NCBI GenBank assembly: GCA_963664225.1 | Contig: OY760937.1 | Span: 5,719,427-5,783,426, forward strand | Direction: 5' to 3' | Length of the DNA stretch: 64,000 nt | From: Verrucomicrobiia bacterium | Lineage (GTDB): Bacteria > Verrucomicrobiota > Verrucomicrobiia > Limisphaerales > UBA1319 | In this document: in pieces, positions 1-64,000 of the stretch | Position numbering within the stretch: position 1 is the first letter of the stretch | How the letters are laid out: the number at the start of each line of letters is the position of its first letter | The notes under the pieces: model-generated | Told to the model about the DNA's origin: nothing | What the model saw: the letters and a program-made list of their open reading frames with translations, nothing else | Database searches by the model: none | Translations under genes and position numbers: made by a program

Positions 1-1683
1 ATACCCCAACAAGAGACGTAGATTGGCGAATTTTTGCCAATCGTCACCCGGCATTTTGCCAATCAGGGAACCTTTGCCATGGACAATTTCGTCGTGCGAC
101 AAGGGCAGGACGAAATTCTCGTGGTAGTGGTAGAGCATTGCGAACGTGAGATCGTTCTGATGAAATTTCCGAAAGACGGGATCCAGGCTGAAATAGCGGA
201 GGGTGTCGTGCATCCATCCCATGTTCCATTTCAAGGTGAATCCAAGACCGCCGAGGTATGGGGGTCGGCTCACCTGAGGCCATGCGGTGGATTCCTCAGC
301 GATCATCATCACACCCGGATGCTCGGTTTGCACCAGGTGATTGACGTGTTTCAGAAAAGCCACTGCCTCGAGGTTCTCCCGACCGCCGTATTGATTGGGG
401 ATCCACTCGCCAGGATTGCGGGAATAATCCAGATAAAGCATAGAGGCGACGGCGTCCACGCGCAAACCATCGATATGAAAGCGTTCACACCAAAAGAGGG
501 CGTTTGCGGTGAGAAAGTTGCGTACTTCATTTCTGCCGTAATTGAATATAAGGGTGCCCCAGTCCTGATGAGCGCCCTGGCGGGGATCCTCGTGTTCGAA
601 AAGCGCTGTGCCATCAAAACGCGCCAGGGCCCAGGTATCCCTTGGGAAATGGGCCGGCACCCAATCAATCAGAACTCCAATGCCGGCTTCGTGGAAGGCG
701 TTGACCAGGTATTGGAAATCGTCCGGCGTTCCGTAGCGGGATGTAGGGGCGAAAAAACCGGTGACCTGGTAGCCCCAGGAAGGGAAGTAGGCGTGCTCGG
801 CTACAGGCAGGAATTCGACATGCGTGAATCCCATTTTTCGGACGTAATCGACCATGGGTTGCGCAATTTCGCGAAAGCTGGGGGATTCGCCCATGCTTTT
901 CTTCATCCAGGAACCAAGATGAACCTCGTAAATGCTGATGGCGGAGGATAGCGGTTTCCATTCCTGCCTGCGCTTCAGCCAGGCTCCGTCGGTCCATGCG
1001 AATTTGGAATTGTCCCAAACGACGGAAGCGGTTTTCGGCGGGATTTCAAAGAGGAATCCGAAGGGATCGGTCTTGAGCATCAGTTGGTCATGCGCATCCT
1101 TGATCTCAAATTTATAACAGGCACCGGCCGTAACGCCTGGAATAAATATTTCCCAAATTCCCGAGGATCCCACCAGACGCATGGGATGGACGCGGCCATC
1201 CCAGTTATTAAAAATTCCCACAACGCTGACCCGTTTGGCATTGGGAGCCCAGACAGCAAAGCTTGCACCATGAACGCCATCGATAACCCGCAAATGAGCG
1301 CCCAGTTTGTCATGAATGAGGTGCTCGTTGCCTTGGGCAAAAAGATACAAGTCGGTTTCGCCCAAAGTGGGCAGGAAAGAGAACGGATCACGAAATTGCC
1401 GTGTCTGGCCCTGTTCGTCGGTGACGATCAGGTCATAGGCGTAAACGCGCTTGGAATCCTGGCAAACACCTTCGAACAGGCCGGTTTTGTGAATTCTCTT
1501 GAGCTTGAAGCGTGGCTTCGAGGATTCATGCACGGGAACCACTTCCACTTGCGCCGCACCCGGTTGCATGGATCGCACAACGATACCGGAACCATCCCCC
1601 AGAGGATGCATGCCAAGGAGTTGATGCGGGGATTGATGCCGCACTTGAACCAGACTATCCCGTTCCTGCGCAGTTAAAAGCAT
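1..1683 (-). CDS. glgB: 1,4-alpha-glucan branching enzyme, 3' end beyond window start
   Basis: Not in the ORF track because it runs off the edge. Manual minus-strand translation from ATG at 1683 gives MLLTAQERDSLVQVRHQSPHQLLGMHPLGDGSGIVVR..., and in-frame segments show GlgB hallmarks (FAVWAPNAKRVSVVG, SGVWEIFIPG, YEVHLGSW, GLRVDAVASMLYLDYSR). The long + strand ORFs 34-951 and 1084-1677 are its antisense shadows. Confidence 0.93.
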   Translation of the reverse strand, partial: MLLTAQERDSLVQVRHQSPHQLLGMHPLGDGSGIVVRSMQPGAAQVEVVPVHESSKPRFKLKRIHKTGLFEGVCQDSKRVYAYDLIVTDEQGQTRQFRDPFSFLPTLGETDLYLFAQGNEHLIHDKLGAHLRVIDGVHGASFAVWAPNAKRVSVVGIFNNWDGRVHPMRLVGSSGIWEIFIPGVTAGACYKFEIKDAHDQLMLKTDPFGFLFEIPPKTASVVWDNSKFAWTDGAWLKRRQEWKPLSSAISIYEVHLGSWMKKSMGESPSFREIAQPMVDYVRKMGFTHVEFLPVAEHAYFPSWGYQVTGFFAPTSRYGTPDDFQYLVNAFHEAGIGVLIDWVPAHFPRDTWALARFDGTALFEHEDPRQGAHQDWGTLIFNYGRNEVRNFLTANALFWCERFHIDGLRVDAVASMLYLDYSRNPGEWIPNQYGGRENLEAVAFLKHVNHLVQTEHPGVMMIAEESTAWPQVSRPPYLGGLGFTLKWNMGWMHDTLRYFSLDPVFRKFHQNDLTFAMLYHYHENFVLPLSHDEIVHGKGSLIGKMPGDDWQKFANLRLLLGY

Positions 1684-1932
1684 ACTTTTTATTATGCCAG
1701 CAAAATTTAAAAAAGCACGAAAAAACGGCCTGGATCGATTATCTTCCTGTATAGAACACGGGAAAGGCCCGCCGCATTGGCCAATAAAACGATTTTTGCG
1801 ATATTTTGATCCCAAAGTTTCTTCGTTCATGGGATCGTTGATCAAATCCTATCCATCGGTGGCTCCACATAACTTGAATGGTCTGAACGTTTTTTGTTTG
1901 AAAAATGCGCGTTTGAAATGCAGCGTTCACGC

Positions 1933-3060
1933 ATGATGAATTTGAACCTGACCGCCCTGGCTGCGGAATTTAATAAAAGGGCTGGCGAATTATCCGGGAT
2001 GCGTGTGACTGCGGGTTTCGACGGTTTTGTCGATGAAATCATCTCGGTGGTTCAAGAGCGAAAGGGGCTTGACCAGTGGACCGCGATGTCCGACATCACC
2101 AGTTTTGGAAATTGGATCAAGGCGGCTGCGGGCCGGAGCAGCCTGCGTGAAATTATTGTCCACCGGGCCGATCCGGGAGGATGCACTGTAAACATGGGAG
2201 ACGGCCTTGCCGCTCTGGGGATCCAGATAGACGCCTTCGCGACACTGGGCCAGCCGACGCATGGTGCGTTCGCGGATTTTGCAGCCAAATGTCATAGCTG
2301 CCATTCCTGGGGCAGGGAACCTGGACGAACGCTTGCCTTTGAATTCGCCGATGGAAAATTGATGTTCAGCGCCGTGACCCAATTGGCCGAATTCGATCCC
2401 GACATGCTGGATAAGGTTCTGGCGGATGGAACTTATCTGCGCGCCTGCCAGCAGGCCCGACTGGTGGCCTTGACCGATTGGACGCTCTACCCGCACATGA
2501 CCGCTTGCTGGCGCAAGCTTCAAACTGAAGTTTATGGCAAGCTGACACACCGCCCATTTTATTATCTGGATCTAGTGGATCCAACGAGCCGGTCTGAAGC
2601 GGACATTCGGGCCATGATCGAAGCGATACCTGGCTTTGAAAGAAGCGGTGCCACCGTTTTGGGGCTTAATGGAAATGAGGCAAACGTGCTTTCACGCCTC
2701 CTGGACCTGCCCGAAGTGCATGAGGACGCACAAGCCATCCGGGACCAGGCAGAACGATTGAGGAAGAAACTGGGTATCAGCCAGGTGGTGATCCATTGCA
2801 TGAAAGTGGCCGCTCGCGCTGATCAGGAGGCCGCGGTGGTTGTTCAGGGGCCTTTCTGCGCGAAACCTAAAAAGAGCACCGGCGCGGGAGATCGATTCAA
2901 TGCGGGCTACTGTTCCGGATTGCTTCTGAATCTATCCCCGATCGATTGCCTTCTTTTGGGATCGGCTTGCTCGGGCTTTTTTGTGCGCAACGCGCGCAGC
3001 GCGTCCGCAGCCGAACTCGGAAAATTCATGGAATCATGGGCCGAAGGGAAGGTGGATTGA
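1933..3060 (+). CDS. PfkB/ribokinase-family carbohydrate kinase
   Basis: C-terminal PfkB signature STGAGDRFNAG, plus GLNGNEA and N-terminal GFDGFVD. Start moved from TTG 1894 to ATG 1933. Divergent from glgB. Confidence 0.82.
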   Translation: MMNLNLTALAAEFNKRAGELSGMRVTAGFDGFVDEIISVVQERKGLDQWTAMSDITSFGNWIKAAAGRSSLREIIVHRADPGGCTVNMGDGLAALGIQIDAFATLGQPTHGAFADFAAKCHSCHSWGREPGRTLAFEFADGKLMFSAVTQLAEFDPDMLDKVLADGTYLRACQQARLVALTDWTLYPHMTACWRKLQTEVYGKLTHRPFYYLDLVDPTSRSEADIRAMIEAIPGFERSGATVLGLNGNEANVLSRLLDLPEVHEDAQAIRDQAERLRKKLGISQVVIHCMKVAARADQEAAVVVQGPFCAKPKKSTGAGDRFNAGYCSGLLLNLSPIDCLLLGSACSGFFVRNARSASAAELGKFMESWAEGKVD

Positions 3061-3087
3061 GCAAAGGCTCTCCCTTTTTATGACAGC

Positions 3088-3116
3088 AAAAAAGCCCGGT
3101 TAAACCGGGCTTTTTT
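3088..3116. terminator. Bidirectional intrinsic terminator
   Basis: AAAAAA-GCCCGGT-TAA-ACCGGGC-TTTTTT between the convergent pfkB and cytochrome genes. Confidence 0.88.
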
Positions 3117-3138
3117 CGTTCAGACAAAACATTGACCC

Positions 3139-4617
3139 TTATTGGGCGCCGTGGCAGGAGAAGCAATCCGGATCGGTTCCTTCAGATGCGGTATCCGGAT
3201 GAGCGAACTTAAAGCCCGCCGAATTGAATTTCTTAAGTTCGTCCCCGCTGCCCTGGGCGATGATGATATGGCAATCATTGCATCCGCTGGCTTCGACTTT
3301 GCGTTTGCCGTCGGCGGCGATATGCTTTCCATCGTGGCATCGGAAACATCCAGGCCAGGTCTTGTGGCCGATGTTATCAGGATAGGAACGCCAATCGGCC
3401 TTCATTTCCGGGAAGATGCTGTTGCGGGAGATTTGTTGAGCCTCGCTGATCACCGATTCAATGCGTTTTTCGTTGGGATAAGCTTTTCGCAATGTGATGG
3501 CGATGTATTCCATGGCCGCAGACTCCGTTGCGTTGGTATGGCTCAGGATGGCCACAAGATTGGACTTAATGAGAGGAATTCCCGCGTCAATCCGGCTCGT
3601 GCTTATGGCCAGATCGACGGAATCCTGAGGCGCACGGAATTGATGCGCCGGGCGGTTGTGGCAATCGAGGCAATCCATCGTGTGAGTTTTGTATTTGGAG
3701 GGATCGTCCTTGAAATCCGCCGTGCGAAATTCGGTGACGACACCTTTGGGATCCGTCATTCGGATCCATTGGATGGACTGCTTGTTGTCATTGGTGGAAA
3801 TGAATTCCACCTTGTTGCCGATGTTCATGTGCCAGTGAATGCCGCCCACAGGGCCGTGGGTGGGATCCCCGCCGCCCACGTTCATGAGGAGGCGAAAAGT
3901 GGCGGGAGTGTTGGTCTCATCGGAAAGGTAATGGGCATAATTGCGATCCAGGCTTCCCACGAATTTCTTGGGCCAGTGGCACTGCTCGCAAGTTTCCTGT
4001 GCGGGACGGAGGTTATGAGGAGTGCCGATGGGACGATCGAAATTATTGCGGATAGTCCCCACCAATTGATTCACACCGTTGAGCTTGGCCTTTACAAAGG
4101 AAACAGCGCCGGGACCGACATGACACTCGGTGCAGCCAACCCTGGCATGGGGAGAATTCAGATAGGTGGTGTGTTCAGGCTTCATCGGTTCATGGCAGGT
4201 CTGACCGCAAAAGGCGACCGATTCCGCAAAATGATAGGACTCATAGCTTCCCACCGCCGAAACAAGCAGAAATACCGCGCTGCAGATGGCAAAAATGACC
4301 AGATTGCGCCGATCGCGGGCCTTCGAAAAATCGATTGTAATGAGTGGCATCTCGGCGTTGGCCGCATTCTTGATGATCCGGCGGCGCTGTAAAAACCAGC
4401 CCACCAGGATAAGAAAAACGCCAAAGGCCAGAAAGCCGGGGGCCACTATGAAGGTTAGAATGCCAAGGTACGGATTGGGATCTTTAGCCAGAAGATCGAT
4501 GAAGAATAACAGGATAAAACTGAATAAACTCCCAATTGCAACGACTAAACCAATAAGGCTTAACCAGTTACGAAAAGCCGAAACGTGCGTGCTTGTTTTA
4601 GATGTGGTATCACTCAT
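3139..4617 (-). CDS. Membrane-anchored NapC/NirT-like multiheme cytochrome c (about 7 hemes)
   Basis: Three hydrophobic N-terminal segments, then CGQTCH (CX3CH), CTECH, CEQCH, CLDCH, CFRCH, CNDCH and CFSCH. NapC/NirT-like FCGQTCHEPMKPEH...SPHARVGCTECHVG. Confidence 0.85.
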   Translation of the reverse strand: MSDTTSKTSTHVSAFRNWLSLIGLVVAIGSLFSFILLFFIDLLAKDPNPYLGILTFIVAPGFLAFGVFLILVGWFLQRRRIIKNAANAEMPLITIDFSKARDRRNLVIFAICSAVFLLVSAVGSYESYHFAESVAFCGQTCHEPMKPEHTTYLNSPHARVGCTECHVGPGAVSFVKAKLNGVNQLVGTIRNNFDRPIGTPHNLRPAQETCEQCHWPKKFVGSLDRNYAHYLSDETNTPATFRLLMNVGGGDPTHGPVGGIHWHMNIGNKVEFISTNDNKQSIQWIRMTDPKGVVTEFRTADFKDDPSKYKTHTMDCLDCHNRPAHQFRAPQDSVDLAISTSRIDAGIPLIKSNLVAILSHTNATESAAMEYIAITLRKAYPNEKRIESVISEAQQISRNSIFPEMKADWRSYPDNIGHKTWPGCFRCHDGKHIAADGKRKVEASGCNDCHIIIAQGSGDELKKFNSAGFKFAHPDTASEGTDPDCFSCHGAQ

Positions 4618-4803
4618 ATTGCGAATGAGGGTTATTTTCCCGAAATAAGGACCAACGTAAAGGCCAAAATACCGGGATTATTCATCCGCTGCTTTTACCT
4701 GGAAGTATCTCTCATGGATTGGAGTCCCCGGAGCTTGATTTGTCATTGTGGCCGCAAATTGAGCCAAACAACGTGAAAGCAGAGTTCTGAGGTCAAAGGA
4801 TTT

Positions 4804-6864
4804 ATGTCAGACTTGCCGACTGGTTTTTCTTGGCCAGCCTTCTTAAATTTGAAAGTATCTGATCCCATGAGATGTAATTCAAATCCGGCGTGTGGACATT
4901 CAATTGTATCGGGGGGGCTGGCCGTTATTTCCAGTAAAATAGGGCTATTAGCCCTCGTATTGGCCGGGTTGGCAGGCCTCTGTTCACTGGCAGAGGCGGC
5001 AAATGAAAGTCCCGAGCCAGTGCTTCAAGCAGGCGGAAGAGATCATTCAGTCCGTCCACAGGCAATTTACACATTTGATGCGCACAGTTTGCGGCGGTTC
5101 GATGCCACAAAACCGGCTGAAATTGCAAAAATATGGGATTCCTGCCATGTGCTGACTGCGATTCAAGGTCTGGCCAATCGTGAACGTCCACAACTTTACG
5201 TTTTTTATTGCGAGGAATTCGGGGTGGATACGGATCACTTTTGGTTTGATTGGTTTCGCGGAGAGGACGGGTGGTTGGCCGGGGCTGGAGTCAAGCCATT
5301 GCGCAATTTAGCCGAAACCGTTCGGGCCTTCCGGAATGTTGTGAATGGATTGGTTGTTTATGATCCAGCCGTTCCCGCAACCGCCAATGTGGCCTCCACG
5401 GCCGCCGGGTGTGCAAGTTTGATCCCGGTGCGTTACGATCCGACGCCCGGCAGCATCTATACGCTGTTGACCGGGGAATTGAAACTTCCTGTGAAATTGT
5501 GGCTGATCAATCCGGACGGCACATCGAAATTCACCGGCAAGGGCGTTTTGCCGGATTTTGATGTGCCATCGAGTGGCAGCGCCAAGACGGATGCCTACCG
5601 GTGGGCGATCCGGCGATTCCTCCAACCCGGCCAGTGCGATGCGCGGTATGCGGCTTATTATATCGATTCGTATTGGATGAAGATGGCCCGCAACGGCGGT
5701 CCTGATTTGCATACACTCTCCAATCACGACTATTTCATCAGCCGGAAGGCCTTCTTTTTTGACCTGTCGCCATGGGGCGATGAGCTTCCGAATGACGATC
5801 CGAATCAACCCATGGGCCTCGATCGGAAGGTATTTCTGGAGGTTCTAAATGCGCTATACCTGGCCGCCAATGGGGAGATCATCAAGGTGGGAGGATTCCC
5901 TCCCTGGCCCTACAAATATACAAACCACGGCCAGGTTGGTGGAAAACATGAGGGCGTGCCCACGGAATGGGAATTTGGGAGGATAATCTCACAATTCAAC
6001 GGATACATGGAGGCCGATGCCGCAGGATTGTCCGCCATCGCCAATGCCTCCTTTGCGCGGCATTATCCGCTGGCGGAGCGCTATGCCCAGCCCAATGCCA
6101 GGCCTTCATTTGAGACCTGGAGAAAGCGCGGTTATCTCACCACTTCAGGCAAGGTGGCTCCGAAGCTATATCTGGGATATTACGTGGGTGACTACGACGC
6201 GCCATCCTGGCTTTATAAAGCGGTGCCAGCCTTTTTCAAGGATCCCACCCGGGGCTCGGTGCCGCTGGGGTGGGCATTTGATCCGAACCTATCCGATCGC
6301 GCGCCGCAAGCATTGGTATATGCCTACCGATATGCCACGACCAATGACTATTTCATCGCGGGCGATTCGGGCGCCGGTTATCTGAATGTGCGGGGTCTGA
6401 CCGAAAGACCTGACTCAGGGTTGCCCCCGGGTCTTCAGGCGTGGGTGAATCACTGCAAAAAGTATTATGCGTTGTGGGATATGAGTATCACCGGCTTTGT
6501 GCTCGATGGCTCTGCGGGAGCCGCCACGGCGAGTGATTTTGCCGCTTATCGCACTTTCAGCCCGAACGGAGCGGGCACTCATTTCGAAGCGGGACCAAGC
6601 CTTAAATCCGGGCTGCCGACATGTCGGGAAACGGATCTGCCTGATTCACCCGAGGCTGCGGTCGAAGCGATTCGGAGCCAGGCTTCCAAATTAAATGGCG
6701 AACCCGGTTTTCTTTGGGCCAGGACGATCCTTCGTTCGCCAAAATACTATTTGGATATCGCCAAAATATTGGAGGAAAAATACCCGGACCTCGCGGTGGA
6801 AGTGGTGGATCCCTACACCTTTTTCGGCCTGATCAAGCGGCATTTCCAGCAAAAAGGCCAATAA
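4804..6864 (+). CDS. Secreted GxGYxYP-family putative glycoside hydrolase
   Basis: Signal-like hydrophobic segment (LLALVLAGLAGLCSLAEA), AIQGLANRERPQLY, YVGDYD, PLGWAFDP and GDSGAGYLN (GxGY variant). The true start may be ATG 4867. Confidence 0.65.
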   Translation: MSDLPTGFSWPAFLNLKVSDPMRCNSNPACGHSIVSGGLAVISSKIGLLALVLAGLAGLCSLAEAANESPEPVLQAGGRDHSVRPQAIYTFDAHSLRRFDATKPAEIAKIWDSCHVLTAIQGLANRERPQLYVFYCEEFGVDTDHFWFDWFRGEDGWLAGAGVKPLRNLAETVRAFRNVVNGLVVYDPAVPATANVASTAAGCASLIPVRYDPTPGSIYTLLTGELKLPVKLWLINPDGTSKFTGKGVLPDFDVPSSGSAKTDAYRWAIRRFLQPGQCDARYAAYYIDSYWMKMARNGGPDLHTLSNHDYFISRKAFFFDLSPWGDELPNDDPNQPMGLDRKVFLEVLNALYLAANGEIIKVGGFPPWPYKYTNHGQVGGKHEGVPTEWEFGRIISQFNGYMEADAAGLSAIANASFARHYPLAERYAQPNARPSFETWRKRGYLTTSGKVAPKLYLGYYVGDYDAPSWLYKAVPAFFKDPTRGSVPLGWAFDPNLSDRAPQALVYAYRYATTNDYFIAGDSGAGYLNVRGLTERPDSGLPPGLQAWVNHCKKYYALWDMSITGFVLDGSAGAATASDFAAYRTFSPNGAGTHFEAGPSLKSGLPTCRETDLPDSPEAAVEAIRSQASKLNGEPGFLWARTILRSPKYYLDIAKILEEKYPDLAVEVVDPYTFFGLIKRHFQQKGQ

Positions 6865-6874
6865 AAGCACCTGG

Positions 6875-6901
6875 GAGCCTGTTCGACGCCCGGACAGGCT
6901 C
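6875..6901. terminator. Hairpin between convergent genes (possible terminator)
   Basis: GAGCCTGTTCG-ACGCC-CGGACAGGCTC with no clear U-tract. Confidence 0.45.
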
Positions 6902-6930
6902 TCTAAATGGGACGGGAGGTCAGCAGACGA

Positions 6931-8355
6931 TCAGGCCTGGAGTTTTTTTGCCAGGATGTCGCCAACGAGATTGGGATTGGCTTTTCCCTTGCTGAGTTTC
7001 ATCACCTGGCCTTTTAGAAAGTTCAGAGCCGCGATTTTCCCGGCTTTATAATCCGCCGCGCTGCGCGGATTGGCTGCGATGGCCTCATCGCAGAATTGTT
7101 CGATGGCTCCGGTGTCGCTGACCTGGAGGAGTCCTTTCTTCTCCACAATCTCGCGCGGATTGGCGCCTGAGGCAAACATCTCGGTGAATACGTCTTGCGC
7201 AATTTTACTGCTGATTTTGCCTGAATCCACCAAATCGATCAGTTCCAGAATGGCATCGGGGGCGAATTTCACATCCCCCAGACCGGCGTTGGATTCGGTG
7301 AGTTTTGCGCGCAGATTGTTGATGATCCAGTTTGCGGCAGCCTTTGGATTTTTTGCGCGGCCCGCGAGCTTTTCGAAATAATCGCACAGCGGCACATCGT
7401 TGACGAAGGTTTCCGCATCGGAGGCCGGCAATTGATATTGGCGTTCCAATCGGCGCTTTTTTGCCAGCGGCAGTTCGACCACCAACGTGCGCACTTCAGC
7501 CTTCCATTGTTCCGTGGGGGCAAAAGGCATCAAGTCCGGCTCAGGGAAATAGCGGTAATCATGAGCCTGCTCCTTGGTGCGCATCGTCTCGGTGATGCCG
7601 CCGATGTCATCCCAACGGCGGGTTTCCTGATATAATTTGCCTCCCTTGGTCAAAACGTCGATCTGACGGGGAATTTCATATTCCAGGGCTTTGCGAACCC
7701 CGCTGAAACTGTTCATGTTCTTGATCTCGATCTTCATCCCCAAAGCCGTCTGGCCCTTGGGGCGAACACTGATGTTGACGTCGCAACGGACCATGCCCTT
7801 TTCCATGTCGCAATCGCTCACGCCTCCATAGATAAGGATGTCCTTCAGAGCATTGAGATAATCACACGCCATCTGGGGGGAGGTGATATCCGGTTCGGTG
7901 ACGATTTCCAGGAGCGGGACACCCGCGCGGTTGAAATCCAGCCCGCTATTACGGTCAAAATGAAAACTCTTGCCCACATCCTCTTCGAGGTGCGCGCGTG
8001 TGATGCGGACCCGTCCAATCGTTCCCTCGGTTTCAAACTCGACCATGCCGGCGGAAGTGGAGGGTCTGTCGTACTGGGTGATCTGGTAATTCTTTGGCAT
8101 GTCCGGATAGAAATAATTCTTCCGGTCAAATTTGGCGTAATCGCAAATGGAGCAGTTCAACAAATAGCCCGCCAGGGCGGTCCGGCGCAGGGCTTCTTCA
8201 TTGGCCACGGGCAAAACGCCTGGAAGCCCCAGACAAACGGGGCACACGTTGGTGTTGGGCGCAGCGCCATATTCATTGGCGCAACCGCACCACATCTTGG
8301 ATTTGGTTTTTAACTGGACATGCGTTTCCAGCCCGATGACAGCTTCGTATTCCAT
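6931..8355 (-). CDS. gatB: Asp-tRNA(Asn)/Glu-tRNA(Gln) amidotransferase subunit B
   Basis: MEYEAVIGLETHVQL, CPVCLGLPGVLPV, FDRKNYFYPDMPKNYQITQ, HLEED, DFNRAGVPLLEIVTEP, DYRYFPEPDL. Confidence 0.98.
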   Translation of the reverse strand: MEYEAVIGLETHVQLKTKSKMWCGCANEYGAAPNTNVCPVCLGLPGVLPVANEEALRRTALAGYLLNCSICDYAKFDRKNYFYPDMPKNYQITQYDRPSTSAGMVEFETEGTIGRVRITRAHLEEDVGKSFHFDRNSGLDFNRAGVPLLEIVTEPDITSPQMACDYLNALKDILIYGGVSDCDMEKGMVRCDVNISVRPKGQTALGMKIEIKNMNSFSGVRKALEYEIPRQIDVLTKGGKLYQETRRWDDIGGITETMRTKEQAHDYRYFPEPDLMPFAPTEQWKAEVRTLVVELPLAKKRRLERQYQLPASDAETFVNDVPLCDYFEKLAGRAKNPKAAANWIINNLRAKLTESNAGLGDVKFAPDAILELIDLVDSGKISSKIAQDVFTEMFASGANPREIVEKKGLLQVSDTGAIEQFCDEAIAANPRSAADYKAGKIAALNFLKGQVMKLSKGKANPNLVGDILAKKLQA

Positions 8356-8512
8356 AATGACCTGAACCCATCATGGCAGAAAGCACGCGACACGAAAACC
8401 TCTATTTCACATAAATGGCGAGCTGGCTTGAAAACACTTGCGAAGCCTTTTTTTGAATGCGCGATTTTTTATGGTGTCAGAAATGCTCGATTATGCGATT
8501 CTAATCATTGAT

Positions 8513-10885
8513 ATGATGCTCCACTCCGGTCATGCCGTTTTACGGAATTTCCTGTGCCTGACGGGAATCGCTGCTGCAATGCAAGTGTCCGCCGGTGTTC
8601 AATTGAATGAGTTCCTGGCAAGGAACGCCGGAATCGCGGTTGATTCCAAAGGTCGATCCCCTGATTTTGTCGAGTTGGTCAATACAGACGCCGTGGATGT
8701 CAACCTTGGTGGGTTCCGGATGAGCATTGACAGCGCCGATCCCACCCAGTGGGTGTTTCCCGTCGGCACCAAAATCGCGGCGGGCGGTTTTCTGACGGTT
8801 TGGTGCGATGACACACGCCGGGCATCGAGTGTTTTTGAAGCCGACTTAAACATCGGGCGTTCACTTGGAAAGAACAGTGGCGGGATTTATTTATTTGATC
8901 CTTCAGCAAACCTGCTGGAATCCGTTTCCTATGGATTCCAGGTTAGTGATCTTTCGATCGGCAAGTCGGGGGGACAATGGCGTCTGCTGGCATCGCCCAC
9001 ACCCGGCGCCGTGAACGCCCAACCGGTGTCGTTGGGTAACCCTGTGGATTTGAGAATCAATGAATGGCTGGCCAGTGCAACCGCAGGGTCCGACTGGTTT
9101 GAATTGTACAATAAATCCACACTAACCTCCGAATTAAGCGGTTTATTATTGGTTGACGATCCCGCCGGCAAACAAACCATTTATTCGATTCCGGCCCTGT
9201 GTTTCATCGGCGCAAACGACTGGGTAAAATTCGATGCGGACAAGTTGACCAACAGCGGACCGGACCATGTGAGCTTTGGATTGAGCGTCAAAGGGGGGAC
9301 TCTGGCCTTGTGGACCGCGGACAGGCAGGTCATCGACCAGGTGACTTTTGGCGCGCAGATAGTGGATGTGTCCGAGGGTCGGCTGCCAGACGGGGGGACC
9401 ACCATTGTGAGCTTTCCCAAAACTCCAACTCCAGGCGCGGATAATTATTTGCCGCTGACGCACATTTTGATCAACGAAGTGCTGGCTCATACCGATCCGC
9501 CATTGGAAGACGCCGTGGAGCTTTATAATCCCAACGCGACCAATGTGGACGTGGGTGGGTGGTTTCTGGCCAACAAGGCCTCGAACCTCAAGCGATACCG
9601 GATTCCTGATAACACCGTGATTCCGGCCGGAGGATATCACGTGCTCTATGAATATGAATTCATCGGAACGGATCGTTTTACGTTTAATTCAGCCCATGGT
9701 GACAAGGTCTATTTATCGACAGGCGATCAAGCGGGCAATTTGACAGGATACCGCGTTTCCCAGTCGTTTGGGCCGTCGTTTAACAGCGTATCATTTGGCC
9801 GGTATATCACCAGTGTCGGTACCGATTTTGTCCCGATGAGCCGTCGCACCTTTGGCCACGATTACCCGGTCTCGCTTGAGGATTTTCGACAGGGTGGGGG
9901 AGCGACCAACGCAACGCCTGTTGTCGAGCCGGTGGTGATCAATGAAATCATGTATCATCCGCCGGATCTTGGAGGCACAAACGCCATCGATAATGTTGGG
10001 GATGAGTTCATGGAGCTATACAATTATTCCCCATACGCAATTTCCCTCTATGACGTGCTCAATCCCGGCAACACCTGGAAGGTTGGGGGAGATGTTTCGT
10101 TTGTTTTCCCCGTCCAAAAGTCCATTCCGGCGCGGGGCTATTTGATTCTGGTCAGTTTCGATCCGGTCAACGACGCGGGGGCGCTGGCGAGTTTTAAGGC
10201 GCGTTACCCATTGGATCCGCGCGTTCAGTTGTTCGGACCTTACAGCGGAAAATTGAGCAACAGTTCAGGCGCGGTGGAATTATACCGGCCGGACAACCCT
10301 CAATTGCCTCCCCATCCGGATGCAGGTTTTGTGCCGTATGTCATGATTGAGCGCATCCAATATGGGGACTCGGCCCCCTGGCCCGTGGAGGCAGACGGAA
10401 GTGGGGCGTCCCTGCAAAGGAAAAGCCCGACTGAATACGGAAATGATCCGGTCAATTGGCGCGCTGGAGTGCCAACTCCTGGAATCGCCAATGAAACCAA
10501 TTCCGTCGATTCGGACGGGGACGGAATGCCGGATGTTTGGGAAACCGCATTTGGATTCAATCCGCACGATCCAGGGGATGCCATTCTTGATGCGGACGGG
10601 GATGGAATGAATAATCTGCAGGAATATCTGGCGGGAACAGATCCCACTGACCCCAAGAGTGTGCTCAAACTCAGCGCAACGCGCGACATTGGCGGCGGGG
10701 TTCTTTTGGGGTTCAAGGTCGTTCCTGGAAGAAGCTATTCGGTGGAATATTTGGAGGCGGGAGTCAGCGGATGGCAGCTCTATAAAGATTTCACGGCGGG
10801 CCCGGACATTAAAACGGCTGCAATGGCCGATTCCGCGACTAACCAAATGAGGTGGTACCGGGTGCGAACTCCACAGTTGCCGTGA
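8513..10885 (+). CDS. Secreted lamin-tail-domain (LTD) repeat protein with Ca-binding DxDGDG repeats and C-terminal putative sorting domain
   Basis: Four LTD-type starts (VQLNEFLA, LRINEWLA, ILINEVLA, VVINEIMY), each followed by D-W/F-x-ELYN. C-terminal DSDGDGMPDVWE...DADGDGMNNLQEYLAGTDP and terminal RWYRV. Start moved from TTG 8438 to ATG 8513 (signal-like segment). Confidence 0.8.
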   Translation: MMLHSGHAVLRNFLCLTGIAAAMQVSAGVQLNEFLARNAGIAVDSKGRSPDFVELVNTDAVDVNLGGFRMSIDSADPTQWVFPVGTKIAAGGFLTVWCDDTRRASSVFEADLNIGRSLGKNSGGIYLFDPSANLLESVSYGFQVSDLSIGKSGGQWRLLASPTPGAVNAQPVSLGNPVDLRINEWLASATAGSDWFELYNKSTLTSELSGLLLVDDPAGKQTIYSIPALCFIGANDWVKFDADKLTNSGPDHVSFGLSVKGGTLALWTADRQVIDQVTFGAQIVDVSEGRLPDGGTTIVSFPKTPTPGADNYLPLTHILINEVLAHTDPPLEDAVELYNPNATNVDVGGWFLANKASNLKRYRIPDNTVIPAGGYHVLYEYEFIGTDRFTFNSAHGDKVYLSTGDQAGNLTGYRVSQSFGPSFNSVSFGRYITSVGTDFVPMSRRTFGHDYPVSLEDFRQGGGATNATPVVEPVVINEIMYHPPDLGGTNAIDNVGDEFMELYNYSPYAISLYDVLNPGNTWKVGGDVSFVFPVQKSIPARGYLILVSFDPVNDAGALASFKARYPLDPRVQLFGPYSGKLSNSSGAVELYRPDNPQLPPHPDAGFVPYVMIERIQYGDSAPWPVEADGSGASLQRKSPTEYGNDPVNWRAGVPTPGIANETNSVDSDGDGMPDVWETAFGFNPHDPGDAILDADGDGMNNLQEYLAGTDPTDPKSVLKLSATRDIGGGVLLGFKVVPGRSYSVEYLEAGVSGWQLYKDFTAGPDIKTAAMADSATNQMRWYRVRTPQLP

Positions 10886-11085
10886 ACAAATGGCGGTGGA
10901 GCGGGGTCAAATAGGGTGGCGGGCATCTATTCGCTTGTGTTGCAATTATGTGAAGGTTTTTTCTTGAAAATCGCAACCGAAATCGCGATTGTTCCACGGT
11001 TACGCACATTTGTGGATATCACCGGTCACTTTTTGTCCAAACTGTTGGGTTAAAGTTGGTAACCATTGAGTTCTGTTTAATCATT

Positions 11086-14000
11086 ATGAAGCTTCTTACG
11101 ATTAAAAGTTGGATCATGTTGGTATGGCTCACCGTTGCTGGAGCCCTGGCCATGGCACAGGATGTGAGGATTACCGAATTCATGGCCAGCAAACATAGCA
11201 CACTGCCTGACAAGGATGGCGATTATTCGGACTGGATCGAGCTTTATAACGCAGGGACCGCTGATGCGAACATCGAAGGCTGGTATCTGACCGATTCAGC
11301 AAGCCTTCTGACGGAATGGAGGTTCCCTTCGACTGTGATTCCCGCCAACGGTTTTCTGATTGTATTTGCCTCCGGCAAGGATTTGGCTGTTTCAGGGGCT
11401 GAATTGCACACCAATTTCAAACTGGCGTCTGAAGGGGGCTTCCTGGCACTTGTCAAACCAGACGGGCTGACCATTGCCTCCGGTTTTATTCCCGGTTACC
11501 CAAAACAATACCGGGATATTTCCTATGGAATTGGCCAGGATGTCGTAACCAATGTGTTGCTGACGACAGGTGCGACGTCAAAATTGTTTGTACCCACCAA
11601 TTCCACCCTGGGGCTGAACTGGGTTCAATCCGTCTTTGACGACTCGAAATGGACCACGGGAGCCACTGGAATCGGATATGAAACGGTCACTCCCGGTTTT
11701 GCGGTCAAAAACATCAAGGCAATCATCCAAATCGGCGGTCTTGCGGATGCCGAGGCGATCATTGCCAATTCCGGTCTGCAAACGATTGTGTATTCCGAAA
11801 ATGCGCCGGTCATCAATTATGCGAATACAGGACAGGGTGACCGTTATGCGGGGAATGTCACTTATCCAGGGTTTAGGATGGGTGTTGAAATCGATAACTT
11901 TGTCGTGGAAGCAACGGCGACAATCACCATCCCCACCCCCGGTATTTACACCTTTGGGGTCAACAGCGACGACGGTTTCAGCCTGACCATCGGAACTTTT
12001 GCGATGTCGTTTCCGGGGATGCGAGGGCCTGCAGACACCTTGGGATCGTTCAATTTTACAAATGCGGGCACTTTCCCCCTCCGGTTGGTGGCTTTTCAAG
12101 GCGGGGGCGGGGCTGAAGTGGAGCTTTTTGCCGCCAAGGGCAATTACAGCGCATGGAACAAGACGAACTTTGCCTTGGTGGGCGATATAGCCAGCGGAGG
12201 TTTGGCCGTAACCGCTCCGGTTATCGGAATGGGTAGTCCCACAGGATACCATCCGCAGATGAAAACCGACGTGCAGAAAGCGATGTACGGCAAAAACGCA
12301 TCGCTATACGTCCGAACTCCTTTTGTAGTCACCAACGTCTCCGAGGTCGGCAGTTTGACGTTGCGGATGAAATATGACGACGGCTTTATCGCTTATCTTA
12401 ATGGCCAGGAAGTGGCGCGCCGAAATGCTCCCGCAGTGGCTCAGTGGAAATCCACAGCAACCAATACGCATGGTCTGCCGGGTTCGCTTGTTTTTGAGGA
12501 CATCATCCTGACCAACCGCCTGAGCCTGTTGAAAGCCGGGACCAACATACTGGCCTTCCAGGGATTGAACATCGCCACAAATGACACCACTTTTTTCATT
12601 TGTCCCGAACTGGTTGATTACCGGGTGATCGCTGTCACCAACCATTATTTTTCCGCGCCTTCACCTGGCCGCGCGAACACTGCGGGTTTTTACGCCTATG
12701 TCCCGGACACCAAATTCAGTGTGGACCGCGGCTTTTATGACACCCCATTCAATGTTGCCATTACCTGCGCAATGACCAATGCGGTGATTCGATATACGAC
12801 TAATGGGACACTCCCTTCATTGGATAACGGATTTGTCTATACGGCACCCTTGCGGATCATCGGCACAACGGTTCTTCGCACGGCGGCTTTTGCGCCATGG
12901 TTTGAACCCTCACCGGCGGATACGCAGTCTTACATTTTCCTATCGGATGTCATCCGGCAGTCACCCAATGGCCAGACCCCCACGGGATGGCCTTCGACTT
13001 GGGGGGCCAATGTCGTGGATTACGGAATGGATCCAAATGTCGTAAACAGCCCACTTTACAGCAGCACAATCAAGAACGACTTGCAGAGCATTCCCACGTT
13101 TTCGATTGTCATGAATCTGCCTGATTTGTTTGATGCATCGACCGGAATTTACGCGAATGCCGAACAGCATGGCAATGACTGGGAAAAACCGGCCTCGGTG
13201 GAACTGATTTATCCCGATGGGACCAAGGGCTTCCAAGTCAACGCGGGTATCCGTATTCGCGGCGGCTACAGCCGCAGTTCAAACAATCCCAAACATGGAT
13301 TCCGCCTCTTTTTCAGGCAGGAATATGGGGCAAATCGTCTGGTTTATCCCTTCTTTGGCAAGGACGGCACCGATACTTTTGAGGGCTTCGACCTAAGAAC
13401 CGCTCAAAACTATTCATGGAGTTTCGAAGGCAATCCAAACTGCATCTTCATCCGTGATCAGTTTTGCCGGGATACTCAAATCGCGATGGAAGAGCCGGGC
13501 TCAAGGGGCAAATTCTATCATCTCTACATTAATGGGGAATATTGGGGGCTGTTTGATATCGATGAACGTCCGGAGGCCTCATTTGGCGAAACCTATCTGG
13601 GCGGGAACAAGGACAATTACGATGTCATCAAGGTGCAAACCGGGCCTTACACCATTTACGCCACGGATGGCAACATGGATGCCTGGACGAGACTTTATAA
13701 TGCTTGCACCAACGCGGCGCCGCTCACCAATAACGCGGCCTATTTCAAGCTTCAGGGCAGAAATTCCGATGGCTCGGTGAATCCTTCCTATGAAAACCTG
13801 ATCGACACCACCAATCTGGTGGACTACATGCTTTTGATCCTTTACAGCGGGAATTTCGATGCGCCTATTTCCGCCTTTTTGGATGAAATTCGACCAAACA
13901 ATTTTTATGCGTTGCGCGAGCGCACCGGCGCAAGCGGCGGTTTCAAATTTGTCAGCCATGACTCCGAACATGTGCTCATAGACAAGTGGTGGGGAACGGT

Positions 14001-16773
14001 GCCAACCAACGCACTGTATGTGGATCGCAACGGTCCGTTTCCAGCGGGAGATGATTCCGTGCTGTATAGCAATCCGCAATGGATCTACCAGCGCCTCCTG
14101 ACCAACGCTGAGTTTCGCGTCCTGGTCAGTGATCGGGCGCAAAAACAATTCCTCAATGGCGGTCCTTTGAGCGCTGCGGCCTGCATCGCGCGCTTCACGG
14201 AGCGCAAGAACGAGATCGATCGGGCTGTAGTGGGTGAATCGGCACGTTGGGGAGACGCAAAGAGGCCGGGCAATGCGCTGACGCGCGACAACGATTGGCT
14301 GCCCGCAATAAACAACTTGTTGAACAATTATCTGCCATACCGGTCTGACGTCATCCTGGATCAGCTCAGATCCCGTGGTTTGTTTCCTTATATAACGGCG
14401 CCTGTCTTAAGTCAGCAAGGCAGCAATGTGGTATCCGGTTTTTCGTTGGTCATGAATGGTTCCGGTGGAACGGTGTATTACACGACTGACGGGTCCGATC
14501 CGCGATTGATCGGTGGCGCCATGTCTTCCAAGGCCATACCCTATCGCAATCCCGTTGTGATCAACCAAAACACAACGATTAAATCCCGTGTTTGGAATGG
14601 CATCGAATGGAGCCCCCTAAATGAGGCCGAATTTACCGTGATTCAAACTTTTGCGGAATTATTGCCAACGGAAATCATGTATCACCCGCCGAGTCACGGG
14701 GTGGTGAACGCCGACGAGTTCGAGTTTGTCGAGTTAAAGAACACGTCAACCAAGGTTCTGGATTTGAGTGGAGTGCATTTTACCAGTGGAATTGATTTTG
14801 TGTTCACCAATGGTACAACGCTCAACCCAGGCCAATTTGTGGTTCTGGCAAGCAATCCGGATGCGTTCGCGAGCAATTATCCGGGCGTGCATGTGGACGG
14901 CGCTTACACAAAACGCCTGGCAAACAACTCGGACAAACTCACTTTGGTCCACGCTGTTGGGACAAAGATTTTTTCTGTGGCATACCAATCTGGTGCGCCA
15001 TGGCCCGCAACGGCTGATGGCATGGGCTATTCATTGGTTCCGCTGATTTCTGATGTTGGCGCCGACTGGGATAATCCGGCAAATTGGCGGGCCAGCACGG
15101 AAATAGGAGGATCGCCTGGGATGGATGATCCAGCGCGGAAAACTCTTCCAGTTGTCATCAATGAATTGCTCACCAATAGCGATCCGCCCCAGACAGATGC
15201 CATTGAGTTATATAATCCGAACGAGTCCTCGGTAAACATAGGTAATTGGTTTCTCACGGACACCAAGAGCACGCCTGCGAAATTCAAAATTCCGGCTAAC
15301 ACAATATTGGCTCCAGGCGCATTCAAAGTGTTTACGGAAACGAATTTTAATCCGATACCAGGGCAGGATCCGAGCTTTTCACTCAGTTCACGGGGCGAAT
15401 CAGCCTATTTGTTTGCAGCCGATTCGACGGGTCATTTGACCGGTTACTGCGATGGGGTTGAGTTTGGCGCGGCGGCGGTGGGAGTCACATTTGGCAGATA
15501 CACAAATCAAGCGGGATGGGTTTATTTCCCGGCTCAATTGACCAATTCGCTTGGAACGATCAATTCAGGGCCCCGCGTGGGGCCTGTGGTGATCAATGAA
15601 ATTAATTACCATCCTTTGCCGGGTCAGGCCGGTTTTGTGGAATTGAAAAACATAACGTCGGAAAACGTCGCCCTGTACGATCCAGCCAATACCACAAATA
15701 CCTGGAAATTGAACGGGACGGGTTTTGATTTTCCGGCTGGAGTTGAAATTCCGGCAGGTGGTTTGGCGCTCGTTGTCGAAGGCAGTCCTGCGGCGTTCCG
15801 CACGAGCAATAATGTTCCTGCAAATGTGGCGATTTACGGTCCGCTCAATGGTGGATTGCAGAATGGCGGTGAATTACTGGAGCTGCAACGCCCAGGCCCA
15901 CCCGAACCCGGCACCAATGGAACCGTCTTTGTGCCTTATATCGCAGTGGATACAGTGCATTACAACAACCGTCTACCCTGGCCCCAGGCAGCGGATGGGC
16001 AGGGTGCCTCGTTGGAGCGTCTGGTGGTATCGGCCTTTGGCGATGATCCATTCAATTGGGTGGCCAGCGAAGGGGCGCCGACGCCTGGAATCTCTGTCAA
16101 CCACACCCCCGAGGTGAATACGGGCGGAAATGTAACTCTCTACGTTCCGTCCCTGCCACTAACCGTAAAACTGAATGGCACTGCAATCGATGACGGGCTG
16201 CCCAATCCGCCGGGGAAAATGGACTTCGAATGGAGCTTGATCGCCGGACCGAACTTGGTGAGTTTTTCAGCGCCATTGGAGTTGAATACCACGGTGACCT
16301 TCACATCGTTTGGCAGTTATACGCTTCAGTTGGCCGCCACTGACGGTGAACGAGTTGGATCGAAGGAAGTAACGTATGACATTCAAGGGGAGAGTATTGC
16401 AGAATGGCAGCAACGTTATTTCTCCACGGTTGAGCTGGCTAATCCGGAGATCAGCGGTCTGAGCGCCGATCCCGATCATGATGGGGCGAGTAACGAACAA
16501 GAATACCGATCCGGCACAAATCCCCGAAATGCGGAGAGCGTCTTGAGAATTGGCCTGAAAACTGCTAATAATCAATCGACCCTGTTGCATTTTGTGGCGA
16601 CGGCGGGCCGGACTTATTCAGTGATGTATTGTGACGGTCTGGAAACGCGATTGTGGCATAAGATTGCCGATGTTTCTGCTGAAACAAGAGACCGGGACGT
16701 TGACGTCGCAGATAATGGGTCACGAGTTGGCGCTCAGCGATATTACCGGTTGGTGACGCCAGCGCAGCCTTAG
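11086..16773 (+). CDS. Giant secreted protein: LTD + PA14-like + FN3-associated/chitobiase-like + CotH kinase + LTD x3 + PKD-like + C-terminal putative sorting domain
   Basis: Signal peptide (…AGALAMAQ), VRITEFMAS...DWIELYN (LTD), GVNSDDGF (PA14-like), IRYTTNG and VYYTTDGSDP (FN3-associated), CotH-like GIRIRGGYSR...PKHGFRLFFR and HLYINGEYWGLFDIDERP, further LTDs, DPDHDGASNEQEY, terminal RYYRLV. Confidence 0.82.
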   Translation: MKLLTIKSWIMLVWLTVAGALAMAQDVRITEFMASKHSTLPDKDGDYSDWIELYNAGTADANIEGWYLTDSASLLTEWRFPSTVIPANGFLIVFASGKDLAVSGAELHTNFKLASEGGFLALVKPDGLTIASGFIPGYPKQYRDISYGIGQDVVTNVLLTTGATSKLFVPTNSTLGLNWVQSVFDDSKWTTGATGIGYETVTPGFAVKNIKAIIQIGGLADAEAIIANSGLQTIVYSENAPVINYANTGQGDRYAGNVTYPGFRMGVEIDNFVVEATATITIPTPGIYTFGVNSDDGFSLTIGTFAMSFPGMRGPADTLGSFNFTNAGTFPLRLVAFQGGGGAEVELFAAKGNYSAWNKTNFALVGDIASGGLAVTAPVIGMGSPTGYHPQMKTDVQKAMYGKNASLYVRTPFVVTNVSEVGSLTLRMKYDDGFIAYLNGQEVARRNAPAVAQWKSTATNTHGLPGSLVFEDIILTNRLSLLKAGTNILAFQGLNIATNDTTFFICPELVDYRVIAVTNHYFSAPSPGRANTAGFYAYVPDTKFSVDRGFYDTPFNVAITCAMTNAVIRYTTNGTLPSLDNGFVYTAPLRIIGTTVLRTAAFAPWFEPSPADTQSYIFLSDVIRQSPNGQTPTGWPSTWGANVVDYGMDPNVVNSPLYSSTIKNDLQSIPTFSIVMNLPDLFDASTGIYANAEQHGNDWEKPASVELIYPDGTKGFQVNAGIRIRGGYSRSSNNPKHGFRLFFRQEYGANRLVYPFFGKDGTDTFEGFDLRTAQNYSWSFEGNPNCIFIRDQFCRDTQIAMEEPGSRGKFYHLYINGEYWGLFDIDERPEASFGETYLGGNKDNYDVIKVQTGPYTIYATDGNMDAWTRLYNACTNAAPLTNNAAYFKLQGRNSDGSVNPSYENLIDTTNLVDYMLLILYSGNFDAPISAFLDEIRPNNFYALRERTGASGGFKFVSHDSEHVLIDKWWGTVPTNALYVDRNGPFPAGDDSVLYSNPQWIYQRLLTNAEFRVLVSDRAQKQFLNGGPLSAAACIARFTERKNEIDRAVVGESARWGDAKRPGNALTRDNDWLPAINNLLNNYLPYRSDVILDQLRSRGLFPYITAPVLSQQGSNVVSGFSLVMNGSGGTVYYTTDGSDPRLIGGAMSSKAIPYRNPVVINQNTTIKSRVWNGIEWSPLNEAEFTVIQTFAELLPTEIMYHPPSHGVVNADEFEFVELKNTSTKVLDLSGVHFTSGIDFVFTNGTTLNPGQFVVLASNPDAFASNYPGVHVDGAYTKRLANNSDKLTLVHAVGTKIFSVAYQSGAPWPATADGMGYSLVPLISDVGADWDNPANWRASTEIGGSPGMDDPARKTLPVVINELLTNSDPPQTDAIELYNPNESSVNIGNWFLTDTKSTPAKFKIPANTILAPGAFKVFTETNFNPIPGQDPSFSLSSRGESAYLFAADSTGHLTGYCDGVEFGAAAVGVTFGRYTNQAGWVYFPAQLTNSLGTINSGPRVGPVVINEINYHPLPGQAGFVELKNITSENVALYDPANTTNTWKLNGTGFDFPAGVEIPAGGLALVVEGSPAAFRTSNNVPANVAIYGPLNGGLQNGGELLELQRPGPPEPGTNGTVFVPYIAVDTVHYNNRLPWPQAADGQGASLERLVVSAFGDDPFNWVASEGAPTPGISVNHTPEVNTGGNVTLYVPSLPLTVKLNGTAIDDGLPNPPGKMDFEWSLIAGPNLVSFSAPLELNTTVTFTSFGSYTLQLAATDGERVGSKEVTYDIQGESIAEWQQRYFSTVELANPEISGLSADPDHDGASNEQEYRSGTNPRNAESVLRIGLKTANNQSTLLHFVATAGRTYSVMYCDGLETRLWHKIADVSAETRDRDVDVADNGSRVGAQRYYRLVTPAQP

Positions 16774-16790
16774 AATTGTTCCTCCGCGAT

Positions 16791-16827
16791 GCGCCCGGCC
16801 AGCATTAGGATGCTCCGGGCGCTTTTT
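16791..16827 (+). terminator. Intrinsic terminator
   Basis: GCGCCCGG-CC-AGCAT-TAGG-ATGCT-CCGGGCGC-TTTTT, 18 nt after the stop of the CotH-domain gene. Confidence 0.75.
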
Positions 16828-17052
16828 ATTAAGCGTGATGATGGGTTCTGTAATTGGGAAGGTGCTTGCGTGTTTCTGGTTAAAAATGCGTGAAGAGCAT
16901 CCTTCCCTGGTAACGATACTTGCCATAACAATGCGATTTGCTTTTACTGTCGGTCGTTCCAATGCAACGACGTTGAGGGTCGTAAATCGAATGCAAGCAC
17001 CGTTTTGGATGGAATTTGAGAGTGCAGGGTTAAAAATCACAGATTTTATTGT

Positions 17053-19377
17053 ATGAGGTTGATGAAAAATGCGGCATTTGCGGCCTGGTTGGGAATATTG
17101 GCGTGCATGACGATTCATGCAGCGGCAGCGCCTGTATTTATAAATGAAGTGCTCGCCAGCAATGTCACTTATCCCGATGCCACAGGCAATACGCCCGACT
17201 GGGTCGAATTATACAATCCATCGACCAATGATGTGAATTTGGGGGGAATGAGCCTTTCGAACGATCCGATCCGGCCGCGGATGTGGGTTTTGCCTGAGGG
17301 TGCCATTGTGCGCGCAGGACGTTACCTCGTCATTTATTTTGACGGGAGCATGCCCGCGTCCTCACGCAATACAGGCTTCAGCCTAAGCGCCACGGGGGAT
17401 GGAGTTTATTTTTACGATGCGAACAGCCAGTTGGTGGATTCTGTTGTCTTTGGAATTCAAATTCCTGATTATTCCATTGGACGTCTTCAAAATATTTCCA
17501 ATCCCTGGCAATTGATGAGGCCCACCTTTGAAGCAGCCAACGAATCGGTGCCGATGGGAAGTCGCGCGTTGCTACGGGTCAACGAATGGATGGCGGATCC
17601 TTCATCCGGGAAAAAGTGGTTCGAGCTTTATAATGGAGACACCATGCCTGTGGAAATGAGCGGGCTTTATCTATCGAACAGCCTGAACAAAAATCCGTAT
17701 AAGTTCAAAATACCGGCCTTGTCGTTTATTGGAACGGGATCGCAAGGTTATCAAAAGTTTCTTTCCGATGACACCGCCTCAACCAGTCCTGATCGTGTTA
17801 ATTTCAAGATTTCAAAATCGGGCGATGACATTGGAATATTCACCGAGTCCGGCGTGGCGATCAATGCGGTGACCTATGGCGCCCAGATCACGGATGTTTC
17901 CGAGGGACGATTGCCTGATGGCGCACCGAATATTGTCAAGTTTTACACCACACCCACTCCGAGCGCGAGCAACTACCTGCCTTTGAATAATGTGGTGATC
18001 AACGAAATTCTGACGCACACCGATCCGCCGCTGCAGGATTCATTGGAACTGTTCAATACAACAGCAACGGATGTTCCCATCGGAGGCTGGTTTATCAGTG
18101 ACAGTCCTTCGAATTTCAAGAAGTTCAAAATACCGGCGGGAACGGTCATCAAAGCGTTTGGTTTCCAGGTTTTCTACGAAGATCAGTTTACCAACACCGC
18201 GAGTCCCTTTAATTTCAATTCTTCGGAGGGGGATTCGGCCATACTTTCCGCCGTTGATTCCGTGGGGAACCTGACAGGCTACCGCGCTGAAGTGAATTTC
18301 GGAGCGGCATTCAACGGTGTTTCCTTTGGGCGATATGTCAACAGCGCGGGAGCGATCCAATATCCGTCCCAAAATGCTGTGACCCTCGGTTCCACAAATG
18401 CAGGCCCCCGCATGAGTCCGGTCGTCATCAATGAAGTCATGTTCAATCCACCAGCAGTGTTGAGCACCAACGATAATACGCAGGACGAATATGTGGAATT
18501 GTTCAACATGACGAGTCAGCCAGCGCCACTTTATAATCCGTTGGAATCAACCAATGCATGGCGTATTCGAGGCGGTATTACTTATGATTTTCCCACGAAT
18601 GTCACGATTCCTGCGGGAGGATATTTGCTTTTGGTCAATTTCGATCCCTCGACCAATGCGCCCGTCTTGGCCCTGTTCCGACAAAATTACGGTGTAAATA
18701 CCAACATTCAATTATTTGGACCGTATCAGGGTAAACTGGGAAATTCAGGCGACTCCATCAAACTGGAATCACCGGATGCGGTGCAGGGCATTGGGCATAT
18801 CAATGAAGGATTTGTGCCCTATGTCACAGTGGATTTGGCGGAATATTCGAGCGTGGGCCCATGGCCGACAGGGGCCAGCGCCAGTGGATGGTCCATCCAA
18901 AAAAAGAATCCTTTCCAATATGGTAATGATCCAACCAATTGGTTTGCCGGGGCGCCAACCGCGGGAAGTCTGAATATCGGTGGAGCGGTGGACTTGGACG
19001 GTGATGGTCTTCCCAACGATTGGGAATTGGCTTATCAGTTTGATCCCATGAATCCAGCCGATGCCCGGCAGGACGCTGACGCTGACGGGGTGTCGAATTT
19101 AAACGAGTATCTCTCCGGGACTGATCCGCGAAATAGTGCCAGCGCTTTGCGGCTTTCCGGTGTTGAACACAAAGCTGACGGTTTGCACATAACATTTGCA
19201 GGGATTGCCGGGCGCACCTATACGGTCCAGTTTTGCGATGGCATTATTGGGGGGACCTGGTCGGATCTTCAGAAGATTGGACCGCTGTCTGCGGCTCAGA
19301 CGGTGGACATCACCGATCCTCTGGCGCCGCAATCTCAGGGACGTTATTACCGTGTGGTTTGCAGACTGGGGCCATAA
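17053..19377 (+). CDS. Secreted LTD-repeat protein, paralogue of 8513-10885
   Basis: Signal peptide and the same domain order as 8513-10885, with near-identical blocks (DVSEGRLPDG, INEILTHTDPPLQD vs INEVLAHTDPPLED, FNGVSFGRY, YGNDPxNW, DxDGDGLPNDWE, RYYRVV). Confidence 0.82.
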   Translation: MRLMKNAAFAAWLGILACMTIHAAAAPVFINEVLASNVTYPDATGNTPDWVELYNPSTNDVNLGGMSLSNDPIRPRMWVLPEGAIVRAGRYLVIYFDGSMPASSRNTGFSLSATGDGVYFYDANSQLVDSVVFGIQIPDYSIGRLQNISNPWQLMRPTFEAANESVPMGSRALLRVNEWMADPSSGKKWFELYNGDTMPVEMSGLYLSNSLNKNPYKFKIPALSFIGTGSQGYQKFLSDDTASTSPDRVNFKISKSGDDIGIFTESGVAINAVTYGAQITDVSEGRLPDGAPNIVKFYTTPTPSASNYLPLNNVVINEILTHTDPPLQDSLELFNTTATDVPIGGWFISDSPSNFKKFKIPAGTVIKAFGFQVFYEDQFTNTASPFNFNSSEGDSAILSAVDSVGNLTGYRAEVNFGAAFNGVSFGRYVNSAGAIQYPSQNAVTLGSTNAGPRMSPVVINEVMFNPPAVLSTNDNTQDEYVELFNMTSQPAPLYNPLESTNAWRIRGGITYDFPTNVTIPAGGYLLLVNFDPSTNAPVLALFRQNYGVNTNIQLFGPYQGKLGNSGDSIKLESPDAVQGIGHINEGFVPYVTVDLAEYSSVGPWPTGASASGWSIQKKNPFQYGNDPTNWFAGAPTAGSLNIGGAVDLDGDGLPNDWELAYQFDPMNPADARQDADADGVSNLNEYLSGTDPRNSASALRLSGVEHKADGLHITFAGIAGRTYTVQFCDGIIGGTWSDLQKIGPLSAAQTVDITDPLAPQSQGRYYRVVCRLGP

Positions 19378-19544
19378 GCATTTGAATTTTTCCATCAGGG
19401 AGTAATTAACAAAAGCGCTTTTTCCTGCTCTTGACGTCCAGGAAAAACAGGGCAGATTAAGACCATTCCCAATAGACTGGTTTGGAAAACGGTCATGTAT
19501 TTTGTGCCATCTGATGCTGATACCATCGGCAGATAGCTTTGTAA

Positions 19545-21563
19545 ATGATAACCGATGCGATACGACAATGGTTGCCTGACTGTCTGCGACACGGGCCTTT
19601 AAGGCGCGGGAGTGCTTCGGCCACCGCGCATGAGGATTCCGAGTATCACCATTTCTTTGAAGACGCAGACGACATCATTTTCACGCTGGATTTGCAGGGT
19701 CGCTTCACTTCAATCAACAAGGCGGTGGAGCGCATAACCGGCTATGCCAAAAAGGAGATTCTGTGCCTTGAATTGGGATCGCTGGTGGCCCCTGAACATG
19801 CAGCATTAAACGATGCGTTGTGGCGGAAGCGTCTGGCCGGGGAGAATGTGCCTCCTTTCTGCGTGGAGTTTGCATGCAAAAACGGGGACCGCCGGTCTGT
19901 TGAAATCAGCCATTGGCTGATTCGCAAGAATGGTTTGCCAACGGCGGTTCACGGCATTGCCCGGGATTTCACATATCGCAAACAGTCGGAAGACGCGCTG
20001 AGGAACAGCGAGAAGAGGTTCAAGGATTTGGCGGATCTGCTTCCCCAAACCGTTTACGAATGCGACCTGGAAGGCCGGTTCACATTCATCAATAAAGCCA
20101 GCTTTAAAATGTTCGGCTATTCGCCGGAAGATTTCACTCCGGACCTCAATGTTTTTCAAATGCTCCATCCTGACGAATTGGAGCGGGCCAGGACGAATCT
20201 GAAACTTCTGTTTGAGGGCAAAGGCAGGGAGGGAAATGAATACACCGCAAAACGGAAGGATGGTTCTTATTTCCCAGCGCTCATATTTCCATCGCTTATT
20301 TACCGCGACAACAAGCCGATTGGATTTCGCGGGCTTCTTATCGATCTGACTGAGCAACGAAATCTTGAAGCCCAATTGCGACAATCCCAAAAAATGGAAT
20401 GCATTGGCCAGCTGGCCGCCGGCGTGGCACATGATTTTAACAACATATTGACCATTGTTCATGGGCATGCCAGCACGATGGCCTCCAGGCAAGGTCTGCC
20501 TCCATCCATGGCTGAGTCTCTGGGCCAGATTGTTTCCGCAAGCCGCAGGGCAACGGATTTGATCCGTCAACTGCTGTCGTTCGGCCGCAAGCAGATCATG
20601 AAACCTTCGGCTATGGATCTCAATAAGCTGGCCACAGGCTTGGCCAACTTATTGCCGCGGTTGCTTGGAGAACATATCGCATTGAAGATCGAGTGCGCGC
20701 AACGGCTTCCCATGATCCGCGCAGATATCACAATGATTGAGCAGGTGCTGATGAACCTGGCGGTCAACGCCCGCGATGCCATGCCCTCAGGAGGCCAACT
20801 GTCCATTTCCACTGCGTTGTGCAATTTTGAGACTGATGAGACGCCAGGTCATCCAGAGGCCAGGGCAGGGCGTTTCGTCCGTTTAACTGTGGCAGACAAT
20901 GGATGCGGCATGTCCAAGGCCACGTTGGATCGAATCTTCGAGCCGTTTTTTACCACCAAAGAGTCGGGCAAGGGTTCCGGACTGGGACTGGCAACCGTAT
21001 ATGGAATCGTCAAACAGCATTCTGGCTGGATAGAGGTCAGTAGCGAGATAAACGAAGGAACAACTTTCGACGTGTATTTGCCCGCTTGCATCATTTCCAC
21101 TCAATCGGAACCTGCGCGCGAAGGCGACGCTGAATTCCAAATGATCCGCGGAGCTGGTGAATCCATCCTGGTTGTTGAGGATGAACCGGCCGTTCGGCAG
21201 ATGGTGATCGGACTTTTGCAATCCTGTGGCTATCATGTTTTCGAGGCGATGGATGGTCCGTCGGCTCTCGATATATGGGAACGCGAACGCGGTCGTTTCG
21301 ATCTCCTATTCACTGACATGGTGATGCCCGGCGGAATGTCTGGCAGGGATTTGGCCATCCGTCTCAGATCCATTAACCCGGAATTAAAGGTGGTTTTCAC
21401 GAGCGGCTTCAGCGAGGAACTGCTGAATTTGCCGCCGGGTTGGTTGGGAACGGATCTCTTCATAGCAAAACCTTTCCAACCGGTGTCTCTCTCCCAGGTA
21501 ATTCAAAAAGGCTTGGGAAACAGTCTAAAGACCGCAGTGGTGGCGGCGAATCACCTGAGTTGA
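19545..21563 (+). CDS. Hybrid sensor histidine kinase (2 PAS, HisKA, HATPase, receiver), CckA-like
   Basis: Two PAS repeats, H-box LAAGVAHDFNNIL, N-box NLAVNARDAM, DNGCGM, FEPFFTTK, GSGLGLA, receiver ILVVEDE...LFTDMVMPG...KPF. Confidence 0.93.
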   Translation: MITDAIRQWLPDCLRHGPLRRGSASATAHEDSEYHHFFEDADDIIFTLDLQGRFTSINKAVERITGYAKKEILCLELGSLVAPEHAALNDALWRKRLAGENVPPFCVEFACKNGDRRSVEISHWLIRKNGLPTAVHGIARDFTYRKQSEDALRNSEKRFKDLADLLPQTVYECDLEGRFTFINKASFKMFGYSPEDFTPDLNVFQMLHPDELERARTNLKLLFEGKGREGNEYTAKRKDGSYFPALIFPSLIYRDNKPIGFRGLLIDLTEQRNLEAQLRQSQKMECIGQLAAGVAHDFNNILTIVHGHASTMASRQGLPPSMAESLGQIVSASRRATDLIRQLLSFGRKQIMKPSAMDLNKLATGLANLLPRLLGEHIALKIECAQRLPMIRADITMIEQVLMNLAVNARDAMPSGGQLSISTALCNFETDETPGHPEARAGRFVRLTVADNGCGMSKATLDRIFEPFFTTKESGKGSGLGLATVYGIVKQHSGWIEVSSEINEGTTFDVYLPACIISTQSEPAREGDAEFQMIRGAGESILVVEDEPAVRQMVIGLLQSCGYHVFEAMDGPSALDIWERERGRFDLLFTDMVMPGGMSGRDLAIRLRSINPELKVVFTSGFSEELLNLPPGWLGTDLFIAKPFQPVSLSQVIQKGLGNSLKTAVVAANHLS

Positions 21564-21629
21564 CGCATCCGGGCGCAATTGCTGTTTATATTTACGGTTT
21601 CAAATTGTTGGAATATAATCCTCCCTACG

Positions 21630-23318
21630 ATGCCGGGTCCCATGGTCCATGCGGTTTTACGACGCATTCGTCCTCTAATCAGCGGACGAAATGCGCTGGC
21701 CTTGTTTTCCGGCATACTGCTGGCCTGTGCATTTCCGAATATCGGCATTGCCGGATTGGGATGGGTTGCACCCGGTCTATTGGTTTTGGCGGCATCGGGC
21801 GCTTCCCGGCGGGAGTCTTTTGTTTGTGGGTATCTTTCCGGCCTGTGCTTTTTTTTGATTTCCCTGAACTGGCTGTTGAGCATCCCATTTCCTGCGGGCG
21901 CCATCACAGGATGGCTTTTGCTGAGCGCCTTTTTGGCGCTCTATCCCGCATTGTGGATTAGTTTGTGCATTCAGTGGATGCCAACCGTTCCAGACCAGAC
22001 TTCCCAACGTGAAAGATTCGGACTGTTTCAAAAGGCCATCCAACTGCAAGACTGGCCCAGAAGGGCCTTGTGGGCCATACAGTGCGCGGCAGCCTGGACC
22101 GCATTGGAATTCCTGCGTGGCTGGTTTCTGAGCGGTTTCCCCTGGAATAATCTATCGGCTTCACAATACCAGATCATCCCGCTGATTCAATTGGCCTCAG
22201 TCACCGGCACATCAGGGATTTCATTTCTCATGGTTTGGTGCTCTTGCGCCTTTGTCAGCGCAGTCCTTTTGATCATTGAAACACCACGGCGGTGGGGGCG
22301 GCTGGCGAGCGAACTGGCCGCACCGATGTCGATCTTTGCAGTCGTGTTTTCCATGGGCGTTTCCAAAGTGATGACCCCTGAGACACCGGGCCGCGCTTTA
22401 AAAATCGCGCTCGTTCAGCCCAGCATTCCGCAAACGCTGATCTGGGATTCTCGTGAGACGACCAACCGTTTTCTGAAGCTTATAGAGCTTTCCGAATCCG
22501 CGATGGCCTCCAAACCGGATTTGTTAATCTGGCCGGAAGCCGCAGTCCCAAATTTGTTGCGATATGACATGGATTTGACTTATCCGGCCATAACGAATCT
22601 GGTGCGCAAGCACAACATCTGGCTGGTGTTGGGTGCAGACGACGCCGAACGGGATCAGTCCGCCAAATTCAGAGAGGATTACAATTACTTCAACAGCAGT
22701 TTCCTTGTCAGTCCCATGGGCGAGTTACTTGGGCAATATCGCAAACAACATCTGGTCATGTTTGGCGAATATGTGCCTTTCTCAAAGAAATTTCCGTTCT
22801 TAAAGCGTCTGGCACCCATTGGCGATGGCTTTAGACCGGGGGATCATGCGGTGACTTTCTCCATACCTCCATTGAAGATCAAAACCTCGGTCTTGATCTG
22901 TTTTGAGGATATTTTTCCGGGACTGGCCCGAAAGGCGACCGATGACGATATCGATTTTCTTATAAACCTGACCAACAACGGATGGTTCGGTGAGGGTTTC
23001 GCACAATGGCAACACGCCGCGAGCGCCGTTTTTCGCGCTGTGGAGAACGGACTTCCCCTTGTCCGCTGCGCGAATAATGGCCTGACCTGCTGGGTGGACT
23101 CGTGTGGGCGCCTCCATGAGGTCTATTTTGACCATTCAGCCGACATCTATAAGGCGGGCGTCAAGATTGTGGACCTTCCTTTGCCTCCGCTTGGGATTCA
23201 AAGGACTTCCACGTTTTATCATATTCATGGCGAATGGTTTGCGTGGGGTTGCAGTGCGCTGACGTTGACGAGTCTGGCCCCTTTATTGTTTCAACGAAAA
23301 ACAGCCTTATCGTTATAA
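21630..23318 (+). CDS. lnt: Apolipoprotein N-acyltransferase
   Basis: Multi-TM N-terminus, GFPW, VQPSIPQ, catalytic WPE, YRKQHLVMFGEYVP, LICFE and QH...RAVENG. Start at ATG 21630 (or 21642). Confidence 0.95.
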   Translation: MPGPMVHAVLRRIRPLISGRNALALFSGILLACAFPNIGIAGLGWVAPGLLVLAASGASRRESFVCGYLSGLCFFLISLNWLLSIPFPAGAITGWLLLSAFLALYPALWISLCIQWMPTVPDQTSQRERFGLFQKAIQLQDWPRRALWAIQCAAAWTALEFLRGWFLSGFPWNNLSASQYQIIPLIQLASVTGTSGISFLMVWCSCAFVSAVLLIIETPRRWGRLASELAAPMSIFAVVFSMGVSKVMTPETPGRALKIALVQPSIPQTLIWDSRETTNRFLKLIELSESAMASKPDLLIWPEAAVPNLLRYDMDLTYPAITNLVRKHNIWLVLGADDAERDQSAKFREDYNYFNSSFLVSPMGELLGQYRKQHLVMFGEYVPFSKKFPFLKRLAPIGDGFRPGDHAVTFSIPPLKIKTSVLICFEDIFPGLARKATDDDIDFLINLTNNGWFGEGFAQWQHAASAVFRAVENGLPLVRCANNGLTCWVDSCGRLHEVYFDHSADIYKAGVKIVDLPLPPLGIQRTSTFYHIHGEWFAWGCSALTLTSLAPLLFQRKTALSL

Positions 23319-23499
23319 ATTCGTGGAAAATCCAGCAGACTGGACTCTGTTCAACCTGGTGGTTAAAATTGCGGTTGTTCAATTTTCCCTTTTCTTAAAA
23401 CCGCATAACGGTATTGTGTAAGTATTGAAGTCGTGTGCATTGGCACACCAATAGGGAGCGCCCATTAGGATGCAACCCCGTTAGAAATGGTTAGGATAC

Positions 23500-25290
23500 A
23501 TGGATATCGCGCACATTAGAAATTTTTGCATTATTGCTCATATCGATCACGGCAAAACAACTTTGTCGGATCGACTCCTTTTCCGCACAGGCACCATCAC
23601 TGCGCGAGATATGAAGGAGCAATTACTCGATTCGATGGATCTGGAACAGGAACGCGGCATTACCATCAAGTCCCATCCGGTCACCATGTCCTACACGGCA
23701 AGAAACGGGGAGACGTATGAGCTGAATCTCATCGACACCCCGGGACATGTGGACTTCACCTACGAAGTCTCGCGCAGCCTTAGTGCGTGTGAAGGGGCAT
23801 TGCTCATTATCGATGCGGCGCAGGGAGTTGAGGCTCAGACCGTGGCCAATTTGCATTTGGCCATGAAGCGGAATCTGGAAATCATACCCGTCATCAATAA
23901 AATTGATCTTCCTCACGCCAATGTGGCCCAAACCAAATTACAGTTGGAGGAGATTCTCTCGATACCAGCCGAAAACGCGATCCTCGCCAGCGCGAAGGAA
24001 GGAATTGGCATCGAAGAGATATTGGAGGCAGTGGTGAATCGCATTCCGCCACCAAAACCCACTAACACGGGCAGTCTGCAGGCTCTGGGATTTGACTGCT
24101 TTTTCGACACTTTCAAGGGAGTGGTCAATTTGGTGCGCATTTTCAATGGAGAATTGAAAGCGGGCATGCATATCCAGCTTTACCATTCCAGGAAAACGGT
24201 TGAGGTCAAAGAAGTGGGCAGCTTCAATCCCAAGCCTTACGTGCGGGAAAAGCTCACCGTCGGCGAAACGGGATATTTTACAGCAAACATCAAGAGCCCG
24301 CTGGATGTGAAAATGGGGGATACACTCACAGATCCCCGCAATCCATCGCCACCGCTGGATGGTTTTAAGGAAATCCAGCCAATGGTTTATAGCGGTATTT
24401 ATCCGATTAATACCGCGGATTACGAGCGGCTGAAGACCAGCCTCTCGAAACTGCAGTTGAACGATCCTGCGTTTGTTTATCAGTCCGAGAGTTCAGTCGC
24501 GCTTGGCTTTGGTTTTCGTTGTGGCTTCCTTGGCTTGCTGCATTTGGAAATTGTGCAGGAACGGCTTCGCCGGGAATACAATATGGACATCATCGCCACT
24601 TATCCCAGCGTGGTCTATCGGGTGACCATGACCGGAGGCGATGTCAAAGAGATCGACAATCCGGCATTCATGCCCGAGCCCAATTATATCGAGAAGATTG
24701 AAGAGCCGATGGTCAAAGCATTCGTGATTTGTCCCAACGACAATATCGGCGACATGATGGCGTTAATCTCGGAGAAACGCGGTATCATCGCCCACACGGA
24801 AACATTGGATACGTTGCGTGTAATGCTCACCGCCAGCATTCCATTGAATGAAATCCTGATTGATTTTCATGATCGCATTAAAAGCATGACCCACGGTTAT
24901 GGCTCAATGGATTATGAACTGGATGGCTACAAGGAAGATAACCTGGTGAAGTTGGAAATCCTGGTCAACACCGAGCCTGTCGATGCTTTTTCCTGCATTG
25001 TGCATCGTGAAAAAGCAGAGGGCAGGGGACGTGCCCTCTCAGCTAAACTGAAGGATGTCATTCCACAGCAACAGTTTGTTGTTGCAATTCAGGCGGCCAT
25101 TGGGGGCAAAATCATCGCGCGGGAAACCGTGCGCGCCTACCGAAAAGACGTTACCGCCAAGTGCTACGGCGGCGATGTATCCCGCAAACGCAAATTGCTG
25201 GAGAAACAAAAAGAAGGTAAAAAGCGGATGAAAGCCATTGGATCCGTGGATATTCCACAGGAAGCATTTATTGCGGTCCTTAAGGCATAA
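23500..25290 (+). CDS. lepA: Elongation factor 4
   Basis: IRNFCIIAHIDHGKTTLSDR, DTPGHVDF, LGFGFRCGFLGLLH, KCYGGDVSRKRKLLEKQKEGKKRMK. Confidence 0.99.
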   Translation: MDIAHIRNFCIIAHIDHGKTTLSDRLLFRTGTITARDMKEQLLDSMDLEQERGITIKSHPVTMSYTARNGETYELNLIDTPGHVDFTYEVSRSLSACEGALLIIDAAQGVEAQTVANLHLAMKRNLEIIPVINKIDLPHANVAQTKLQLEEILSIPAENAILASAKEGIGIEEILEAVVNRIPPPKPTNTGSLQALGFDCFFDTFKGVVNLVRIFNGELKAGMHIQLYHSRKTVEVKEVGSFNPKPYVREKLTVGETGYFTANIKSPLDVKMGDTLTDPRNPSPPLDGFKEIQPMVYSGIYPINTADYERLKTSLSKLQLNDPAFVYQSESSVALGFGFRCGFLGLLHLEIVQERLRREYNMDIIATYPSVVYRVTMTGGDVKEIDNPAFMPEPNYIEKIEEPMVKAFVICPNDNIGDMMALISEKRGIIAHTETLDTLRVMLTASIPLNEILIDFHDRIKSMTHGYGSMDYELDGYKEDNLVKLEILVNTEPVDAFSCIVHREKAEGRGRALSAKLKDVIPQQQFVVAIQAAIGGKIIARETVRAYRKDVTAKCYGGDVSRKRKLLEKQKEGKKRMKAIGSVDIPQEAFIAVLKA

Positions 25291-25299
25291 GGTATTGAT

Positions 25300-26475
25300 A
25301 TGACATTGAGGTGGTTCTTTTCCAAAACGGTTCGCCAAACGTCCGAAATGGTTAACCAGGTGCGCAAACTTTTATCCGCACAAATGGATATTCTTTCGCC
25401 TCAAGCCATCAAGAACATCACCGGAGCCTTGGATGATACCCGCAACGCCCTGAAATCTGGGGCTGATACGGAGACTCTGAAAGCGAAGATGGCCGCTCTG
25501 GAGGAGATGGCCAATAAGTGGCTCAAACCGTATCCCAATCCAGCATGGCGCGAGAATGTCGAAGTCATCCTTGTTGCCGTGGCCATTGCATTGAGCATTC
25601 GGACGTTCTTCCTCCAGCCAATGAAGATTCCCACAGGTTCCATGCAACCAACCTTGTATGGAATCACTTACGAGAACCTTAAGGACGAGAAAGATGCAGT
25701 CATCCCCACAGGCGTCAATCGCTGGGTGGACTCCATTTTCAAAGGAACGTCTTATTATCGCTATACCGCCAGTGAGGACGGAGCATTTCGCCTCCTGGAT
25801 GAGAATCCAGTCAATGTGTTGCCGTTAATCACAAAACAACGGTTTTCCGTTGGCAGCCAGATGTTTACTGCGTGGATGCCTGGGGATCAGCTCTTTCGCC
25901 GGGCTGGATTGGTCAACGGCCAGACCTTTCAAAAAGGTGAAGACATTCTCAATATGAAGGTCACCAGTGGCGACCATCTTTTTGTAAACAGAGTGGTGTA
26001 TAACTTTCGGCCACCAAAACGGGGTGAAATCGTCATTTTTGAGACGCGAGGAATCGATAATTTGCCTCAGGACACCTATTACATTAAACGATTGGTGGCC
26101 ATCGGAGGCGATCAGGTTCAAATCGGTGATGATCAACATCTTAGGATCAACGGTACGCGTCTGACCGCAGCAACGCCGCATTTTGAAAATCTCTATACAT
26201 TCGGACCGGATTATAAGGAAAATCACTATTTTGGCCACGTGAACCAAAGCGTTGGAAGTAAATTTGCGCGTGCTGGAACCATGATGGCGCCGAAGTTTCC
26301 GGATGGTAATGCGGAATTGACCGTGAGATCCAATCATTGCCTGGTCATGGGTGACAACACCATGAATAGCTACGACTCACGCTACTGGGGCGATTTTTCA
26401 CAAGAAAACATCATCGGTAGATCGAGCTTTGTGTACTGGCCAATCAGCGTTCGATTTGGATGGGGCCAGCAGTAA
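25300..26475 (+). CDS. lepB: Signal peptidase I (with N-terminal extension)
   Basis: Directly after lepA. IPTGSMQPTL (catalytic Ser), YIKRLVA (Lys), MGDNTMNSYDSRYWG. Confidence 0.95.
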   Translation: MTLRWFFSKTVRQTSEMVNQVRKLLSAQMDILSPQAIKNITGALDDTRNALKSGADTETLKAKMAALEEMANKWLKPYPNPAWRENVEVILVAVAIALSIRTFFLQPMKIPTGSMQPTLYGITYENLKDEKDAVIPTGVNRWVDSIFKGTSYYRYTASEDGAFRLLDENPVNVLPLITKQRFSVGSQMFTAWMPGDQLFRRAGLVNGQTFQKGEDILNMKVTSGDHLFVNRVVYNFRPPKRGEIVIFETRGIDNLPQDTYYIKRLVAIGGDQVQIGDDQHLRINGTRLTAATPHFENLYTFGPDYKENHYFGHVNQSVGSKFARAGTMMAPKFPDGNAELTVRSNHCLVMGDNTMNSYDSRYWGDFSQENIIGRSSFVYWPISVRFGWGQQ

Positions 26476-26508
26476 AGAGCGTATTCGGAAGCAAACAGCA
26501 AACCATGC

Positions 26509-26869
26509 TGCGCATTGATCCATAAATCCGCGCGATTATTGATGTCTGACGTCCAAAAGAGAACAAAAATCCGACCGTGATGGCTTTGACATCCTAACTG
26601 GCATAAATGCGGAGGCTTCCAGCTTAAAGTGACCCGTTGGCATCACTTTGCAGGGTGTCTCCAAGAGCCAGTAAATGGGAAGCCCGCATTGTGCGCGATT
26701 CGTGTATGCCTAAATCCAAAGGACTTGACTTTGCGCGGAATTATCAGTAAATTAAATTACGTTGCGCCTTGATCCATAATTCCGCGCGAATTTTGATGTC
26801 TGATGTCCGAAGGTGAACAAGCAGCCGACCGCGATGGATGTAAATGAGAAGCCCCGCATTTCGCGGGTT
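26509..26869. repeat. Imperfect ~75-bp direct repeat pair plus 12-bp inverted repeat at the left border of the island
   Basis: Copy 1 at 26509-26583 (TGCGCATTGATCCATAAATCCGCGCG...CCGACCGTGATGG) and copy 2 at 26763-26837 (TGCGCCTTGATCCATAATTCCGCGCG...CCGACCGCGATGG). A second shared block, GTAAATG(G/A)GAAGCCC..GCATT, sits at ~26671 and ~26840. Perfect inverted repeat GCGCGGAATTAT (26733-26744) / ATAATTCCGCGC (26776-26787). Confidence 0.85.
26725..26753 (+). promoter_or_regulatory. Putative sigma70 promoter
   Basis: TTGACT-N17-TAAATT. The predicted start site is ~26760, at the beginning of repeat copy 2, and no + strand gene follows. Confidence 0.5.
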
Positions 26870-26900
26870 AATCAAAACTTTCAATGCTGGCCTGCCTTCG

Positions 26901-28517
26901 TCAGGGCTCTGGCTCTGCTAATCGTGCTTCCACAAATTCAGGTTGTGGCTCTGACCTAGGCGAAGCACAATTTGAATCGTTCTCTCTGTCATTTAAATCG
27001 TTAGAAGGTTTTCCACCCTCGTTTGAATTGGCCTTGGGATCTGATCGACGTTCCGCTTTAGGCGCCTTTACAACGGAGGATTGCGGAGCGGTCTCAGCTA
27101 TCTGCGTTTCGATCCTACCCTTACTTGGGTAAAACTCGTTAATAATTTTTCTGACCAAGGGCATCGTTACGGTGGTTTCAGACTGTTTTGCCTCATCGCG
27201 CGCTAGTTTTGCAATGTTTTCAAAGGTCTTGAGGAAGCTCTCGGCCGTGAGCGCACAAAAAGCGATATCGAGTTTATCTGCCGTATCAGCGATTTCAGGC
27301 AAATAAAACTCCACGAGATTAAGGAGGTCGGACTCAGGCAGTTTATCGGGCAGGTCGAACTCCACCCAACGGCCTTTGTGTTGTTGCATCGGATAGTGGG
27401 TCACGCGTTCAAATTTGGTGACGTCGCCGTGAGTTCCATCAAACCAATCTGGCGTAACTGCTATGACGACCGGCAGATTACGGTCGAAGAGTTGTTTCCG
27501 GACCCAATCGAGCCGGGGAGGGGAGGAATCCTTTTTAGGGGAACGCGGAATCAGAAAATGGCCCTCATCGAAGATCAGGAAAAGTCCACTTTGCTTAACT
27601 ACCTCAAAAATTTGCTGCCGTAGATTTTGGTACCCTGAGACGTGCGCTGTATGAATGCCAAGTGCTTCTGCGACCGCGATCAAGAAGCCAAGCATGTCGT
27701 TAGAATCAGGTACAGTTATCAATCTAGCCCTCCCAGGCCACATTAAGGAATATGCTTCGAGACTTTCCGACTTTCCAAATCTGGATCCACCGCGCAACAA
27801 TATCATCATGTTCGTGCGGAAGGCGATGCCGAGTATTCGGAAAACCTGCTTAGTCACGACCGTCATGACGACACGACTCTGTTTGATCTTGTCAGCTCGG
27901 CAGTCCATGAATTTAAGGATGGCCTCAATTGCATTTTCAAAATACCACGGTCCATCGCAGTCCGGCAAATTGCTGTTGCTTTCAAATCCTTGGTCAAAAT
28001 CCAAACATAATGCAGCCAGGTATTCTGGAAGTATTTCTAAGGCGACGTCTCTGCATGCGTTTCGAAAATATTCGAAGTCCATGTGGCTCGTTGCCATTTC
28101 AAGTAGTTCCCGGGGAAACAATGCCCAACTGCTCAGATGATCCATGGAGGCTTGATTATTAAAAAAGACCATTCCGGTGTCCGGATTGACGATCGACGGT
28201 CGCGCCCACTGCGCCATCTCGCTCCAGACTTGCATTCGCTCGTCAACGCCCCAATTCCGCTTGCCAAATTGGCGCATGCTAACAGTGCCGATTCTATCAT
28301 AATAATCCCGAACTAAATCTGCGGAAAGCAATTTCAAACCGCCTGTCTCCATGGACATCCCTTGTATAGACCAGAGCAATTCAAGCAGACGCGGATTCGC
28401 CTGCATCTGCCTGTACAATTTTGGAGACTTGTAAGATCTTATCGCAGCAACTTTTTGGGCTAATTGTAATGGGTCGATGCTTGTGGCGACTGCAGTCTCT
28501 ATCAGTAGATTTCGCAT
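26901..28517 (-). CDS. AAA+ transposition ATPase (MuB/TnsC-like) with long N-terminal extension
   Basis: Walker A GGSRFGKS, Walker B LIFDEGH, RLDWVR. Lies immediately downstream of the transposase. Confidence 0.8.
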   Translation of the reverse strand: MRNLLIETAVATSIDPLQLAQKVAAIRSYKSPKLYRQMQANPRLLELLWSIQGMSMETGGLKLLSADLVRDYYDRIGTVSMRQFGKRNWGVDERMQVWSEMAQWARPSIVNPDTGMVFFNNQASMDHLSSWALFPRELLEMATSHMDFEYFRNACRDVALEILPEYLAALCLDFDQGFESNSNLPDCDGPWYFENAIEAILKFMDCRADKIKQSRVVMTVVTKQVFRILGIAFRTNMMILLRGGSRFGKSESLEAYSLMWPGRARLITVPDSNDMLGFLIAVAEALGIHTAHVSGYQNLRQQIFEVVKQSGLFLIFDEGHFLIPRSPKKDSSPPRLDWVRKQLFDRNLPVVIAVTPDWFDGTHGDVTKFERVTHYPMQQHKGRWVEFDLPDKLPESDLLNLVEFYLPEIADTADKLDIAFCALTAESFLKTFENIAKLARDEAKQSETTVTMPLVRKIINEFYPSKGRIETQIAETAPQSSVVKAPKAERRSDPKANSNEGGKPSNDLNDRENDSNCASPRSEPQPEFVEARLAEPEP

Positions 28518-28629
28518 ACACCCAATCTTTAACGGGACGATTCACTCAAACTATTATTTCCGAAGTGGCATTAGAAGGTAACGATCGGGATAGATAGAAC
28601 CTGTCAAACTGCAGATCGTTTGTGGTTCC

Positions 28630-31137
28630 TTAAGTGTTTTCCAAACCATGTTGCGATTCAGATTTCGTTTGGCGCAGTTTGTCAGCTTTCTTGCGCATGT
28701 CGATCGCTTGTTCTGCACGGGATGGGTACCGCTTAACAGTTTCTTGTGGAACATGTGCCTTCGTAGCTTCGGTTTGCAACTTGCGTAAGCGGTTATCGGC
28801 CTCCTTCTTTTCGTTATTGAATATTTCATTCTCTCGGTTGTGGAATTCCCCAAACTTCTTCTCTTCCTCAGTATATTCCGCGTCTCGGACAACAGTGGAA
28901 ATTACCTCCGGTTTCAATTCGCTGAAGATTCCCTTTGCGTAAGCTCTGTGTGCTTTTTTAAGTTGTCTGATGGCATCAAGCTGCTCTGGCAAAGCAGTCA
29001 TCGCGGAGGCTTCAACCTCTTGCACAGAAAAGTATTCCTTGTGCTGCCTGTCATAAACCGTGAGTAATTCTGGTAGTTCGATATTGTAAAATGCCAAAAC
29101 TGGTCTCCCGATAATTCGACCCGTGTGCCCGTTGTAATAGAGATGTGGAATTCCTCGAACCTTTATCAATATCCCCTCTTGCCGCACAGTGACGTATTTT
29201 CGGTGAGTGGAGAGAATGTAGCGAGCCTCATTAGGCAGCTTTTTGAGAGTGCTCGTCCGGAATTCATTAGCCCATGCCTCAGATGGTGAATATCCATCGA
29301 GCATTTTACCGTTTTGGGGATCGCGGGCGAAATCATTGAGCACTGACGTAATTCTGCTTACCCAATCTGTCATGGTCGGGAATTGCATCACCGCATCAAG
29401 CTCCCCTCTGCGGGCTCTTGCAAGAAGGTCCTGCATCCTTTCATAACAATCGGTCTGTTCGTTAAAACCAACAAAACCAGGGATGGCCTTCATCTTGTTT
29501 TGCAGGATGAGTAACAGGCCCTCGATTGGTTTGGCGCGTGGTGTTGTTGCGTGGCGCACTTCAAGTTGCATTCCAACGCCACGAAGTCCACTTTCAGTTT
29601 CACGCCAGGGAACGGGCATCCCGCGGCGTCGATCACCGCTGACCAAGCGCGAGGCCCAGACTCCTTGCTCAAAATAATAACCCATGCGCGGTAGTCCGAC
29701 CTTATCGTGGACCTTCAGGGCAAGATTCCGAATGTGTTCGCCATTGTATTTTCCCGGAATCAGCAGGAACTCAAGGGGATAGCCGGTGCGCAGGTCGTTC
29801 ATCAGAAGACATTCACCCCTCATAATTCCCCATCCTCCGTCTGCCAATCGCACCCGGAAATAGTGATTCCAAGTCACATCGTCCGCACAAAACCAATCTC
29901 CAGGTCTGACGCCAGACCAATCTCGCGGGGTATAGGGACCTCGCATCGTGGCCTCCCACGGGCCGTGCAGGAGTGGCAAGCACATCTCAACATCGGGAGT
30001 AATTTTATCCCTCACGGACAGCGGCACATTGCTCTTGTCATCGCGCGGAGCGAATCTATATCGCTTGCAGAATTCATCGCTCAATTCTCCGCGCTCGCGG
30101 AGTTCCCGGTACGCAAGCGATTCATTCCCGCTCAGTTCGATGGCACGGTTCCGGATCTTCTTGAGATCTGCTGTGAAATCTGATTTGCAGAAGTTACCGG
30201 ACGTTAGGCAACGCCGATCCTGCAGAGCTTCCGGATTGCGATTGCCCTCTCGCCACTGAATAATTTTCTCTTCAAATCGCCGCCTGAGGCTCTTGGCTGA
30301 GCCGCACAGCGTGCCAGGCGGAAATGCTTTTGACAGGTAGCACAGCAAAGATGCCTTGATACGGTGCCGTTTGCGATTGCCTTTTGGCGAATCCGTGAGT
30401 GCATCGCTTAGTTTCTCATAGTGCCTGAATACGGCGCTCCACAAGTATTTCTTTTCCTCTGGTGTGGGTTTTTGACGGTCCTCAGTCGACTCGATTATTT
30501 CATCGAGATCTCTATGAATGTACTCCATCTCACGAACGAGCCGCGACGACTTCTGGGTATAAAAAGCCCGATCGTCAAGGTATATCTCCGGTGCTATCCA
30601 ATTTTCCGCCCCGCCATCCCGGTCGATTGAGCGATCGATCAACCGCCGCCAGTGTCGATTGGAAATTGTGTAACCCATATGCTTTTGGAAATTCTCCAAG
30701 CCGAGTTGCTCAATCTGACTCGCGGGAGCGGTCGAGGCATACCAACCGTTTAATGTTGGTGCCAAGGCCTTCTGGAGTTTTAGCGCTTTCTCCCGCCAGA
30801 ACGGTTGCAATTGGGCCCACGCCACTGGTGGAACCCACGGCTCTCTCGGCATGCTCGCAATGTATCGAATTCCATCCTCATATTTGCGTTCTACCCCTCG
30901 ACGCGTCACCCGCAATTGCCAGTCCAATGGAAGCGTTTGAAAGGCCCAAGCCGCTGTTTCCTTTCCTTGGACCGTGACATTTTTGGTTGGGACGACACGC
31001 TCCAAGCCGTAATAGACTGCGCGTCGGGTTATGCCTGTTGCGCGAGAAATCTGCACGACAGTGAACAAATTGTAGGCCTCAGCTGGTTCGCTCATTTTCT
31101 TTTTTGGACTGTGTATGGCCCCGATCCGGGCGTTCAT
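28630..31137 (-). CDS. Mu-like DDE transposase (MuA/TnsB-like)
   Basis: N-terminal HTH (FTVVQISRATGITRRAV), PGDWFCADDVTW, DLRTGYPL, VGLPRMGYYFEQG, PRAKPIEG, PGFVG and a C-terminal beta-rich Mu-transposase-like region. An alternative start at MSEPAE is possible. Confidence 0.82.
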   Translation of the reverse strand: MNARIGAIHSPKKKMSEPAEAYNLFTVVQISRATGITRRAVYYGLERVVPTKNVTVQGKETAAWAFQTLPLDWQLRVTRRGVERKYEDGIRYIASMPREPWVPPVAWAQLQPFWREKALKLQKALAPTLNGWYASTAPASQIEQLGLENFQKHMGYTISNRHWRRLIDRSIDRDGGAENWIAPEIYLDDRAFYTQKSSRLVREMEYIHRDLDEIIESTEDRQKPTPEEKKYLWSAVFRHYEKLSDALTDSPKGNRKRHRIKASLLCYLSKAFPPGTLCGSAKSLRRRFEEKIIQWREGNRNPEALQDRRCLTSGNFCKSDFTADLKKIRNRAIELSGNESLAYRELRERGELSDEFCKRYRFAPRDDKSNVPLSVRDKITPDVEMCLPLLHGPWEATMRGPYTPRDWSGVRPGDWFCADDVTWNHYFRVRLADGGWGIMRGECLLMNDLRTGYPLEFLLIPGKYNGEHIRNLALKVHDKVGLPRMGYYFEQGVWASRLVSGDRRRGMPVPWRETESGLRGVGMQLEVRHATTPRAKPIEGLLLILQNKMKAIPGFVGFNEQTDCYERMQDLLARARRGELDAVMQFPTMTDWVSRITSVLNDFARDPQNGKMLDGYSPSEAWANEFRTSTLKKLPNEARYILSTHRKYVTVRQEGILIKVRGIPHLYYNGHTGRIIGRPVLAFYNIELPELLTVYDRQHKEYFSVQEVEASAMTALPEQLDAIRQLKKAHRAYAKGIFSELKPEVISTVVRDAEYTEEEKKFGEFHNRENEIFNNEKKEADNRLRKLQTEATKAHVPQETVKRYPSRAEQAIDMRKKADKLRQTKSESQHGLENT

Positions 31138-31370
31138 TTGATTCTAATTGAGCAGATTGGAGGGTCGGCGCGCGATCCCCGATTTCTGCCGCGTCCAGAC
31201 AAGATAATCCAATTCTTGTGTCATTTGGTATATGATGCACATAAAACGATGATGGGAGCCCACAACAGTTCCAGCAGTTCACCACGCGCTGGAAGAGGGT
31301 CGCGATGGATCGTTGGGTCGCAATCTTTTAAAGATTGCTGCATCTTTAAGTGGCTTTTTCTGGTTCATGA

Positions 31371-31571
31371 TTACATTGGCAGCTTCCGTCGGCTGTTTGC
31401 CCTGCGATGAAATACGCCGTCGATTGAGGGGTGCCGGGTCAGCTTTGCTTGTATGGGCGCGACTGCGTGGAGCCGACATAAATCTCCGAAAACTGCGCAA
31501 ATTGAGCCGCGCGGGAAATCATGCCACCGAGTTGGCGAATCCCCTTCGGGGCGTTTCGGCTTTGCTTCCAT
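31371..31571 (-). CDS. Small hypothetical ORF in the Ner/Cro position (uncertain)
   Basis: ATG 31571, MEAKPKRPEGDSPTRWHDF..., divergent from the repressor and upstream of the transposase. No recognisable motif. Confidence 0.25.
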   Translation of the reverse strand: MEAKPKRPEGDSPTRWHDFPRGSICAVFGDLCRLHAVAPIQAKLTRHPSIDGVFHRRANSRRKLPM

Positions 31572-31586
31572 ATGGCGGATGTGGTA

Positions 31587-31595
31587 TGGTATAAT
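31587..31595 (+). promoter_or_regulatory. Extended -10 promoter for the XRE gene
   Basis: TG-G-TATAAT, 27 nt upstream of ATG 31623. ATAATGCAA is repeated at 31591 and 31620 (possible operator). Confidence 0.55.
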
Positions 31596-31622
31596 GCAAT
31601 AGATACAGCGAAATACAAAATA

Positions 31623-32015
31623 ATGCAAATTAAAAATGACTTTTTTCAAACGATTCGGCTGTTAAGGGTTCAGCGAGGGTTGTCGCAAGTCGAATTCGCT
31701 CGTTTTTTGGGCGTTACCCCGGCTGCGGTATGCAATTGGGAAAAGGGGCTCAGTAGCCCAGCCGAAAAACGGCTGGCGGCGATTGCTCAAAAATTGGGAG
31801 TGCCCGTCGAGTCGCTGCTTTCCATGTCGGTCGGTAACGGTCCGGGGAAAGTTCAGGAGATTCCACCGTGTTCTTCGCCGTTCCTGATTGCGTCAACCGT
31901 CGATGACCGGGGCAAGCGCCAAAAGCAGGCGCGCATGCTGGAGAAATTACTCACTCAGTTCACGGGCCTTGAATTTCGGATCGATAATCCCGCGATTGGA
32001 TCAGGGAAACGGTGA
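31623..32015 (+). CDS. XRE/Cro-C1 family HTH repressor
   Basis: IRLLRVQRGLSQVEFARFLGVTPAAVCNWEKG...LAAIAQKLGVPVESLL. Start moved to ATG 31623. Confidence 0.9.
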   Translation: MQIKNDFFQTIRLLRVQRGLSQVEFARFLGVTPAAVCNWEKGLSSPAEKRLAAIAQKLGVPVESLLSMSVGNGPGKVQEIPPCSSPFLIASTVDDRGKRQKQARMLEKLLTQFTGLEFRIDNPAIGSGKR

Positions 32016-32419
32016 CCCAGGCAAACGATCACTTTCGTTGATTGTGGGAATTCCTTTTCCACAACGAGACCCGCTGGTTTCGTCCTCCCTTTCAGCATCA
32101 TCAGGGCTGCTTTAACCCGGGCTGGTGAATGTTCTGGGCCCAGAGGGATTGTGGAAAACGGATGGATCTGAGACGGCTGAGAGACGTTGGCCGTGATGAG
32201 GAATGTGGTGATTGCTCTTCTGTTGGTGTGGCCGATGATGTGAAACTTCGGTAACGTTTCAATGCGTGATAACGCGCATATTCGCGAATCCTGGATTATT
32301 CATCGATCGCCTTCTGGTCGCAAAGTCGTTGTTCTTCTTGCGCCTTTTTGGTTAATTCATCTTCTTTCATAAGTTCTTGTTTGGCATAACAATACAGCGT
32401 GATTACATGTGTGGTTTCC

Positions 32420-32689
32420 AGTAGAAAATGTGGTAGCGCAAGTGGTTCCACAGTGGTGTGTGGGCCGAATTTCTGAGCCACCGCCCTAAGAGTGGACAAT
32501 CCGACGCCATGTTCAGAAGCAACGGCACGCCGTGTCAATTCACTCTGGTGATAGCGAAGGATCCGTTGGGCACGTTGTTCACATGTGGTTTGCGGAAATC
32601 GATTTGAGGATCCAGTTCTGTGGTTCACGCCCCCCATTTAACCACTTCAGCCTGATCGTTGCCTATTAGCCACTTGGTCTGGCGGATAC
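32420..32689 (-). pseudogene. IS66-family left end plus truncated tnpA (HTH)
   Basis: The minus strand begins GTATCCG (IS66-like terminus), followed by ...EQRAQRILRYHQSELTRRAVASEHGVGLSTL...PHFLE, which resembles IS66 TnpA. No tnpB/tnpC. Confidence 0.6.
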
Positions 32690-33052
32690 GTTGTATGTGT
32701 CCACACACATGCCGCAACGTCACCCCTGCACGCAGCCGCATATTGACCGAGGCGCTAGAGTGGTGGATTATATTTTCATGCGCGAAAAAACGCCTAACGG
32801 AAAAAGAACAGGTTCTGAAATTCATTTCATAGAATCAGAAACTGGCTGGTTTCTCAGGTCATATCTCAAAGGAAACGGCAGCTTACGAGCCTGATAGAAT
32901 GCCAAGGGTTTGTGTTTAATAAAGACTCACCTTATCTTGGATTTGTGGTAGTTGTCAAATCTACCCATCAACACATTCAGCACTTGTGCAAAATAATCGA
33001 TATTGCATAATATTTCAACCGCCCAAAGCAGCGCATCAGGAATATCTCTCGT

Positions 33053-33181
33053 GCTGATTTGCAGGAAGTGTATGACACTGAGCGGCACCTGCTCTACGTT
33101 GCCTGTACCCGGGCAAGAGACCATTTGCTGGTCACGAGCGTTGAGCCTCCGTCAGGATTTCTCGATGACATGCGGACGTGA
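33053..33181 (+). pseudogene. C-terminal fragment of a UvrD/SF1 helicase
   Basis: Manual translation ADLQEVYDTERHLLYVACTRARDHLLVTSVEPPSGFLDDMRT* contains SF1 motif VI (ER.LLYVA.TRA). Confidence 0.8.
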
Positions 33182-33962
33182 TCAGGTCGTTGGAGCCGGT
33201 GGAATCTGCATAACCCGGGTTGAATCGAATCAGCTGTCAGCGCCACACCACAAACACAGGAAGCAAAAACAAGAGGCAGAAGGGATTCGGCTTCGGAAGT
33301 CCACTGCCCTATTATGCGTTTTTTTGTGCCGGAATTGGGGATGCACCATTTCCAATAAAATAGCACGTGCCTTCCCAACTTGCGCTCTTCAATATTGCCT
33401 CGGCATTGGTCCGGTTTGGGATGATCACCGAAATGGGAATCTGGAGATCAAATGGAACTGATGGCACGTCGAACTTCAGGAAGCATGTGCCGCCCCACTC
33501 TGATTGGAGTGCAGGATTTTCGGCGGGCAGAGTCTATAGGATCATACGGACATCTTGAGCAACGCCGCCTTGAGGCATAATTTGGGCGTCAAGTTCCTCG
33601 ACCAAAACATTGAAGCTGAGTCATGGTTGAGGCCATTCCTTGGTAGTTTTTTCCCAGTTCTTGTCGATCTGTGCGGCAATCCTTTTCAACCAATGACGGA
33701 CAAGCGCAGGAAGCTTCAGATTTGCCATGTGCCTTTTGATCGCATAGCTATGTCCGTCGTCACCGATACGCCCCGGAGCGCGGTCGTATCTATAATTGCT
33801 CATTACTCCCTGATTTCCCTCGTCTGGCCCCCATCTGTAGGGGACCTATGACTATTTGGACAAGGTTGGTCCATAAATAAATATGCGCGTCGAAGTTCAA
33901 ACCGTCGGAAACGCGTATTCAGCGATAAATCCCCCTGTCGCGCCTCGAGCGGTGCAGTTGTG

Positions 33963-34117
33963 GTGGATGAAACCTATCCCATGCTCACAAAAAGGGCCAA
34001 AAAGTAGGCGTCCGTGATTCTTTTTATGGATGATGCCGGGTTCCAGTCTGATCCGCCTCAGGGACAGACCCATGGATTGAAGGAGAAACCCCGATCGACA
34101 AGACCTCGGATCAACGA
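33963..34117 (+). pseudogene. IS630-family transposase fragment
   Basis: Manual translation VDETYPMLTKRAKK*ASVILFMDDAGFQSDPPQGQTHGLKE..., the region around the first catalytic D(E), with an internal stop. Confidence 0.65.
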
Positions 34118-34300
34118 CTACGTGGACAGTTTGCAGGGGAGATTCGTCCCCGGAGTGAAAAAATGGCGGCTACGACTTTCAAAAAAATAAGTCTATAATT
34201 AGGAATGATATGTGAATGAAAGAACGATTGTAAAATGCAACATGCACATATAATTGGTTAGAATCATATGACCTAAGAAGAATGATTGTCGTTGAACAAA

Positions 34301-34361
34301 CGCCCCCAATTTAACCACTTCAGCCTGACCATTACCTATTGCCGCATCTCCTGACGGATAC
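34301..34361 (-). repeat. Second IS66-like left-end remnant
   Basis: CGCCCCCAATTTAACCACTTCAGCCTGA...CCTATT...CGGATAC matches 32628-32689 and ends 1 nt from the peptidase stop codon. Confidence 0.7.
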
Positions 34362-34362
34362 A

Positions 34363-35199
34363 CTAAATTGTCCGTGGTTCTAATAATGTGAGAACACCTC
34401 GGCTCCGCAGGCGAATAGCCGATTCCATGAATATTTCGTCAAATTGGCTGCCTTCGGCGACACCTGTAAACCAGGCGCTGGCAACCGTTCCGTTCTGATG
34501 CACCCTTCCCAACGTCAGGGTGTTATCAAGCATCGCTAGGCCCGTGGCTGAATCAGCGGGTATCACTTCATTGGTCAACTTCTTAACCCATTGATACCCT
34601 CGTGACTTCAGTTCTGGGGAAATATCCCACCAGGGTTTGCCAGCATCGCGAAACATAACTATGGCACAGGGTGTTTTGCTTATGGCGGTGAAACGCAGAG
34701 CTGCACTCTGAATGGAAACGCTAAACGTGCTGGCAATATCGACTATGCCTCGCAGCCCAGGTGAAACCTCCGTCAGTGCTTTGCGGAATTCCTGGCCAGG
34801 CATCAGAAGATTTGCAGAGAAGAGATTTGCCTCCACCTCTATAGGACTGTCCGCTGGATGTTCCGTAAAGGAAAAATGCGGTGGCAGGCCTGCCAAGAGT
34901 GCATTGCGGTGTTCATCGATGAAAAGGTGGCCCAGTTCGTGGGCAACTGTAAAACGAGCCCGAGGAGAGTTACAGGGCTGTCCCCGGGTCGTGTTGCAGT
35001 ATATGTGAAATTTGGAACTTCTATGTTCCAACAACCCGTCAAAGGCGTTTCCATAGTCGCCATAAGAGAGGGTTACACCAGATGCATTGACAATTGCATC
35101 CAAAAAAACTTGACGTTCTCTGGAATGGGTTTGCCAAACGTCCTCTGCCAACTCCGAGATGAATATATGACGTTCCCGAGGTAGGTCAATAAGCGCCAT
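34363..35199 (-). CDS. ImmA/IrrE-family Zn metallo-endopeptidase (CapP/PprI-like: peptidase + HTH + GAF-like C-terminus)
   Basis: FDGLL, RARFTVAHELGH (HExxH), EVEANLFSANLLMP, IASTFSVSIQSAALR and a C-terminal extension. Real start MALIDLP at 35199 (278 aa) overlaps the stop of the upstream ORF. Confidence 0.9.
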   Translation of the reverse strand: MALIDLPRERHIFISELAEDVWQTHSRERQVFLDAIVNASGVTLSYGDYGNAFDGLLEHRSSKFHIYCNTTRGQPCNSPRARFTVAHELGHLFIDEHRNALLAGLPPHFSFTEHPADSPIEVEANLFSANLLMPGQEFRKALTEVSPGLRGIVDIASTFSVSIQSAALRFTAISKTPCAIVMFRDAGKPWWDISPELKSRGYQWVKKLTNEVIPADSATGLAMLDNTLTLGRVHQNGTVASAWFTGVAEGSQFDEIFMESAIRLRSRGVLTLLEPRTI

Positions 35200-35587
35200 T
35201 GTTGATTTGTTCCTTTGCCCTGGCCCGATCCGCATCCATACGCTTACGGATTTCCTCGGTAATTTCGCCGCCGTTCCTAGCGGCCATGGCGAGTTTTTCG
35301 AGATCCTGCTCAACTTGAAGTGAACTAATTTTAGAACCAATTCTCGTCGTGGTCGGAAATTCCACAATATTCTCCTCGCTCTGGCGCAGGAGTTGGCGAA
35401 ACTTCTCGGTGTCCGGGGTTGGGACTCCATTCATGTCTATGCTAGCCTTCAGTGAGGCGACATCTTCCGTGATACGCGGAAAGAGATAACCATCATCCCG
35501 AAGTGCAGCATACACAGCTGCTTCGAACTCAGCGTCCGAAAGCTCTTTCGGCTGTTCACTATTCGAGTGGGTCTTCATATGTTGCAT
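35186..35587 (-). CDS. Small acidic hypothetical protein; putative anti-sigma factor / peptidase substrate
   Basis: 133 aa, lying between the sigma and peptidase genes and overlapping the latter. Motifs GYLFP and LAMAARNGGEI..EIRKRM..DR. No HTH or TM segment seen. Confidence 0.7.
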   Translation of the reverse strand: MQHMKTHSNSEQPKELSDAEFEAAVYAALRDDGYLFPRITEDVASLKASIDMNGVPTPDTEKFRQLLRQSEENIVEFPTTTRIGSKISSLQVEQDLEKLAMAARNGGEITEEIRKRMDADRARAKEQINNGAY

Positions 35588-35608
35588 TATGTTAAATTAT
35601 TTATGTTA

Positions 35609-36319
35609 TTAAGCGTGTGTTTGGATGAATGCTTTAGCTTGGTCTCTAAGACGCTTGCGACGAACCCGAAGACTGGACTCGGTTAATCCGTATTCTCTAC
35701 AAATGCCCTCACGGATATCGTCATCAATTACCGATTCCCCATTTTCGGGATCCCAGAACTCAGCTGTGACCGTCAGAATTTCCCGGTCCTTTGGAGACAA
35801 AGTTTCCAGGAATCTTAGAACCGCAGCTTTTCGGCTGGTCGGGACTTGCTCTGCCGTCGCCTGACGTTTCTCCTCTATATTTTCCAGCCACTCGGTGTCC
35901 TCGTCCGAGCACCGCACGGCTGGACGTCTATTTTCCGCACGCAGGCTGTCCAAAAACAGGTTTTTCATTATCCGGAACAACCAAGCCAGCACTTGTGCGG
36001 TGCTCTGGCTTGGATCGGTGCACACAAAATGTTCGGCCTCCCGGTAAGCCTTAAGAAACGCAGCGTTCACAAAACTCTCTGCCGATTCCCCGAATGTCTC
36101 TTGGCGGTATTTGATGCACCAAGCCAGCAAAAAGCGGGCATGGCGCCGGTGTAGCTCTTCACAAGCCTTAAGGGCCAATTCCTCATCGGTGTCCTTAAAT
36201 GCCATGTACGTGACCAGTCCGTCGTCAGACTCGCGCTCGAGTTCGGGGTGAGAGCAAGTCACCAATCCGGTGACGGGTTCCGGTTCTTCCAATATGTTGT
36301 TTTGGGCGACGTCTTCCAT
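35609..36319 (-). CDS. ECF-type (group 4) RNA polymerase sigma factor, divergent
   Basis: Region 2-like ACEELHRRHARFLLAWC...AESFVNAAFLKAY...LAWLFRIMKNLFLDSLRA and region 4-like LETLSPKDREIL...ICREYGLTESSLRVRRKRLRDQAK. Confidence 0.8.
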   Translation of the reverse strand: MEDVAQNNILEEPEPVTGLVTCSHPELERESDDGLVTYMAFKDTDEELALKACEELHRRHARFLLAWCIKYRQETFGESAESFVNAAFLKAYREAEHFVCTDPSQSTAQVLAWLFRIMKNLFLDSLRAENRRPAVRCSDEDTEWLENIEEKRQATAEQVPTSRKAAVLRFLETLSPKDREILTVTAEFWDPENGESVIDDDIREGICREYGLTESSLRVRRKRLRDQAKAFIQTHA

Positions 36320-36471
36320 CAAGATTATAACGTTTGGCCGTTACATTGTGCTTATATGGTCATTACTTCTTCTCTTATACGTCACCTCCTGAGCCATGAA
36401 ACGCTAAATCGTTATGACGGTGAAGGAGGAGCAAAGAGCTTCCGAGACAACCTAACGAAAGACCAAATATT

Positions 36472-36852
36472 ATGAAAGAAAATGGAAGATCGCCAGAGGC
36501 GGCTGAAGTGGTGGAAAAAGACCTCAAGAAAATTGGTGAACCTGTGGAAGAAATCGAAAAACTAGAAGAAGAGGTCGATCTTGAATCGTACGCCAAGGCT
36601 GGGAAACAGCCACCGAGGGCAAAGCGGTATCGCATCCGTGTGGATGACCGCTACTTTGTGGTACACCAGGCGTGCATGAAAGGCATTGAAATCTTGGTTC
36701 TGGCAGGAAAAACGCCACCAGAGAGCTTCATTTTAACCCAAAAGTCCAAAGGTGGTGCTTTGCACACGATTGAACTGGGCGATATCGTCGACTTCACCAA
36801 ATCCGGGATTGAACGTTTCAATACACTGCCCCGCCAGGTCCAAGAGGGTTAA
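36472..36852 (+). CDS. Bacterial ubiquitin-like protein (multiubiquitin-type beta-grasp) ending in Gly
   Basis: DLESYAKAGKQPPRAKRYRIRVD...GIEILVLAGKTP...VDFTKSGIERFNTLP. C-terminus ...QVQEG*. First gene of the E2/E1/JAB operon. Confidence 0.85.
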   Translation: MKENGRSPEAAEVVEKDLKKIGEPVEEIEKLEEEVDLESYAKAGKQPPRAKRYRIRVDDRYFVVHQACMKGIEILVLAGKTPPESFILTQKSKGGALHTIELGDIVDFTKSGIERFNTLPRQVQEG

Positions 36853-36855
36853 TCT

Positions 36856-37245
36856 ATGCGCCGCGAATTTACTCTGCCGGAGGACGACGTTGAGCACCTA
36901 GATACGCTTGGCGTGAATTGGGAGACGCTCCGTGATCCCAGCGGGCAATGGCTTCTGCTCCATGGGTTTGCGTTTCCATCGGGCTACAATCACCCGAATG
37001 GGTCCGTTGCCATACAGATCCCGGGAAACTATCCGGTTTCTCCGCTGGACATGGCATATTTCTTTCCTCACCTTCAGCGTCTGGATGGGCAACCGCTCCG
37101 GCAGACAGAATGCATGATGCAGGTGGATGGCAAATCTTGGCAGCGATGGTCCCGACATTACACTTGGGTGCCTGGGCAGCACAACCTCGGCACTCACATC
37201 GTTCTAACGCGCCATTGGCTGGAGCAGGGCGTGGGGAGAGGATGA
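36856..37245 (+). CDS. Prokaryotic E2/UBC-fold protein (Prok-E2_E-like)
   Basis: LPEDDVEHL...WLLLHGFAFPSGYN...IQIPGNYPVSPLDMAYFFP...WQRWSRH...W.PG..NLGTH. Confidence 0.8.
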   Translation: MRREFTLPEDDVEHLDTLGVNWETLRDPSGQWLLLHGFAFPSGYNHPNGSVAIQIPGNYPVSPLDMAYFFPHLQRLDGQPLRQTECMMQVDGKSWQRWSRHYTWVPGQHNLGTHIVLTRHWLEQGVGRG

Positions 37246-38627
37246 AAACTCCCATGATGACTACCTTAAGAATGACGGAGGAACAACGGTGTCAACTCCA
37301 GCGGCACCTTTTTCCCGGCGACGGTCAGGAAATGGTAGCACTCGCCCTGTGCGGTTCCAGTCTCGCGACTGACCGACAAGCGTACTGCGTCCATGAAATT
37401 ATCGAAATTCCGAGGGATGCCTGCACTTTACGGACTGCCGTAACTGTTCAGTGGGATGTGCATGTCTTAATTCCGGTGCTGGAAAAGGCCCTGAAGCGGG
37501 GGTTGTGGGTGCTGAAAATTCATTCCCACCCGGGAAATTACGAGCGATTTTCTCCACAAGACGACCAAACGGATACAGATCTGGCGAAGGGAATCGGGTC
37601 TATTTTGGATCGTGAATCCTGCCTTATCAGCGCGTTTATGATGCCGGCAGGCAAGATTTATGGCCGCATAGTCAACACAACTGCGGGCTTCACCGCAATT
37701 GATCAAATAATGGTGGTGGGTGACACGGTGTCTTTCATGCACGTGAATTTGCTTAATTTGGGGAATGACAAGGATCTGCGCACCAGGCAGGCGTTCGGCG
37801 ATGGAACAACCAATCTGCTGCGGTCGCTTTCGGTAGGCGTGGTTGGGTGTTCAGGGACGGGAAGCTGGGTCGTCGAACTTCTAGGAAGGTTGGGCGTTGG
37901 TCGGCTTATATTAGTGGATCCGGATACAATTGAGAAAAAGAACCTCAACCGGATTGTAAATTCGACCGCAAAAGACCTCGATCGGCCCAAAGTGCACGTT
38001 TTGGCCGATTCAGTTCGGGCAGTGGGATTTGGAACCATCGTCGAAACTCACGCTAAAGAAATAGCTTGCGCCGGGGTCGTTAAGGCTCTGGCTTCTTGCG
38101 ATTTCCTTTTTGGGTGCATGGATTCAGCTGATGGCCGGGAAACCTTAAACCGCATTGCGACCTATTACTTGCTCCCTTATGTGGATATTGGTGTGCGTTT
38201 GGATGCGGATGGACATGGCGGCGTTGAGCAAATATGCTGTGCCCTTCACTATCTTCTCCCAGGCGGCTCGAGTTTGTTATCTCGTGGTGTGATCACAGCG
38301 AAACAGGTTGAGGCGCAGTCGTTACAGCGCACCAACCCGGAACAATATGACTCCCGGCATAACGAGGGATACGTAAAAGGTGTGGCGGTGGACCGTCCAG
38401 CAGTAGTCAGTATCAATGGGTTTATCGCAACCCACGCTGTCAACGAGATGTTAGCGCGCCTGCACCCCTTCCGGCGGGATTCCAACGAGGAATTTCGTTA
38501 TCAACTGTTCTCGCTCTGTGATGGCGCCTGGCTACGGCAGTCAGACGGTCCGCCCTGCCAATTTCTGTCCCGCTATGTTGGACGTGGCGATGCTCAACCG
38601 CTGCTTGGAAATCCCGCATTATCATGA
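37242..38627 (+). CDS. JAB/JAMM peptidase - ThiF/E1 adenylyltransferase fusion
   Basis: ATGA overlap with the E2 gene; 461 aa. JAB motif E...IHSHPGNYERFSPQD (HxH-x7-S-x2-D). E1 motifs VGVVGCSGTGS, VDPDTIEKKNLNR, PKV, FGCMDS..GR. Confidence 0.88.
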   Translation: MKTPMMTTLRMTEEQRCQLQRHLFPGDGQEMVALALCGSSLATDRQAYCVHEIIEIPRDACTLRTAVTVQWDVHVLIPVLEKALKRGLWVLKIHSHPGNYERFSPQDDQTDTDLAKGIGSILDRESCLISAFMMPAGKIYGRIVNTTAGFTAIDQIMVVGDTVSFMHVNLLNLGNDKDLRTRQAFGDGTTNLLRSLSVGVVGCSGTGSWVVELLGRLGVGRLILVDPDTIEKKNLNRIVNSTAKDLDRPKVHVLADSVRAVGFGTIVETHAKEIACAGVVKALASCDFLFGCMDSADGRETLNRIATYYLLPYVDIGVRLDADGHGGVEQICCALHYLLPGGSSLLSRGVITAKQVEAQSLQRTNPEQYDSRHNEGYVKGVAVDRPAVVSINGFIATHAVNEMLARLHPFRRDSNEEFRYQLFSLCDGAWLRQSDGPPCQFLSRYVGRGDAQPLLGNPALS

Positions 38628-38998
38628 AACGGACTTTCAGAGGTTGGCTTGCTGATTGGCTGCGCTCAAATCGAAATGAACCAGTGCGCTTTCGGACAGA
38701 ACGAACGGATCGGATGCTGAGGTCGTTTCAGCCTAATATCATTTACCAGATTGGCGACGAAGATTGTAGTTGGGCTGCCGCCTTGCGTTGTCCCTGCGGT
38801 TGTGGAGACGTTATCCAACTGAGTCTTGTCAGGGATGCCAGCCCGTCGTGGCGAATACAGCAGCGCCGGAATGGGGAGGTAACCTTGTTGCCGTCGGTAT
38901 GGAGAACCGTTGGTTGTCGAAGCCACTTTATTATTTATCGCAGTCGCGTTGTTTGGTGCTCGGATGAATCGCCCGCGATCGACCAGTGGCGGTGGTGA
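38624..38998 (+). CDS. DUF6527-family Cys/His-rich protein
   Basis: ATGA overlap. CPCGCGDVIQLSL...W...TLLPSVWRTVGCRSHFII...VVWC. Confidence 0.8.
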   Translation: MKRTFRGWLADWLRSNRNEPVRFRTERTDRMLRSFQPNIIYQIGDEDCSWAAALRCPCGCGDVIQLSLVRDASPSWRIQQRRNGEVTLLPSVWRTVGCRSHFIIYRSRVVWCSDESPAIDQWRW

Positions 38999-39659
38999 GA
39001 AAAGGCCCTTAATTGACCAAATAGCCCCTTTTAAGCCTTTTCCACTATGAAAACATTTCGAGAAATTCAAATAGCCGCTAACATCGCTAATGGTGACAAG
39101 TTCGGGGTGGCCATTGAGGCGGTCTTGTCGAACGGCTGGACCCGATTCGAGCAAGCGTCCCATTGATTCGACATGTGGCAGGTACGTTTATTTTGTCTGC
39201 GAGACGAGTGATTACCGGCCAAAGGATTTGCTGGCACTTGTCCCCGGAGTTAAAGAATGGCAATTAACGGTTTTTCACAAAAGCATAAGTCTCTAATTAT
39301 GAACGGAATACAGATGACGGAAAGGTCATCAAACGTAACTGGGCAAAATGATTGGCGGTGACGAGCGTGAACTTCCCGCCAAACATTCGTTGCAATGCAA
39401 TTTCCCGCCACGTTTTCAGGTTGATTTTGCTGCATCTTGCCCCTGCAAAGAAAGCGTGGCGGTGCTTAGATTTCGAATTCAGTTGATCGCTCTTGGCCAA
39501 CAGGTCGGCTTTGGCACGCGGCAGCATCGAACGTTTGTCGGCTTCATTCCGGGATTTGATCGCCCATTTCGGCACGCCGTATTTGAGCCAGTTGTTCTTC
39601 TGAAAGGAATTCAGCATCTGAATACCCGTCGACATACACCTGAAGAGGCTCACGGAGTT

Positions 39660-39893
39660 CAATACCACCACCACATGACTCCACAGACTGAAGGTTCTGG
39701 CCATCTTATCAACGTAGGCTTCCCGCGCTATTCTCGTGGAAACCAAAAACTCAGGAACGAAGTTGCAAATCTGCCCTAACAGATTCAATTTCGAACCGGC
39801 TGGAATGCTTTTGTTTTTTTTCACCCCTGCCGTGTGGCAGGTTAACTCAGAACGTTCCAGCCTTTTTCATTTATTCCCTATGGGATGGCTGTG
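39660..39893 (-). pseudogene. IS4-family transposase 5' remnant with terminal repeat
   Basis: MKKNKSIPAGSKLNLLGQICNFVPEFLV...ARTFSLWSHVVV resembles the DUF4372-type N-terminus. Terminal sequence CACAGCCATCCCATAGGGA at 39893-39875. Confidence 0.7.
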
Positions 39894-40496
39894 GAAGAAC
39901 AATGCAAATTGCTGTCGATAGGGATAATTTGCCTGATTGATATTATCGTGGCGGAAACCTCGCGCATGTATGGCTTCATAGCGGGTTGCAATGGCATCCC
40001 GGATGATATCGTTAGGAGTTTACGAGAAGAAGATTGGAGTGATGTTAGAGTTGAAACCGGCAGAAGGCTTTTTGACCAGGTCTCGAGAGATTGGGAGATG
40101 GAAAAACAAAGTTGAGTTATTCCAGATCACGCTCTTTTGGAATTATTTGCAAAACCTGACGATTCAAGCGACAACATAGGAACCAACAAAATGCAAAACC
40201 TTGTTTAGCTCTGCCTGCTCAATCCTGGAGCAAACTTCGTGCAATAGATTCGTTTTTGCATTCAAGATTGAGGTTTTCATGTATTGGATTCTTTCATAGA
40301 CTGGACGACGAGAACCTCGCGCAGCCAAACGGCGTCCAAAACCCTATCCCCGATTTAAAACCCCGCCACCTATTTCGTGAAGATGGCCAGTTTAGCCACA
40401 GCAATTAGCGGGTATGAAATTTCGATCTATTCAGAGCTTAACATTTCCGAATTAACTACTTGCTGACTTGCTACTGCGGCCTTTAGCGTCAGGGCC

Positions 40497-40748
40497 ATGA
40501 TTCAATTTACCGGAAAACACGCCTTGCACCCGACTTTATTCATTGAGTGTTATGAGGCTTTGATTGATGGACAAAGAGTCTCGTGTCAGTTCACCGACGA
40601 AGTCCTTCAGGATTTGCGAGCGATTTCCCGAGAAGACATTGCAGAATATTGCAAAGACAGAATAGAGGCCGTTGAACATGGATTTGTATTAAGAATCACA
40701 ACCGAAGACCTAAACCGATACAAGAGGCAGGGCAACGCCGGGCAATAA
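40497..40748 (+). CDS. Hypothetical protein, possibly DUF1488-like
   Basis: 83 aa. ALIDGQRVSCQFTDEVLQD...ITTEDL loosely resembles DUF1488. Confidence 0.4.
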   Translation: MIQFTGKHALHPTLFIECYEALIDGQRVSCQFTDEVLQDLRAISREDIAEYCKDRIEAVEHGFVLRITTEDLNRYKRQGNAGQ

Positions 40749-40820
40749 CTCAGATCTCCCCAAAAGCCTCGATAGCTAAACCAGACGCAAAACTGTGGTT
40801 GTGGTGTGTAATAGCATTAG

Positions 40821-41112
40821 GCAGACGAATTTGCCGCCTGCGTCGGATTTCAATTGGGCTATTGGGTTCTCCGCACACGTTACGACGACAAGACGGTTCG
40901 CAACGAATCGAAAAAAGGAAATGACGTCCTCGACCTTCGGTTTCAGAGAGCCGACAAATGGTCGCCTTCGGACACGCTACTCGTTTTTGAATCGAAAACC
41001 CAACTCTCCGGCAAGAAGGCAGGTTCATTCATGCAGGAGGCCATTGATCGTTCGGCCAAGGGTGAACTTAGGAAGGCCGAATCGTTAAACGCCGTGAAAC
41101 AGCGTATCATCA
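40821..41112 (+). pseudogene. Fragment of PD-(D/E)xK nuclease resembling Hachiman HamA/DUF1837
   Basis: GYWVLRTRYDDKTVRNESKKGNDVL...LLVFESKTQLSG...MQEAIDRSAKGELRKAESLNAVKQR. No start codon; truncated at both ends. Confidence 0.45.
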
Positions 41113-41154
41113 CTGGCGATCCTGCAACACTTCTTTGGCCACCAGCCGCCGTTT

Positions 41155-41907
41155 ACAGTCAGGCTGGATGACAAGCCCAATACACAATGAACCGTCACAA
41201 GCATCGTTAAACCAATAAGCCAAAGATGCTGATCAGGCTTAAACCAAAAGGTATGCAATCGGTTGCCTCGCTTTTGAATCGGGGCACACGGACAATGTCG
41301 ATTGCCGGAGTAGAGGCGGTGGCTAAATCATTCGTGTTATGTGAACGAAACACGGTAAACCCGGTGTTCCGTCTTCTCGGAGGCAAGGTGCGCCGCAAGG
41401 TCCGCCCATGGAGTGCCGGGCAGAGGATAGCTGGAACAAACCAAAGCCATTCGATAACAGAATGGATAGGGGCGGCAACATGGCCCCGCCGCGAAAGCGG
41501 GCAGACTTCCAGCAGGTCGAGCGTCACGAGAGCGTTGGCAGAACCTTTTTGTGGAGGAAATCGCAAATGAACGTGGATTTATCCATGTGTGCATCCTCCG
41601 ACCTGATACAGCACTGGGACCAGATCGACTGGAACCGGTGTCGACGCCAGGTAAAAAGGCTGCAAGCCCGTATCGTGAACGCCACACGGGATAGACGCTG
41701 GGGCAAGGTGAAAATCTTGCAACGGCTGCTGACCCACTCGTTTAGCGGCAAAGCCTTGGCTGTAAGCGAGTGACGGAAAATAACCGTCATGATTGGACCG
41801 GCCCTGCCCGTAGCAGGGCTTTGCAACGGCGTGAGCCGTATGAGGCGAAAGTCTCCCGTACGGTTCTTAGGGGAGAGGGTGGCCGAAAGGCCATCCTCTT
41901 ACCCGAC
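41155..41907 (+). mobile_element. Degenerate group II intron (IIB/chloroplast-like): 5'-truncated, RT ORF internally deleted, intact domains V and VI
   Basis: DV GAGCCGTATGAGGCGAAAGTCTCCCGTACGGTTC (41833-41866), DVI ending ACCCGAC (41907), and the RT N-terminus upstream. No GTGYG 5' end found; the left coordinate is approximate. Confidence 0.88.
41567..41785 (+). pseudogene. Group II intron reverse transcriptase N-terminal fragment
   Basis: GGAGG RBS. MNVDL...HWDQIDWNRCRRQVKRLQARIVNATRDRRWGKVKILQRLLTHSFSGKALAV, then a frameshift into (R)VTENN; the rest of the RT is deleted. Confidence 0.88.
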
Positions 41908-42342
41908 CAGATCAAACAGACCCTGCAACTGGCCGACTTTCTGGGCACCAGCGCCAACGCGGTGCGCTGGCAGGTTTGGACGGCGCTTCTGGTGTATTTA
42001 CTCCTGAGGTATGTGGCGTTTCTATCGGACTGGAGCCATGGTTTCAGCCGGTTGTTCACCATCCTTCGTTCGTCACTATGGCGCAAATGGGACTAGGTGG
42101 GTTTGCTGCGCCACTATGGGACAGCCGGGGGTCACTTTCGCTATCTGGCCACACCGGAACAGGCCTATCTGCCTGGATTTAGCTAAAACCATGGGACAGC
42201 ATACGGGCATTTTGGCAAAAAGGCCGAATTGATTATGTAAGAGACCATGAAAACTCCCAACGCCACCTTTTAAATCATGCCTCACTTTTCGAGGAAACTG
42301 AATGCTTTTGCCCCGCTTTTATCTCCCTATGGGATGGCTGTG
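41908..42342 (+). pseudogene. IS4-family transposase 3' remnant with terminal repeat (3' exon of the intron)
   Basis: QIKQTLQLADFLGTSANAVRWQVWTALLVYLLLRY...KWD*VGLLRHYGTAGG...QAYLPGFS* (internal stop). Terminal TCCCTATGGGATGGCTGTG at 42324-42342. Confidence 0.8.
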
Positions 42343-42529
42343 AAACCAGTTGTTGCGCGTTGAGTCATACTTCGTTATTTCTTATAGAACTTACAACAAT
42401 GTAAAGCCGAGTCGGGCCAAGTCGGAAATTCGGGAGTTTCCCGGCAAGGTAAAGTCGGATGCACTGCTTGCGCAGTTGCTCTGGCTTTGAGTGAGGTAGC
42501 ATTGACAGTCATGTGATACTGGGGACACT

Positions 42530-43210
42530 GTGAAAATACTCGTTCGAAACACTGGTGGGAATCATGGGAATGTGGTTAAAGGCTTTGCGGCTGCAGTGAA
42601 GACTTGCGAGAAGGTGGGGACCAAAGCTTTTACATTAATCATACCGAAGAAGGCAAACCTGGCGACGACCGTCGTGGGGGAGTTCCTCGGCCAGGGTGTT
42701 GCGAAGCGATTGGTCTCAGGTGAAGCAGTGACGTTATGCGGCGGCGTCAGTTTCAGGGCTGAGAGCATCAGCACGATGCAAAAGGCAGGACATGAAAGGG
42801 TAATCCTGGTGTTCTACGCCGACCGGGAACGAATGAAGGCGATTGACGGGCTCAGCGGCGTTGACGGCATAGTGTATGTGCCATGGCTGGAAGACGAGGG
42901 TAACGACTGGCAGCGAACCTGGAACGCTACGGTTGTCGGCGAGCAGGTGCAGCCGCAAGAGCCGAATCTAGACGCAAGCGTAGTAGCCGCTTTGGAGGAA
43001 CTCACAAGGTCGGTGAATCTGACCACTGGCTTGGGTCATACTTCAGACAATGAGCACGCGACACGGGTATTTAAAGGACTGAGGGACAAAGGTATGTTGT
43101 TTGAACCTGCTGAGGTTGAAACATGGGCTTCGCGGCGCGGTTGGCGACCAGATCATGCGGCAAAGCTGAGAAAATTGGCGGAGAGGTACGCTGGCCGCGT
43201 AGCAGATTGA
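42530..43210 (+). CDS. Hypothetical protein with C-terminal DUF1889/YoaC-like domain
   Basis: 226-aa intact ORF. C-terminal VAALEELTRSVNLTTGLGHTSD...WASRRGWRPDHAAKLRKLA resembles DUF1889. Confidence 0.55.
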   Translation: MKILVRNTGGNHGNVVKGFAAAVKTCEKVGTKAFTLIIPKKANLATTVVGEFLGQGVAKRLVSGEAVTLCGGVSFRAESISTMQKAGHERVILVFYADRERMKAIDGLSGVDGIVYVPWLEDEGNDWQRTWNATVVGEQVQPQEPNLDASVVAALEELTRSVNLTTGLGHTSDNEHATRVFKGLRDKGMLFEPAEVETWASRRGWRPDHAAKLRKLAERYAGRVAD

Positions 43211-43326
43211 GGGCGGCGGGAAGCGGAAGGAGCTGGAAAGTAGCGCCGAGGCACGCTCTCCAGGCGATCCATGACGGCGGTGATCAGTATTTTCATCAGG
43301 GCTTGGGTGGATATGACGCTACTTGG

Positions 43327-43901
43327 CTATCTTAACAGAACGTTGAAATTCAAATGCAACCGCAGGGCCTTGTGGGGAAAACCCGCCCTTCCTCCACTAT
43401 AGAGCGCCCAAGCCATCCGTGTCAGGGCCGCAAAGACCGAGCTATTCCGCGCAAACCATTGCTGCCAGTCCAGCGGCTGATTCTCCGGCAGCGGACTGTG
43501 GACTTGGTCCAGCAGATCGGCAAACACCCGTTCCAGATGCGCGGGATCGACCAGGTGTTGGGCCGCGGAAAAGGAACCCAGACTGACGGAGCGCCCGCCA
43601 ACCTCCGATTGCACCTGCTTCCACTGGCTGACCGAGCAGATCGCCCGCATTGTTTTAACCACGGGATTAAACAGCCCAAAAAGCATCAGGGACAAATAGT
43701 CGGCATAAAGCAGCCGACGGCGCGGATCCTCGAAACTGGAATGCGTCCCCTCGGGTCGGGGGATTTTGTCCAGGGCCAGGCGGAACACCTCGATCAAGCG
43801 CCACTGGCGCAGATCGGCTTCGGTGATGGGCAAAGGCTTACCGGCCATGCGCTAATCCCATAGGAGTTCCCCCGGCTTTGCGGGAGGTTGCTGACTCAGT
43901 T
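43327..43901 (-). pseudogene. Second IS4-family transposase 5' remnant
   Basis: RRRLLYADYLSLMLFGLFNP..TMRAI...VSLGSFSAAQ...WFARNSSVFAAL...LRLHLNFNV. The first catalytic D appears as N; truncated. Possible end sequence near 43901. Confidence 0.65.
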
Positions 43902-44248
43902 AAGGTCAGGATGATCTTCTCCTGTAATCATGGTCCAGATGCCCTGTTTTTCTGGCGGATAACCACGAACGTTCCGAGGCAATTTTTCCTCATCCGACAA
44001 TAGCGACTGCCTTTCACGAATACGAGGCCAACGCAATAACCGCGTTACAGTACGTCGCGGGATGTAAATACCCTATTCCAATGAGAACCAGGTCGTTGTA
44101 ATTCATTGAGCACGGTGGGCAAATATGAACACGTGCAATTTCCAAATGTTGGCCTCTTTTGATCGTTCCCGCGGCACATATTAGGATTTGACGTGTTTTA
44201 CTTTAGGGAAAGCAGCTTTTGTTCCATTCCAGGACGCTGAAAAGCCAG

Positions 44249-44264
44249 TGGCACGATCCGTGCT
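44249..44264 (+). promoter_or_regulatory. sigma54 (-24/-12) promoter of nifA
   Basis: TGGCACGATCCGTGCT, exact GG-N10-GC spacing. Confidence 0.8.
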
Positions 44265-44275
44265 GAACCTCCGGG

Positions 44276-45928
44276 GTGCGGAAGATGTTGGATAAATGTC
44301 TGCCGGGATGTCCGGGAATTGATAACAAGGGTGCAAAGCCCTCCTCAACGGAGGGTGCGCCCATGGGGTGTCGTGTTGTGGACGAATTGAGTCTGCTCTT
44401 CGATATTTCCTACACGCTCGAAAGCAGTTCGGATTTGCGAGACGTGATCCGGCCCGTGTTGTTGAAAATGGCCGAGGTGCTGGGCATGAAGCGCGGCACC
44501 ATCACCATACTGAATCGGGATCAAAACGAAGTCAGCATCAGCGAGGCGATTGGACTGCCCGACGGGCATAGCCAGCAGGACTATTTGCAGGCCTGCCGCG
44601 AATTGATCCAGCAGGTGATCACCACGCGCCAGGCGGTGGTGGTTGCAGATATTTCCAGGGAGCCGATGCTCAAGCAACGCTGGGAGCAGGAAAAGAAACT
44701 GGATCCCGCGCTCGCACGGGCAGCCTACATTTGCGTGCCCATCAAATTTGGCGAAGAGGTTGTCGGCGCGTTGAGCGTGGAAAGGCTCCTGGACAAGAAT
44801 GCGGGCCTGTCGTCCGATCGGAGGCTTCTTTCGCTCATTGCCAACGTCATTGCGCAGACCGTTCATTTTCACCGGATCACCCAGGAAAAGGTTGAGGCCC
44901 TCCAGCGCGAAAACAACCGGTTGCAGGAGCAGATCAAAACCAGTTTTCGACCGCCGAACATGATCGGCAATTCGAGCGCCATGCGTTCGGTTTACCGCCA
45001 TATCGAGCAGGTGGCCAACAGCACCACCACGGTGTTGATTCGCGGGGAAAGCGGTGTGGGCAAGGAACTCGTTGCCCGCGCCCTTCACGACCAAAGCCAG
45101 CGCAAAGGCAGGGCATTCGTGAAATTCAACTGTGCCGCGTTGCCGGAGTCGATCATTGAAAGCGAATTGTTCGGCCATGAGAAAGGGGCGTTTACGGGCG
45201 CCGTCGCCATGCGCAAAGGCCGCTTTGAAGTGGCGGATGGCGGCACGATATTTCTAGATGAAATCGGCGATATTTCCGCGACCACGCAGGTGAAGTTGTT
45301 GCGCGTCCTGCAGGAAAAGGAATTTGAGCGCGTGGGCAGCCACACACCCATTCGCTGCAATGTGCGCGTCATCACCGCCACCAGCCGGAACCTTGAGGAA
45401 ATGATCGAGCAGGAAAAATTCCGCGCCGATCTATATTACAGGCTCAATGTATTTCCGATATACGTTCCACCGTTGCGAGATCGAAAATCCGACATGCTCC
45501 TGCTGGCGGACTATTTTGTGGAGAAGTATTCCAAACTCAATCAGAAGTCCGTTCGCCGCATTTCAACAGCGGCGATCGACCTGCTGACGAGCTATCACTG
45601 GCCGGGTAATGTGCGCGAACTGGAGAACTGCATGGAACGCGCGGTCTTGCTCTGCCAGGACAAGTGTATCGAAGCCCATCACCTGCCGCCAACGTTACAG
45701 AAGAAGGATGCGTCCGAGAAAAAGTCCGGCGGCACTCTCGATGCCACCATTTCTGCACTGGAGTATGAACTCATTGTGGCCGAACTGAAAGTCTGCGATG
45801 GCAACATGGCCGCCGCTGCGCGTAACCTGGGCCTGACCGAACGCCAGATGGGCCTGCGCGTAAAACGGTTTGGCATCGACTTCAAACGCTTCCGCCAAAA
45901 CAGTCTGGACGAGGCTACATCCGCGTAG
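44276..45928 (+). CDS. nifA: NifA-type sigma54 activator (GAF-AAA+-HTH)
   Basis: GAF domain, GESGVGKE, ESELFGHEKGAFTGA, FLDEIG, WPGNVRELEN, C-terminal HTH. Directly upstream of nifH. The true start may be 44285 or 44363. Confidence 0.88.
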   Translation: MRKMLDKCLPGCPGIDNKGAKPSSTEGAPMGCRVVDELSLLFDISYTLESSSDLRDVIRPVLLKMAEVLGMKRGTITILNRDQNEVSISEAIGLPDGHSQQDYLQACRELIQQVITTRQAVVVADISREPMLKQRWEQEKKLDPALARAAYICVPIKFGEEVVGALSVERLLDKNAGLSSDRRLLSLIANVIAQTVHFHRITQEKVEALQRENNRLQEQIKTSFRPPNMIGNSSAMRSVYRHIEQVANSTTTVLIRGESGVGKELVARALHDQSQRKGRAFVKFNCAALPESIIESELFGHEKGAFTGAVAMRKGRFEVADGGTIFLDEIGDISATTQVKLLRVLQEKEFERVGSHTPIRCNVRVITATSRNLEEMIEQEKFRADLYYRLNVFPIYVPPLRDRKSDMLLLADYFVEKYSKLNQKSVRRISTAAIDLLTSYHWPGNVRELENCMERAVLLCQDKCIEAHHLPPTLQKKDASEKKSGGTLDATISALEYELIVAELKVCDGNMAAAARNLGLTERQMGLRVKRFGIDFKRFRQNSLDEATSA

Positions 45929-45961
45929 GTTCCCCATATAAAGCCACCTTAAGGTAGCTTT
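45915..45961. promoter_or_regulatory. Palindromes upstream of the nifH promoter (candidate activator sites or terminator)
   Basis: CTAC-N6-GTAG (45915-45928) and CCAC-N6-GTAG within AAAGCCACCTTAAGGTAGCTTT (45940-45961). Confidence 0.4.
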
Positions 45962-46082
45962 TTCGTTCCTTCATTGTTTCAGCGCCCTGCCTTCGTCCAG
46001 CCGCATAATTCCGCACAATACCCCTGTCTTTATTGCCTGATATTCACTTCCGGCTGCCGCGTAACGTGGCTGAACAGGCCGC

Positions 46083-46097
46083 TGGCACACAAGCTGC
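46083..46097 (+). promoter_or_regulatory. sigma54 promoter of the nifH operon
   Basis: TGGCACACAAGCTGC, GG-N10-GC, 71 nt upstream of nifH. Confidence 0.82.
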
Positions 46098-46153
46098 GTA
46101 GTGAGGTGGCGGTGAGCGAACAGGCCACCGGCAAAGTCAGCCAGCAGAAATGA

Positions 46154-46993
<840 letters not shown>

Positions 46994-47028
46994 ACGATTC
47001 ACAACAAAACAATTAACTCAACAAATAA

Positions 47029-47358
47029 ATGGCAACATTGGTTCAAGCAGTCGTTCGCCCGGAAAAAGTTCACGACGTCATGAAGTCCCTTCTCGAAGCC
47101 GGTTTCCCGGCAGTGACGAAAATGGATGTATTCGGACGTGGCAAACAACGCGGTCTCAAGGTGGGCGAAATCACCTATGACGAATTGCCTAAGGAATTGC
47201 TCCTGGTGGTCGTGCCGGACACCGACAAGGAACTCGTGGTGGAGACCATTGTGAAAACGGCGCGCACCGGCGAAAAAGGCACTTTCGGAGATGGAAAGAT
47301 ATTCGTCTCGAAAGTGGAGGAAACCTACACCGTCAGCAGCGGGGCGAAGGACGCATGA
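47029..47358 (+). CDS. nifI1: PII-like nitrogenase regulator NifI1
   Basis: PII fold (VVRPEK, GRGKQRGLKVGEITYDELPK, GTFGDGKIFV), located between nifH and nifD. Confidence 0.92.
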   Translation: MATLVQAVVRPEKVHDVMKSLLEAGFPAVTKMDVFGRGKQRGLKVGEITYDELPKELLLVVVPDTDKELVVETIVKTARTGEKGTFGDGKIFVSKVEETYTVSSGAKDA

Positions 47359-47732
47359 AAAACATCATCGCCATCATCCGCATGAACAAGGTCAACGCCA
47401 CCAAGACTGCGTTGATCGATGCCGGGTTCCCAGCATTCACCGTCCGCAAGGTCCTGGGACGAGGCAAGGGCAATGTGGATTTCCGGGTGATTCACGGGGC
47501 TGAAGCGGGCGCTCCGGAAGCCATCGCCCGCTTGAAGGACGACGGTCCAATGCTCATTCCCAAGCGGATGATGACCATTGCCGCTGAGGATGCGGCCGTG
47601 CCAAAGATCGTCGAGGCCATCATCAAAACAAACCGGACCGGCCAGAAGGGCGATGGGAAAATATTCGTTCTGCCCCTGGAGGAAGTGGTTCGCATCCGCA
47701 CCGGCGAGCGCGATGCCGCCGCGGTGAACTAA
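47355..47732 (+). CDS. nifI2: PII-like nitrogenase regulator NifI2
   Basis: IIRMNKVNATK, GRGKG, PKR, GDGKIFVLP..RIRTGE. ATGA overlap with nifI1. Confidence 0.92.
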   Translation: MKNIIAIIRMNKVNATKTALIDAGFPAFTVRKVLGRGKGNVDFRVIHGAEAGAPEAIARLKDDGPMLIPKRMMTIAAEDAAVPKIVEAIIKTNRTGQKGDGKIFVLPLEEVVRIRTGERDAAAVN

Positions 47733-47753
47733 ACCATCAACACAAATATTCCT

Positions 47754-49466
47754 ATGCCCGAAACAACTGACGTTACTCCGAATCCCTTGCCTTCCGCAGA
47801 GCAAGTGCGGGAGGAGATGTTGAAGATCTATCCGCCGAAAACGCGCAAAAAGCGTTCGAAGCAGATGATCGTCAACGATCCTGAAGCCCCGCCGGAAGTG
47901 GCCGCCAACACCCGCACCGTGCCCGGCATCATGACTCAACGTGGATGCACGTATGCTGGCTGTCGCGGTGTGGTCATGGGACCGATTTACGATCTGCTGC
48001 AAATCACTCATGGACCGATTGGCTGCGGCTATTACGCCTGGATGACGCGTCGCAATCTGGCCCGTCCGAAGCCCGGCGAACCGAATTTCATGCAATACTC
48101 CATGTCCACGGACATGCAGGAGGATCAGATCATTTTCGGCGGCGAGAAGAAGTTGAAGCAGGCGATCCAGGAGGCTTACGACCTGTTCAAGCCCAAGGCC
48201 ATCGCGATCTTATCGACCTGTCCGGTGGGTCTCATCGGGGACGATGTTCACGCCGTGGCTCGCGAGATGAAGGAGAAGCTTGGCATCAACGTCATGGGTT
48301 TTAGCTGTGAAGGCTACAAGGGCGTGAGCCAATCCGCCGGCCATCACATCGCCAACAACGGCGTTTTCAAAAACATCATCGGGCTGAATGACGAGGCGGA
48401 CGAGGCGGAGTTCAACATCAACATCCTGGGCGAATACAACATCGGTGGGGACGCCTGGGAAATCGACGGGCTGCTGCGCAAGTGCGGCATTCATGTCACC
48501 GCGACGCTGAGCGGCGACGTCAATTACACCCAGGTCACCAAGGCCCACACCGCGATGCTCAACGTCGTGATGTGCCACCGTTCCATCAACTACATCGCGG
48601 AAATGATGGAGAAGAAGTTCGGCATTCCCTGGATCAAGGGCAATTTCATTGGCGCGGAATCCACCGCCAAGTCGTTGCGCAAGATCGCAAAGTATTTCGA
48701 GAGCAAGGAACTTTCCGATCGCGTGGAGCAGGTCATCGCCCTGGAAATGCTCAAGCTCAAACCGATCCAGGCGGACATCGCCACCCGCTGCAAAGGCAAG
48801 AAAGTCGCGCTCTTTGTGGGCGGTTCACGGGCGCATCATTACCAGGATTTGTTTCGCGACATCGGCATGGAAATCGTTTCCGCTGGTTACGAATTTGCCC
48901 ACCGGGATGACTACGAAGGCCGCAAGGTTCTGCCGAGCATCAAGGTGGACGCAGATAGTCGTAACATCGAAGAACTGCACGTTGAGGCCGATCCCGCGCG
49001 ATTCAAGCCGCGAAAGTCACCAGAGCAACTGGCCGCGCTCGCGGCGGGCGGATTCACCTTCAAGGATTACGAGGGAATGATGGCGGAGATGAAAAAGGGC
49101 GTGCTGGTCATTGATGACATCAGCCATCACGAGATCGAAAAGCTGATCGAGATTTACAAGCCCGACATCATTGGCTCGGGCATCAAGGACAAGTATGTCA
49201 TCGAAAAAATGGGCATCCCCTGCAAACAACTGCACAGTTACGACTACGGTGGTCCCTATGCCGGATTCGGCGGGGCGGTCAACTTTTACCGCGAGATCGA
49301 CCGGATGTTGAGCACGAAGGTCTGGAAATACGTCGTGCCGCCGTGGGAAAAAGAACCGCAACTCACCGCCAGCTTTGCCAATCCCGCAAAACGCAATGGC
49401 GTGAAGCGCGAAACCGAAGCCAGGTCATTTATCCGCCAGCATGCGGCCTTAACCGACGAAGTCTGA
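47754..49466 (+). CDS. nifD: Nitrogenase MoFe protein alpha chain (Group II type)
   Basis: P-cluster Cys motifs RGCTYAGC, HGPIGC, STCPVG. FeMoco ligands VMCHRS and LHSYDY. Group II insertion DDYEGRKVLP...DYEGM. Confidence 0.97.
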   Translation: MPETTDVTPNPLPSAEQVREEMLKIYPPKTRKKRSKQMIVNDPEAPPEVAANTRTVPGIMTQRGCTYAGCRGVVMGPIYDLLQITHGPIGCGYYAWMTRRNLARPKPGEPNFMQYSMSTDMQEDQIIFGGEKKLKQAIQEAYDLFKPKAIAILSTCPVGLIGDDVHAVAREMKEKLGINVMGFSCEGYKGVSQSAGHHIANNGVFKNIIGLNDEADEAEFNINILGEYNIGGDAWEIDGLLRKCGIHVTATLSGDVNYTQVTKAHTAMLNVVMCHRSINYIAEMMEKKFGIPWIKGNFIGAESTAKSLRKIAKYFESKELSDRVEQVIALEMLKLKPIQADIATRCKGKKVALFVGGSRAHHYQDLFRDIGMEIVSAGYEFAHRDDYEGRKVLPSIKVDADSRNIEELHVEADPARFKPRKSPEQLAALAAGGFTFKDYEGMMAEMKKGVLVIDDISHHEIEKLIEIYKPDIIGSGIKDKYVIEKMGIPCKQLHSYDYGGPYAGFGGAVNFYREIDRMLSTKVWKYVVPPWEKEPQLTASFANPAKRNGVKRETEARSFIRQHAALTDEV

Positions 49467-49488
49467 CCCAATAGCAAAGGAAATATTT

Positions 49489-50862
49489 ATGCTTAACGCA
49501 ACGACCAGGGAAATCAAACCCCGCGAAGCACTGCGGATCAATCCCGCCAAGACCTGCCAGCCAATCGGCGCAATGTATGCCGCGCTCGGCATCCACGGTT
49601 GCATGCCGCACAGTCACGGTTCACAGGGCTGCTGCTCGTATCACCGCAGTCACCTCACGCGACATTACAAAGAGCCGGTCGTTGCCACGACCAGTTCCTT
49701 CACCGAAGGCGCGTCGGTGTTCGGCGGCCTGGCGAATCTCACACAGGCGTTGTCGAATATCTTTACGATCTACAACCCGGATATCGTGGCAATCCATACG
49801 ACATGCCTCTCGGAGGTCATCGGCGATTCCATTCCGACCTTTGTGCAGAAGGCGCGGGACGAAGGTATCGTGCCACACGGCAAAATTGTCATTCACGCGA
49901 ACACGCCGAGCTTTGTTGGATCTCATATCACCGGTTTTTCGAACATGACATCGGCCATGGTGCGTTACCTGGCCGAGAAAACGGGGAACGTCTTTAATCA
50001 ACTGAACCTCATTCCCGGCTGGGTCGATCCGACGGACATGCGCGAACTCAAACGCATTGCCCGGGAAATGGGCGTGAAGATCGTCATGTTTCCCGACACC
50101 AGCGACGTGCTGGACCTGCCGCAAACCGGCGTTTATCACATGTATCCCAAAGGCGGAACCACCCTGGCGGAATTGAAATCCACAGGCGACAGCATGGCCA
50201 CCATCGCGCTTGGGCATTTCTCAGCGCATCCCGCCGCGATTGAACTTGATGAAAAGTGCAACGTTCCCTGTGCCTTTCTGGAAACACCCATCGGTCTTAC
50301 GCAAACGGACCGTTTCATTCATGCGCTCCGCAACTACGCCGGTATGGATGTGCCCGCCTCGATCAACTACGAGCGCGGCCGCCTGCTCGATGTGATGAGC
50401 GACATGCACCAGTACTTCCACGGTAAACGGGTCGCCGTCAGCGGGGATCCTGACAACGTGATCTCGCTCGTGCAATTCCTGGTGGAGTTGGACATGAAAC
50501 CGGTCTATGTCATCACCGGCTCACCCGGCAACCATTTTGAGCAACGCGTGAAGGAGATTTTGAAGGACCAGGCCCCCGACGCGAAGGTCAAACAAAACGC
50601 GGATTTGTTCGAGTTGCATCAATGGATCAAGAACGAGCCGGTGGATTTGCTCATCACCAACACCTACGGCAAATACATAGCGCGCGCCGAAAACATCCCG
50701 TTCGTGCGTTTTGGTTTCCCAGTGCTCGACCGCATGGGCCATCGGTTGTTCCCAACAGTCGGTTACTCCGGCGCCATGCGGTTGCTCGACAAGATCATCG
50801 ACGCACTGCTCGACAAGAAAGATCGCGAATGTCCCGAGGAATACTTCGAACTCGTTCAATAG
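49489..50862 (+). CDS. nifK: Nitrogenase MoFe protein beta chain
   Basis: INPAKTCQPIGA, HSHGSQGCCSYHR, TTCLSEVIGD, HANTPSFVGSH, C-terminal FELVQ. Short Group II-type N-terminus. Confidence 0.97.
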   Translation: MLNATTREIKPREALRINPAKTCQPIGAMYAALGIHGCMPHSHGSQGCCSYHRSHLTRHYKEPVVATTSSFTEGASVFGGLANLTQALSNIFTIYNPDIVAIHTTCLSEVIGDSIPTFVQKARDEGIVPHGKIVIHANTPSFVGSHITGFSNMTSAMVRYLAEKTGNVFNQLNLIPGWVDPTDMRELKRIAREMGVKIVMFPDTSDVLDLPQTGVYHMYPKGGTTLAELKSTGDSMATIALGHFSAHPAAIELDEKCNVPCAFLETPIGLTQTDRFIHALRNYAGMDVPASINYERGRLLDVMSDMHQYFHGKRVAVSGDPDNVISLVQFLVELDMKPVYVITGSPGNHFEQRVKEILKDQAPDAKVKQNADLFELHQWIKNEPVDLLITNTYGKYIARAENIPFVRFGFPVLDRMGHRLFPTVGYSGAMRLLDKIIDALLDKKDRECPEEYFELVQ

Positions 50863-50865
50863 AAT

Positions 50866-51105
50866 ATGAAAATAAGCGCACGCAACAAACTACCCGGAAA
50901 GATCAAAAAGATCACCGCAGGACCGATTCACGCCGAAGTCATCATTTCCCTCCCTGATGGCATGGAAATAGTCGCCGTCATCACCCGGGAATCGGCAAAG
51001 TCTCTCGGCCTCAAAAAAGGCATGGAAGTCCGGGCAGTGGTAAAATCCACGGACGTCATGGTGGGCGTTTGCTGCGGTCACGAAGACTGCACCTGCACCA
51101 AATGA
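50866..51105 (+). CDS. Molybdate-binding Mop/TOBE protein with Cys-rich tail
   Basis: MKISARNKLPGKI...IVAVITRESAKSLGL..G.EVRAVVKSTDVMV plus tail CCGHEDCTCTK. Confidence 0.9.
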   Translation: MKISARNKLPGKIKKITAGPIHAEVIISLPDGMEIVAVITRESAKSLGLKKGMEVRAVVKSTDVMVGVCCGHEDCTCTK

Positions 51106-51623
51106 ACACACACGCCGCCAGACCCGTTGCGTTCACACTCCGTCCCGCGCTGGAGAGTGACGTGACGGAATTGTTCGCCATGGTTCGCGAGCTGGCGGTT
51201 TTTGAAAAACTGGAGCACGAACTCCAGGTCACTGCGTCAAAGCTTCGCGAGGCGTTGTTTGGCGATCATCCGCTTGGTTTTGCGATCATTGCAGCCGCTG
51301 CCGGTGGAACGGTGGGGTATGCGATTTATTACCTCACCTTTTCTTCGTTCGTCTGTCGTGCCGGGATCTTCCTTGAAGACCTTTACGTGCGCCCGGCCTG
51401 TCGCAGGCAGGGCGTCGGTCGAGCCCTGCTGGAACGTGTGGCGGCCATTGCAACGGAGTCTCATTGCGGACGCCTGGAATGGAATGCGCTGCGTTGGAAT
51501 GCAAACGCGCTCCGTTTCTACCGGGGCGTTGGCGCGTTGGAACTCGACGAATGGGTAATGTTGCGAATGGACGAGGGGTCCCTGAATCGCCTCGCTGCTG
51601 GAAAGGAGATTATCAACTCATGA
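51102..51623 (+). CDS. GNAT N-acetyltransferase (SSAT/diamine-acetyltransferase-like)
   Basis: RELAVFEKL, GIFLEDLYVRPACRRQGVGRALL, CGRLEWNALRWNANALRFY. ATGA overlaps at both ends. Confidence 0.88.
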   Translation: MNTHAARPVAFTLRPALESDVTELFAMVRELAVFEKLEHELQVTASKLREALFGDHPLGFAIIAAAAGGTVGYAIYYLTFSSFVCRAGIFLEDLYVRPACRRQGVGRALLERVAAIATESHCGRLEWNALRWNANALRFYRGVGALELDEWVMLRMDEGSLNRLAAGKEIINS

Positions 51624-52993
51624 TCGAAGTGCTGCCATCCCGCTCTCCGCAAGTGGTGCGAAAGACCAATGGCGTGGCCACTGCCGAAATGGCCTGCGGA
51701 AAGGCGAGCATCGCCGGTTCCGTGAGTCAACGCGCCTGTGTGTTCTGCGGTTCGCGTGTGGTGCTGTATCCGATTGCCGACGCGCTGCATCTGGTCCACG
51801 GCCCCATTGGTTGCGCGGCTTACACCTGGGACATTCGCGGCGCATTGTCCAGCGGTCCTCAACTTCATCGCAATAGTTTTTCCACCGACCTGCAGGAGCT
51901 GGATGTGATTTACGGCGGGGAAAAGAAATTGGAGGCTGCGCTGGTCGAGCTCATTGCGCACTATCAACCCAAGGCGGCCTTTGTCTATTCCACCTGCATC
52001 GTGGGATTGATCGGCGACGATGTCGGGGCGGTCTGCAAACGTGTTTCCGCCAAAACGGGCATCCCGGTGCTGCCCGTGAATTCGGAAGGTTTCAAAGGCA
52101 CCAAGAAGGACGGCTATCACGCCGCGTGTGAAGCAATTTACAAATTGATCGGAACGGGTGACACCTCGGCGATCAGCCCGTACAGCATCAATATTCTTGG
52201 TGAGTTCAACCTGGCCGGCGAAACCTGGATTCTCCGCGATTACTACAAACGCATGGGCATCGAAGTCGTCGCATGCATCACCGGTGATTCGCGCATCGAC
52301 GACATCCGTCGCGCGCATGGGGCCAGACTCAATCTTGTCCAATGCTCCGGTTCCATGATCAGCCTTGCGAAAATGATGGAGCGCGACCACGGCATTCCTT
52401 TCAAGCGCGTCTCCTATTTCGGAATCGAGGACATGAGCGCAGCGCTTTACGAGGCGGCCAAATATTTCAGCGCCGATCCGCAAATCATGGCGCGGACGCA
52501 GGCGCTGGTGCGCGACGAAGTGGCGGCCATCTATCCCGAACTCCAGCGTTACAAACAGAAACTCGCCGGAAAGAAGGCGGCAATCTACGTCGGTGGGGCG
52601 TTCAAGGCGTTCTCCCTGATGCGCGCATTGAGGCTGATCGGAATGGAAACAGCCATCGTTGGCTCACAAACCGGCGACAAGGACGATTACCGCCAGCTCC
52701 AGGAAATGGCTGATCCCGGCACGATCATTGTGGACGATTCAAATCCGCTCGAATTGGCGAAGTTCTGTCTGGAAAAGGACGTGGATCTTTTTATAGGCGG
52801 CGTGAAGGAACGTCCCATTGCCTACAAACTGGGGATCGGCTTCTGCGACCATAACCACGAGCGAAAGGAACCGCTCGCCGGTTACATCGGCATGTTGAAT
52901 TTCGCGAAAGAGGTTTATGCCAGTGTGGCGAGCCCCGTCTGGCAGTTCGCGCCGCGCCGGGCAAAACGAAACACATTGGAGGCGGCACTATGA
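51620..52993 (+). CDS. nifE: FeMo-cofactor scaffold NifE
   Basis: SQRACVFCGSRVV, HLVHGPIGCAAYTWDIRG, STCIVGLIGDD, LVQCSGS, GGVKERP. Start MIEVLP at 51620 after RBS AAGGAG. Confidence 0.95.
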   Translation: MIEVLPSRSPQVVRKTNGVATAEMACGKASIAGSVSQRACVFCGSRVVLYPIADALHLVHGPIGCAAYTWDIRGALSSGPQLHRNSFSTDLQELDVIYGGEKKLEAALVELIAHYQPKAAFVYSTCIVGLIGDDVGAVCKRVSAKTGIPVLPVNSEGFKGTKKDGYHAACEAIYKLIGTGDTSAISPYSINILGEFNLAGETWILRDYYKRMGIEVVACITGDSRIDDIRRAHGARLNLVQCSGSMISLAKMMERDHGIPFKRVSYFGIEDMSAALYEAAKYFSADPQIMARTQALVRDEVAAIYPELQRYKQKLAGKKAAIYVGGAFKAFSLMRALRLIGMETAIVGSQTGDKDDYRQLQEMADPGTIIVDDSNPLELAKFCLEKDVDLFIGGVKERPIAYKLGIGFCDHNHERKEPLAGYIGMLNFAKEVYASVASPVWQFAPRRAKRNTLEAAL

Positions 52994-54429
52994 ACAGCAC
53001 TTTGGAATTGAAAACCAGGGCGGAAATCCTTGCGCCGCTCATCCCGAGTCGCGATTCGGACGAGTCGGACCCCATGGAACTGCGCTCCAGGAATTTCTCC
53101 TCCACGCGCAATGCCTGCAAGCTTTGCACACCGCTCGGCGCTTGTCTGGCCTTTCGCGGCGTGGAAGGTTGCATACCATTTCTGCACGGCTCGCAAGGTT
53201 GCTCCACATACATTCGCCGCTATCTCATCAGCCATTTTCGGGAACCGATTGACATCGCCTCGTCGAATTTCCACGAGGAAAGCGCAATCTTCGGCGGCAG
53301 CAGCAATTTCACCCAGGGTGCGTTGAACATCCTCAAGCAATATCAGCCGCAATTGATCGGCGCGGCCACGACCTGCCTGGCCGAGACCATTGGCGAAAAC
53401 ATGCCCCAACTGATGCGGGAGGTGAAGGAGAAGCTCGGGGATCAACTCACGGCGCCCGTCGTTTACGTTTCCACGGCGAGCTATCGCGGCACACACATTG
53501 ATGGTTTTCATTCCGCAGTGAGGGAACTGGTGGCGCAGCTTTCGGTTGGCGGTGGAATATCCAATTGTATCGCCTTGTTCCCCGGGATGGTTTCCGCGGC
53601 AGACCTTCGTTACTTGAAGGAGATTCTCAGCGATTTAAACCTGTCATTTACCTTGTTGCCCGATTATTCGGATACCATGGATGGCGCGACTTGGTCGGAA
53701 TACGAGAAACTCCAATCCGGCGGCACTAAAGTATCGGCCATACGAGAACTCGGGATGGCCAGGGCAGCCATCGAGTTTGGCCGCGTCCTCGCCGGTACAC
53801 CCACGGCAGGAACCGTGCTGCATGACAAGTTTGCCATCCCGCATCGCCTTCTCGGTCTGCCCATCGGCATCCGCGAGAGCGACGCCTTCTTCGCGGCGCT
53901 GGAGGAAGCAAGCGGTTCCAGGACACCTATGAAACATCAGCGCGAGCGCGGACGACTCGTGGATAGCTACATCGATGGACACAAATACTGTTTTGAAAAG
54001 CGCGCCATTGTATATGGCGAGGAGGATCTGGTCATCGGCCTGACCTCGTTCCTTTGCGAGGTCGGAGTCACACCAGTCCTGTGCGCAAGTGGCGGAAAGA
54101 GTCGCAAATTTGAAAAATGCCTGCGCGCCGCGGTGCCGGAATTGCCCGCTGGAACGCGCGTTGAGGAAGGCTTTGATTTCGCGGAAATGGACGAGGCCGC
54201 CCCCGCGCTCAAGCCCGACTTTCTACTCGGCAGCAGCAAGGGATATTCTCTGGCGCGGAAATGCGGCATCCCCCTGATTCGTGTCGGCTTTCCGATTCAT
54301 GATCGTATCGGCGGCCAGCGCGTGCTGCACCTGGGTTATCGCGGCGCACAGGAATTATTCGATCGTATCGTCAATGCGTTGCTTGATGGCAAACAAGAAA
54401 ACTCACCCGTTGGTTACAGCTATCTATGA
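52990..54429 (+). CDS. nifN: FeMo-cofactor scaffold NifN
   Basis: NACKLCTPLGA, LHGSQGCSTYIRR, TTCLAETIGE, GFPIHDRIGGQR. Follows nifE with an ATGA overlap. Confidence 0.93.
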   Translation: MNSTLELKTRAEILAPLIPSRDSDESDPMELRSRNFSSTRNACKLCTPLGACLAFRGVEGCIPFLHGSQGCSTYIRRYLISHFREPIDIASSNFHEESAIFGGSSNFTQGALNILKQYQPQLIGAATTCLAETIGENMPQLMREVKEKLGDQLTAPVVYVSTASYRGTHIDGFHSAVRELVAQLSVGGGISNCIALFPGMVSAADLRYLKEILSDLNLSFTLLPDYSDTMDGATWSEYEKLQSGGTKVSAIRELGMARAAIEFGRVLAGTPTAGTVLHDKFAIPHRLLGLPIGIRESDAFFAALEEASGSRTPMKHQRERGRLVDSYIDGHKYCFEKRAIVYGEEDLVIGLTSFLCEVGVTPVLCASGGKSRKFEKCLRAAVPELPAGTRVEEGFDFAEMDEAAPALKPDFLLGSSKGYSLARKCGIPLIRVGFPIHDRIGGQRVLHLGYRGAQELFDRIVNALLDGKQENSPVGYSYL

Positions 54430-55724
54430 ACACGACCACCGAAATTGATTTTGCAAACCATCCGTGTTTCAGCAAGGACGCCCATAAGAAATATGGACGC
54501 ATCCATCTGCCGGTCGCGCCGCGCTGCAACATTCAGTGCAATTTCTGCAATCGCAAATACTGCTGCATCAACGAAAGCCGCCCGGGCGTCACCAGCACTG
54601 TGCTCACGCCGCAGCAGGCCCTCGCGTATCTCGACAATGTCATGGCGAAACGCCCGGAGATTACTGTGATGGGCATCGCCGGACCCGGTGATCCATTTGC
54701 GAATCCCGAGGAAACGATGGAGACACTGCGTCTCGTCCGCCGGAAATATCCGAAAATGATTTTGTGCGTTGCTTCGAACGGTTTGAACGTTGGCCCATAT
54801 GTCGATGAAATGGCGGATTTGAAACTGAGCCATGTCACTCTCACAATCAACGCGATTGATCCGGCCATCGGCGCGGAAATATACGCCTGGGTTCGTGACG
54901 GCAAGCGGCCGATGCGTGGCCGGGAGGCCGCAGCCATATTGAACGCGCGGCAGATGGATGCGTTGGTGCGGCTGAAGTCGCGCGGGGTCACCGTAAAGAT
55001 CAATTCCATCATCATCCCCGGCGTCAACGATGACCACATCCCTGAGATTGCCAAAAAGGTTTCCGCGCTCGGGGCGGACATCATGAATTGCATGCCGCTC
55101 GTGCCGGTGGCGGGCGCGGCGTTTGAAGGCGTGCCAGCGCCGGATACGCTCACCACCGCGCGTCTACGGCTCCAATGTGGCGTGCATCTGCCGCAGATGA
55201 CGCACTGTGCCCGCTGCCGTGCGGATGCTGTCGGTTACATTGGCGAGGAAATGTCCGCCGAACAGTTCGCAGGCATCCAGAATTACGCAGCCATGAGCGC
55301 AAATTCCATTGAAGAACAGGTGCGCTCCTATGTTGCTGTGGCCACGATGGAAGGTGCGCTGGTGAATCAGCACCTGGGCGAGGCGGAGCGATTTGTGGTT
55401 TATGAAATCAATCCGGAAAACACCCGCAGTTTCCGACTGAAGGAAATCCGGCAGGCCCCGGCGCCTGGTGGCGGTGATGCGCGATGGGCCTCGCTGGCCG
55501 ATTCGCTCAAGGATTGCCATGCGCTTCTGGTCAATGCCGCCGGGCCCACCCCCATGAAAGTGCTCTCTGAGCACGGACTCAAAGTGATCGAGATGGAAGG
55601 CTTGATCGACGAGGGCCTGCGCGCGGTGTTTGACGACCAACCGATTCCCGCGGGAATGAAACGCCGTTTCACCAGTTGCGGCGCAGGCGTGACCTGCAAA
55701 GGCAACGGCAACGGCTGCGGTTGA
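54426..55724 (+). CDS. nifB: Radical SAM FeMo-cofactor biosynthesis protein NifB (SAM + NifX-like domain)
   Basis: HPCFS, RIHLPVAPRCNIQCNFC, ESRPG, GIAGPGDP, HCARCRADA, VNQHLGEA. Confidence 0.97.
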   Translation: MNTTTEIDFANHPCFSKDAHKKYGRIHLPVAPRCNIQCNFCNRKYCCINESRPGVTSTVLTPQQALAYLDNVMAKRPEITVMGIAGPGDPFANPEETMETLRLVRRKYPKMILCVASNGLNVGPYVDEMADLKLSHVTLTINAIDPAIGAEIYAWVRDGKRPMRGREAAAILNARQMDALVRLKSRGVTVKINSIIIPGVNDDHIPEIAKKVSALGADIMNCMPLVPVAGAAFEGVPAPDTLTTARLRLQCGVHLPQMTHCARCRADAVGYIGEEMSAEQFAGIQNYAAMSANSIEEQVRSYVAVATMEGALVNQHLGEAERFVVYEINPENTRSFRLKEIRQAPAPGGGDARWASLADSLKDCHALLVNAAGPTPMKVLSEHGLKVIEMEGLIDEGLRAVFDDQPIPAGMKRRFTSCGAGVTCKGNGNGCG

Positions 55725-55769
55725 ATTTGTTCCGAACCATCAACGATTCATCATCAACAAAATATAATC

Positions 55770-56072
55770 ATGACCAAACCAACGCATCATATTTTCGTGT
55801 GTGGCAGCTTTCGCGCGACGGGCGCGCAGGGCGTCTGCCATAAAAAGGCATCGGCCCAATTGCTGCAATACTTCGAGCAGGAGGCCGGGGACCGCGGCCT
55901 TGATGGCGTGATGGTCTCCAGCACCGGCTGCATGAAAGTTTGCGACAACGGCCCGGTCGTCATCGTTTACCCGCAGAACGTCTGGTATAAGCAGGTGAAC
56001 GAAGAAGTCGCGGATAAAATCCTCGATGCCATTGAGAATGACACTGTTGCGGAGGAGCACGTCCTGGCGTGA
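55770..56072 (+). CDS. Thioredoxin-like [2Fe-2S] ferredoxin
   Basis: HIFVC...GVCHKK...[20 protein letters not shown]. Confidence 0.9.
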
Positions 56073-57226
56073 GTGCCTCGCCCGGCATAAAGCCCTGGCT
56101 CATTGATACCACGCTGCGCGATGGCGAGCAGGCGGCGGGTGTGGTGTTTTCACGCCTCGAAAAACTGGCCATCGCCACTGAATTGGCCCGCGCGGGTGTG
56201 CCGGAGCTCGAACTGGGCATCCCGGCAATGGGCCAGGACGAAATCGCCGATATCAACGCCGTCTCCGATCTTGGCCTGCCTGTAAGATTGACCACATGGT
56301 GTCGCGCCACGCGCGAGGATCTCCAGGCCGCAACGCGCTGTCGGGTACATGGCGCCCATTTTTCACTTCCAGTTTCTGAACTCCATTTGCGCGCCTGGAA
56401 GAAGGACCGCGCCTGGGTGCTGCGAACACTGGTCAATCTGGCCTGCGAATTCCGCGATCATTTTCAATTCCTGTCCGTTGGCGCGCAGGACGCATCCCGT
56501 GCGAATCGGGAATTTCTCATTGAATTTGCGCAAACAGCCGCTGCGGCGGGGCTGTGCCGCCTGCGCATTGCCGATACCGTGGGCTTGCTGAACCCGCTTC
56601 AAACACTCGATCTGTTCTCTACGTTGCATGGCGCGGTGCCGGAATTGAGTTTGGAATTCCACGGTCACAATGATCTCGGCATGGCCACGGCGAACACGAT
56701 TGCCGCGCTGGCATCCGGTGCGGAAGCCGCAAGTGTCACTGTCAACGGCCTCGGCGAACGCGCCGGCAACGCGCCGCTGGATGAAGTGGTCATGGCTGCG
56801 CGATTGACGCTCGACCGTGATTGCGGCGTGCATACACGCCAGCTTTCCACTTTGAGCGACTTTGTCGCAAAGGCTTCGGGGCGGCCATTGCATCCCGAAA
56901 AACCCATTGTGGGAGCAGCGGTGTTTAGACATGAGTCGGGTATTCACTGCGGCGGCCTTTTGGAGGATTCCGCCACCTACGAACCCTTCGCAGCCGAAAT
57001 AGTCGGCCACTCCCCGCGAGAGATGGTTCTTGGCCATCATTCAGGAACGCGTTTGTTGAGCAGCGAATTGGAACGATTGAAACTCCATTTGCCATCGGAA
57101 TGGTTCCCCGTGTTGTTGGAAAAAGTCCGCCAATTTGCCACATTTCAAAAATGCGATCTTTCCGAAAAACAGTTTGAGCAAATCGTCCATAACCTGAAAA
57201 AAGATAATGGCCTTCCTGATTTATAA
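56069..57226 (+). CDS. nifV: Homocitrate synthase
   Basis: [51 protein letters not shown]. Lies in the nif operon. Confidence 0.92.
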
Positions 57227-57716
57227 AAAAAGCGCCGGTGGCGCTGGTATTCGCTATGAACGACTCGGGCCGCTGAAACTTGGCGGACGCGATGGCCTGA
57301 TCGCCGGCCATGTTAAGTCGCTACCTGGCAGCGAGACCGGCAGTTGGAGTCTGACACCGGCCACAATGCTGCAACGGGCGGGCTTTGCATCCGACAACGG
57401 TGAATTGACGATATTATTTGATGCGACCGGTCGTGATGCCACGAGTGTTTGTCTTTATGAATTAATCCGGATTCACGGGAGTTGCCGGGAGTCCTCCACA
57501 CAACTCGCGTTGGATTTTAACATCCTCGTGGATCAGAACTTTTCCGGTAATCTGGCAGAGTATTCCAGGCAATTTGAAATATTGGCGGGGCACAAACCCA
57601 AAGTTCTCGGCGAAACCCTCGCGCTATCCGGGGGTCCGAGCGGCGGCGATTGGAAATGGACCGCGTCTGCGATGAACCTTGGTGTCACCGTTGTCCCGGC
57701 CATGGGAGTGTCTTAA
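57207..57716 (+). CDS. Hypothetical protein at the end of the nif operon
   Basis: 169-aa ORF overlapping the nifV stop by 20 nt. No recognised motif. Confidence 0.65.
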
Positions 57717-57868
57717 CCGTCTGGACGTGTCCCGCGCACGCTCAAGATGCCGGTCACGAATTGAACTTTATCGCGCGTTGGCTCAACGGCAACCGAGTCG
57801 GTTGGTTTTCATTTGCATGCCCAAACTTGCAATACGGAGATGCGAGCGACCCGAATGCAAACATGCCT

Positions 57869-58230
57869 TTACCATTTTAAACGATAATATGTGGCGTTGT
57901 CGGTGGCGGGCATGGTGACCTGATAAACCCCATTGCTTACCGATGGTGCCGTACCTGAATTGATCCAGTTTGCAGAGGTCAAATTAGTGCTCGTTTGGAG
58001 CCTGTAACCTGCATAAATCGATTGCGACCAGGTAACGACGACCGAATTCGTCATCAGTGTGGCAGTCACAATCGGAGTGGAAAACAGCCCATATACATTG
58101 AGGCGGTTGGAAAACGTGGCGAGATATACTTTTCCGTTCGCAACGGTGGGGGGCAGAACTTGGCAAAGTTTTCGACGGCATCGCGGACGGCCAACTGTTG
58201 GGAATTCCACAACTCGTGTCTGACGTTTCA
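57869..58230 (-). pseudogene. 3' remnant of a secreted beta-propeller protein with C-terminal putative sorting domain
   Basis: Two frames join as ELWNSQQLAVRDAVENFAKFC / PPTVANGKVYLATFSNRLNVYGL, followed by VVVTW...GYRLQTSTNL...W...YYRLKW. Confidence 0.65.
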
Positions 58231-58559
58231 GTATTTTGATGTGCCGGTTACCTCATTGCCGCTTATCTCGGTTGGCGCCTGTTACGAGCCATCAAAGACT
58301 CCGGTGATATCAATTCGAAGAAATAGAGTCGTATGAGGTGGAAATCCGTCTGGAGAGTGGAGGGTGGGGGTGCGACCCGAAGAGGCTGGCGCGGCAAAAT
58401 GCGGTGTCTCAGTTGCACTGGAAAATCAGGACCTCCCCCGCAACGGATGATCCGCTGCTGACGACATGACCGTGTGGATGAAATTCCATCGCAGGTATAC
58501 GAATCACCTTGGATTGCAGGAACCTTTACCCCGCTTTGGCTCGAAAACCAGCATAGACG

Positions 58560-58730
58560 CTGGGCCTCATGGACGCGTTTGGTGTGTTCGCCATCGATAC
58601 GTGCCTCCCGGGTTTTCCCAGAATTGCCAGGGATCTCGGCACCACCATCGGACCGGTGCATATCAACCTGGCTATGTTTCTGCTGGGGCTGGCGATCGAC
58701 CAATTCCTCGGGGGAACCCTCATCGATCAT
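58560..58730 (+). pseudogene. Bcr/CflA-family MFS transporter N-terminal fragment
   Basis: AFGVFAIDTCLPGFPRIARDLGTTIGPVHINLAMFLLGLAIDQFLGGTLID resembles degenerate TM1-TM2 (D.YLP.FP.IARDL). Confidence 0.65.
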
Positions 58731-58963
58731 GTTGCACAACTGACGCCACTGCTGGCCTGCTGACTGCTCTTCAGAGGCACTTCGGAATGCGCGGCACCAA
58801 CGTCAAGACAGTGTTGCTGATCAATCGAAGCAACCCACGCTGCTCAGTTATGCTGGTTCCTCATTTCACTTCCAAAATCATTGTGGTGATGGCTTCATCC
58901 GCGTCGCCCTCCAGTTGATCTGCAACGTGCGGATATTCTCAGAATGCGGATGGCTAATCAAAT

Positions 58964-59081
58964 CAGCCATATATTTGGACGTTCAATATACAGACCCATA
59001 ATAATCTTGCTTCGCAAGATTTATAACATGTTCACAATAAGCGTGATAAGTATATATTCAATAGTTTGGCACACCTCTTGC
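58964..59081 (+). promoter_or_regulatory. Upstream activator site (58964-58997) plus sigma54 promoter (59067-59081) of shc
   Basis: TGGCACACCTCTTGC (GG-N10-GC). The 34-bp element CAGCCATATATTTGGACGTTCAATATACAGACCC recurs at 63492-63525. Confidence 0.82.
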
Positions 59082-59118
59082 GATAAGCACGGCAAAATAT
59101 GAAATGTCGTCGCAATAC

Positions 59119-59199
59119 ATGAACACTGACAAAACCCAGAACGGTGAAACTGCCGGAACGAACCTCGCGTCAGTGGTAACGAAACAGTCTATATGCTAG
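59119..59199 (+). pseudogene. 26-codon thioredoxin-derived leader/remnant overlapping the shc start
   Basis: MNTDKTQNGETAGTNLASVV versus MNTDNTQNVEIGEKNFESVV of the gene at 63645. Its TAG (59197-59199) lies just inside the shc start (59193). Confidence 0.75.
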
Positions 59200-61286
59200 C
59201 GTCCTCGGCGCAGGTGAATGCAACCAGCCTCTCCTGCGGGAGCAAAAAATGCCTGGCAGAAGAGACCTCTCCGCTTAATCAAGCTATCTCGAAGGGTTTG
59301 CAGTGGCTGTCAGACCAGCAGCAACCGGAGGGCTTTTGGGTTGGCATGCTCGAATCAAACTGCTGCATGGAAGCGCAGTGGATTCTGGGGATGCATTTCT
59401 TAGGTGTGGAAAGCGACCCAAAGGTTCCGGGGGTGATTCGTGCCATCCTAAACGAACAGCGATCGGACGGATCCTGGGAGGTATATCACCAGGCGCCCAT
59501 GGGGGACATAAATACCACGGTCGAATGCTACGCCGCGTTAAGATGTTCGGGTTTTGCGGCAAATGATCCCCCGGTGCGGAAGGCACGGGAGTGGATACTA
59601 TCCCACGGTGGCCTGGGCAAAATTCGTAACTTCACTCGCATCTGGCTTGCTCTAATCGGCGAATGGCCGTGGGGACAAACCCCGGCAGTCCCTCCCGAAA
59701 TGATTTGCCTACCCACGTGGACTCCGTTCAATCTTTATTGGTTTGCCAGCTGGGTTCGGGCTACCATTGTCCCCTTGGCGATTGTCTCGGCCCGACGCCC
59801 TGTCCGCTATTTGCCGTCCAAATCCCGATTGGACGAACTATTCCCCGATGGGCGGGAACGATTCGATTATGCGATGCCGAAAAGGATGACAGGGTTTTGG
59901 CCCGCGTATTTCCGACTGAACGAGAAGTTGTTACACATATACATAAGCAGCCCTTGGAAACCAGGACGTGAGACTTCCATTAAACTGTGCCTGGAATGGA
60001 TACTGAGGCATCAGGATTCGGACGGAGCCTGGGGCGGAATCCAGCCGCCTTGGATATACAGCTTATTGGCGCTCAAGACAGAAGGTTACTTGTTGGGTCA
60101 TCCCGCGATACAGAAAGGCCTCGATGCCTGGAACCAGCACTGGTCTTACGAGAGGGATGGAGCAACGCATCTCCAGGCGAGCGAATCGCCAGTCTGGGAT
60201 ACGCTGCTAACTCTCCAAGCTTTGCTTGATTGCGACGCAACCGTGAACAGTTTTCCCCAGATGCTCCCCGCTCTGGATTGGATTCTGAACAAGCAGATTC
60301 TGGTCAAAGGCGATTGGGCGATGACGGTCAAGGGAGTCGAGTGCGGCGGCTGGGCCTTCGAGCGGGCGAATACGTTTTACCCGGACCTGGACGACACTGC
60401 CGTTGCCATCATCGTCCTGGCCCGAATCCGCAGGCGGGTCCCTGTGGAATACCACACGCGCATTGACACCGCACTCGAACGAGCTGAAGCATGGGTGAGG
60501 GCAATGCAGTCTTCGAGTGGGGGGTGGGGAGCTTTCGATAAGGACAATGACAAATGGATTCTCACCAGGATACCATTCTGCGATTTTGGCGAAATATTAG
60601 ATCCTCCCAGCGCTGATCTAACGGGGCACAAGCTGGAAGCACTCGGTCTCATGGGCTGCACCATAACTGACCCCGCCGTAAAACGTGCCGTGGACTATGT
60701 CATGAGCGAGCAAGAACCGGAAGGGAGCTGGTTTGGACGGTGGGGGGTCAACCACCTTTACGGCACCGCGCTGGTCTTGCCGGGGCTGCGGGCCGTCGGC
60801 TTTGACATGGAAGACCCGCGAGTTCGACGGGCTGGGCAATGGCTGGCATCCAAACAAAGTCAAGACGGCGGATGGGGTGAGTCTTGCGGGTCCTACATGG
60901 ATGATACCTTGCGGGGCACAGGCCCGAACACGCCTTCCCAAACCGCTTGGGCCTTGATCGGCCTGCTGGCAATTGGCGGTCACGAATTCGATCCCGCAAT
61001 ACGCCGGGGAGTAAACTGGCTGGTGAATCATCAGATGGCTGGCACATGGAATGAGCCAGACTACGTTGGTTGTGGTTTCCCGGGCTACGGAATCGGGGAG
61101 CGCATTGACCTGAACAAAAACACAACCATGCTTGCACAAGGCCGCGAATTGGCCCGCGGCTTCATGATCAACTACAACATGTATCGTCATTACTTTCCGC
61201 TTCAGGCGCTTGGTCGGGCACGCCAGCACCTAAGCAGTGCCACCAGAACAATAATGACGGACCGGGATGATCCGGTCCGACGCTGA
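59193..61286 (+). CDS. shc: Squalene-hopene cyclase
   Basis: Catalytic DLDDTA, multiple QW repeats (QQPEGFW, QRSDGSW, QDSDGAW, QEPEGSWFGRWG, QSQDGGWGES), SPVWDT, GFP, YRHYFPL. Confidence 0.96.
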   Translation: MLASSAQVNATSLSCGSKKCLAEETSPLNQAISKGLQWLSDQQQPEGFWVGMLESNCCMEAQWILGMHFLGVESDPKVPGVIRAILNEQRSDGSWEVYHQAPMGDINTTVECYAALRCSGFAANDPPVRKAREWILSHGGLGKIRNFTRIWLALIGEWPWGQTPAVPPEMICLPTWTPFNLYWFASWVRATIVPLAIVSARRPVRYLPSKSRLDELFPDGRERFDYAMPKRMTGFWPAYFRLNEKLLHIYISSPWKPGRETSIKLCLEWILRHQDSDGAWGGIQPPWIYSLLALKTEGYLLGHPAIQKGLDAWNQHWSYERDGATHLQASESPVWDTLLTLQALLDCDATVNSFPQMLPALDWILNKQILVKGDWAMTVKGVECGGWAFERANTFYPDLDDTAVAIIVLARIRRRVPVEYHTRIDTALERAEAWVRAMQSSSGGWGAFDKDNDKWILTRIPFCDFGEILDPPSADLTGHKLEALGLMGCTITDPAVKRAVDYVMSEQEPEGSWFGRWGVNHLYGTALVLPGLRAVGFDMEDPRVRRAGQWLASKQSQDGGWGESCGSYMDDTLRGTGPNTPSQTAWALIGLLAIGGHEFDPAIRRGVNWLVNHQMAGTWNEPDYVGCGFPGYGIGERIDLNKNTTMLAQGRELARGFMINYNMYRHYFPLQALGRARQHLSSATRTIMTDRDDPVRR

Positions 61287-61289
61287 GCC

Positions 61290-61715
61290 ATGCGCCGTTT
61301 TTCCCGGAAGAATTCCCTGGTGACATTGACCGAGATCAACGTCACTCCTCTACTGGATTTGGTGTTCGTGCTACTCATCATCTTTGTCATTACCACGCCC
61401 TTGCTGGAGCAGAGCATCCGCACGAACTTACCGTCGGGCGGCAGAAACGATGCCAAGAAACTGACCAAGGACGATATCCGCACCGTTGAGATCACCACCG
61501 ATGGGGATTACCGTCTGGGGGGCCAACCCATCAACTTTTCTCAGCTGGAAATTGAACTGACCCAGGCTCACGGCGCCAATCCAAATATGGTGGTATATAT
61601 CCGTGCGGACGAGAACGGGCCTTACAAGCACGTGGCGCGAGTCCTCGACATGTGCCAACGCGGAGAGATCACTCGGCTCTCTTTGCGCACCCAATCCGAC
61701 CGGCCCTCAAATTGA
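61290..61715 (+). CDS. ExbD/TolR-family protein
   Basis: EINVTPLLDLVFVLLIIFVIT (TM with conserved Asp), IRADENGPYKHVARVLD. Starts 3 nt after the shc stop. Confidence 0.9.
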   Translation: MRRFSRKNSLVTLTEINVTPLLDLVFVLLIIFVITTPLLEQSIRTNLPSGGRNDAKKLTKDDIRTVEITTDGDYRLGGQPINFSQLEIELTQAHGANPNMVVYIRADENGPYKHVARVLDMCQRGEITRLSLRTQSDRPSN

Positions 61716-61814
61716 ATGGACCGGCTGCAAAAAGGCTGGCTGGCTTCCGCAATCACCGACAGCGAAATCGCAGCGCGTCGCTAAAGGGGCGAAAAAGGGT
61801 TCTGAGAACCAAAG

Positions 61815-63446
61815 TCATTTTCCGGGGCGCTTGATCCCCATTCTCTTCATCCGCTCGAATATAGTGGTCGGTTTTACTCCCAGACGTTCCGCCGCTCCGT
61901 CTGGACCTTTGATCTTCCATCCGGCCCTTTCGAGAATCGTGATGAGGTTCTCGCGCTCACGCTGCTGCATTTCCGCCTCGGTGAAATACTCGTTGGCAGC
62001 CTTCCCGATGGGATGGGACGCGGATGAGGACGGAGGAAGGGGGGCGGTATCTGTCGTTGGTAAGTCGAAGAATAGAGCACCACCCCGTGCCAGGATGACT
62101 GCCCGTTCGATCACGTTGCGTAATTCCCGAACATTGCCCGGCCAGTCGTAATTCTGAAGCTTGGTTACCGCCGCCAGAGTCAGCCGGGGTTTGGGACATC
62201 TGAGTTCCTTCACCGATAGCTCGACGAAATGCTTCACCAGGAGCGGAATGTCATCCTTTCGCTCCTTCAGAGTGGTGACGTGGATCGGGAAAACGTGGAG
62301 CCGGTAATACAGGTCTTCACGGAAACGTCGGGCCGCCACTTCCTTCTTCATGTCCCGATTAGTGGCTGCGATGATTCGTACATTGGCATGCCGCGTTCGG
62401 TCATCTCCCACGCGTTCATAACGTTTTTCCTGCAGGACGCGCAGAAGTTTGGCCTGCATTTCCATGGGCAATTCCCCAATTTCATCCAGAAACAGAGTCC
62501 CGCCCTCGGCTGTTTCGAAACGACCTGGCCTGTCCTTGATTGCACTTGTGAAAGCACCTTTCACGTGGCCGAACAACTCGCTTTCAAATAACTCCTTGGG
62601 GATCGAAGCGCAATTGACCCGGACCAGCGGGTTGTCCTTGCGCCGGCTGCGACGATGAATCTCGTGCGCGACCAATTCCTTGCCGGTGCCGGTATCACCC
62701 AGGATCAGGACCGAGGCTTCCGTCGGTGCCACCAGGTCAATCTGGCTGACGATCTGTCGCAGGGCTGCACTTTGGCCGATCATGTCGCCGAAGGCCTTGG
62801 CTTCCACCACCTCCTCCTGCAAGTAGGTGTTCTGCTGTTCTAGCTGCGCCTTGAGCCGCTGAATCTCCTCAAAGTCCCGCGCGCTGACGATTGCGGCGCC
62901 AATATGGTCGGCAAAGATTTGCCCCCAAGGGAACACATCATCTGGCATGTCCTCACGGACAAATGCGGCTGCGACTCCCAAAGCCTCGCCTTTGAAAGTG
63001 ATCGGCGACCCAGTGAACACTCGAAGCCGTTCACCCTCTACCCAGTCAAACTCAGCCAACTCTTCGGGCCTTTTGTCCAAGTCTCTCAGAATAAGCTGCT
63101 GACCTGTCGCAACAACCTTTCCTACCAGGCCAATTCCCAGCGGCAACCGAGCGTTTGGATCGTCGAAACGCGGAACACGCACGGCGGAATCAGAGAACGA
63201 TTTGCCCCCGCCAGCAGCCAAGTGCAGGCAGCGGGTTTGATCAGGACACTTCGATCTTTGAGGACAAACGGAGCAGCGGTCTCCTTTATCAACCAACCAG
63301 ATTTGGACGCAGGCCACGTGAGTCCGCTCCATTGCACTCCGAATGATCCTTTGCAGCAGGCGCTCCACTGATTGCTCATGCGCGATATCCAAGAGCAAGC
63401 GCATGGCGAAATTCGGATTGAACCGAGTATCATTGTTTGATTCCAC
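61815..63446 (-). CDS. sigma54-dependent activator (GAF-AAA+-HTH, FhlA/NifA-like) with Cys-rich GAF insert
   Basis: GDTGTGKE, ESELFGHVKGAFTSA, FLDEIG, WPGNVRELRN, GAAERLGVKPTT. The GAF domain contains CSVCPQRSKCPDQTRC. Confidence 0.92.
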   Translation of the reverse strand: MESNNDTRFNPNFAMRLLLDIAHEQSVERLLQRIIRSAMERTHVACVQIWLVDKGDRCSVCPQRSKCPDQTRCLHLAAGGGKSFSDSAVRVPRFDDPNARLPLGIGLVGKVVATGQQLILRDLDKRPEELAEFDWVEGERLRVFTGSPITFKGEALGVAAAFVREDMPDDVFPWGQIFADHIGAAIVSARDFEEIQRLKAQLEQQNTYLQEEVVEAKAFGDMIGQSAALRQIVSQIDLVAPTEASVLILGDTGTGKELVAHEIHRRSRRKDNPLVRVNCASIPKELFESELFGHVKGAFTSAIKDRPGRFETAEGGTLFLDEIGELPMEMQAKLLRVLQEKRYERVGDDRTRHANVRIIAATNRDMKKEVAARRFREDLYYRLHVFPIHVTTLKERKDDIPLLVKHFVELSVKELRCPKPRLTLAAVTKLQNYDWPGNVRELRNVIERAVILARGGALFFDLPTTDTAPLPPSSSASHPIGKAANEYFTEAEMQQRERENLITILERAGWKIKGPDGAAERLGVKPTTIFERMKRMGIKRPGK

Positions 63447-63491
63447 TGGAGTTGAATCCTTTCAGAAACCGAACGGCTTCACAACTTTATT

Positions 63492-63608
63492 CGGCCAATA
63501 TATTGAACGTTCAAGTATAAGACCCGTATGCTGTCGACGTGAATGTATATGTAACACGTTGTAGTGCAATATAATATAAATATGTTATCAGGTTGGCACA
63601 GGTCATGT
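63492..63608 (+). promoter_or_regulatory. Upstream activator site (63492-63525) plus sigma54-like promoter (63594-63608) of the thioredoxin-like gene
   Basis: CGGCCAATATATTGAACGTTCAAGTATAAGACCC, then TGGCACAGGTCATGT (GG-N10-GT, non-consensus -12). Confidence 0.65.
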
Positions 63609-63644
63609 TTAAGGAGCGATAGAATATGTGATTCAATCAAAAGC

Positions 63645-63989
63645 ATGAACACGGACAACACACAGAACGTTGAAATCGGTGAAAAGAACTTCGAGTCGGT
63701 GGTTCTGATGTCAGAGCGGCCAGTAGTGGTGGTGTTCTTGGCTCCGTGGAGCCAAGCTTGCCGCATTATCAGACCTGTGCTGGACGAAGTCATGAGCGCG
63801 TGCGCCGGGAAGGTGAAATTCTTGAAGGTCAACGCGGATGACCATCCAGATCTTGGAATTTTTTATGACATCGAATCCATCCCAGCTTTGCTCTGCTTCG
63901 TCAGCGGCAAGGTGTGCGTCCGAATCGTCGGGACCGCCAGCAAAGAAGCGATTTTGTCCAAATTGGAGCCTTTCCTCTCCAGAGTTTGA
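63645..63989 (+). CDS. Thioredoxin-fold protein with SxxC (WSQAC) motif
   Basis: NFESVVL.SERPVVVVFLAPWSQACRIIRPVLDE...KVNADDHPDL...IESIP. Start at ATG 63645 (114 aa). Confidence 0.88.
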   Translation: MNTDNTQNVEIGEKNFESVVLMSERPVVVVFLAPWSQACRIIRPVLDEVMSACAGKVKFLKVNADDHPDLGIFYDIESIPALLCFVSGKVCVRIVGTASKEAILSKLEPFLSRV

Positions 63990-64000
63990 ATCCCCAACCC

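Follow-up and report, generated by a model that had tools for sequence, protein, structure and literature searches.

A sigma factor, an acidic CapH-like partner and a CapP-type peptidase opposite a Bub operon: a candidate damage switch that would work by activation

What does a CapP-type peptidase control when the small gene directly upstream of it encodes an acidic protein with no detectable helix-turn-helix (HTH) domain, and a sigma factor gene comes before both? The question is raised by a locus at positions 34363-36471 of a 64,000-nt window (the whole stretch of DNA that was analysed) from contig OY760937.1 of a Verrucomicrobiia bacterium (GCA_963664225.1). Three minus-strand ORFs follow one another in the order sigma factor, 133-aa acidic protein and peptidase, with a 21-nt gap at the first junction and a 14-nt overlap at the second. 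The first-pass annotation had described a tight three-gene operon whose peptidase start overlaps the stop of the small ORF, and which shares about 150 bp with a divergent operon for a ubiquitin-like protein (Ubl), E2, JAB/E1 and DUF6527. The ORF map bears this out: the peptidase ATG lies at 35199, the intergenic region measures 149 bp and the divergent operon is complete by Pfam. The surroundings, described there as decayed IS and defence fragments, were checked in part, and an RVT_N fragment (41408-41773) and several short ORFs without a family were seen. The main features are as follows.

34363..35199, minus strand: CapP-type M78 zinc peptidase, 278 aa (PADLOC capP, Pfam Peptidase_M78, PDB 7t5t)
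34927..34941, minus strand: HExxH active-site codons of the peptidase (residues 87-91)
35186..35587, minus strand: 133-aa acidic partner, candidate soluble anti-sigma factor (adjacency, predicted complex, family alignments)
35609..36322, minus strand: ECF-type sigma factor of 236-237 aa; about 50 aa at its N-terminus form an acidic extension (Pfam, TIGR02937)
36323..36471, no strand: shared divergent control region, 149 bp
36472..36852, plus strand: BubA ubiquitin-like protein, ending ..QEG (Multi_ubiq 4.4e-12)
36856..37245, plus strand: BubB E2-like protein (Prok-E2_E 4.1e-33)
37242..38627, plus strand: BubCD JAB peptidase-E1 fusion, 461 aa, its ATG overlapping the BubB stop (ThiF 1.4e-27, Prok-JAB 5.2e-4)
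38624..38998, plus strand: BubE (DUF6527 1e-19)

The guarded operon has the gene content of Type I Bub, with Ubl, E2, JAB-E1 and DUF6527 genes together. It agrees with the Type I Bub operons in the accessible text of Ye et al. (2024, PMC11601596) in its Ubl, its E2 (Prok-E2_E), its JAB-E1 fusion and its DUF6527 protease, in the same order; Ubl and E2 are separate genes here, whereas a BubAB fusion is described there. Fused Ubl-E2 forms are found in three related loci (L069, L073 and L083). In the same text, the authors call the biological role of Bub operons still unknown and place CapH plus CapP at 168 of 544 of them (Ye et al., PMC11601596).

The peptidase is a full-length CapP homologue. 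It matches the PADLOC capP profile at E 3.5e-43 over positions 5-239 of 242 and Pfam Peptidase_M78 at 2.7e-12, and its matches among PDB sequences include CapP (7t5t, E 3.1e-9, residues 88-225) and IrrE (3dte, E 7.9e-5). Judged by sequence, it would possess the HExxH domain, linker and GAF-like C-terminal domain of CapP. The stretch from HExxH to the third ligand region lacks cysteine, so the enzyme has no cysteine switch. A longer, 355-aa reading from 35430 was rejected: it overlaps the small ORF, and homologue matches start at MALI.. instead.

The sigma factor starts at a TTG, with an ATG at 36319. It matches Pfam Sigma70_r2 at E 1.5e-7 and passes the curated NCBIfam model for sigma70-ECF proteins (TIGR02937; 46.1 bits against a cut-off of 42.9, residues 53-230). 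Only regions 2 and 4 are present, as in ECF (group 4) sigma factors, and the motifs of both regions are kept across the family.

The identity of the protein between these two is the crux of the locus. Three segments of it can be distinguished.

35384..35548, minus strand: residues 14-68, predicted sigma-binding half, three helices (complex interface and conserved motifs)
35201..35323, minus strand: residues 89-129, two-helix CapH-like C-terminal module (AF2 helices, PADLOC capH)
35276..35293, minus strand: LAMAAR, residues 99-104, candidate CapP cut site (family alignments)

The partner, whose database copy begins at Met 35578 and has 130 aa, is indeed acidic (pI 5.0 overall, 4.7 for the N-terminal half) and belongs to a large family (at least 721 sequence clusters). 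Its N-terminal half carries the motifs LRxxGxLFP and VPTPD..F..LL, and L29, F36, P37, V55-P58, F63 and L67 are invariant or nearly so in family alignments. In the C-terminal half, LAxAAR is kept across phyla, and R104 is found without exception in alignments A1 and A2 and in at least 90% of A4. The AF2 model places helices at residues 89-105 and 111-129. Its pLDDT was 61 with close homologues only and 80 with a deeper alignment; at a pTM that remained 0.32, the model does not define how the two halves lie to one another.

The small protein had been called non-HTH at the outset, and this held in each of the searches. None of 48 diverse family members matches a Pfam HTH family at E≤0.1, and the N-terminal 75 residues find no match in PADLOC. 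Searches of PDB sequences with the partner alone and with the family profile gave nothing better than E 0.9, and Foldseek with the pLDDT-80 model gave no match in the PDB at E≤0.001. Pfam assigns the partner to no family, and no anti-sigma domain of the ASD or zinc-binding type was found by Pfam, PDB sequence or Foldseek search. On sequence and model, then, the partner appears to lack the N-terminal XRE-type HTH of CapH.

Its C-terminal part, in contrast, is CapH-like. Searched as a separate fragment, it aligns through residues 92-122 with positions 66-95 of the PADLOC capH profile (E 1e-3). The partner matches that profile at about 1e-6, as do all of its 27 close homologues, and one CBASS-linked family member does so at 2.3e-13. 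Proteins of this kind were evidently included in CapH by the authors who described it. The likeness is limited to the segment that holds AAR, which accords with the original comparison of this segment to the tails of peptidase-paired repressors. In the accessible part of Lau et al. (2022, 10.1101/2022.04.27.489752), the C-terminal oligomerisation domain of CapH consists of a helix pair; the CapP cut falls in the first of these, at F82|R83, and cleavage requires the Arg that follows the cut. By analogy, LAxAAR is likely to be the CapP cut site in the partner.

Is the trio a recurrent unit? CapP lies 3' of the partner in 21 of 22 loci, and the remaining locus ends at a contig edge. A second set comprised 21 places from two phylum samples, Verrucomicrobiota and Bacteroidota. 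A sigma factor of a single family precedes the partner in all 21 (12 called by Pfam, the other nine at E 6e-37 to 9e-15 by a profile built from those 12), and CapP follows it in 20; in two of the loci, L074 and L075, tblastn finds a full-length CapP. The exception, L083, keeps the N-terminal sigma-side motifs of the partner and has lost both the LAxAAR module and CapP, a pattern that, at the level of sequence, fits a partner made of two separable modules. Opposite the trio stand Bub operons in nine places, CBASS in four, a Bil-like operon in one, MBL with E2-E1 in one and other or unknown genes in six; a recognisable conjugation or CBASS-type operon is thus present in 15 of 21. The expectation that the triad would be conserved and would face varied defence operons was upheld in these samples. 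In the window, the trio is placed as CapH/CapP modules are, upstream of and divergent from a defence operon. An XRE HTH gene at 31521-32015 was considered as the real CapP substrate and set aside; it was not found near the module in the 13 other long loci covered.

The predicted complex of sigma factor and partner provides a potential role for the N-terminal half. It scored 0.84, a value that expresses the model's own confidence, and the best of three controls scored 0.00. In calibration, 116 of 157 solved complexes came up to this mark, and 2 of 215 mismatched pairs did; these counts are approximate here, since our own alignments were used. Runs share at least 72% of contacts, with a partner pLDDT of at least 63. 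The predicted contacts join partner residues 14-68 to sigma residues 50-122 and 149-233 and include the invariant F36, P37, P56, F63 and L67; the C-terminal half lies outside the predicted interface. The sigma-partner pairing suggested in the first-pass annotation is confidently predicted, with the small protein clamping sigma regions 2 and 4. As for an anti-sigma factor, the gene adjoins that of the sigma factor, and by prediction the product binds between these two regions. An important caveat is that the pose may be remembered, because sigma/anti-sigma complexes are common among solved structures.

A further clue comes from the control region, where a directional motif of about 20 nt occurs in two mirror-image copies, one ahead of each operon.

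36324..36345, minus strand: twin-motif arm toward the sigma operon, TGTAACGGCCAAACGTTATAAT; ends 4 nt before the sigma ATG
36397..36417, plus strand: twin-motif arm toward the Bub operon, TGAAACGCTAAATCGTTATGA

The motif precedes both divergent operons in every aligned related locus. Both arms contain TGTAAC/TGAAAC and CGTT; just 7 nt separate their AAC and CGT elements, and a weakly conserved GTGA(A/T)G follows about 17 nt past the first element. ECF promoters typically have AAC at -35 and CGT at -10, spaced by 16-17 nt, and are autoregulated. With its 7-nt spacing in place of 16-17 nt, the twin motif does not fit a standard sigma promoter. It also contains a dyad, AACG-N6-CGTT, and in one Bacteroidota locus (L081) the two arms fuse into a single perfect palindrome. 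The spacer is not palindromic and keeps one orientation relative to each operon, and in L011 the change TGTAATG appears in both copies on one side only, the other half-site showing no counterpart. The distance between the arms ranges from about 1 to 62 nt across loci, and a TATAAT box lies between them in the closest relatives of the window and is missing in the L065-L068 group. Given the missing TATAAT and the variable arm spacing, three readings of the motif fail across loci and were rejected: a standard -35/-10 pair, a cross-arm promoter, and a sigma-70 promoter that uses TATAAT. Genome-wide, TGWAACG-N6-CGTT has six matches, two of them the arms, against three for the reversed control, and this search gave no evidence of a wider regulon.

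Taken together, these observations lead us to favor, as probable but well short of secure, a DNA-damage switch of the CapH/CapP type in which a sigma factor and a soluble anti-sigma factor take the place of the HTH repressor. At rest, the N-terminal half of the partner is predicted to lie between sigma regions 2 and 4 and to keep the sigma factor off RNA polymerase. The peptidase would presumably be activated by single-stranded DNA, as its studied CapP homologue is, and would then cut the C-terminal module, most likely before the invariant Arg, as in CapH at F82|R83. A cut at AAR spares the predicted sigma-binding half, residues 14-68, so release of the sigma factor requires a further step, which may be the loss of C-terminal oligomerisation or the degradation of the remaining fragment. 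The free sigma factor would transcribe from the two mirror-image motif copies, one serving the Bub operon and the other its own operon, the latter giving feedback and re-synthesis of the anti-sigma factor. With the repressor turned into a soluble anti-sigma factor, the defence operon would be activated, not derepressed. This is largely the scheme first put forward, of a peptidase that cuts a soluble non-HTH anti-sigma factor to free the sigma factor; all computations run agree with it, at the level of prediction from sequence and model. It was overstated in one respect: a cut near AAR would leave the predicted sigma-binding half in place, and the extra step was overlooked.

One elaboration would supply that step, and we hold it only tentatively, since as a whole it is rather doubtful. 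In known cascades (RseA/RseP/ClpXP and RsiW/RasP), the anti-sigma factor is cut and the sigma-bound fragment is removed by ClpXP via an exposed Ala-Ala C-terminus. Were CapP to cut at A103|R104, the partner fragment would end ..EKLAMAA, and the organism's own tmRNA tag is ANEELALAA. The near copy means that a single cytoplasmic cut would unmask an ssrA-type degron, by which ClpXP-type unfoldases could pull the anti-sigma factor off the sigma factor. RseA and RsiW are membrane anti-sigma factors cut by site-1 and site-2 proteases, whereas the trio modeled on them would be wholly cytoplasmic and need one cut. The same proposal has the sigma factor read a non-standard promoter, TGTMACG-N7-GTTATG, in which the upstream and -10-like elements would be closer by one helical turn than in usual promoters, and from which the sigma mRNA would be leaderless, and sees in the trio a portable damage-to-sigma module that may have been plugged ahead of Bub, Bil, MBL and CBASS operons.

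Several other arrangements of the same parts must be weighed. The partner could be CapH proper, a repressor that binds DNA through a very divergent or degenerate HTH and sits on the intergenic dyads until CapP removes it, with the sigma factor as an added output or helper. The PADLOC capH matches speak for this, as do the AACG-N6-CGTT dyads in both arms and the L081 palindrome, which resembles the operator of a dimeric repressor; the accessible wording of Lau et al. has capH and capP 'alongside' a sigma factor, and partner residues 18-67 loosely fit the XRE helix pattern, by eye only. We nevertheless find it distinctly unlikely, given that 0 of 48 members match a Pfam HTH, that the acidic N-terminal half has no PADLOC match, and that the sigma family stands beside the partner family in 21 of 21 places, with a complex between the two confidently predicted. 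The motif itself is directional, not symmetric, as seen from its spacer orientation and the one-sided change in L011.

More improbable again is that the partner assists the sigma factor, which would need this cofactor or chaperone to be stable or to recognise its promoter, so that cutting by CapP shuts off or tunes the system. Predicted binding is silent on sign, the partner is encoded on the same transcript as the sigma factor, and a promoter-like motif this unusual could need an extra factor. However, the predicted pose buries the region-2 and region-4 surfaces, and burial of both is the classical inhibitory pose of sigma/anti-sigma pairs. Cleavage also turns expression on in all studied relatives, namely CapP/CapH, IrrE/DdrO and ImmA/ImmR, as far as the accessible text of Lau et al. 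(2022) covers them. The least likely arrangement in our estimate takes the sigma-like protein for a DNA-binding regulator acting at the twin motif, with the partner as co-repressor in a complex that CapP dismantles. The 7-nt AAC-CGT spacing, which misfits the usual holoenzyme geometry, would then be less puzzling, and many family members do fall below Pfam thresholds (9 of 21 have no Pfam match); yet the window protein passes the TIGR02937 cut-off across regions 2 to 4, and the family retains the motifs of regions 2 and 4.

If the sigma/anti-sigma reading that we favor is true, a DNA-damage protease that in CapH/CapP removes a repressor has here been rewired to free an activator, which would alter both the silence and the inducibility of the guarded operon, and an unexplored subset of CBASS and Bub operons that carry a sigma factor would be accounted for. 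The partner would found a new family of soluble anti-sigma factors with at least 721 sequence clusters. Sigma factor, anti-sigma factor, protease and a 20-nt promoter would make up a small, portable and orthogonal switch, and the trio would open a way to induce Bub operons.

The design is new only in part. CapH/CapP, CapW and CapK/CapS are described, in the accessible parts of the literature, as repressor-based controllers of immune operons, and a literature search for a described mechanism joining an M78/CapP peptidase to an anti-sigma factor found none. The first-pass claim that the logic is undescribed was nonetheless overstated: sigma-linked capH/capP and CalpL/CalpT/CalpS came before, and DdvA/DdvS is also in print. 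In particular, the accessible text of Lau et al. (2022, 10.1101/2022.04.27.489752) lists 24 CBASS systems in which capH and capP are accompanied by a sigma factor of the sigma70 family. CalpL/CalpT/CalpS of type III CRISPR (10.1101/2024.05.08.593097), likened here by description, is a precedent for a protease/anti-sigma/sigma trio, but in the accessible text it relies on a SAVED-Lon protease that cyclic oligoadenylate switches on, where the present trio has an M78 peptidase. In Myxococcus xanthus, DdvA/DdvS (PMC11506125) is likewise an ECF sigma/anti-sigma pair, and it controls CBASS and CRISPR defence genes; its anti-sigma factor is transmembrane, and the accessible part of that report names no M78 peptidase.

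The nearest relatives are the M78 systems. IrrE(PprI)/DdrO and ImmA/ImmR, as presented in the accessible text of Lau et al. (2022), share with our model an M78 peptidase that, after DNA damage, cuts a regulator in its C-terminal part, but they act without a sigma factor, on substrates that are XRE HTH repressors. CapH/CapP (Lau et al., 2022, same text) is closest of all, with a full-length peptidase of the same family, a substrate gene directly upstream of the peptidase gene, a C-terminal module of two helices in the substrate, predicted for the partner, with an Arg in the first helix, and a divergent position upstream of a defence operon. The trio departs from it in a peptidase without a cysteine switch and in a substrate without a detectable HTH, beside which a dedicated sigma factor stands in 21 of 21 sampled places. 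The N-terminal half of that substrate is predicted to bind this sigma factor, not DNA, and the output of the switch would be activation where CapH/CapP gives derepression.

By ORF reading and domain annotation, the sigma factor, the 133-aa ORF (the partner, a candidate soluble anti-sigma factor) and the HExxH peptidase form the tight minus-strand operon, divergent from a ubiquitin-like (Bub) operon, that the first-pass annotation had described. The overlap of the peptidase start with the partner stop is likewise confirmed, and the intergenic region, put at about 150 bp, measures 149 bp.

Trio and intergenic region in the window
34363-35199, minus strand: peptidase, from ATG at 35199 to 34363; its start overlaps the partner ORF stop by 14 nt
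35186-35587, minus strand: 133-aa partner ORF, 21 nt downstream of the sigma factor
35609-36322, minus strand: sigma factor
36323-36471: 149-bp divergent gap between the minus-strand trio and the plus-strand operon

The four plus-strand genes past the gap are annotated as Multi_ubiq, Prok-E2_E, a Prok-JAB/ThiF fusion and DUF6527. This gene set, Ubl/E2/JAB-E1/DUF6527, is that of the Type I Bub operon in the available text of Ye et al. (PMC11601596), and in the window Ubl and E2 are separate genes. The sigma factor scores 46.1 bits against the curated ECF model TIGR02937 (residues 53-230; cut-off 42.9). The peptidase, with HExxH at residues 87-91, matches PADLOC capP (E 3.5e-43, covering 5-239 of 242) and, among solved structures, CapP 7t5t (E 3.1e-9) and IrrE (E 7.9e-5); on these matches it is a full-length CapP homologue.

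A scan of Pfam and NCBIfam assigned the partner (pI 5.0) to no family. Its relatives in a word-based search number 38, each a hypothetical protein between 80 and 151 aa long. Against 1.84 billion cluster representatives, a profile search hit 721 family clusters at E<=0.001, of which 194 reach E<=1e-10; the best 150 listed are 82-143 aa long, except one of 199 aa. Three stretches are conserved in the alignments. The first, LRxxGxLFPxTxEEV, lies near the N-terminus; the second is a turn rich in proline with a helix after it, which in the window's clade reads VPTPD..F..LL; the third, ENLAxAARxGxxIxxEIxxxMxxDR, is C-terminal, and alignment A2, which spans phyla, shows no variation there at L99, A100, A102, A103, R104, N105 and G106. 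AlphaFold2 with a deep alignment gives confident helices at 18-31, 40-49 and 60-72, a disordered linker, and helices at 89-105 and 111-129. Because its mean pLDDT is 80 but its pTM only 0.32, the model describes two tethered modules, not one globule.

The second of these modules resembles CapH, the HTH repressor cut by CapP. The full partner sequence hits PADLOC capH (E 2.9e-6, residues 22-121 on profile 8-94), as does every one of 27 close homologues. The model is unspecific, though: ordinary XRE proteins match it too, in 14/14 control genomes and at 10 places in the window's genome, over the HTH part of the profile (positions 3-68). When the halves were scanned apart with PADLOC, the N-terminal 75 residues had no match, and the C-terminal 58 residues matched capH positions 66-95 (ORF residues 92-122; E 1e-3). 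The training set of that model probably includes partner-type proteins in part, since one family member linked to CBASS matches it at 2.3e-13. Pfam HTH families at E<=0.1 were found in 0 of 48 diverse family members, and neither a PDB sequence-profile search nor Foldseek found a relative, in agreement with the initial description of a non-HTH protein. In the searchable text of Lau et al. (2022; 10.1101/2022.04.27.489752), the CapH C-terminal domain (residues 67-107) is two helices forming a V, the CapP cut falls in the first of them, between F82 and R83, and is abolished by R83A. Our reading of the sequence is that the partner has this C-terminal, CapP-facing module in common with CapH, including an invariant Arg in the first helix, and that some other segment has taken the place of the HTH. 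Elsewhere in the window's genome, two ordinary HTH plus M78-peptidase pairs, ImmR/ImmA-like, lie at G000:C1:2082134-2082974 and 219914-220753, so the classical and sigma-linked designs coexist there.

The first-pass annotation had asked whether the triad is conserved and faces varied defence operons, and it does both. A first set comprises 22 loci that the partner-family profile picked out of genomes and metagenomes. In 21 of them the partner is followed by CapP, the remaining locus stopping at a contig edge, and in 12 the entire seven-gene module of Bub operon plus trio recurs. The window's sigma factor, as tblastn query, matches upstream of the partner in 16; among the other six, L013 and L029 carry a divergent sigma factor seen by reading ORFs, L027 and L028 are cut at the contig start, L012 has only 253 nt upstream, and L030 lay outside the check. 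The CapP match at L010:7383-8214 and L020:6238-7069 is broken near residue 30, with its two parts in different frames, through either a frameshift or an assembly error; given their identical numbers, these two loci are probably the same DNA filed twice. The sigma gene at L029:6308-6968 runs from ATG 6308 to TGA 6458 and continues in another frame from 6456, by frameshift or sequencing error. In even phylum samples, the partner family occurs in 6/401 Verrucomicrobiota genomes, the window's included, and in 16/401 Bacteroidota genomes.

For a second set, 16 kb were fetched and annotated around 21 places, with the window's genome excluded. A sigma factor of one family lies upstream of the partner in 21/21 (12 by Pfam, the other nine by a profile of the Pfam-positive members at E 6e-37 to 9e-15), and CapP follows in 20/21 (18 by Pfam, two more by tblastn). 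The exception is a Bacteroidota locus with a partner-like fusion (L083:7404-8249, minus strand), which keeps the N-terminal motifs; its LAxAAR module is replaced by an unrelated domain of ~190 aa, and CapP is absent. This domain hits the DarG and Type I methyltransferase/specificity models of PADLOC in their C-terminal parts, and two genes downstream of the fusion there is a gene of the caspase family (Peptidase_C14). Loss of the LAxAAR module together with CapP fits two separable modules, and in L083 the same clamp on sigma may be coupled to another input module.

Operons facing the trio at the 21 places
Bub-type operon: 9/21
YukD-type Ubl with JAB: 1/21
Metallo-beta-lactamase with E2-E1 fusion: 1/21
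CBASS with Cap15 or patatin effectors: 4/21
SWIB/FRG genes: 1/21
DUF1508 gene: 1/21
No clear divergent partner: 4/21, two of these after rbfA-truB-ribF

This variety indicates that the module is portable. At the Bacteroidota loci L074 and L075 (around 6700-9200), a complete trio directly follows rbfA-truB-ribF on the same strand and faces no obvious defence operon.

Structure prediction of the sigma:ORF pair, proposed at first pass, yielded a complex. With alignments of 31 sigma and 48 partner family members, the co-fold score was 0.84, against 0.00 for the best of three controls; the co-fold mark is reached by 116/157 solved complexes and 2/215 mismatched pairs, counts that are rough here because custom alignments were used. 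Runs share at least 72% of contacts, with partner pLDDT at least 63. The confident predicted contacts join partner 14-68 to sigma 50-122 (region 2) and 149-233 (region 4), include the family-invariant F36, P37, P56, F63 and L67, and leave the C-terminal half of the partner outside the interface. Anti-sigma factors in solved pairs hold an inhibitory pose, and the predicted pose is of this kind; its general form may have been learned from solved sigma/anti-sigma structures. In P0013 and P0021, two family members, VPTPD..FRQLLRQ is internally duplicated (alignment A1, columns 70-90), in the segment predicted to lie on sigma region 2.

The intergenic alignment of 12 related loci and a scan of 34 loci revealed a directional motif in two mirror-image copies, each pointing at one operon.

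Arms of the twin motif in the window
36345 down to 36324, minus strand: sigma-facing arm, TGTAACGGCCAAACGTTATAAT, ending 4 nt before the sigma ATG
36397-36417, plus strand: Bub-facing arm, TGAAACGCTAAATCGTTATGA, ~55 nt before the BubA (Ubl) ATG

The Bacteroidota equivalent is TGTCACGCTT...GTTAT / GGTAT. Across loci the arms lie about 1 to 62 nt apart, and the distance from motif to sigma start codon is nearly fixed. The dyad AACG-N6-CGTT within the motif lends some support to a different role for the partner, as a DNA-binding repressor on the intergenic dyads. The conserved spacer of the motif keeps a single orientation with respect to each operon, and L011 carries the same one-sided change (TGTAATG) in both copies, so the motif behaves as a directional element and not as a symmetric operator. 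ECF promoters have AAC and CGT(T) signatures 16-17 nt apart; the twin motif has both signatures, but spaced 7 nt, and with CGTTAT as the -10 element, transcription of the sigma gene would begin on its start codon or right beside it. From its sequence, the motif may be a promoter or an operator. Genome-wide there is no excess of further copies (6 matches including the two arms, versus 3 for a reversed control). Downstream of the Bub-facing arm, at 36418-36455, a conserved GTGAAGG-like stretch precedes a short G+C-rich inverted repeat; both stand at the same place in L009, L017, L023 and L065, where the repeat sequence differs between loci. In the Bub transcript, the repeat might form a hairpin in the 5'-UTR.

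If the partner is an anti-sigma factor cut by CapP near AAR, residues 14-68 would stay on the sigma factor. The C-terminal module might oligomerise like that of CapH, and its loss would then weaken sigma binding. Alternatively, should CapP cut the partner before R104, as it cuts CapH before R83, the new C-terminus would be ..EKLAMAA; the segment is [LMF]-x-x-A-A-R across the family alignment, and the tmRNA tag of the window's genome is ANEELALAA. In the RseA and RsiW cascades, ClpXP removes the cut anti-sigma factor from sigma via a newly exposed Ala-Ala end, and the partner cut before R104 would end in ..AA too. ClpXP-type removal through such a tmRNA-tag-like end is, on this analogy, a speculative and rather unlikely route.

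Around the island, an 835-aa protein without a Pfam family adjoins a 538-aa AAA_22 ATPase (26901-31137, minus strand) just upstream of the XRE gene at 31521-32015; the pair may belong to a mobile element at the island's border. An isolated reverse transcriptase N-terminal fragment (RVT_N, 121 aa) at 41408-41773 is consistent with the decayed mobile DNA noted at first pass. The island abuts a nif-like cluster: at 44276-50862, two genes for nitrogenase component 1-type oxidoreductases come after one for a GAF/sigma-54 activator of 550 aa. At 8438-19377 the window encodes three very large proteins of secreted type with many Lamin Tail Domains; in one of them, of 1905 aa, CotH, PA14 and chitobiase C-terminal domains are present as well.

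Everything past gene content is what we infer: partner-sigma binding is predicted, and cleavage, its site, ssDNA activation, sigma activity and promoter use are putative. The initial view that this logic is undescribed holds only in part. Defence-linked sigma/anti-sigma systems appear in the available text on CalpL/CalpT/CalpS (10.1101/2024.05.08.593097) and DdvA/DdvS (PMC11506125), so the general logic of a protease freeing an ECF sigma factor in defence is already known; an M78/CapP peptidase acting on an anti-sigma factor was not found described in the literature searched. The searchable text of Lau et al. (2022) mentions once that a sigma70-family sigma factor accompanies capH/capP in 24 CBASS systems and says nothing further, and the available text of Ye et al. 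(PMC11601596) places CapH plus CapP at 168/544 Bub operons. We assign the trio to a real, widespread and mechanistically unexplored branch of the CapH/CapP regulators.

Follow-up and report, generated by a model that had tools for sequence, protein, structure and literature searches.

A predicted Type I Bub operon with separate bubA and bubB genes beside divergent ECF sigma factor, CapH-like and CapP genes in a Verrucomicrobiia bacterium

Background

The closest described relatives of the locus analysed here are the Type I Bub operons reported by Ye, Gong, Chambers and Corbett (bioRxiv 10.1101/2024.11.21.623953). In the text of that preprint, conjugation of the ubiquitin-like protein (Ubl) to lysines through oxyesters is shown for the Citrobacter and E. 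coli homologues, the Bub E1 and E2 are reported to work via Tyr and Ser oxyesters and not via Cys thioesters, and the Citrobacter homologue makes ATP-dependent protein conjugates both in vitro and in cells. BubE (DUF6527) is presented there as a Ser–His protease with a C4 zinc site, which removes conjugates. Type I operons are BubAB fusions according to the main text, and the authors suggest that the JAB domain may have the pre-protein ‘primarily or solely’ as its substrate; table S1 of the same preprint counts among Type I at least 31 operons in which Ubl and E2 are encoded by different genes. As far as its text goes, the preprint reports no phage protection in E. coli.

For the other systems, the same source describes an E2–E1 fusion, in most cases without a JAB, for Type II Bub, catalytic cysteines for Bil and Cap2, and conjugation of a CD-NTase and not of a Ubl for CBASS. 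A regulator composed of CapH and CapP is described by Lau et al. (bioRxiv 10.1101/2022.04.27.489752): according to the text of that preprint, canonical CapH is a repressor cleaved by CapP, the cut falling before Arg83, and in 24 CBASS systems a sigma factor of the sigma-70 family is found next to capH and capP. In the literature searched, a sigma factor is mentioned once, for CBASS, and is left unexplained.

Architecture and identity of the operon

The window (the whole stretch of 64 000 nucleotides analysed here, contig OY760937.1, positions 5 719 427 to 5 783 426) carries four intact open reading frames on the + strand at 36472–38998, in the order bubA–bubB–bubCD–bubE. The first, bubA (36472–36852, +), codes for a ubiquitin-like protein of 126 aa that ends in QVQEG, then TAA (Pfam Multi_ubiq, 4.4e-12). 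It is followed by bubB (36856–37245, +), coding for a Cys-less E2-like protein of 129 aa (Prok-E2_E, 4.1e-33), by bubCD (37242–38627, +), coding for a fusion of a JAB/JAMM peptidase with an E1, 461 aa long from the ATG at 37242 (ThiF, 9.2e-28), and by bubE (38624–38998, +), coding for a DUF6527 serine protease of 124 aa (PF20137, 1e-19). A gap of 3 nt (TCT) separates bubA from bubB, which have a common reading frame with only TAA and one codon between them; bubB and bubCD, and bubCD and bubE, are joined by ATGA overlaps (37242–37245 and 38624–38627). These coordinates agree with a preliminary description of this DNA, made from the sequence alone, in which four coupled genes with one 3-nt gap and two ATGA overlaps had been noted.

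The identities proposed in that description (Ubl, E2 fold, JAB–E1 and DUF6527) are borne out by the Pfam matches and by matches to the Citrobacter structures. In the profile search that it had suggested, run with Pfam, Multi_ubiq, Prok-E2_E, ThiF and DUF6527 are clear, and the Prok-JAB match in BubCD remains below the cut-off (4.3e-4; 20.6 bits, cut-off 25 bits). The JAB assignment is secure because BubCD matches the solved Citrobacter BubCD (9ea4_A) over its full length (2.4e-68, residues 9–460). Searches with the window proteins as queries (tblastn) found BubB, BubCD and BubE in all 80 related loci and BubA in 79 of the 80. The counts of residues and of split and fused genes given below refer to 81 operons, namely the window operon and 80 others.

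By homology, the four genes most probably constitute a Type I Bub operon (formerly 6E.1/DUF6527), in identity and in chemistry, with a probability of about 0.88. Gene order and the four protein families are as in the Type I Bub operon of Citrobacter sp. RHBSTW-00271 (BubAB, BubCD, BubE; PDB 9ea4, 9ea8, 9eae, 9eav). The window operon differs from the latter as follows. Its bubA is a gene apart from bubB and stops immediately after the Gly codon, which makes JAB cleavage unnecessary; its BubA consists of a single beta-grasp domain with a disordered acidic tail, against three beta-grasp domains in Citrobacter; and its regulator is a sigma-type trio. The operon itself is ordinary, one more Verrucomicrobia-type member of a family with published chemistry: the DUF6527-type operon, which the preliminary description had taken to be uncharacterized, is the Bub pathway of the preprint by Ye et al. 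Together with the divergent operon described below, which codes for an ECF sigma factor, a CapH-like protein and CapP, it forms a self-contained cassette of seven genes. The neighbouring genes of 835 aa and 538 aa have no match in PHROGs, NCBIfam or Pfam, and no tRNA genes are present at window positions 20000–50000.

Protein features and predicted chemistry

BubA is composed of a disordered acidic N-terminal tail (residues 1–29, pLDDT <50 in the AlphaFold2 model) and one beta-grasp domain (residues 32–120, pLDDT >90). The best Foldseek matches of the model are the bacterial multi-ubiquitin protein 8u38 and Citrobacter BubA (9ea8_B, TM 0.81 on the target). The C-terminal Gly126 is invariant in alignment A4, for which 13 sequences were used.

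BubB matches Citrobacter BubB (9eae_C) at 8.2e-27 over residues 2–127, and its Asp65, Ser99 and His101 align with D299, S333 and H335 of that protein; Ser99 and His101 are present in 81 of 81 operons and Asp65 in 80. The JAB domain of BubCD (approximately residues 1–170) carries Glu30, His94, His96, Ser104 and Asp107, and Glu30, His94, His96 and Asp107 align with Citrobacter E28, H91, H93 and D104. In the E1 domain, Arg237 (R227 in Citrobacter) and the crossover-loop residue Tyr377 (Y370) are kept in all 81 operons. The crossover loop of the window BubCD (residues 347–384) contains no Cys, as is the case in 76 of the 81 operons. The catalytic residues of BubCD are invariant in alignment A1 and also across the 81 operons, except for the JAB site of one locus (L077). 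BubE has a C4 zinc site (Cys56, Cys58, Cys60 and Cys98), a Ser91–His101 dyad and a Trp/Leu-rich N-terminal extension. The zinc ligands correspond to Citrobacter C57, C59, C61 and C99, and the dyad to S92 and H102; Ser91, His101 and Cys98 are found in 81 of 81 operons, and Cys56, Cys58 and Cys60 in 80 of 81.

The published catalytic residues, mapped from the preprint through the alignments with Citrobacter BubCD and BubB, are thus all present in the window copy, as are the zinc residues, and a Cys-free (oxyester) chemistry is therefore expected. By analogy with the Citrobacter proteins, the E1 domain of BubCD would adenylate Gly126 of BubA with the help of Arg237 and take it onto Tyr377 as an oxyester. 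BubB would then receive BubA on Ser99, assisted by His101 and Asp65, and hand it to a target lysine, and BubE, through its dyad and zinc site, would strip the conjugates. An E3-like adaptor or an acyl carrier, the roles first considered for the DUF6527 protein, do not fit the text of the preprint, in which BubE is the protease. An antiphage defence role of the operon is only inferred.

The divergent regulator genes

The preliminary description had overlooked three genes that lie on the opposite strand, upstream of bubA. The first gene of this divergent operon codes for an ECF-type sigma factor (35609–36322, −; likely start ATG at 36319; Sigma70_r2, 1.5e-7 in Pfam). The protein has sigma2 and sigma4 only, preceded by an acidic N-terminal extension of about 50 aa. 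It passes the NCBIfam model TIGR02937 (sigma70-ECF) with 46.1 bits against a cut-off of 42.9 (residues 53–230) and gives weak matches to solved ECF sigma factors. A sigma-like gene adjoins bubA in 31 of the 80 related loci, 26 of them recognized by tblastn and five more by Pfam.

The second gene (35186–35587, −) codes for a small acidic CapH-like protein (133 aa, pI 5.0; PADLOC capH, 2.9e-6). PADLOC files this small protein under capH, a repressor family. It matches no Pfam family, no NCBIfam family and no solved relative at E up to 10. It contains an invariant Ala102–Ala103–Arg104 within a conserved LAMAARNGG motif (alignment A2). Modelled on its own it gives a poor result, with five helices, no compact domain and a pTM of 0.24.

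The third gene, capP (34363–35196, −), codes for an IrrE/ImmA-type HExxH metallopeptidase (PADLOC capP, 7.1e-43; Peptidase_M78, 2.7e-12), and its translation has the motif HELGH. Its start was taken at the ATG at 35196, which gives an 11-nt overlap with the stop of the CapH-like gene; the frame is open up to 35430, and the same 11-nt overlap is seen also in loci L002 and L003.

The presence of a helix-turn-helix (HTH) in the small protein was compared with that of a sigma-like gene in 22 loci. According to Pfam, an HTH is absent from the small protein of the window and from those of 16 of 16 sigma-type loci tested. In contrast, an HTH_3 CapH was found in all four of the CapP loci without a sigma-like ORF whose intervening ORF gave a Pfam match (L019, L029, L069 and L071), and the HTH_3 matches of CapH from sigma-less loci range from 1e-10 to 1e-14.

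When the sigma factor and the CapH-like protein were modelled together, the predicted complex scored 0.81 (best of three controls, 0.00); this value is reached by 116 of 157 solved complexes and by 2 of 215 mismatched pairs, counts that apply only approximately because own alignments were used for the prediction, and the good representation of sigma/anti-sigma complexes among solved structures tells against it. The runs agree in at least 69 per cent of contacts, and the pLDDT of the partner is at least 61. In the model, residues 15–71 of the CapH-like protein contact both sigma2 (residues 42–122) and sigma4 (residues 149–233). On the basis of this model, the CapH-like protein is a predicted anti-sigma factor; it falls in none of the known Pfam families of anti-sigma domains.

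The intergenic motif

A directional motif is present in two copies between the sigma gene and bubA. The copy facing the sigma gene (36329–36345, −) reads TGTAACG-N6-CGTT and contains the palindrome AACG-N6-CGTT (36329–36342). The copy facing bubA (36397–36426, +) reads TGAAACG-N6-CGTT (36397–36413), followed by the conserved block GGTGAAGG (36419–36426); it is imperfect, having TGAAAC. Across the loci compared, 14 of 32 of the sigma type have TGT[AC]AC-N7-CGT upstream of bubA, and in 10 of the 14 each gene is faced by one copy; the motif occurs also in one of 48 other loci and three times in the remaining 1.96 million strand-bases. It tracks the sigma-type loci. The motif lacks the usual −35/−10 spacing of an ECF promoter. 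A stricter pattern, GT[AC]AC-N16-18-GTG[AG]AG, is not claimed as a promoter because it occurs upstream of bubA in only eight sigma-type loci and one other (L048) and is not found in the window.

The palindrome itself is overrepresented. The window contains six copies of AACG-N6-CGTT against 1.27 expected, a number reached in none of 100 shuffles, and two of the six lie in the 149-bp sigma/bubA intergenic region. In the related loci, 17 of the 32 sites in 960 kb fall in this same intergenic region, in nine loci. Palindromes of this kind are bound by dimeric repressors.

Other signals were sought around the start of bubA. A sigma-70 promoter scan of 36250–36520 gave one weak site (36444–36473), which overlaps the bubA start codon, and no terminator was found; neither result was used. 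The imperfect inverted motif escaped a repeat search, whose sole output was an 11-nt palindrome within the sigma gene that has no relation to it. The leader of bubA can form a short hairpin in 8 of 8 orthologues, with weak z-scores (−3.1 to +0.4).

How the operon may be switched on

We lean, by a little, towards a sigma/anti-sigma switch. The HTH-less CapH-like protein would keep the sigma factor from acting. Single-stranded DNA, which has been shown to activate homologues of CapP, would prompt CapP to cleave the CapH-like protein, and the freed sigma factor would transcribe both operons from candidate TGT(A/C)AC-type promoters.

ECF sigma/anti-sigma pairs released by regulated proteolysis are known, for example sigmaE–RseA. 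Like such pairs, the window has a helical partner predicted to contact sigma2 and sigma4, a sigma gene co-transcribed with that of its partner, and the same motif before the sigma operon and the target operon. Unlike the sigmaE–RseA type, its partner is soluble and outside the anti-sigma domain families of Pfam, and the protease would be a cytoplasmic, single-stranded-DNA-sensing enzyme of the IrrE/ImmA type and not a membrane protease cascade. In our literature search no paper was found on an IrrE/DUF955-type protease acting on an anti-sigma factor; one part of this search is weak evidence, the term ‘irre’ also matching unrelated words.

The alternative, which we regard as doubtful, is a canonical CapH+CapP regulator, in which the small protein is a repressor of unrecognized fold that sits on the two intergenic palindromes and the sigma factor is accessory. 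Several features resemble such a regulator: the genes lie divergently beside the operon to be controlled, the peptidase is of the CapP family, the small protein, with its capH match in PADLOC, is encoded just upstream of capP and has a conserved Arg that may mark a cleavage site, two palindromes of a kind bound by dimeric repressors lie between the divergent genes, and canonical CapH is a CapP-cleaved repressor in the text of Lau et al. However, the small protein and its 16 sigma-type homologues have none of the HTH that sigma-less CapH proteins score so clearly; it is acidic and has no detectable similarity to solved CapH, although CapH structures have been deposited; it is predicted to bind the sigma factor, whose gene comes first in the operon; and the longer motif, as is usual for promoters, has a direction, each gene being faced by one copy. 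These features point to sequestration of the sigma factor, and not DNA binding, as the predicted action.

A fuller version of the sigma/anti-sigma switch can be put forward only tentatively. An ECF sigma factor of the operon's own, together with an anti-sigma factor derived from CapH but lacking the HTH, would have taken the place of the CapH repressor in roughly one third of the Type I Bub operons. With single-stranded DNA as activator, CapP would cut this anti-sigma factor before Arg104 (LAMAA|RNGG), leaving an end in …MAA, freeing the sigma factor and switching on both divergent promoters, and JAB would keep a function other than precursor cutting. A C-terminal …MAA resembles known ClpXP degrons. 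The sigma-type divergent regulator of a Bub operon goes beyond the published text.

Separate bubA and bubB genes and the JAB domain

The Ubl–E2 (BubAB) fusion is absent from the window copy, in which TAA comes directly after Gly126. Overall, bubA and bubB are separate genes in 41 of the 81 operons and fused in 40, and the window copy belongs to a clade of 14 operons, all of them split (SH-aLRT 99). The fusion is treated here as a common state and not as a defining feature of Type I, because table S1 of the Bub preprint itself files split operons under this type.

It is very unlikely that the in-frame TAA is a recent nonsense mutation or a sequencing error in a BubAB fusion, or that it is read through to give BubAB. 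Such an origin is suggested by the common frame of the two genes, a stop and one codon apart, and by the fusions described in the published text, but the two genes are in different frames in 33 of the 41 split operons, and the 8 of 41 in the same frame are not above the one in three expected by chance. BubA ends exactly in Gly in 31 operons, and the whole clade of the window copy is split. The ATG of bubB comes 3 nt after the stop and is preceded, 8 nt 5′ of it, by a Shine–Dalgarno-like GAGGG within the last two bubA codons. Finally, stand-alone BubB is common, proteins of 160 aa or less accounting for 62 of the best 150 representatives.

Since BubA is made with a free C-terminal Gly, the JAB domain is not needed for its maturation, as the preliminary description had recognized. 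Of the split operons 40 of 41, and of the fused ones 40 of 40, retain the JAB active site, so that a role of JAB beyond the cutting of a BubAB precursor is probable. In the operons whose BubA ends exactly in Gly, the site is kept in 30 of 31, which supports the earlier suggestion of a JAB role apart from maturation; deconjugation itself is an inference. In the window copy, JAB probably acts on conjugates or side products. A split bubA/bubB with a kept JAB goes beyond the published text, and these naturally ‘pre-split’ operons bear on the suggestion that JAB might act ‘primarily or solely’ on the pre-protein and offer clean material for studying a deconjugase or proof-reading role.

Other identities of the conjugation operon

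The window system shares general traits with Type II Bub, Bil and Type II CBASS, namely a ThiF-type E1, a UBC-like E2 and a deconjugating peptidase (and, with Bub and Bil, a beta-grasp Ubl), and all are found in mobile or defence contexts. That the operon is of the Cys-dependent CBASS Cap2/Cap3 or Bil kind, with which it had first been compared, is nevertheless scarcely credible. PADLOC has no Bub models, and its E1–E2 (Cap2) models reach no better than 5e-12 on the adenylation domain; a Cap2-type classification on this basis was dropped because the matches are weak and confined to the ThiF core (residues about 155–307), and the match to Citrobacter BubCD is better by 56 orders of magnitude. 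Cap2 is an E2–E1 fusion and BilD an IAD–AAD–CYS E1, with Cys in both E1 and E2, whereas in the window the E2 is a separate protein with Ser99 and not Cys at the catalytic position, and the E1 is fused to JAB and has Tyr377 in a Cys-free crossover loop.

A sulfur-carrier (ThiS/MoaD-type thiocarboxylate) pathway without protein targets, the outcome that the preliminary description had set against its own reading, can be dismissed with near certainty. In its favour, the E1 belongs to the ThiF family, and ThiF, MoeB and TcdA are among its closest solved relatives outside Bub. Against it, a ThiS/MoaD pathway comprises a carrier and an E1 only; sulfur transfer has no use for the conserved E2-like BubB with its Ser/His/Asp triad or for the two peptidases, JAB and BubE; the C-terminus of the Ubl has a single Gly (QEG); conserved neighbours of the cassette include no genes for thiamine or molybdopterin; and the close Citrobacter homologue makes protein conjugates according to its preprint.

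Implications for Bub pathways

If the sigma/anti-sigma reading is true, these loci would carry a sigma switch that is gated by DNA damage and makes use of an IrrE-type protease. The trio of sigma factor, HTH-less partner and CapP provides a concrete, testable model for the switching on of some Bub operons, and to know the inducing signal is probably the quickest way to find the biological role and the targets of Bub pathways.

Organization of the Bub operon

The four plus-strand genes that the preliminary description placed at 36472–38998 are borne out by the open reading frames and their junctions, and each proposed gene identity was matched by a Pfam profile. bubA (36472–36852) encodes a ubiquitin-like protein (Ubl) of 126 aa ending in QVQEG followed by TAA (Multi_ubiq, 4.4e-12); bubB (36856–37245) an E2-like protein of 129 aa (Prok-E2_E, 4.1e-33); bubCD (37242–38627) a JAB–E1 fusion of 461 aa (ThiF, 9.2e-28; Prok-JAB, 4.3e-4, sub-threshold); and bubE (38624–38998) a DUF6527 protein of 124 aa (DUF6527, 1e-19). 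The junctions are, in order, a 3-nt gap and two ATGA overlaps. bubA and bubB share one frame, with only TAA plus one codon between them, and GAGGG, in the final two bubA codons, lies 8 nt 5' of the bubB ATG.

Operons of the '6E/DUF6527' kind have been renamed Bub, for bacterial ubiquitination-like (Ye, Gong, Chambers, Corbett, 10.1101/2024.11.21.623953; Gong et al., 10.1101/2024.11.21.623966). As described in both papers, Type I combines a Ubl, the E2-like BubB, the JAB–E1 fusion BubCD and the DUF6527 protein BubE. The window operon belongs to Type I and is ordinary for its family. Its BubCD matches Citrobacter 9ea4_A across residues 9–460 (2.4e-68) and its BubB matches Citrobacter 9eae_C (8.2e-27). 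The BubA model has an acidic disordered tail (residues 1–29) and a single confident beta-grasp domain (32–120), and its top structural matches are bacterial multi-ubiquitin proteins, Citrobacter BubA among them. Of the 8000 candidates scored, 3123 are BubCD relatives at E ≤ 0.001, and the nearest of these is 77 per cent identical.

According to Ye et al., the Ubl is linked as an oxyester first to Tyr of the E1 (Ubl~Tyr) and then to Ser of the E2 (Ubl~Ser), a Cys-free chemistry that had been overlooked in the preliminary description. Its suggestions for DUF6527, an E3-like adaptor or an acyl carrier, are superseded because BubE, as published in the same paper, is a Ser-His protease that strips conjugates. 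All published functional residues were found in the window's Bub proteins by residue mapping (chain numbering is that of the paper plus 2, as is evident from the D104A chain): Glu30, His94, His96 and Asp107 of the JAB domain; the adenylation residue Arg237 and crossover-loop Tyr377 of the E1, in a loop devoid of Cys; Asp65, Ser99 and His101 of BubB; and Cys56, 58, 60 and 98, Ser91 and His101 of BubE. Phage protection by Bub in E. coli was not observed by Ye et al.

Split bubA and bubB genes and the JAB domain

The window was compared with the best 80 of 178 confirmed loci from a scan with a single genome for each species. With the window's proteins as tblastn queries, all 80 loci gave matches to BubB, BubCD and BubE, and 79 to BubA.

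The main text of Ye et al. states that every Type I operon encodes a BubAB fusion, cut after Gly by the JAB domain, and suggests that the latter may act 'primarily or solely' on this precursor. The split form is already known from their Table S1, where at least 31 Type I operons have separate Ubl and E2 gene identifiers. Among our 81 operons (window included), 39 are fused and 41 split; the last, L062, lacks a BubA tblastn match, yet an open frame spans the junction and it was scored as fused. bubA and bubB lie in different frames in 33 of the split operons and in the same frame in eight; BubA stops exactly at Gly in 31, has a tail of 1–6 residues beyond Gly in nine and is ambiguous in locus L027. 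The best 150 BubB representatives include 62 of at most 160 aa and 83 of at least 200 aa. On the BubCD tree, there were at least five switches between the split and fused states, at least four of them forced by well-supported branches, and the window falls in a clade of 14 operons, all split (SH-aLRT 99). Since split genes are common across the operons, the same-frame TAA of the window is a normal gene boundary; a lesion or a read-through signal was rejected.

All 40 fused operons retain the JAB residues, as do 40 of the 41 split ones. The sole loss, L077, is among the 31 operons whose BubA ends in Gly, so the site is intact in 30 of these. That the JAB site stays intact in operons that make no precursor points to a second function, in agreement with the earlier proposal that the domain, not needed for maturation, may act as a deconjugase.

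In L077, a locus from a Geobacteraceae metagenome-assembled genome, Glu, His, His, Ser and Asp of the JAB site are replaced by Ser, Thr, Glu, Ala and Glu; it is the only one of the 81 operons with all five replaced. Because these replacements occur in a split operon with a Gly-ended BubA, L077 is, by its sequence, a Type I Bub operon with a naturally dead JAB site. Locus L020 carries a second bubA–bubB-like pair (L020:10845–11376), 74–76 per cent identical to that of the window and about 3.5 kb downstream of its own fused Bub operon.

Divergent regulatory genes

Three genes are divergent from bubA: an ECF sigma factor (35609–36322; TIGR02937, 46.1 bits versus a cut-off of 42.9), an acidic small protein of 133 aa (35186–35587; PADLOC capH, 2.9e-6) and capP (34363–35196; PADLOC capP, 7.1e-43; HELGH motif), whose start overlaps the preceding gene's stop by 11 nt. 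Judged by sequence, this seven-gene cassette, with its Gly-ended Ubl, is intact. CapH and CapP adjoin 31 per cent of Bub operons (Ye et al.). The text of that paper does not mention the sigma factor: 'sigma' is a vendor name only, and the word is absent from Table S1. In 24 CBASS systems, capH and capP were recorded next to a sigma factor of the sigma-70 family, a remark not taken further there (Lau et al., 10.1101/2022.04.27.489752).

A sigma-like gene adjoins bubA in 31 of the 80 loci (26 by tblastn, five more by Pfam). None of the 16 sigma-type loci tested has an HTH in its small protein, and four sigma-less CapP-positive loci have a clear HTH_3 neighbour (1e-10 to 1e-14), in a comparison that leaves out L041 and L058, which could not be sorted into either class.

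The small protein matches no family in Pfam or NCBIfam, and solved structures gave no relative at E ≤ 10. The alignment of the small-protein family has an invariant Ala-Ala-Arg inside LAMAARNGG. Canonical CapH is cleaved before an Arg (Lau et al.). Modelled alone, the protein has five helices and no compact fold (pLDDT 70, pTM 0.24). The predicted complex with the sigma factor scored 0.81, a mark reached by 116 of the 157 solved complexes and by 2 of the 215 mismatched pairs (rough counts, since our own alignments were used); none of three controls exceeded 0.00. At least 69 per cent of contacts agree between runs, with a partner pLDDT of at least 61. In the model, residues 15–71 of the small protein contact both sigma2 and sigma4, leaving its C-terminal motif free. 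The prediction supports a putative binding of the small protein to the sigma factor; a caveat is that sigma/anti-sigma complexes are common among solved structures.

Intergenic DNA motif

The 149-bp intergenic region contains AACG-N6-CGTT twice (36329–36342 and 36400–36413). The window holds six copies versus 1.27 expected, a number reached in 0 of 100 shuffles, and in the 80 loci 17 of the 32 copies in 960 kb fall in the bubA–sigma intergenic region, in nine loci. The extended directional motif is TGT[AC]AC-N7-CGT, with one copy toward each gene; the window's bubA-side copy has TGAAAC. Of the 32 sigma-type loci, 14 have it at most 400 nt 5' of bubA (10 of these on both strands); it is present in one of 48 other loci, and three times in the remaining 1.96 million strand-bases. 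The matching loci are from Verrucomicrobiota, Acidobacteriota and Bacteroidota. The motif thus goes with the sigma factor and is oriented toward both operons, the pattern expected if an ECF sigma factor controls its own gene. With a palindrome inside it and a short spacing, the motif does not match a standard −35/−10 pair; it may serve as a promoter element, as an operator or in both roles.

In the bubA leader (36414–36474, plus strand), a short hairpin (stem 4–11 bp, loop about 5 nt) follows a conserved GGTGAAGG block. It forms in eight of eight folded orthologues, with differing stem sequences and weak z-scores (−3.1 to +0.4), and lies at the same place in loci L001, L002, L003, L004, L008, L013 and L021.

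Genomic context

Full-length BubCD was found in 0 of 30 relatives of the same genus, family or order, which gave only weak ThiF-core matches (E 1e-15 or worse). The 14 closest operons share no flanking gene outside the seven-gene cassette. The cassette's stretch is lower in G+C (0.48–0.52 versus about 0.55), is located between lepA/lepB and a sigma-54 activator, and contains reverse-transcriptase and transposase fragments. Together, the absence from relatives, unshared flanks, lower G+C and mobile-element fragments fit horizontal acquisition. The window's own 5.78-Mb genome has one DUF6527 gene.

The island's low-G+C edge, just past lepA/lepB, carries genes for 538 and 835 aa (26901–31137, minus strand), then an HTH_3 regulator (31521–32015, plus strand). 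Pfam, NCBIfam and PHROG searches gave no family for the two large genes, the first having a weak AAA_22 match below cut-off (1.1e-5); they may belong to an undescribed kind of mobile element. Mobile-element fragments 3' of bubE (39297–39824, minus strand; 41408–42096, plus strand) include a weak DUF4372-like ORF and a 121-aa RVT_N (reverse transcriptase N-terminal) fragment followed by short ORFs, and resemble relics of a group II intron or retroelement. A 226-aa ORF in the same island (42530–43210, plus strand) has a sub-threshold DUF1889 match (4.8e-5; 23.7 bits versus a cut-off of 26.9) and no family in PADLOC, PHROG or NCBIfam. Elsewhere, repeated Lamin Tail Domains occur in three very large plus-strand genes (8438–19377; 815, 1905 and 774 aa), of which the longest also has CotH, PA14 and chitobiase C-terminal domains. 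Their products are probably surface or secreted proteins and have no relation to the Bub operon.

Proposed regulatory switch

We propose that CapP would be activated by single-stranded DNA, as shown for homologues, and would cleave the small protein, a putative anti-sigma factor, perhaps before Arg104. The sigma factor would then drive both divergent operons. The E1–E2 oxyester cascade and deconjugation by BubE would proceed as shown for homologues, and the JAB domain of BubCD may act on conjugates. The Bub operon itself adds a member to a known family and is nothing out of the ordinary for it; the parts worth taking to the bench are the proposed sigma-type switch and the persistence of the JAB site where bubA and bubB are pre-split.
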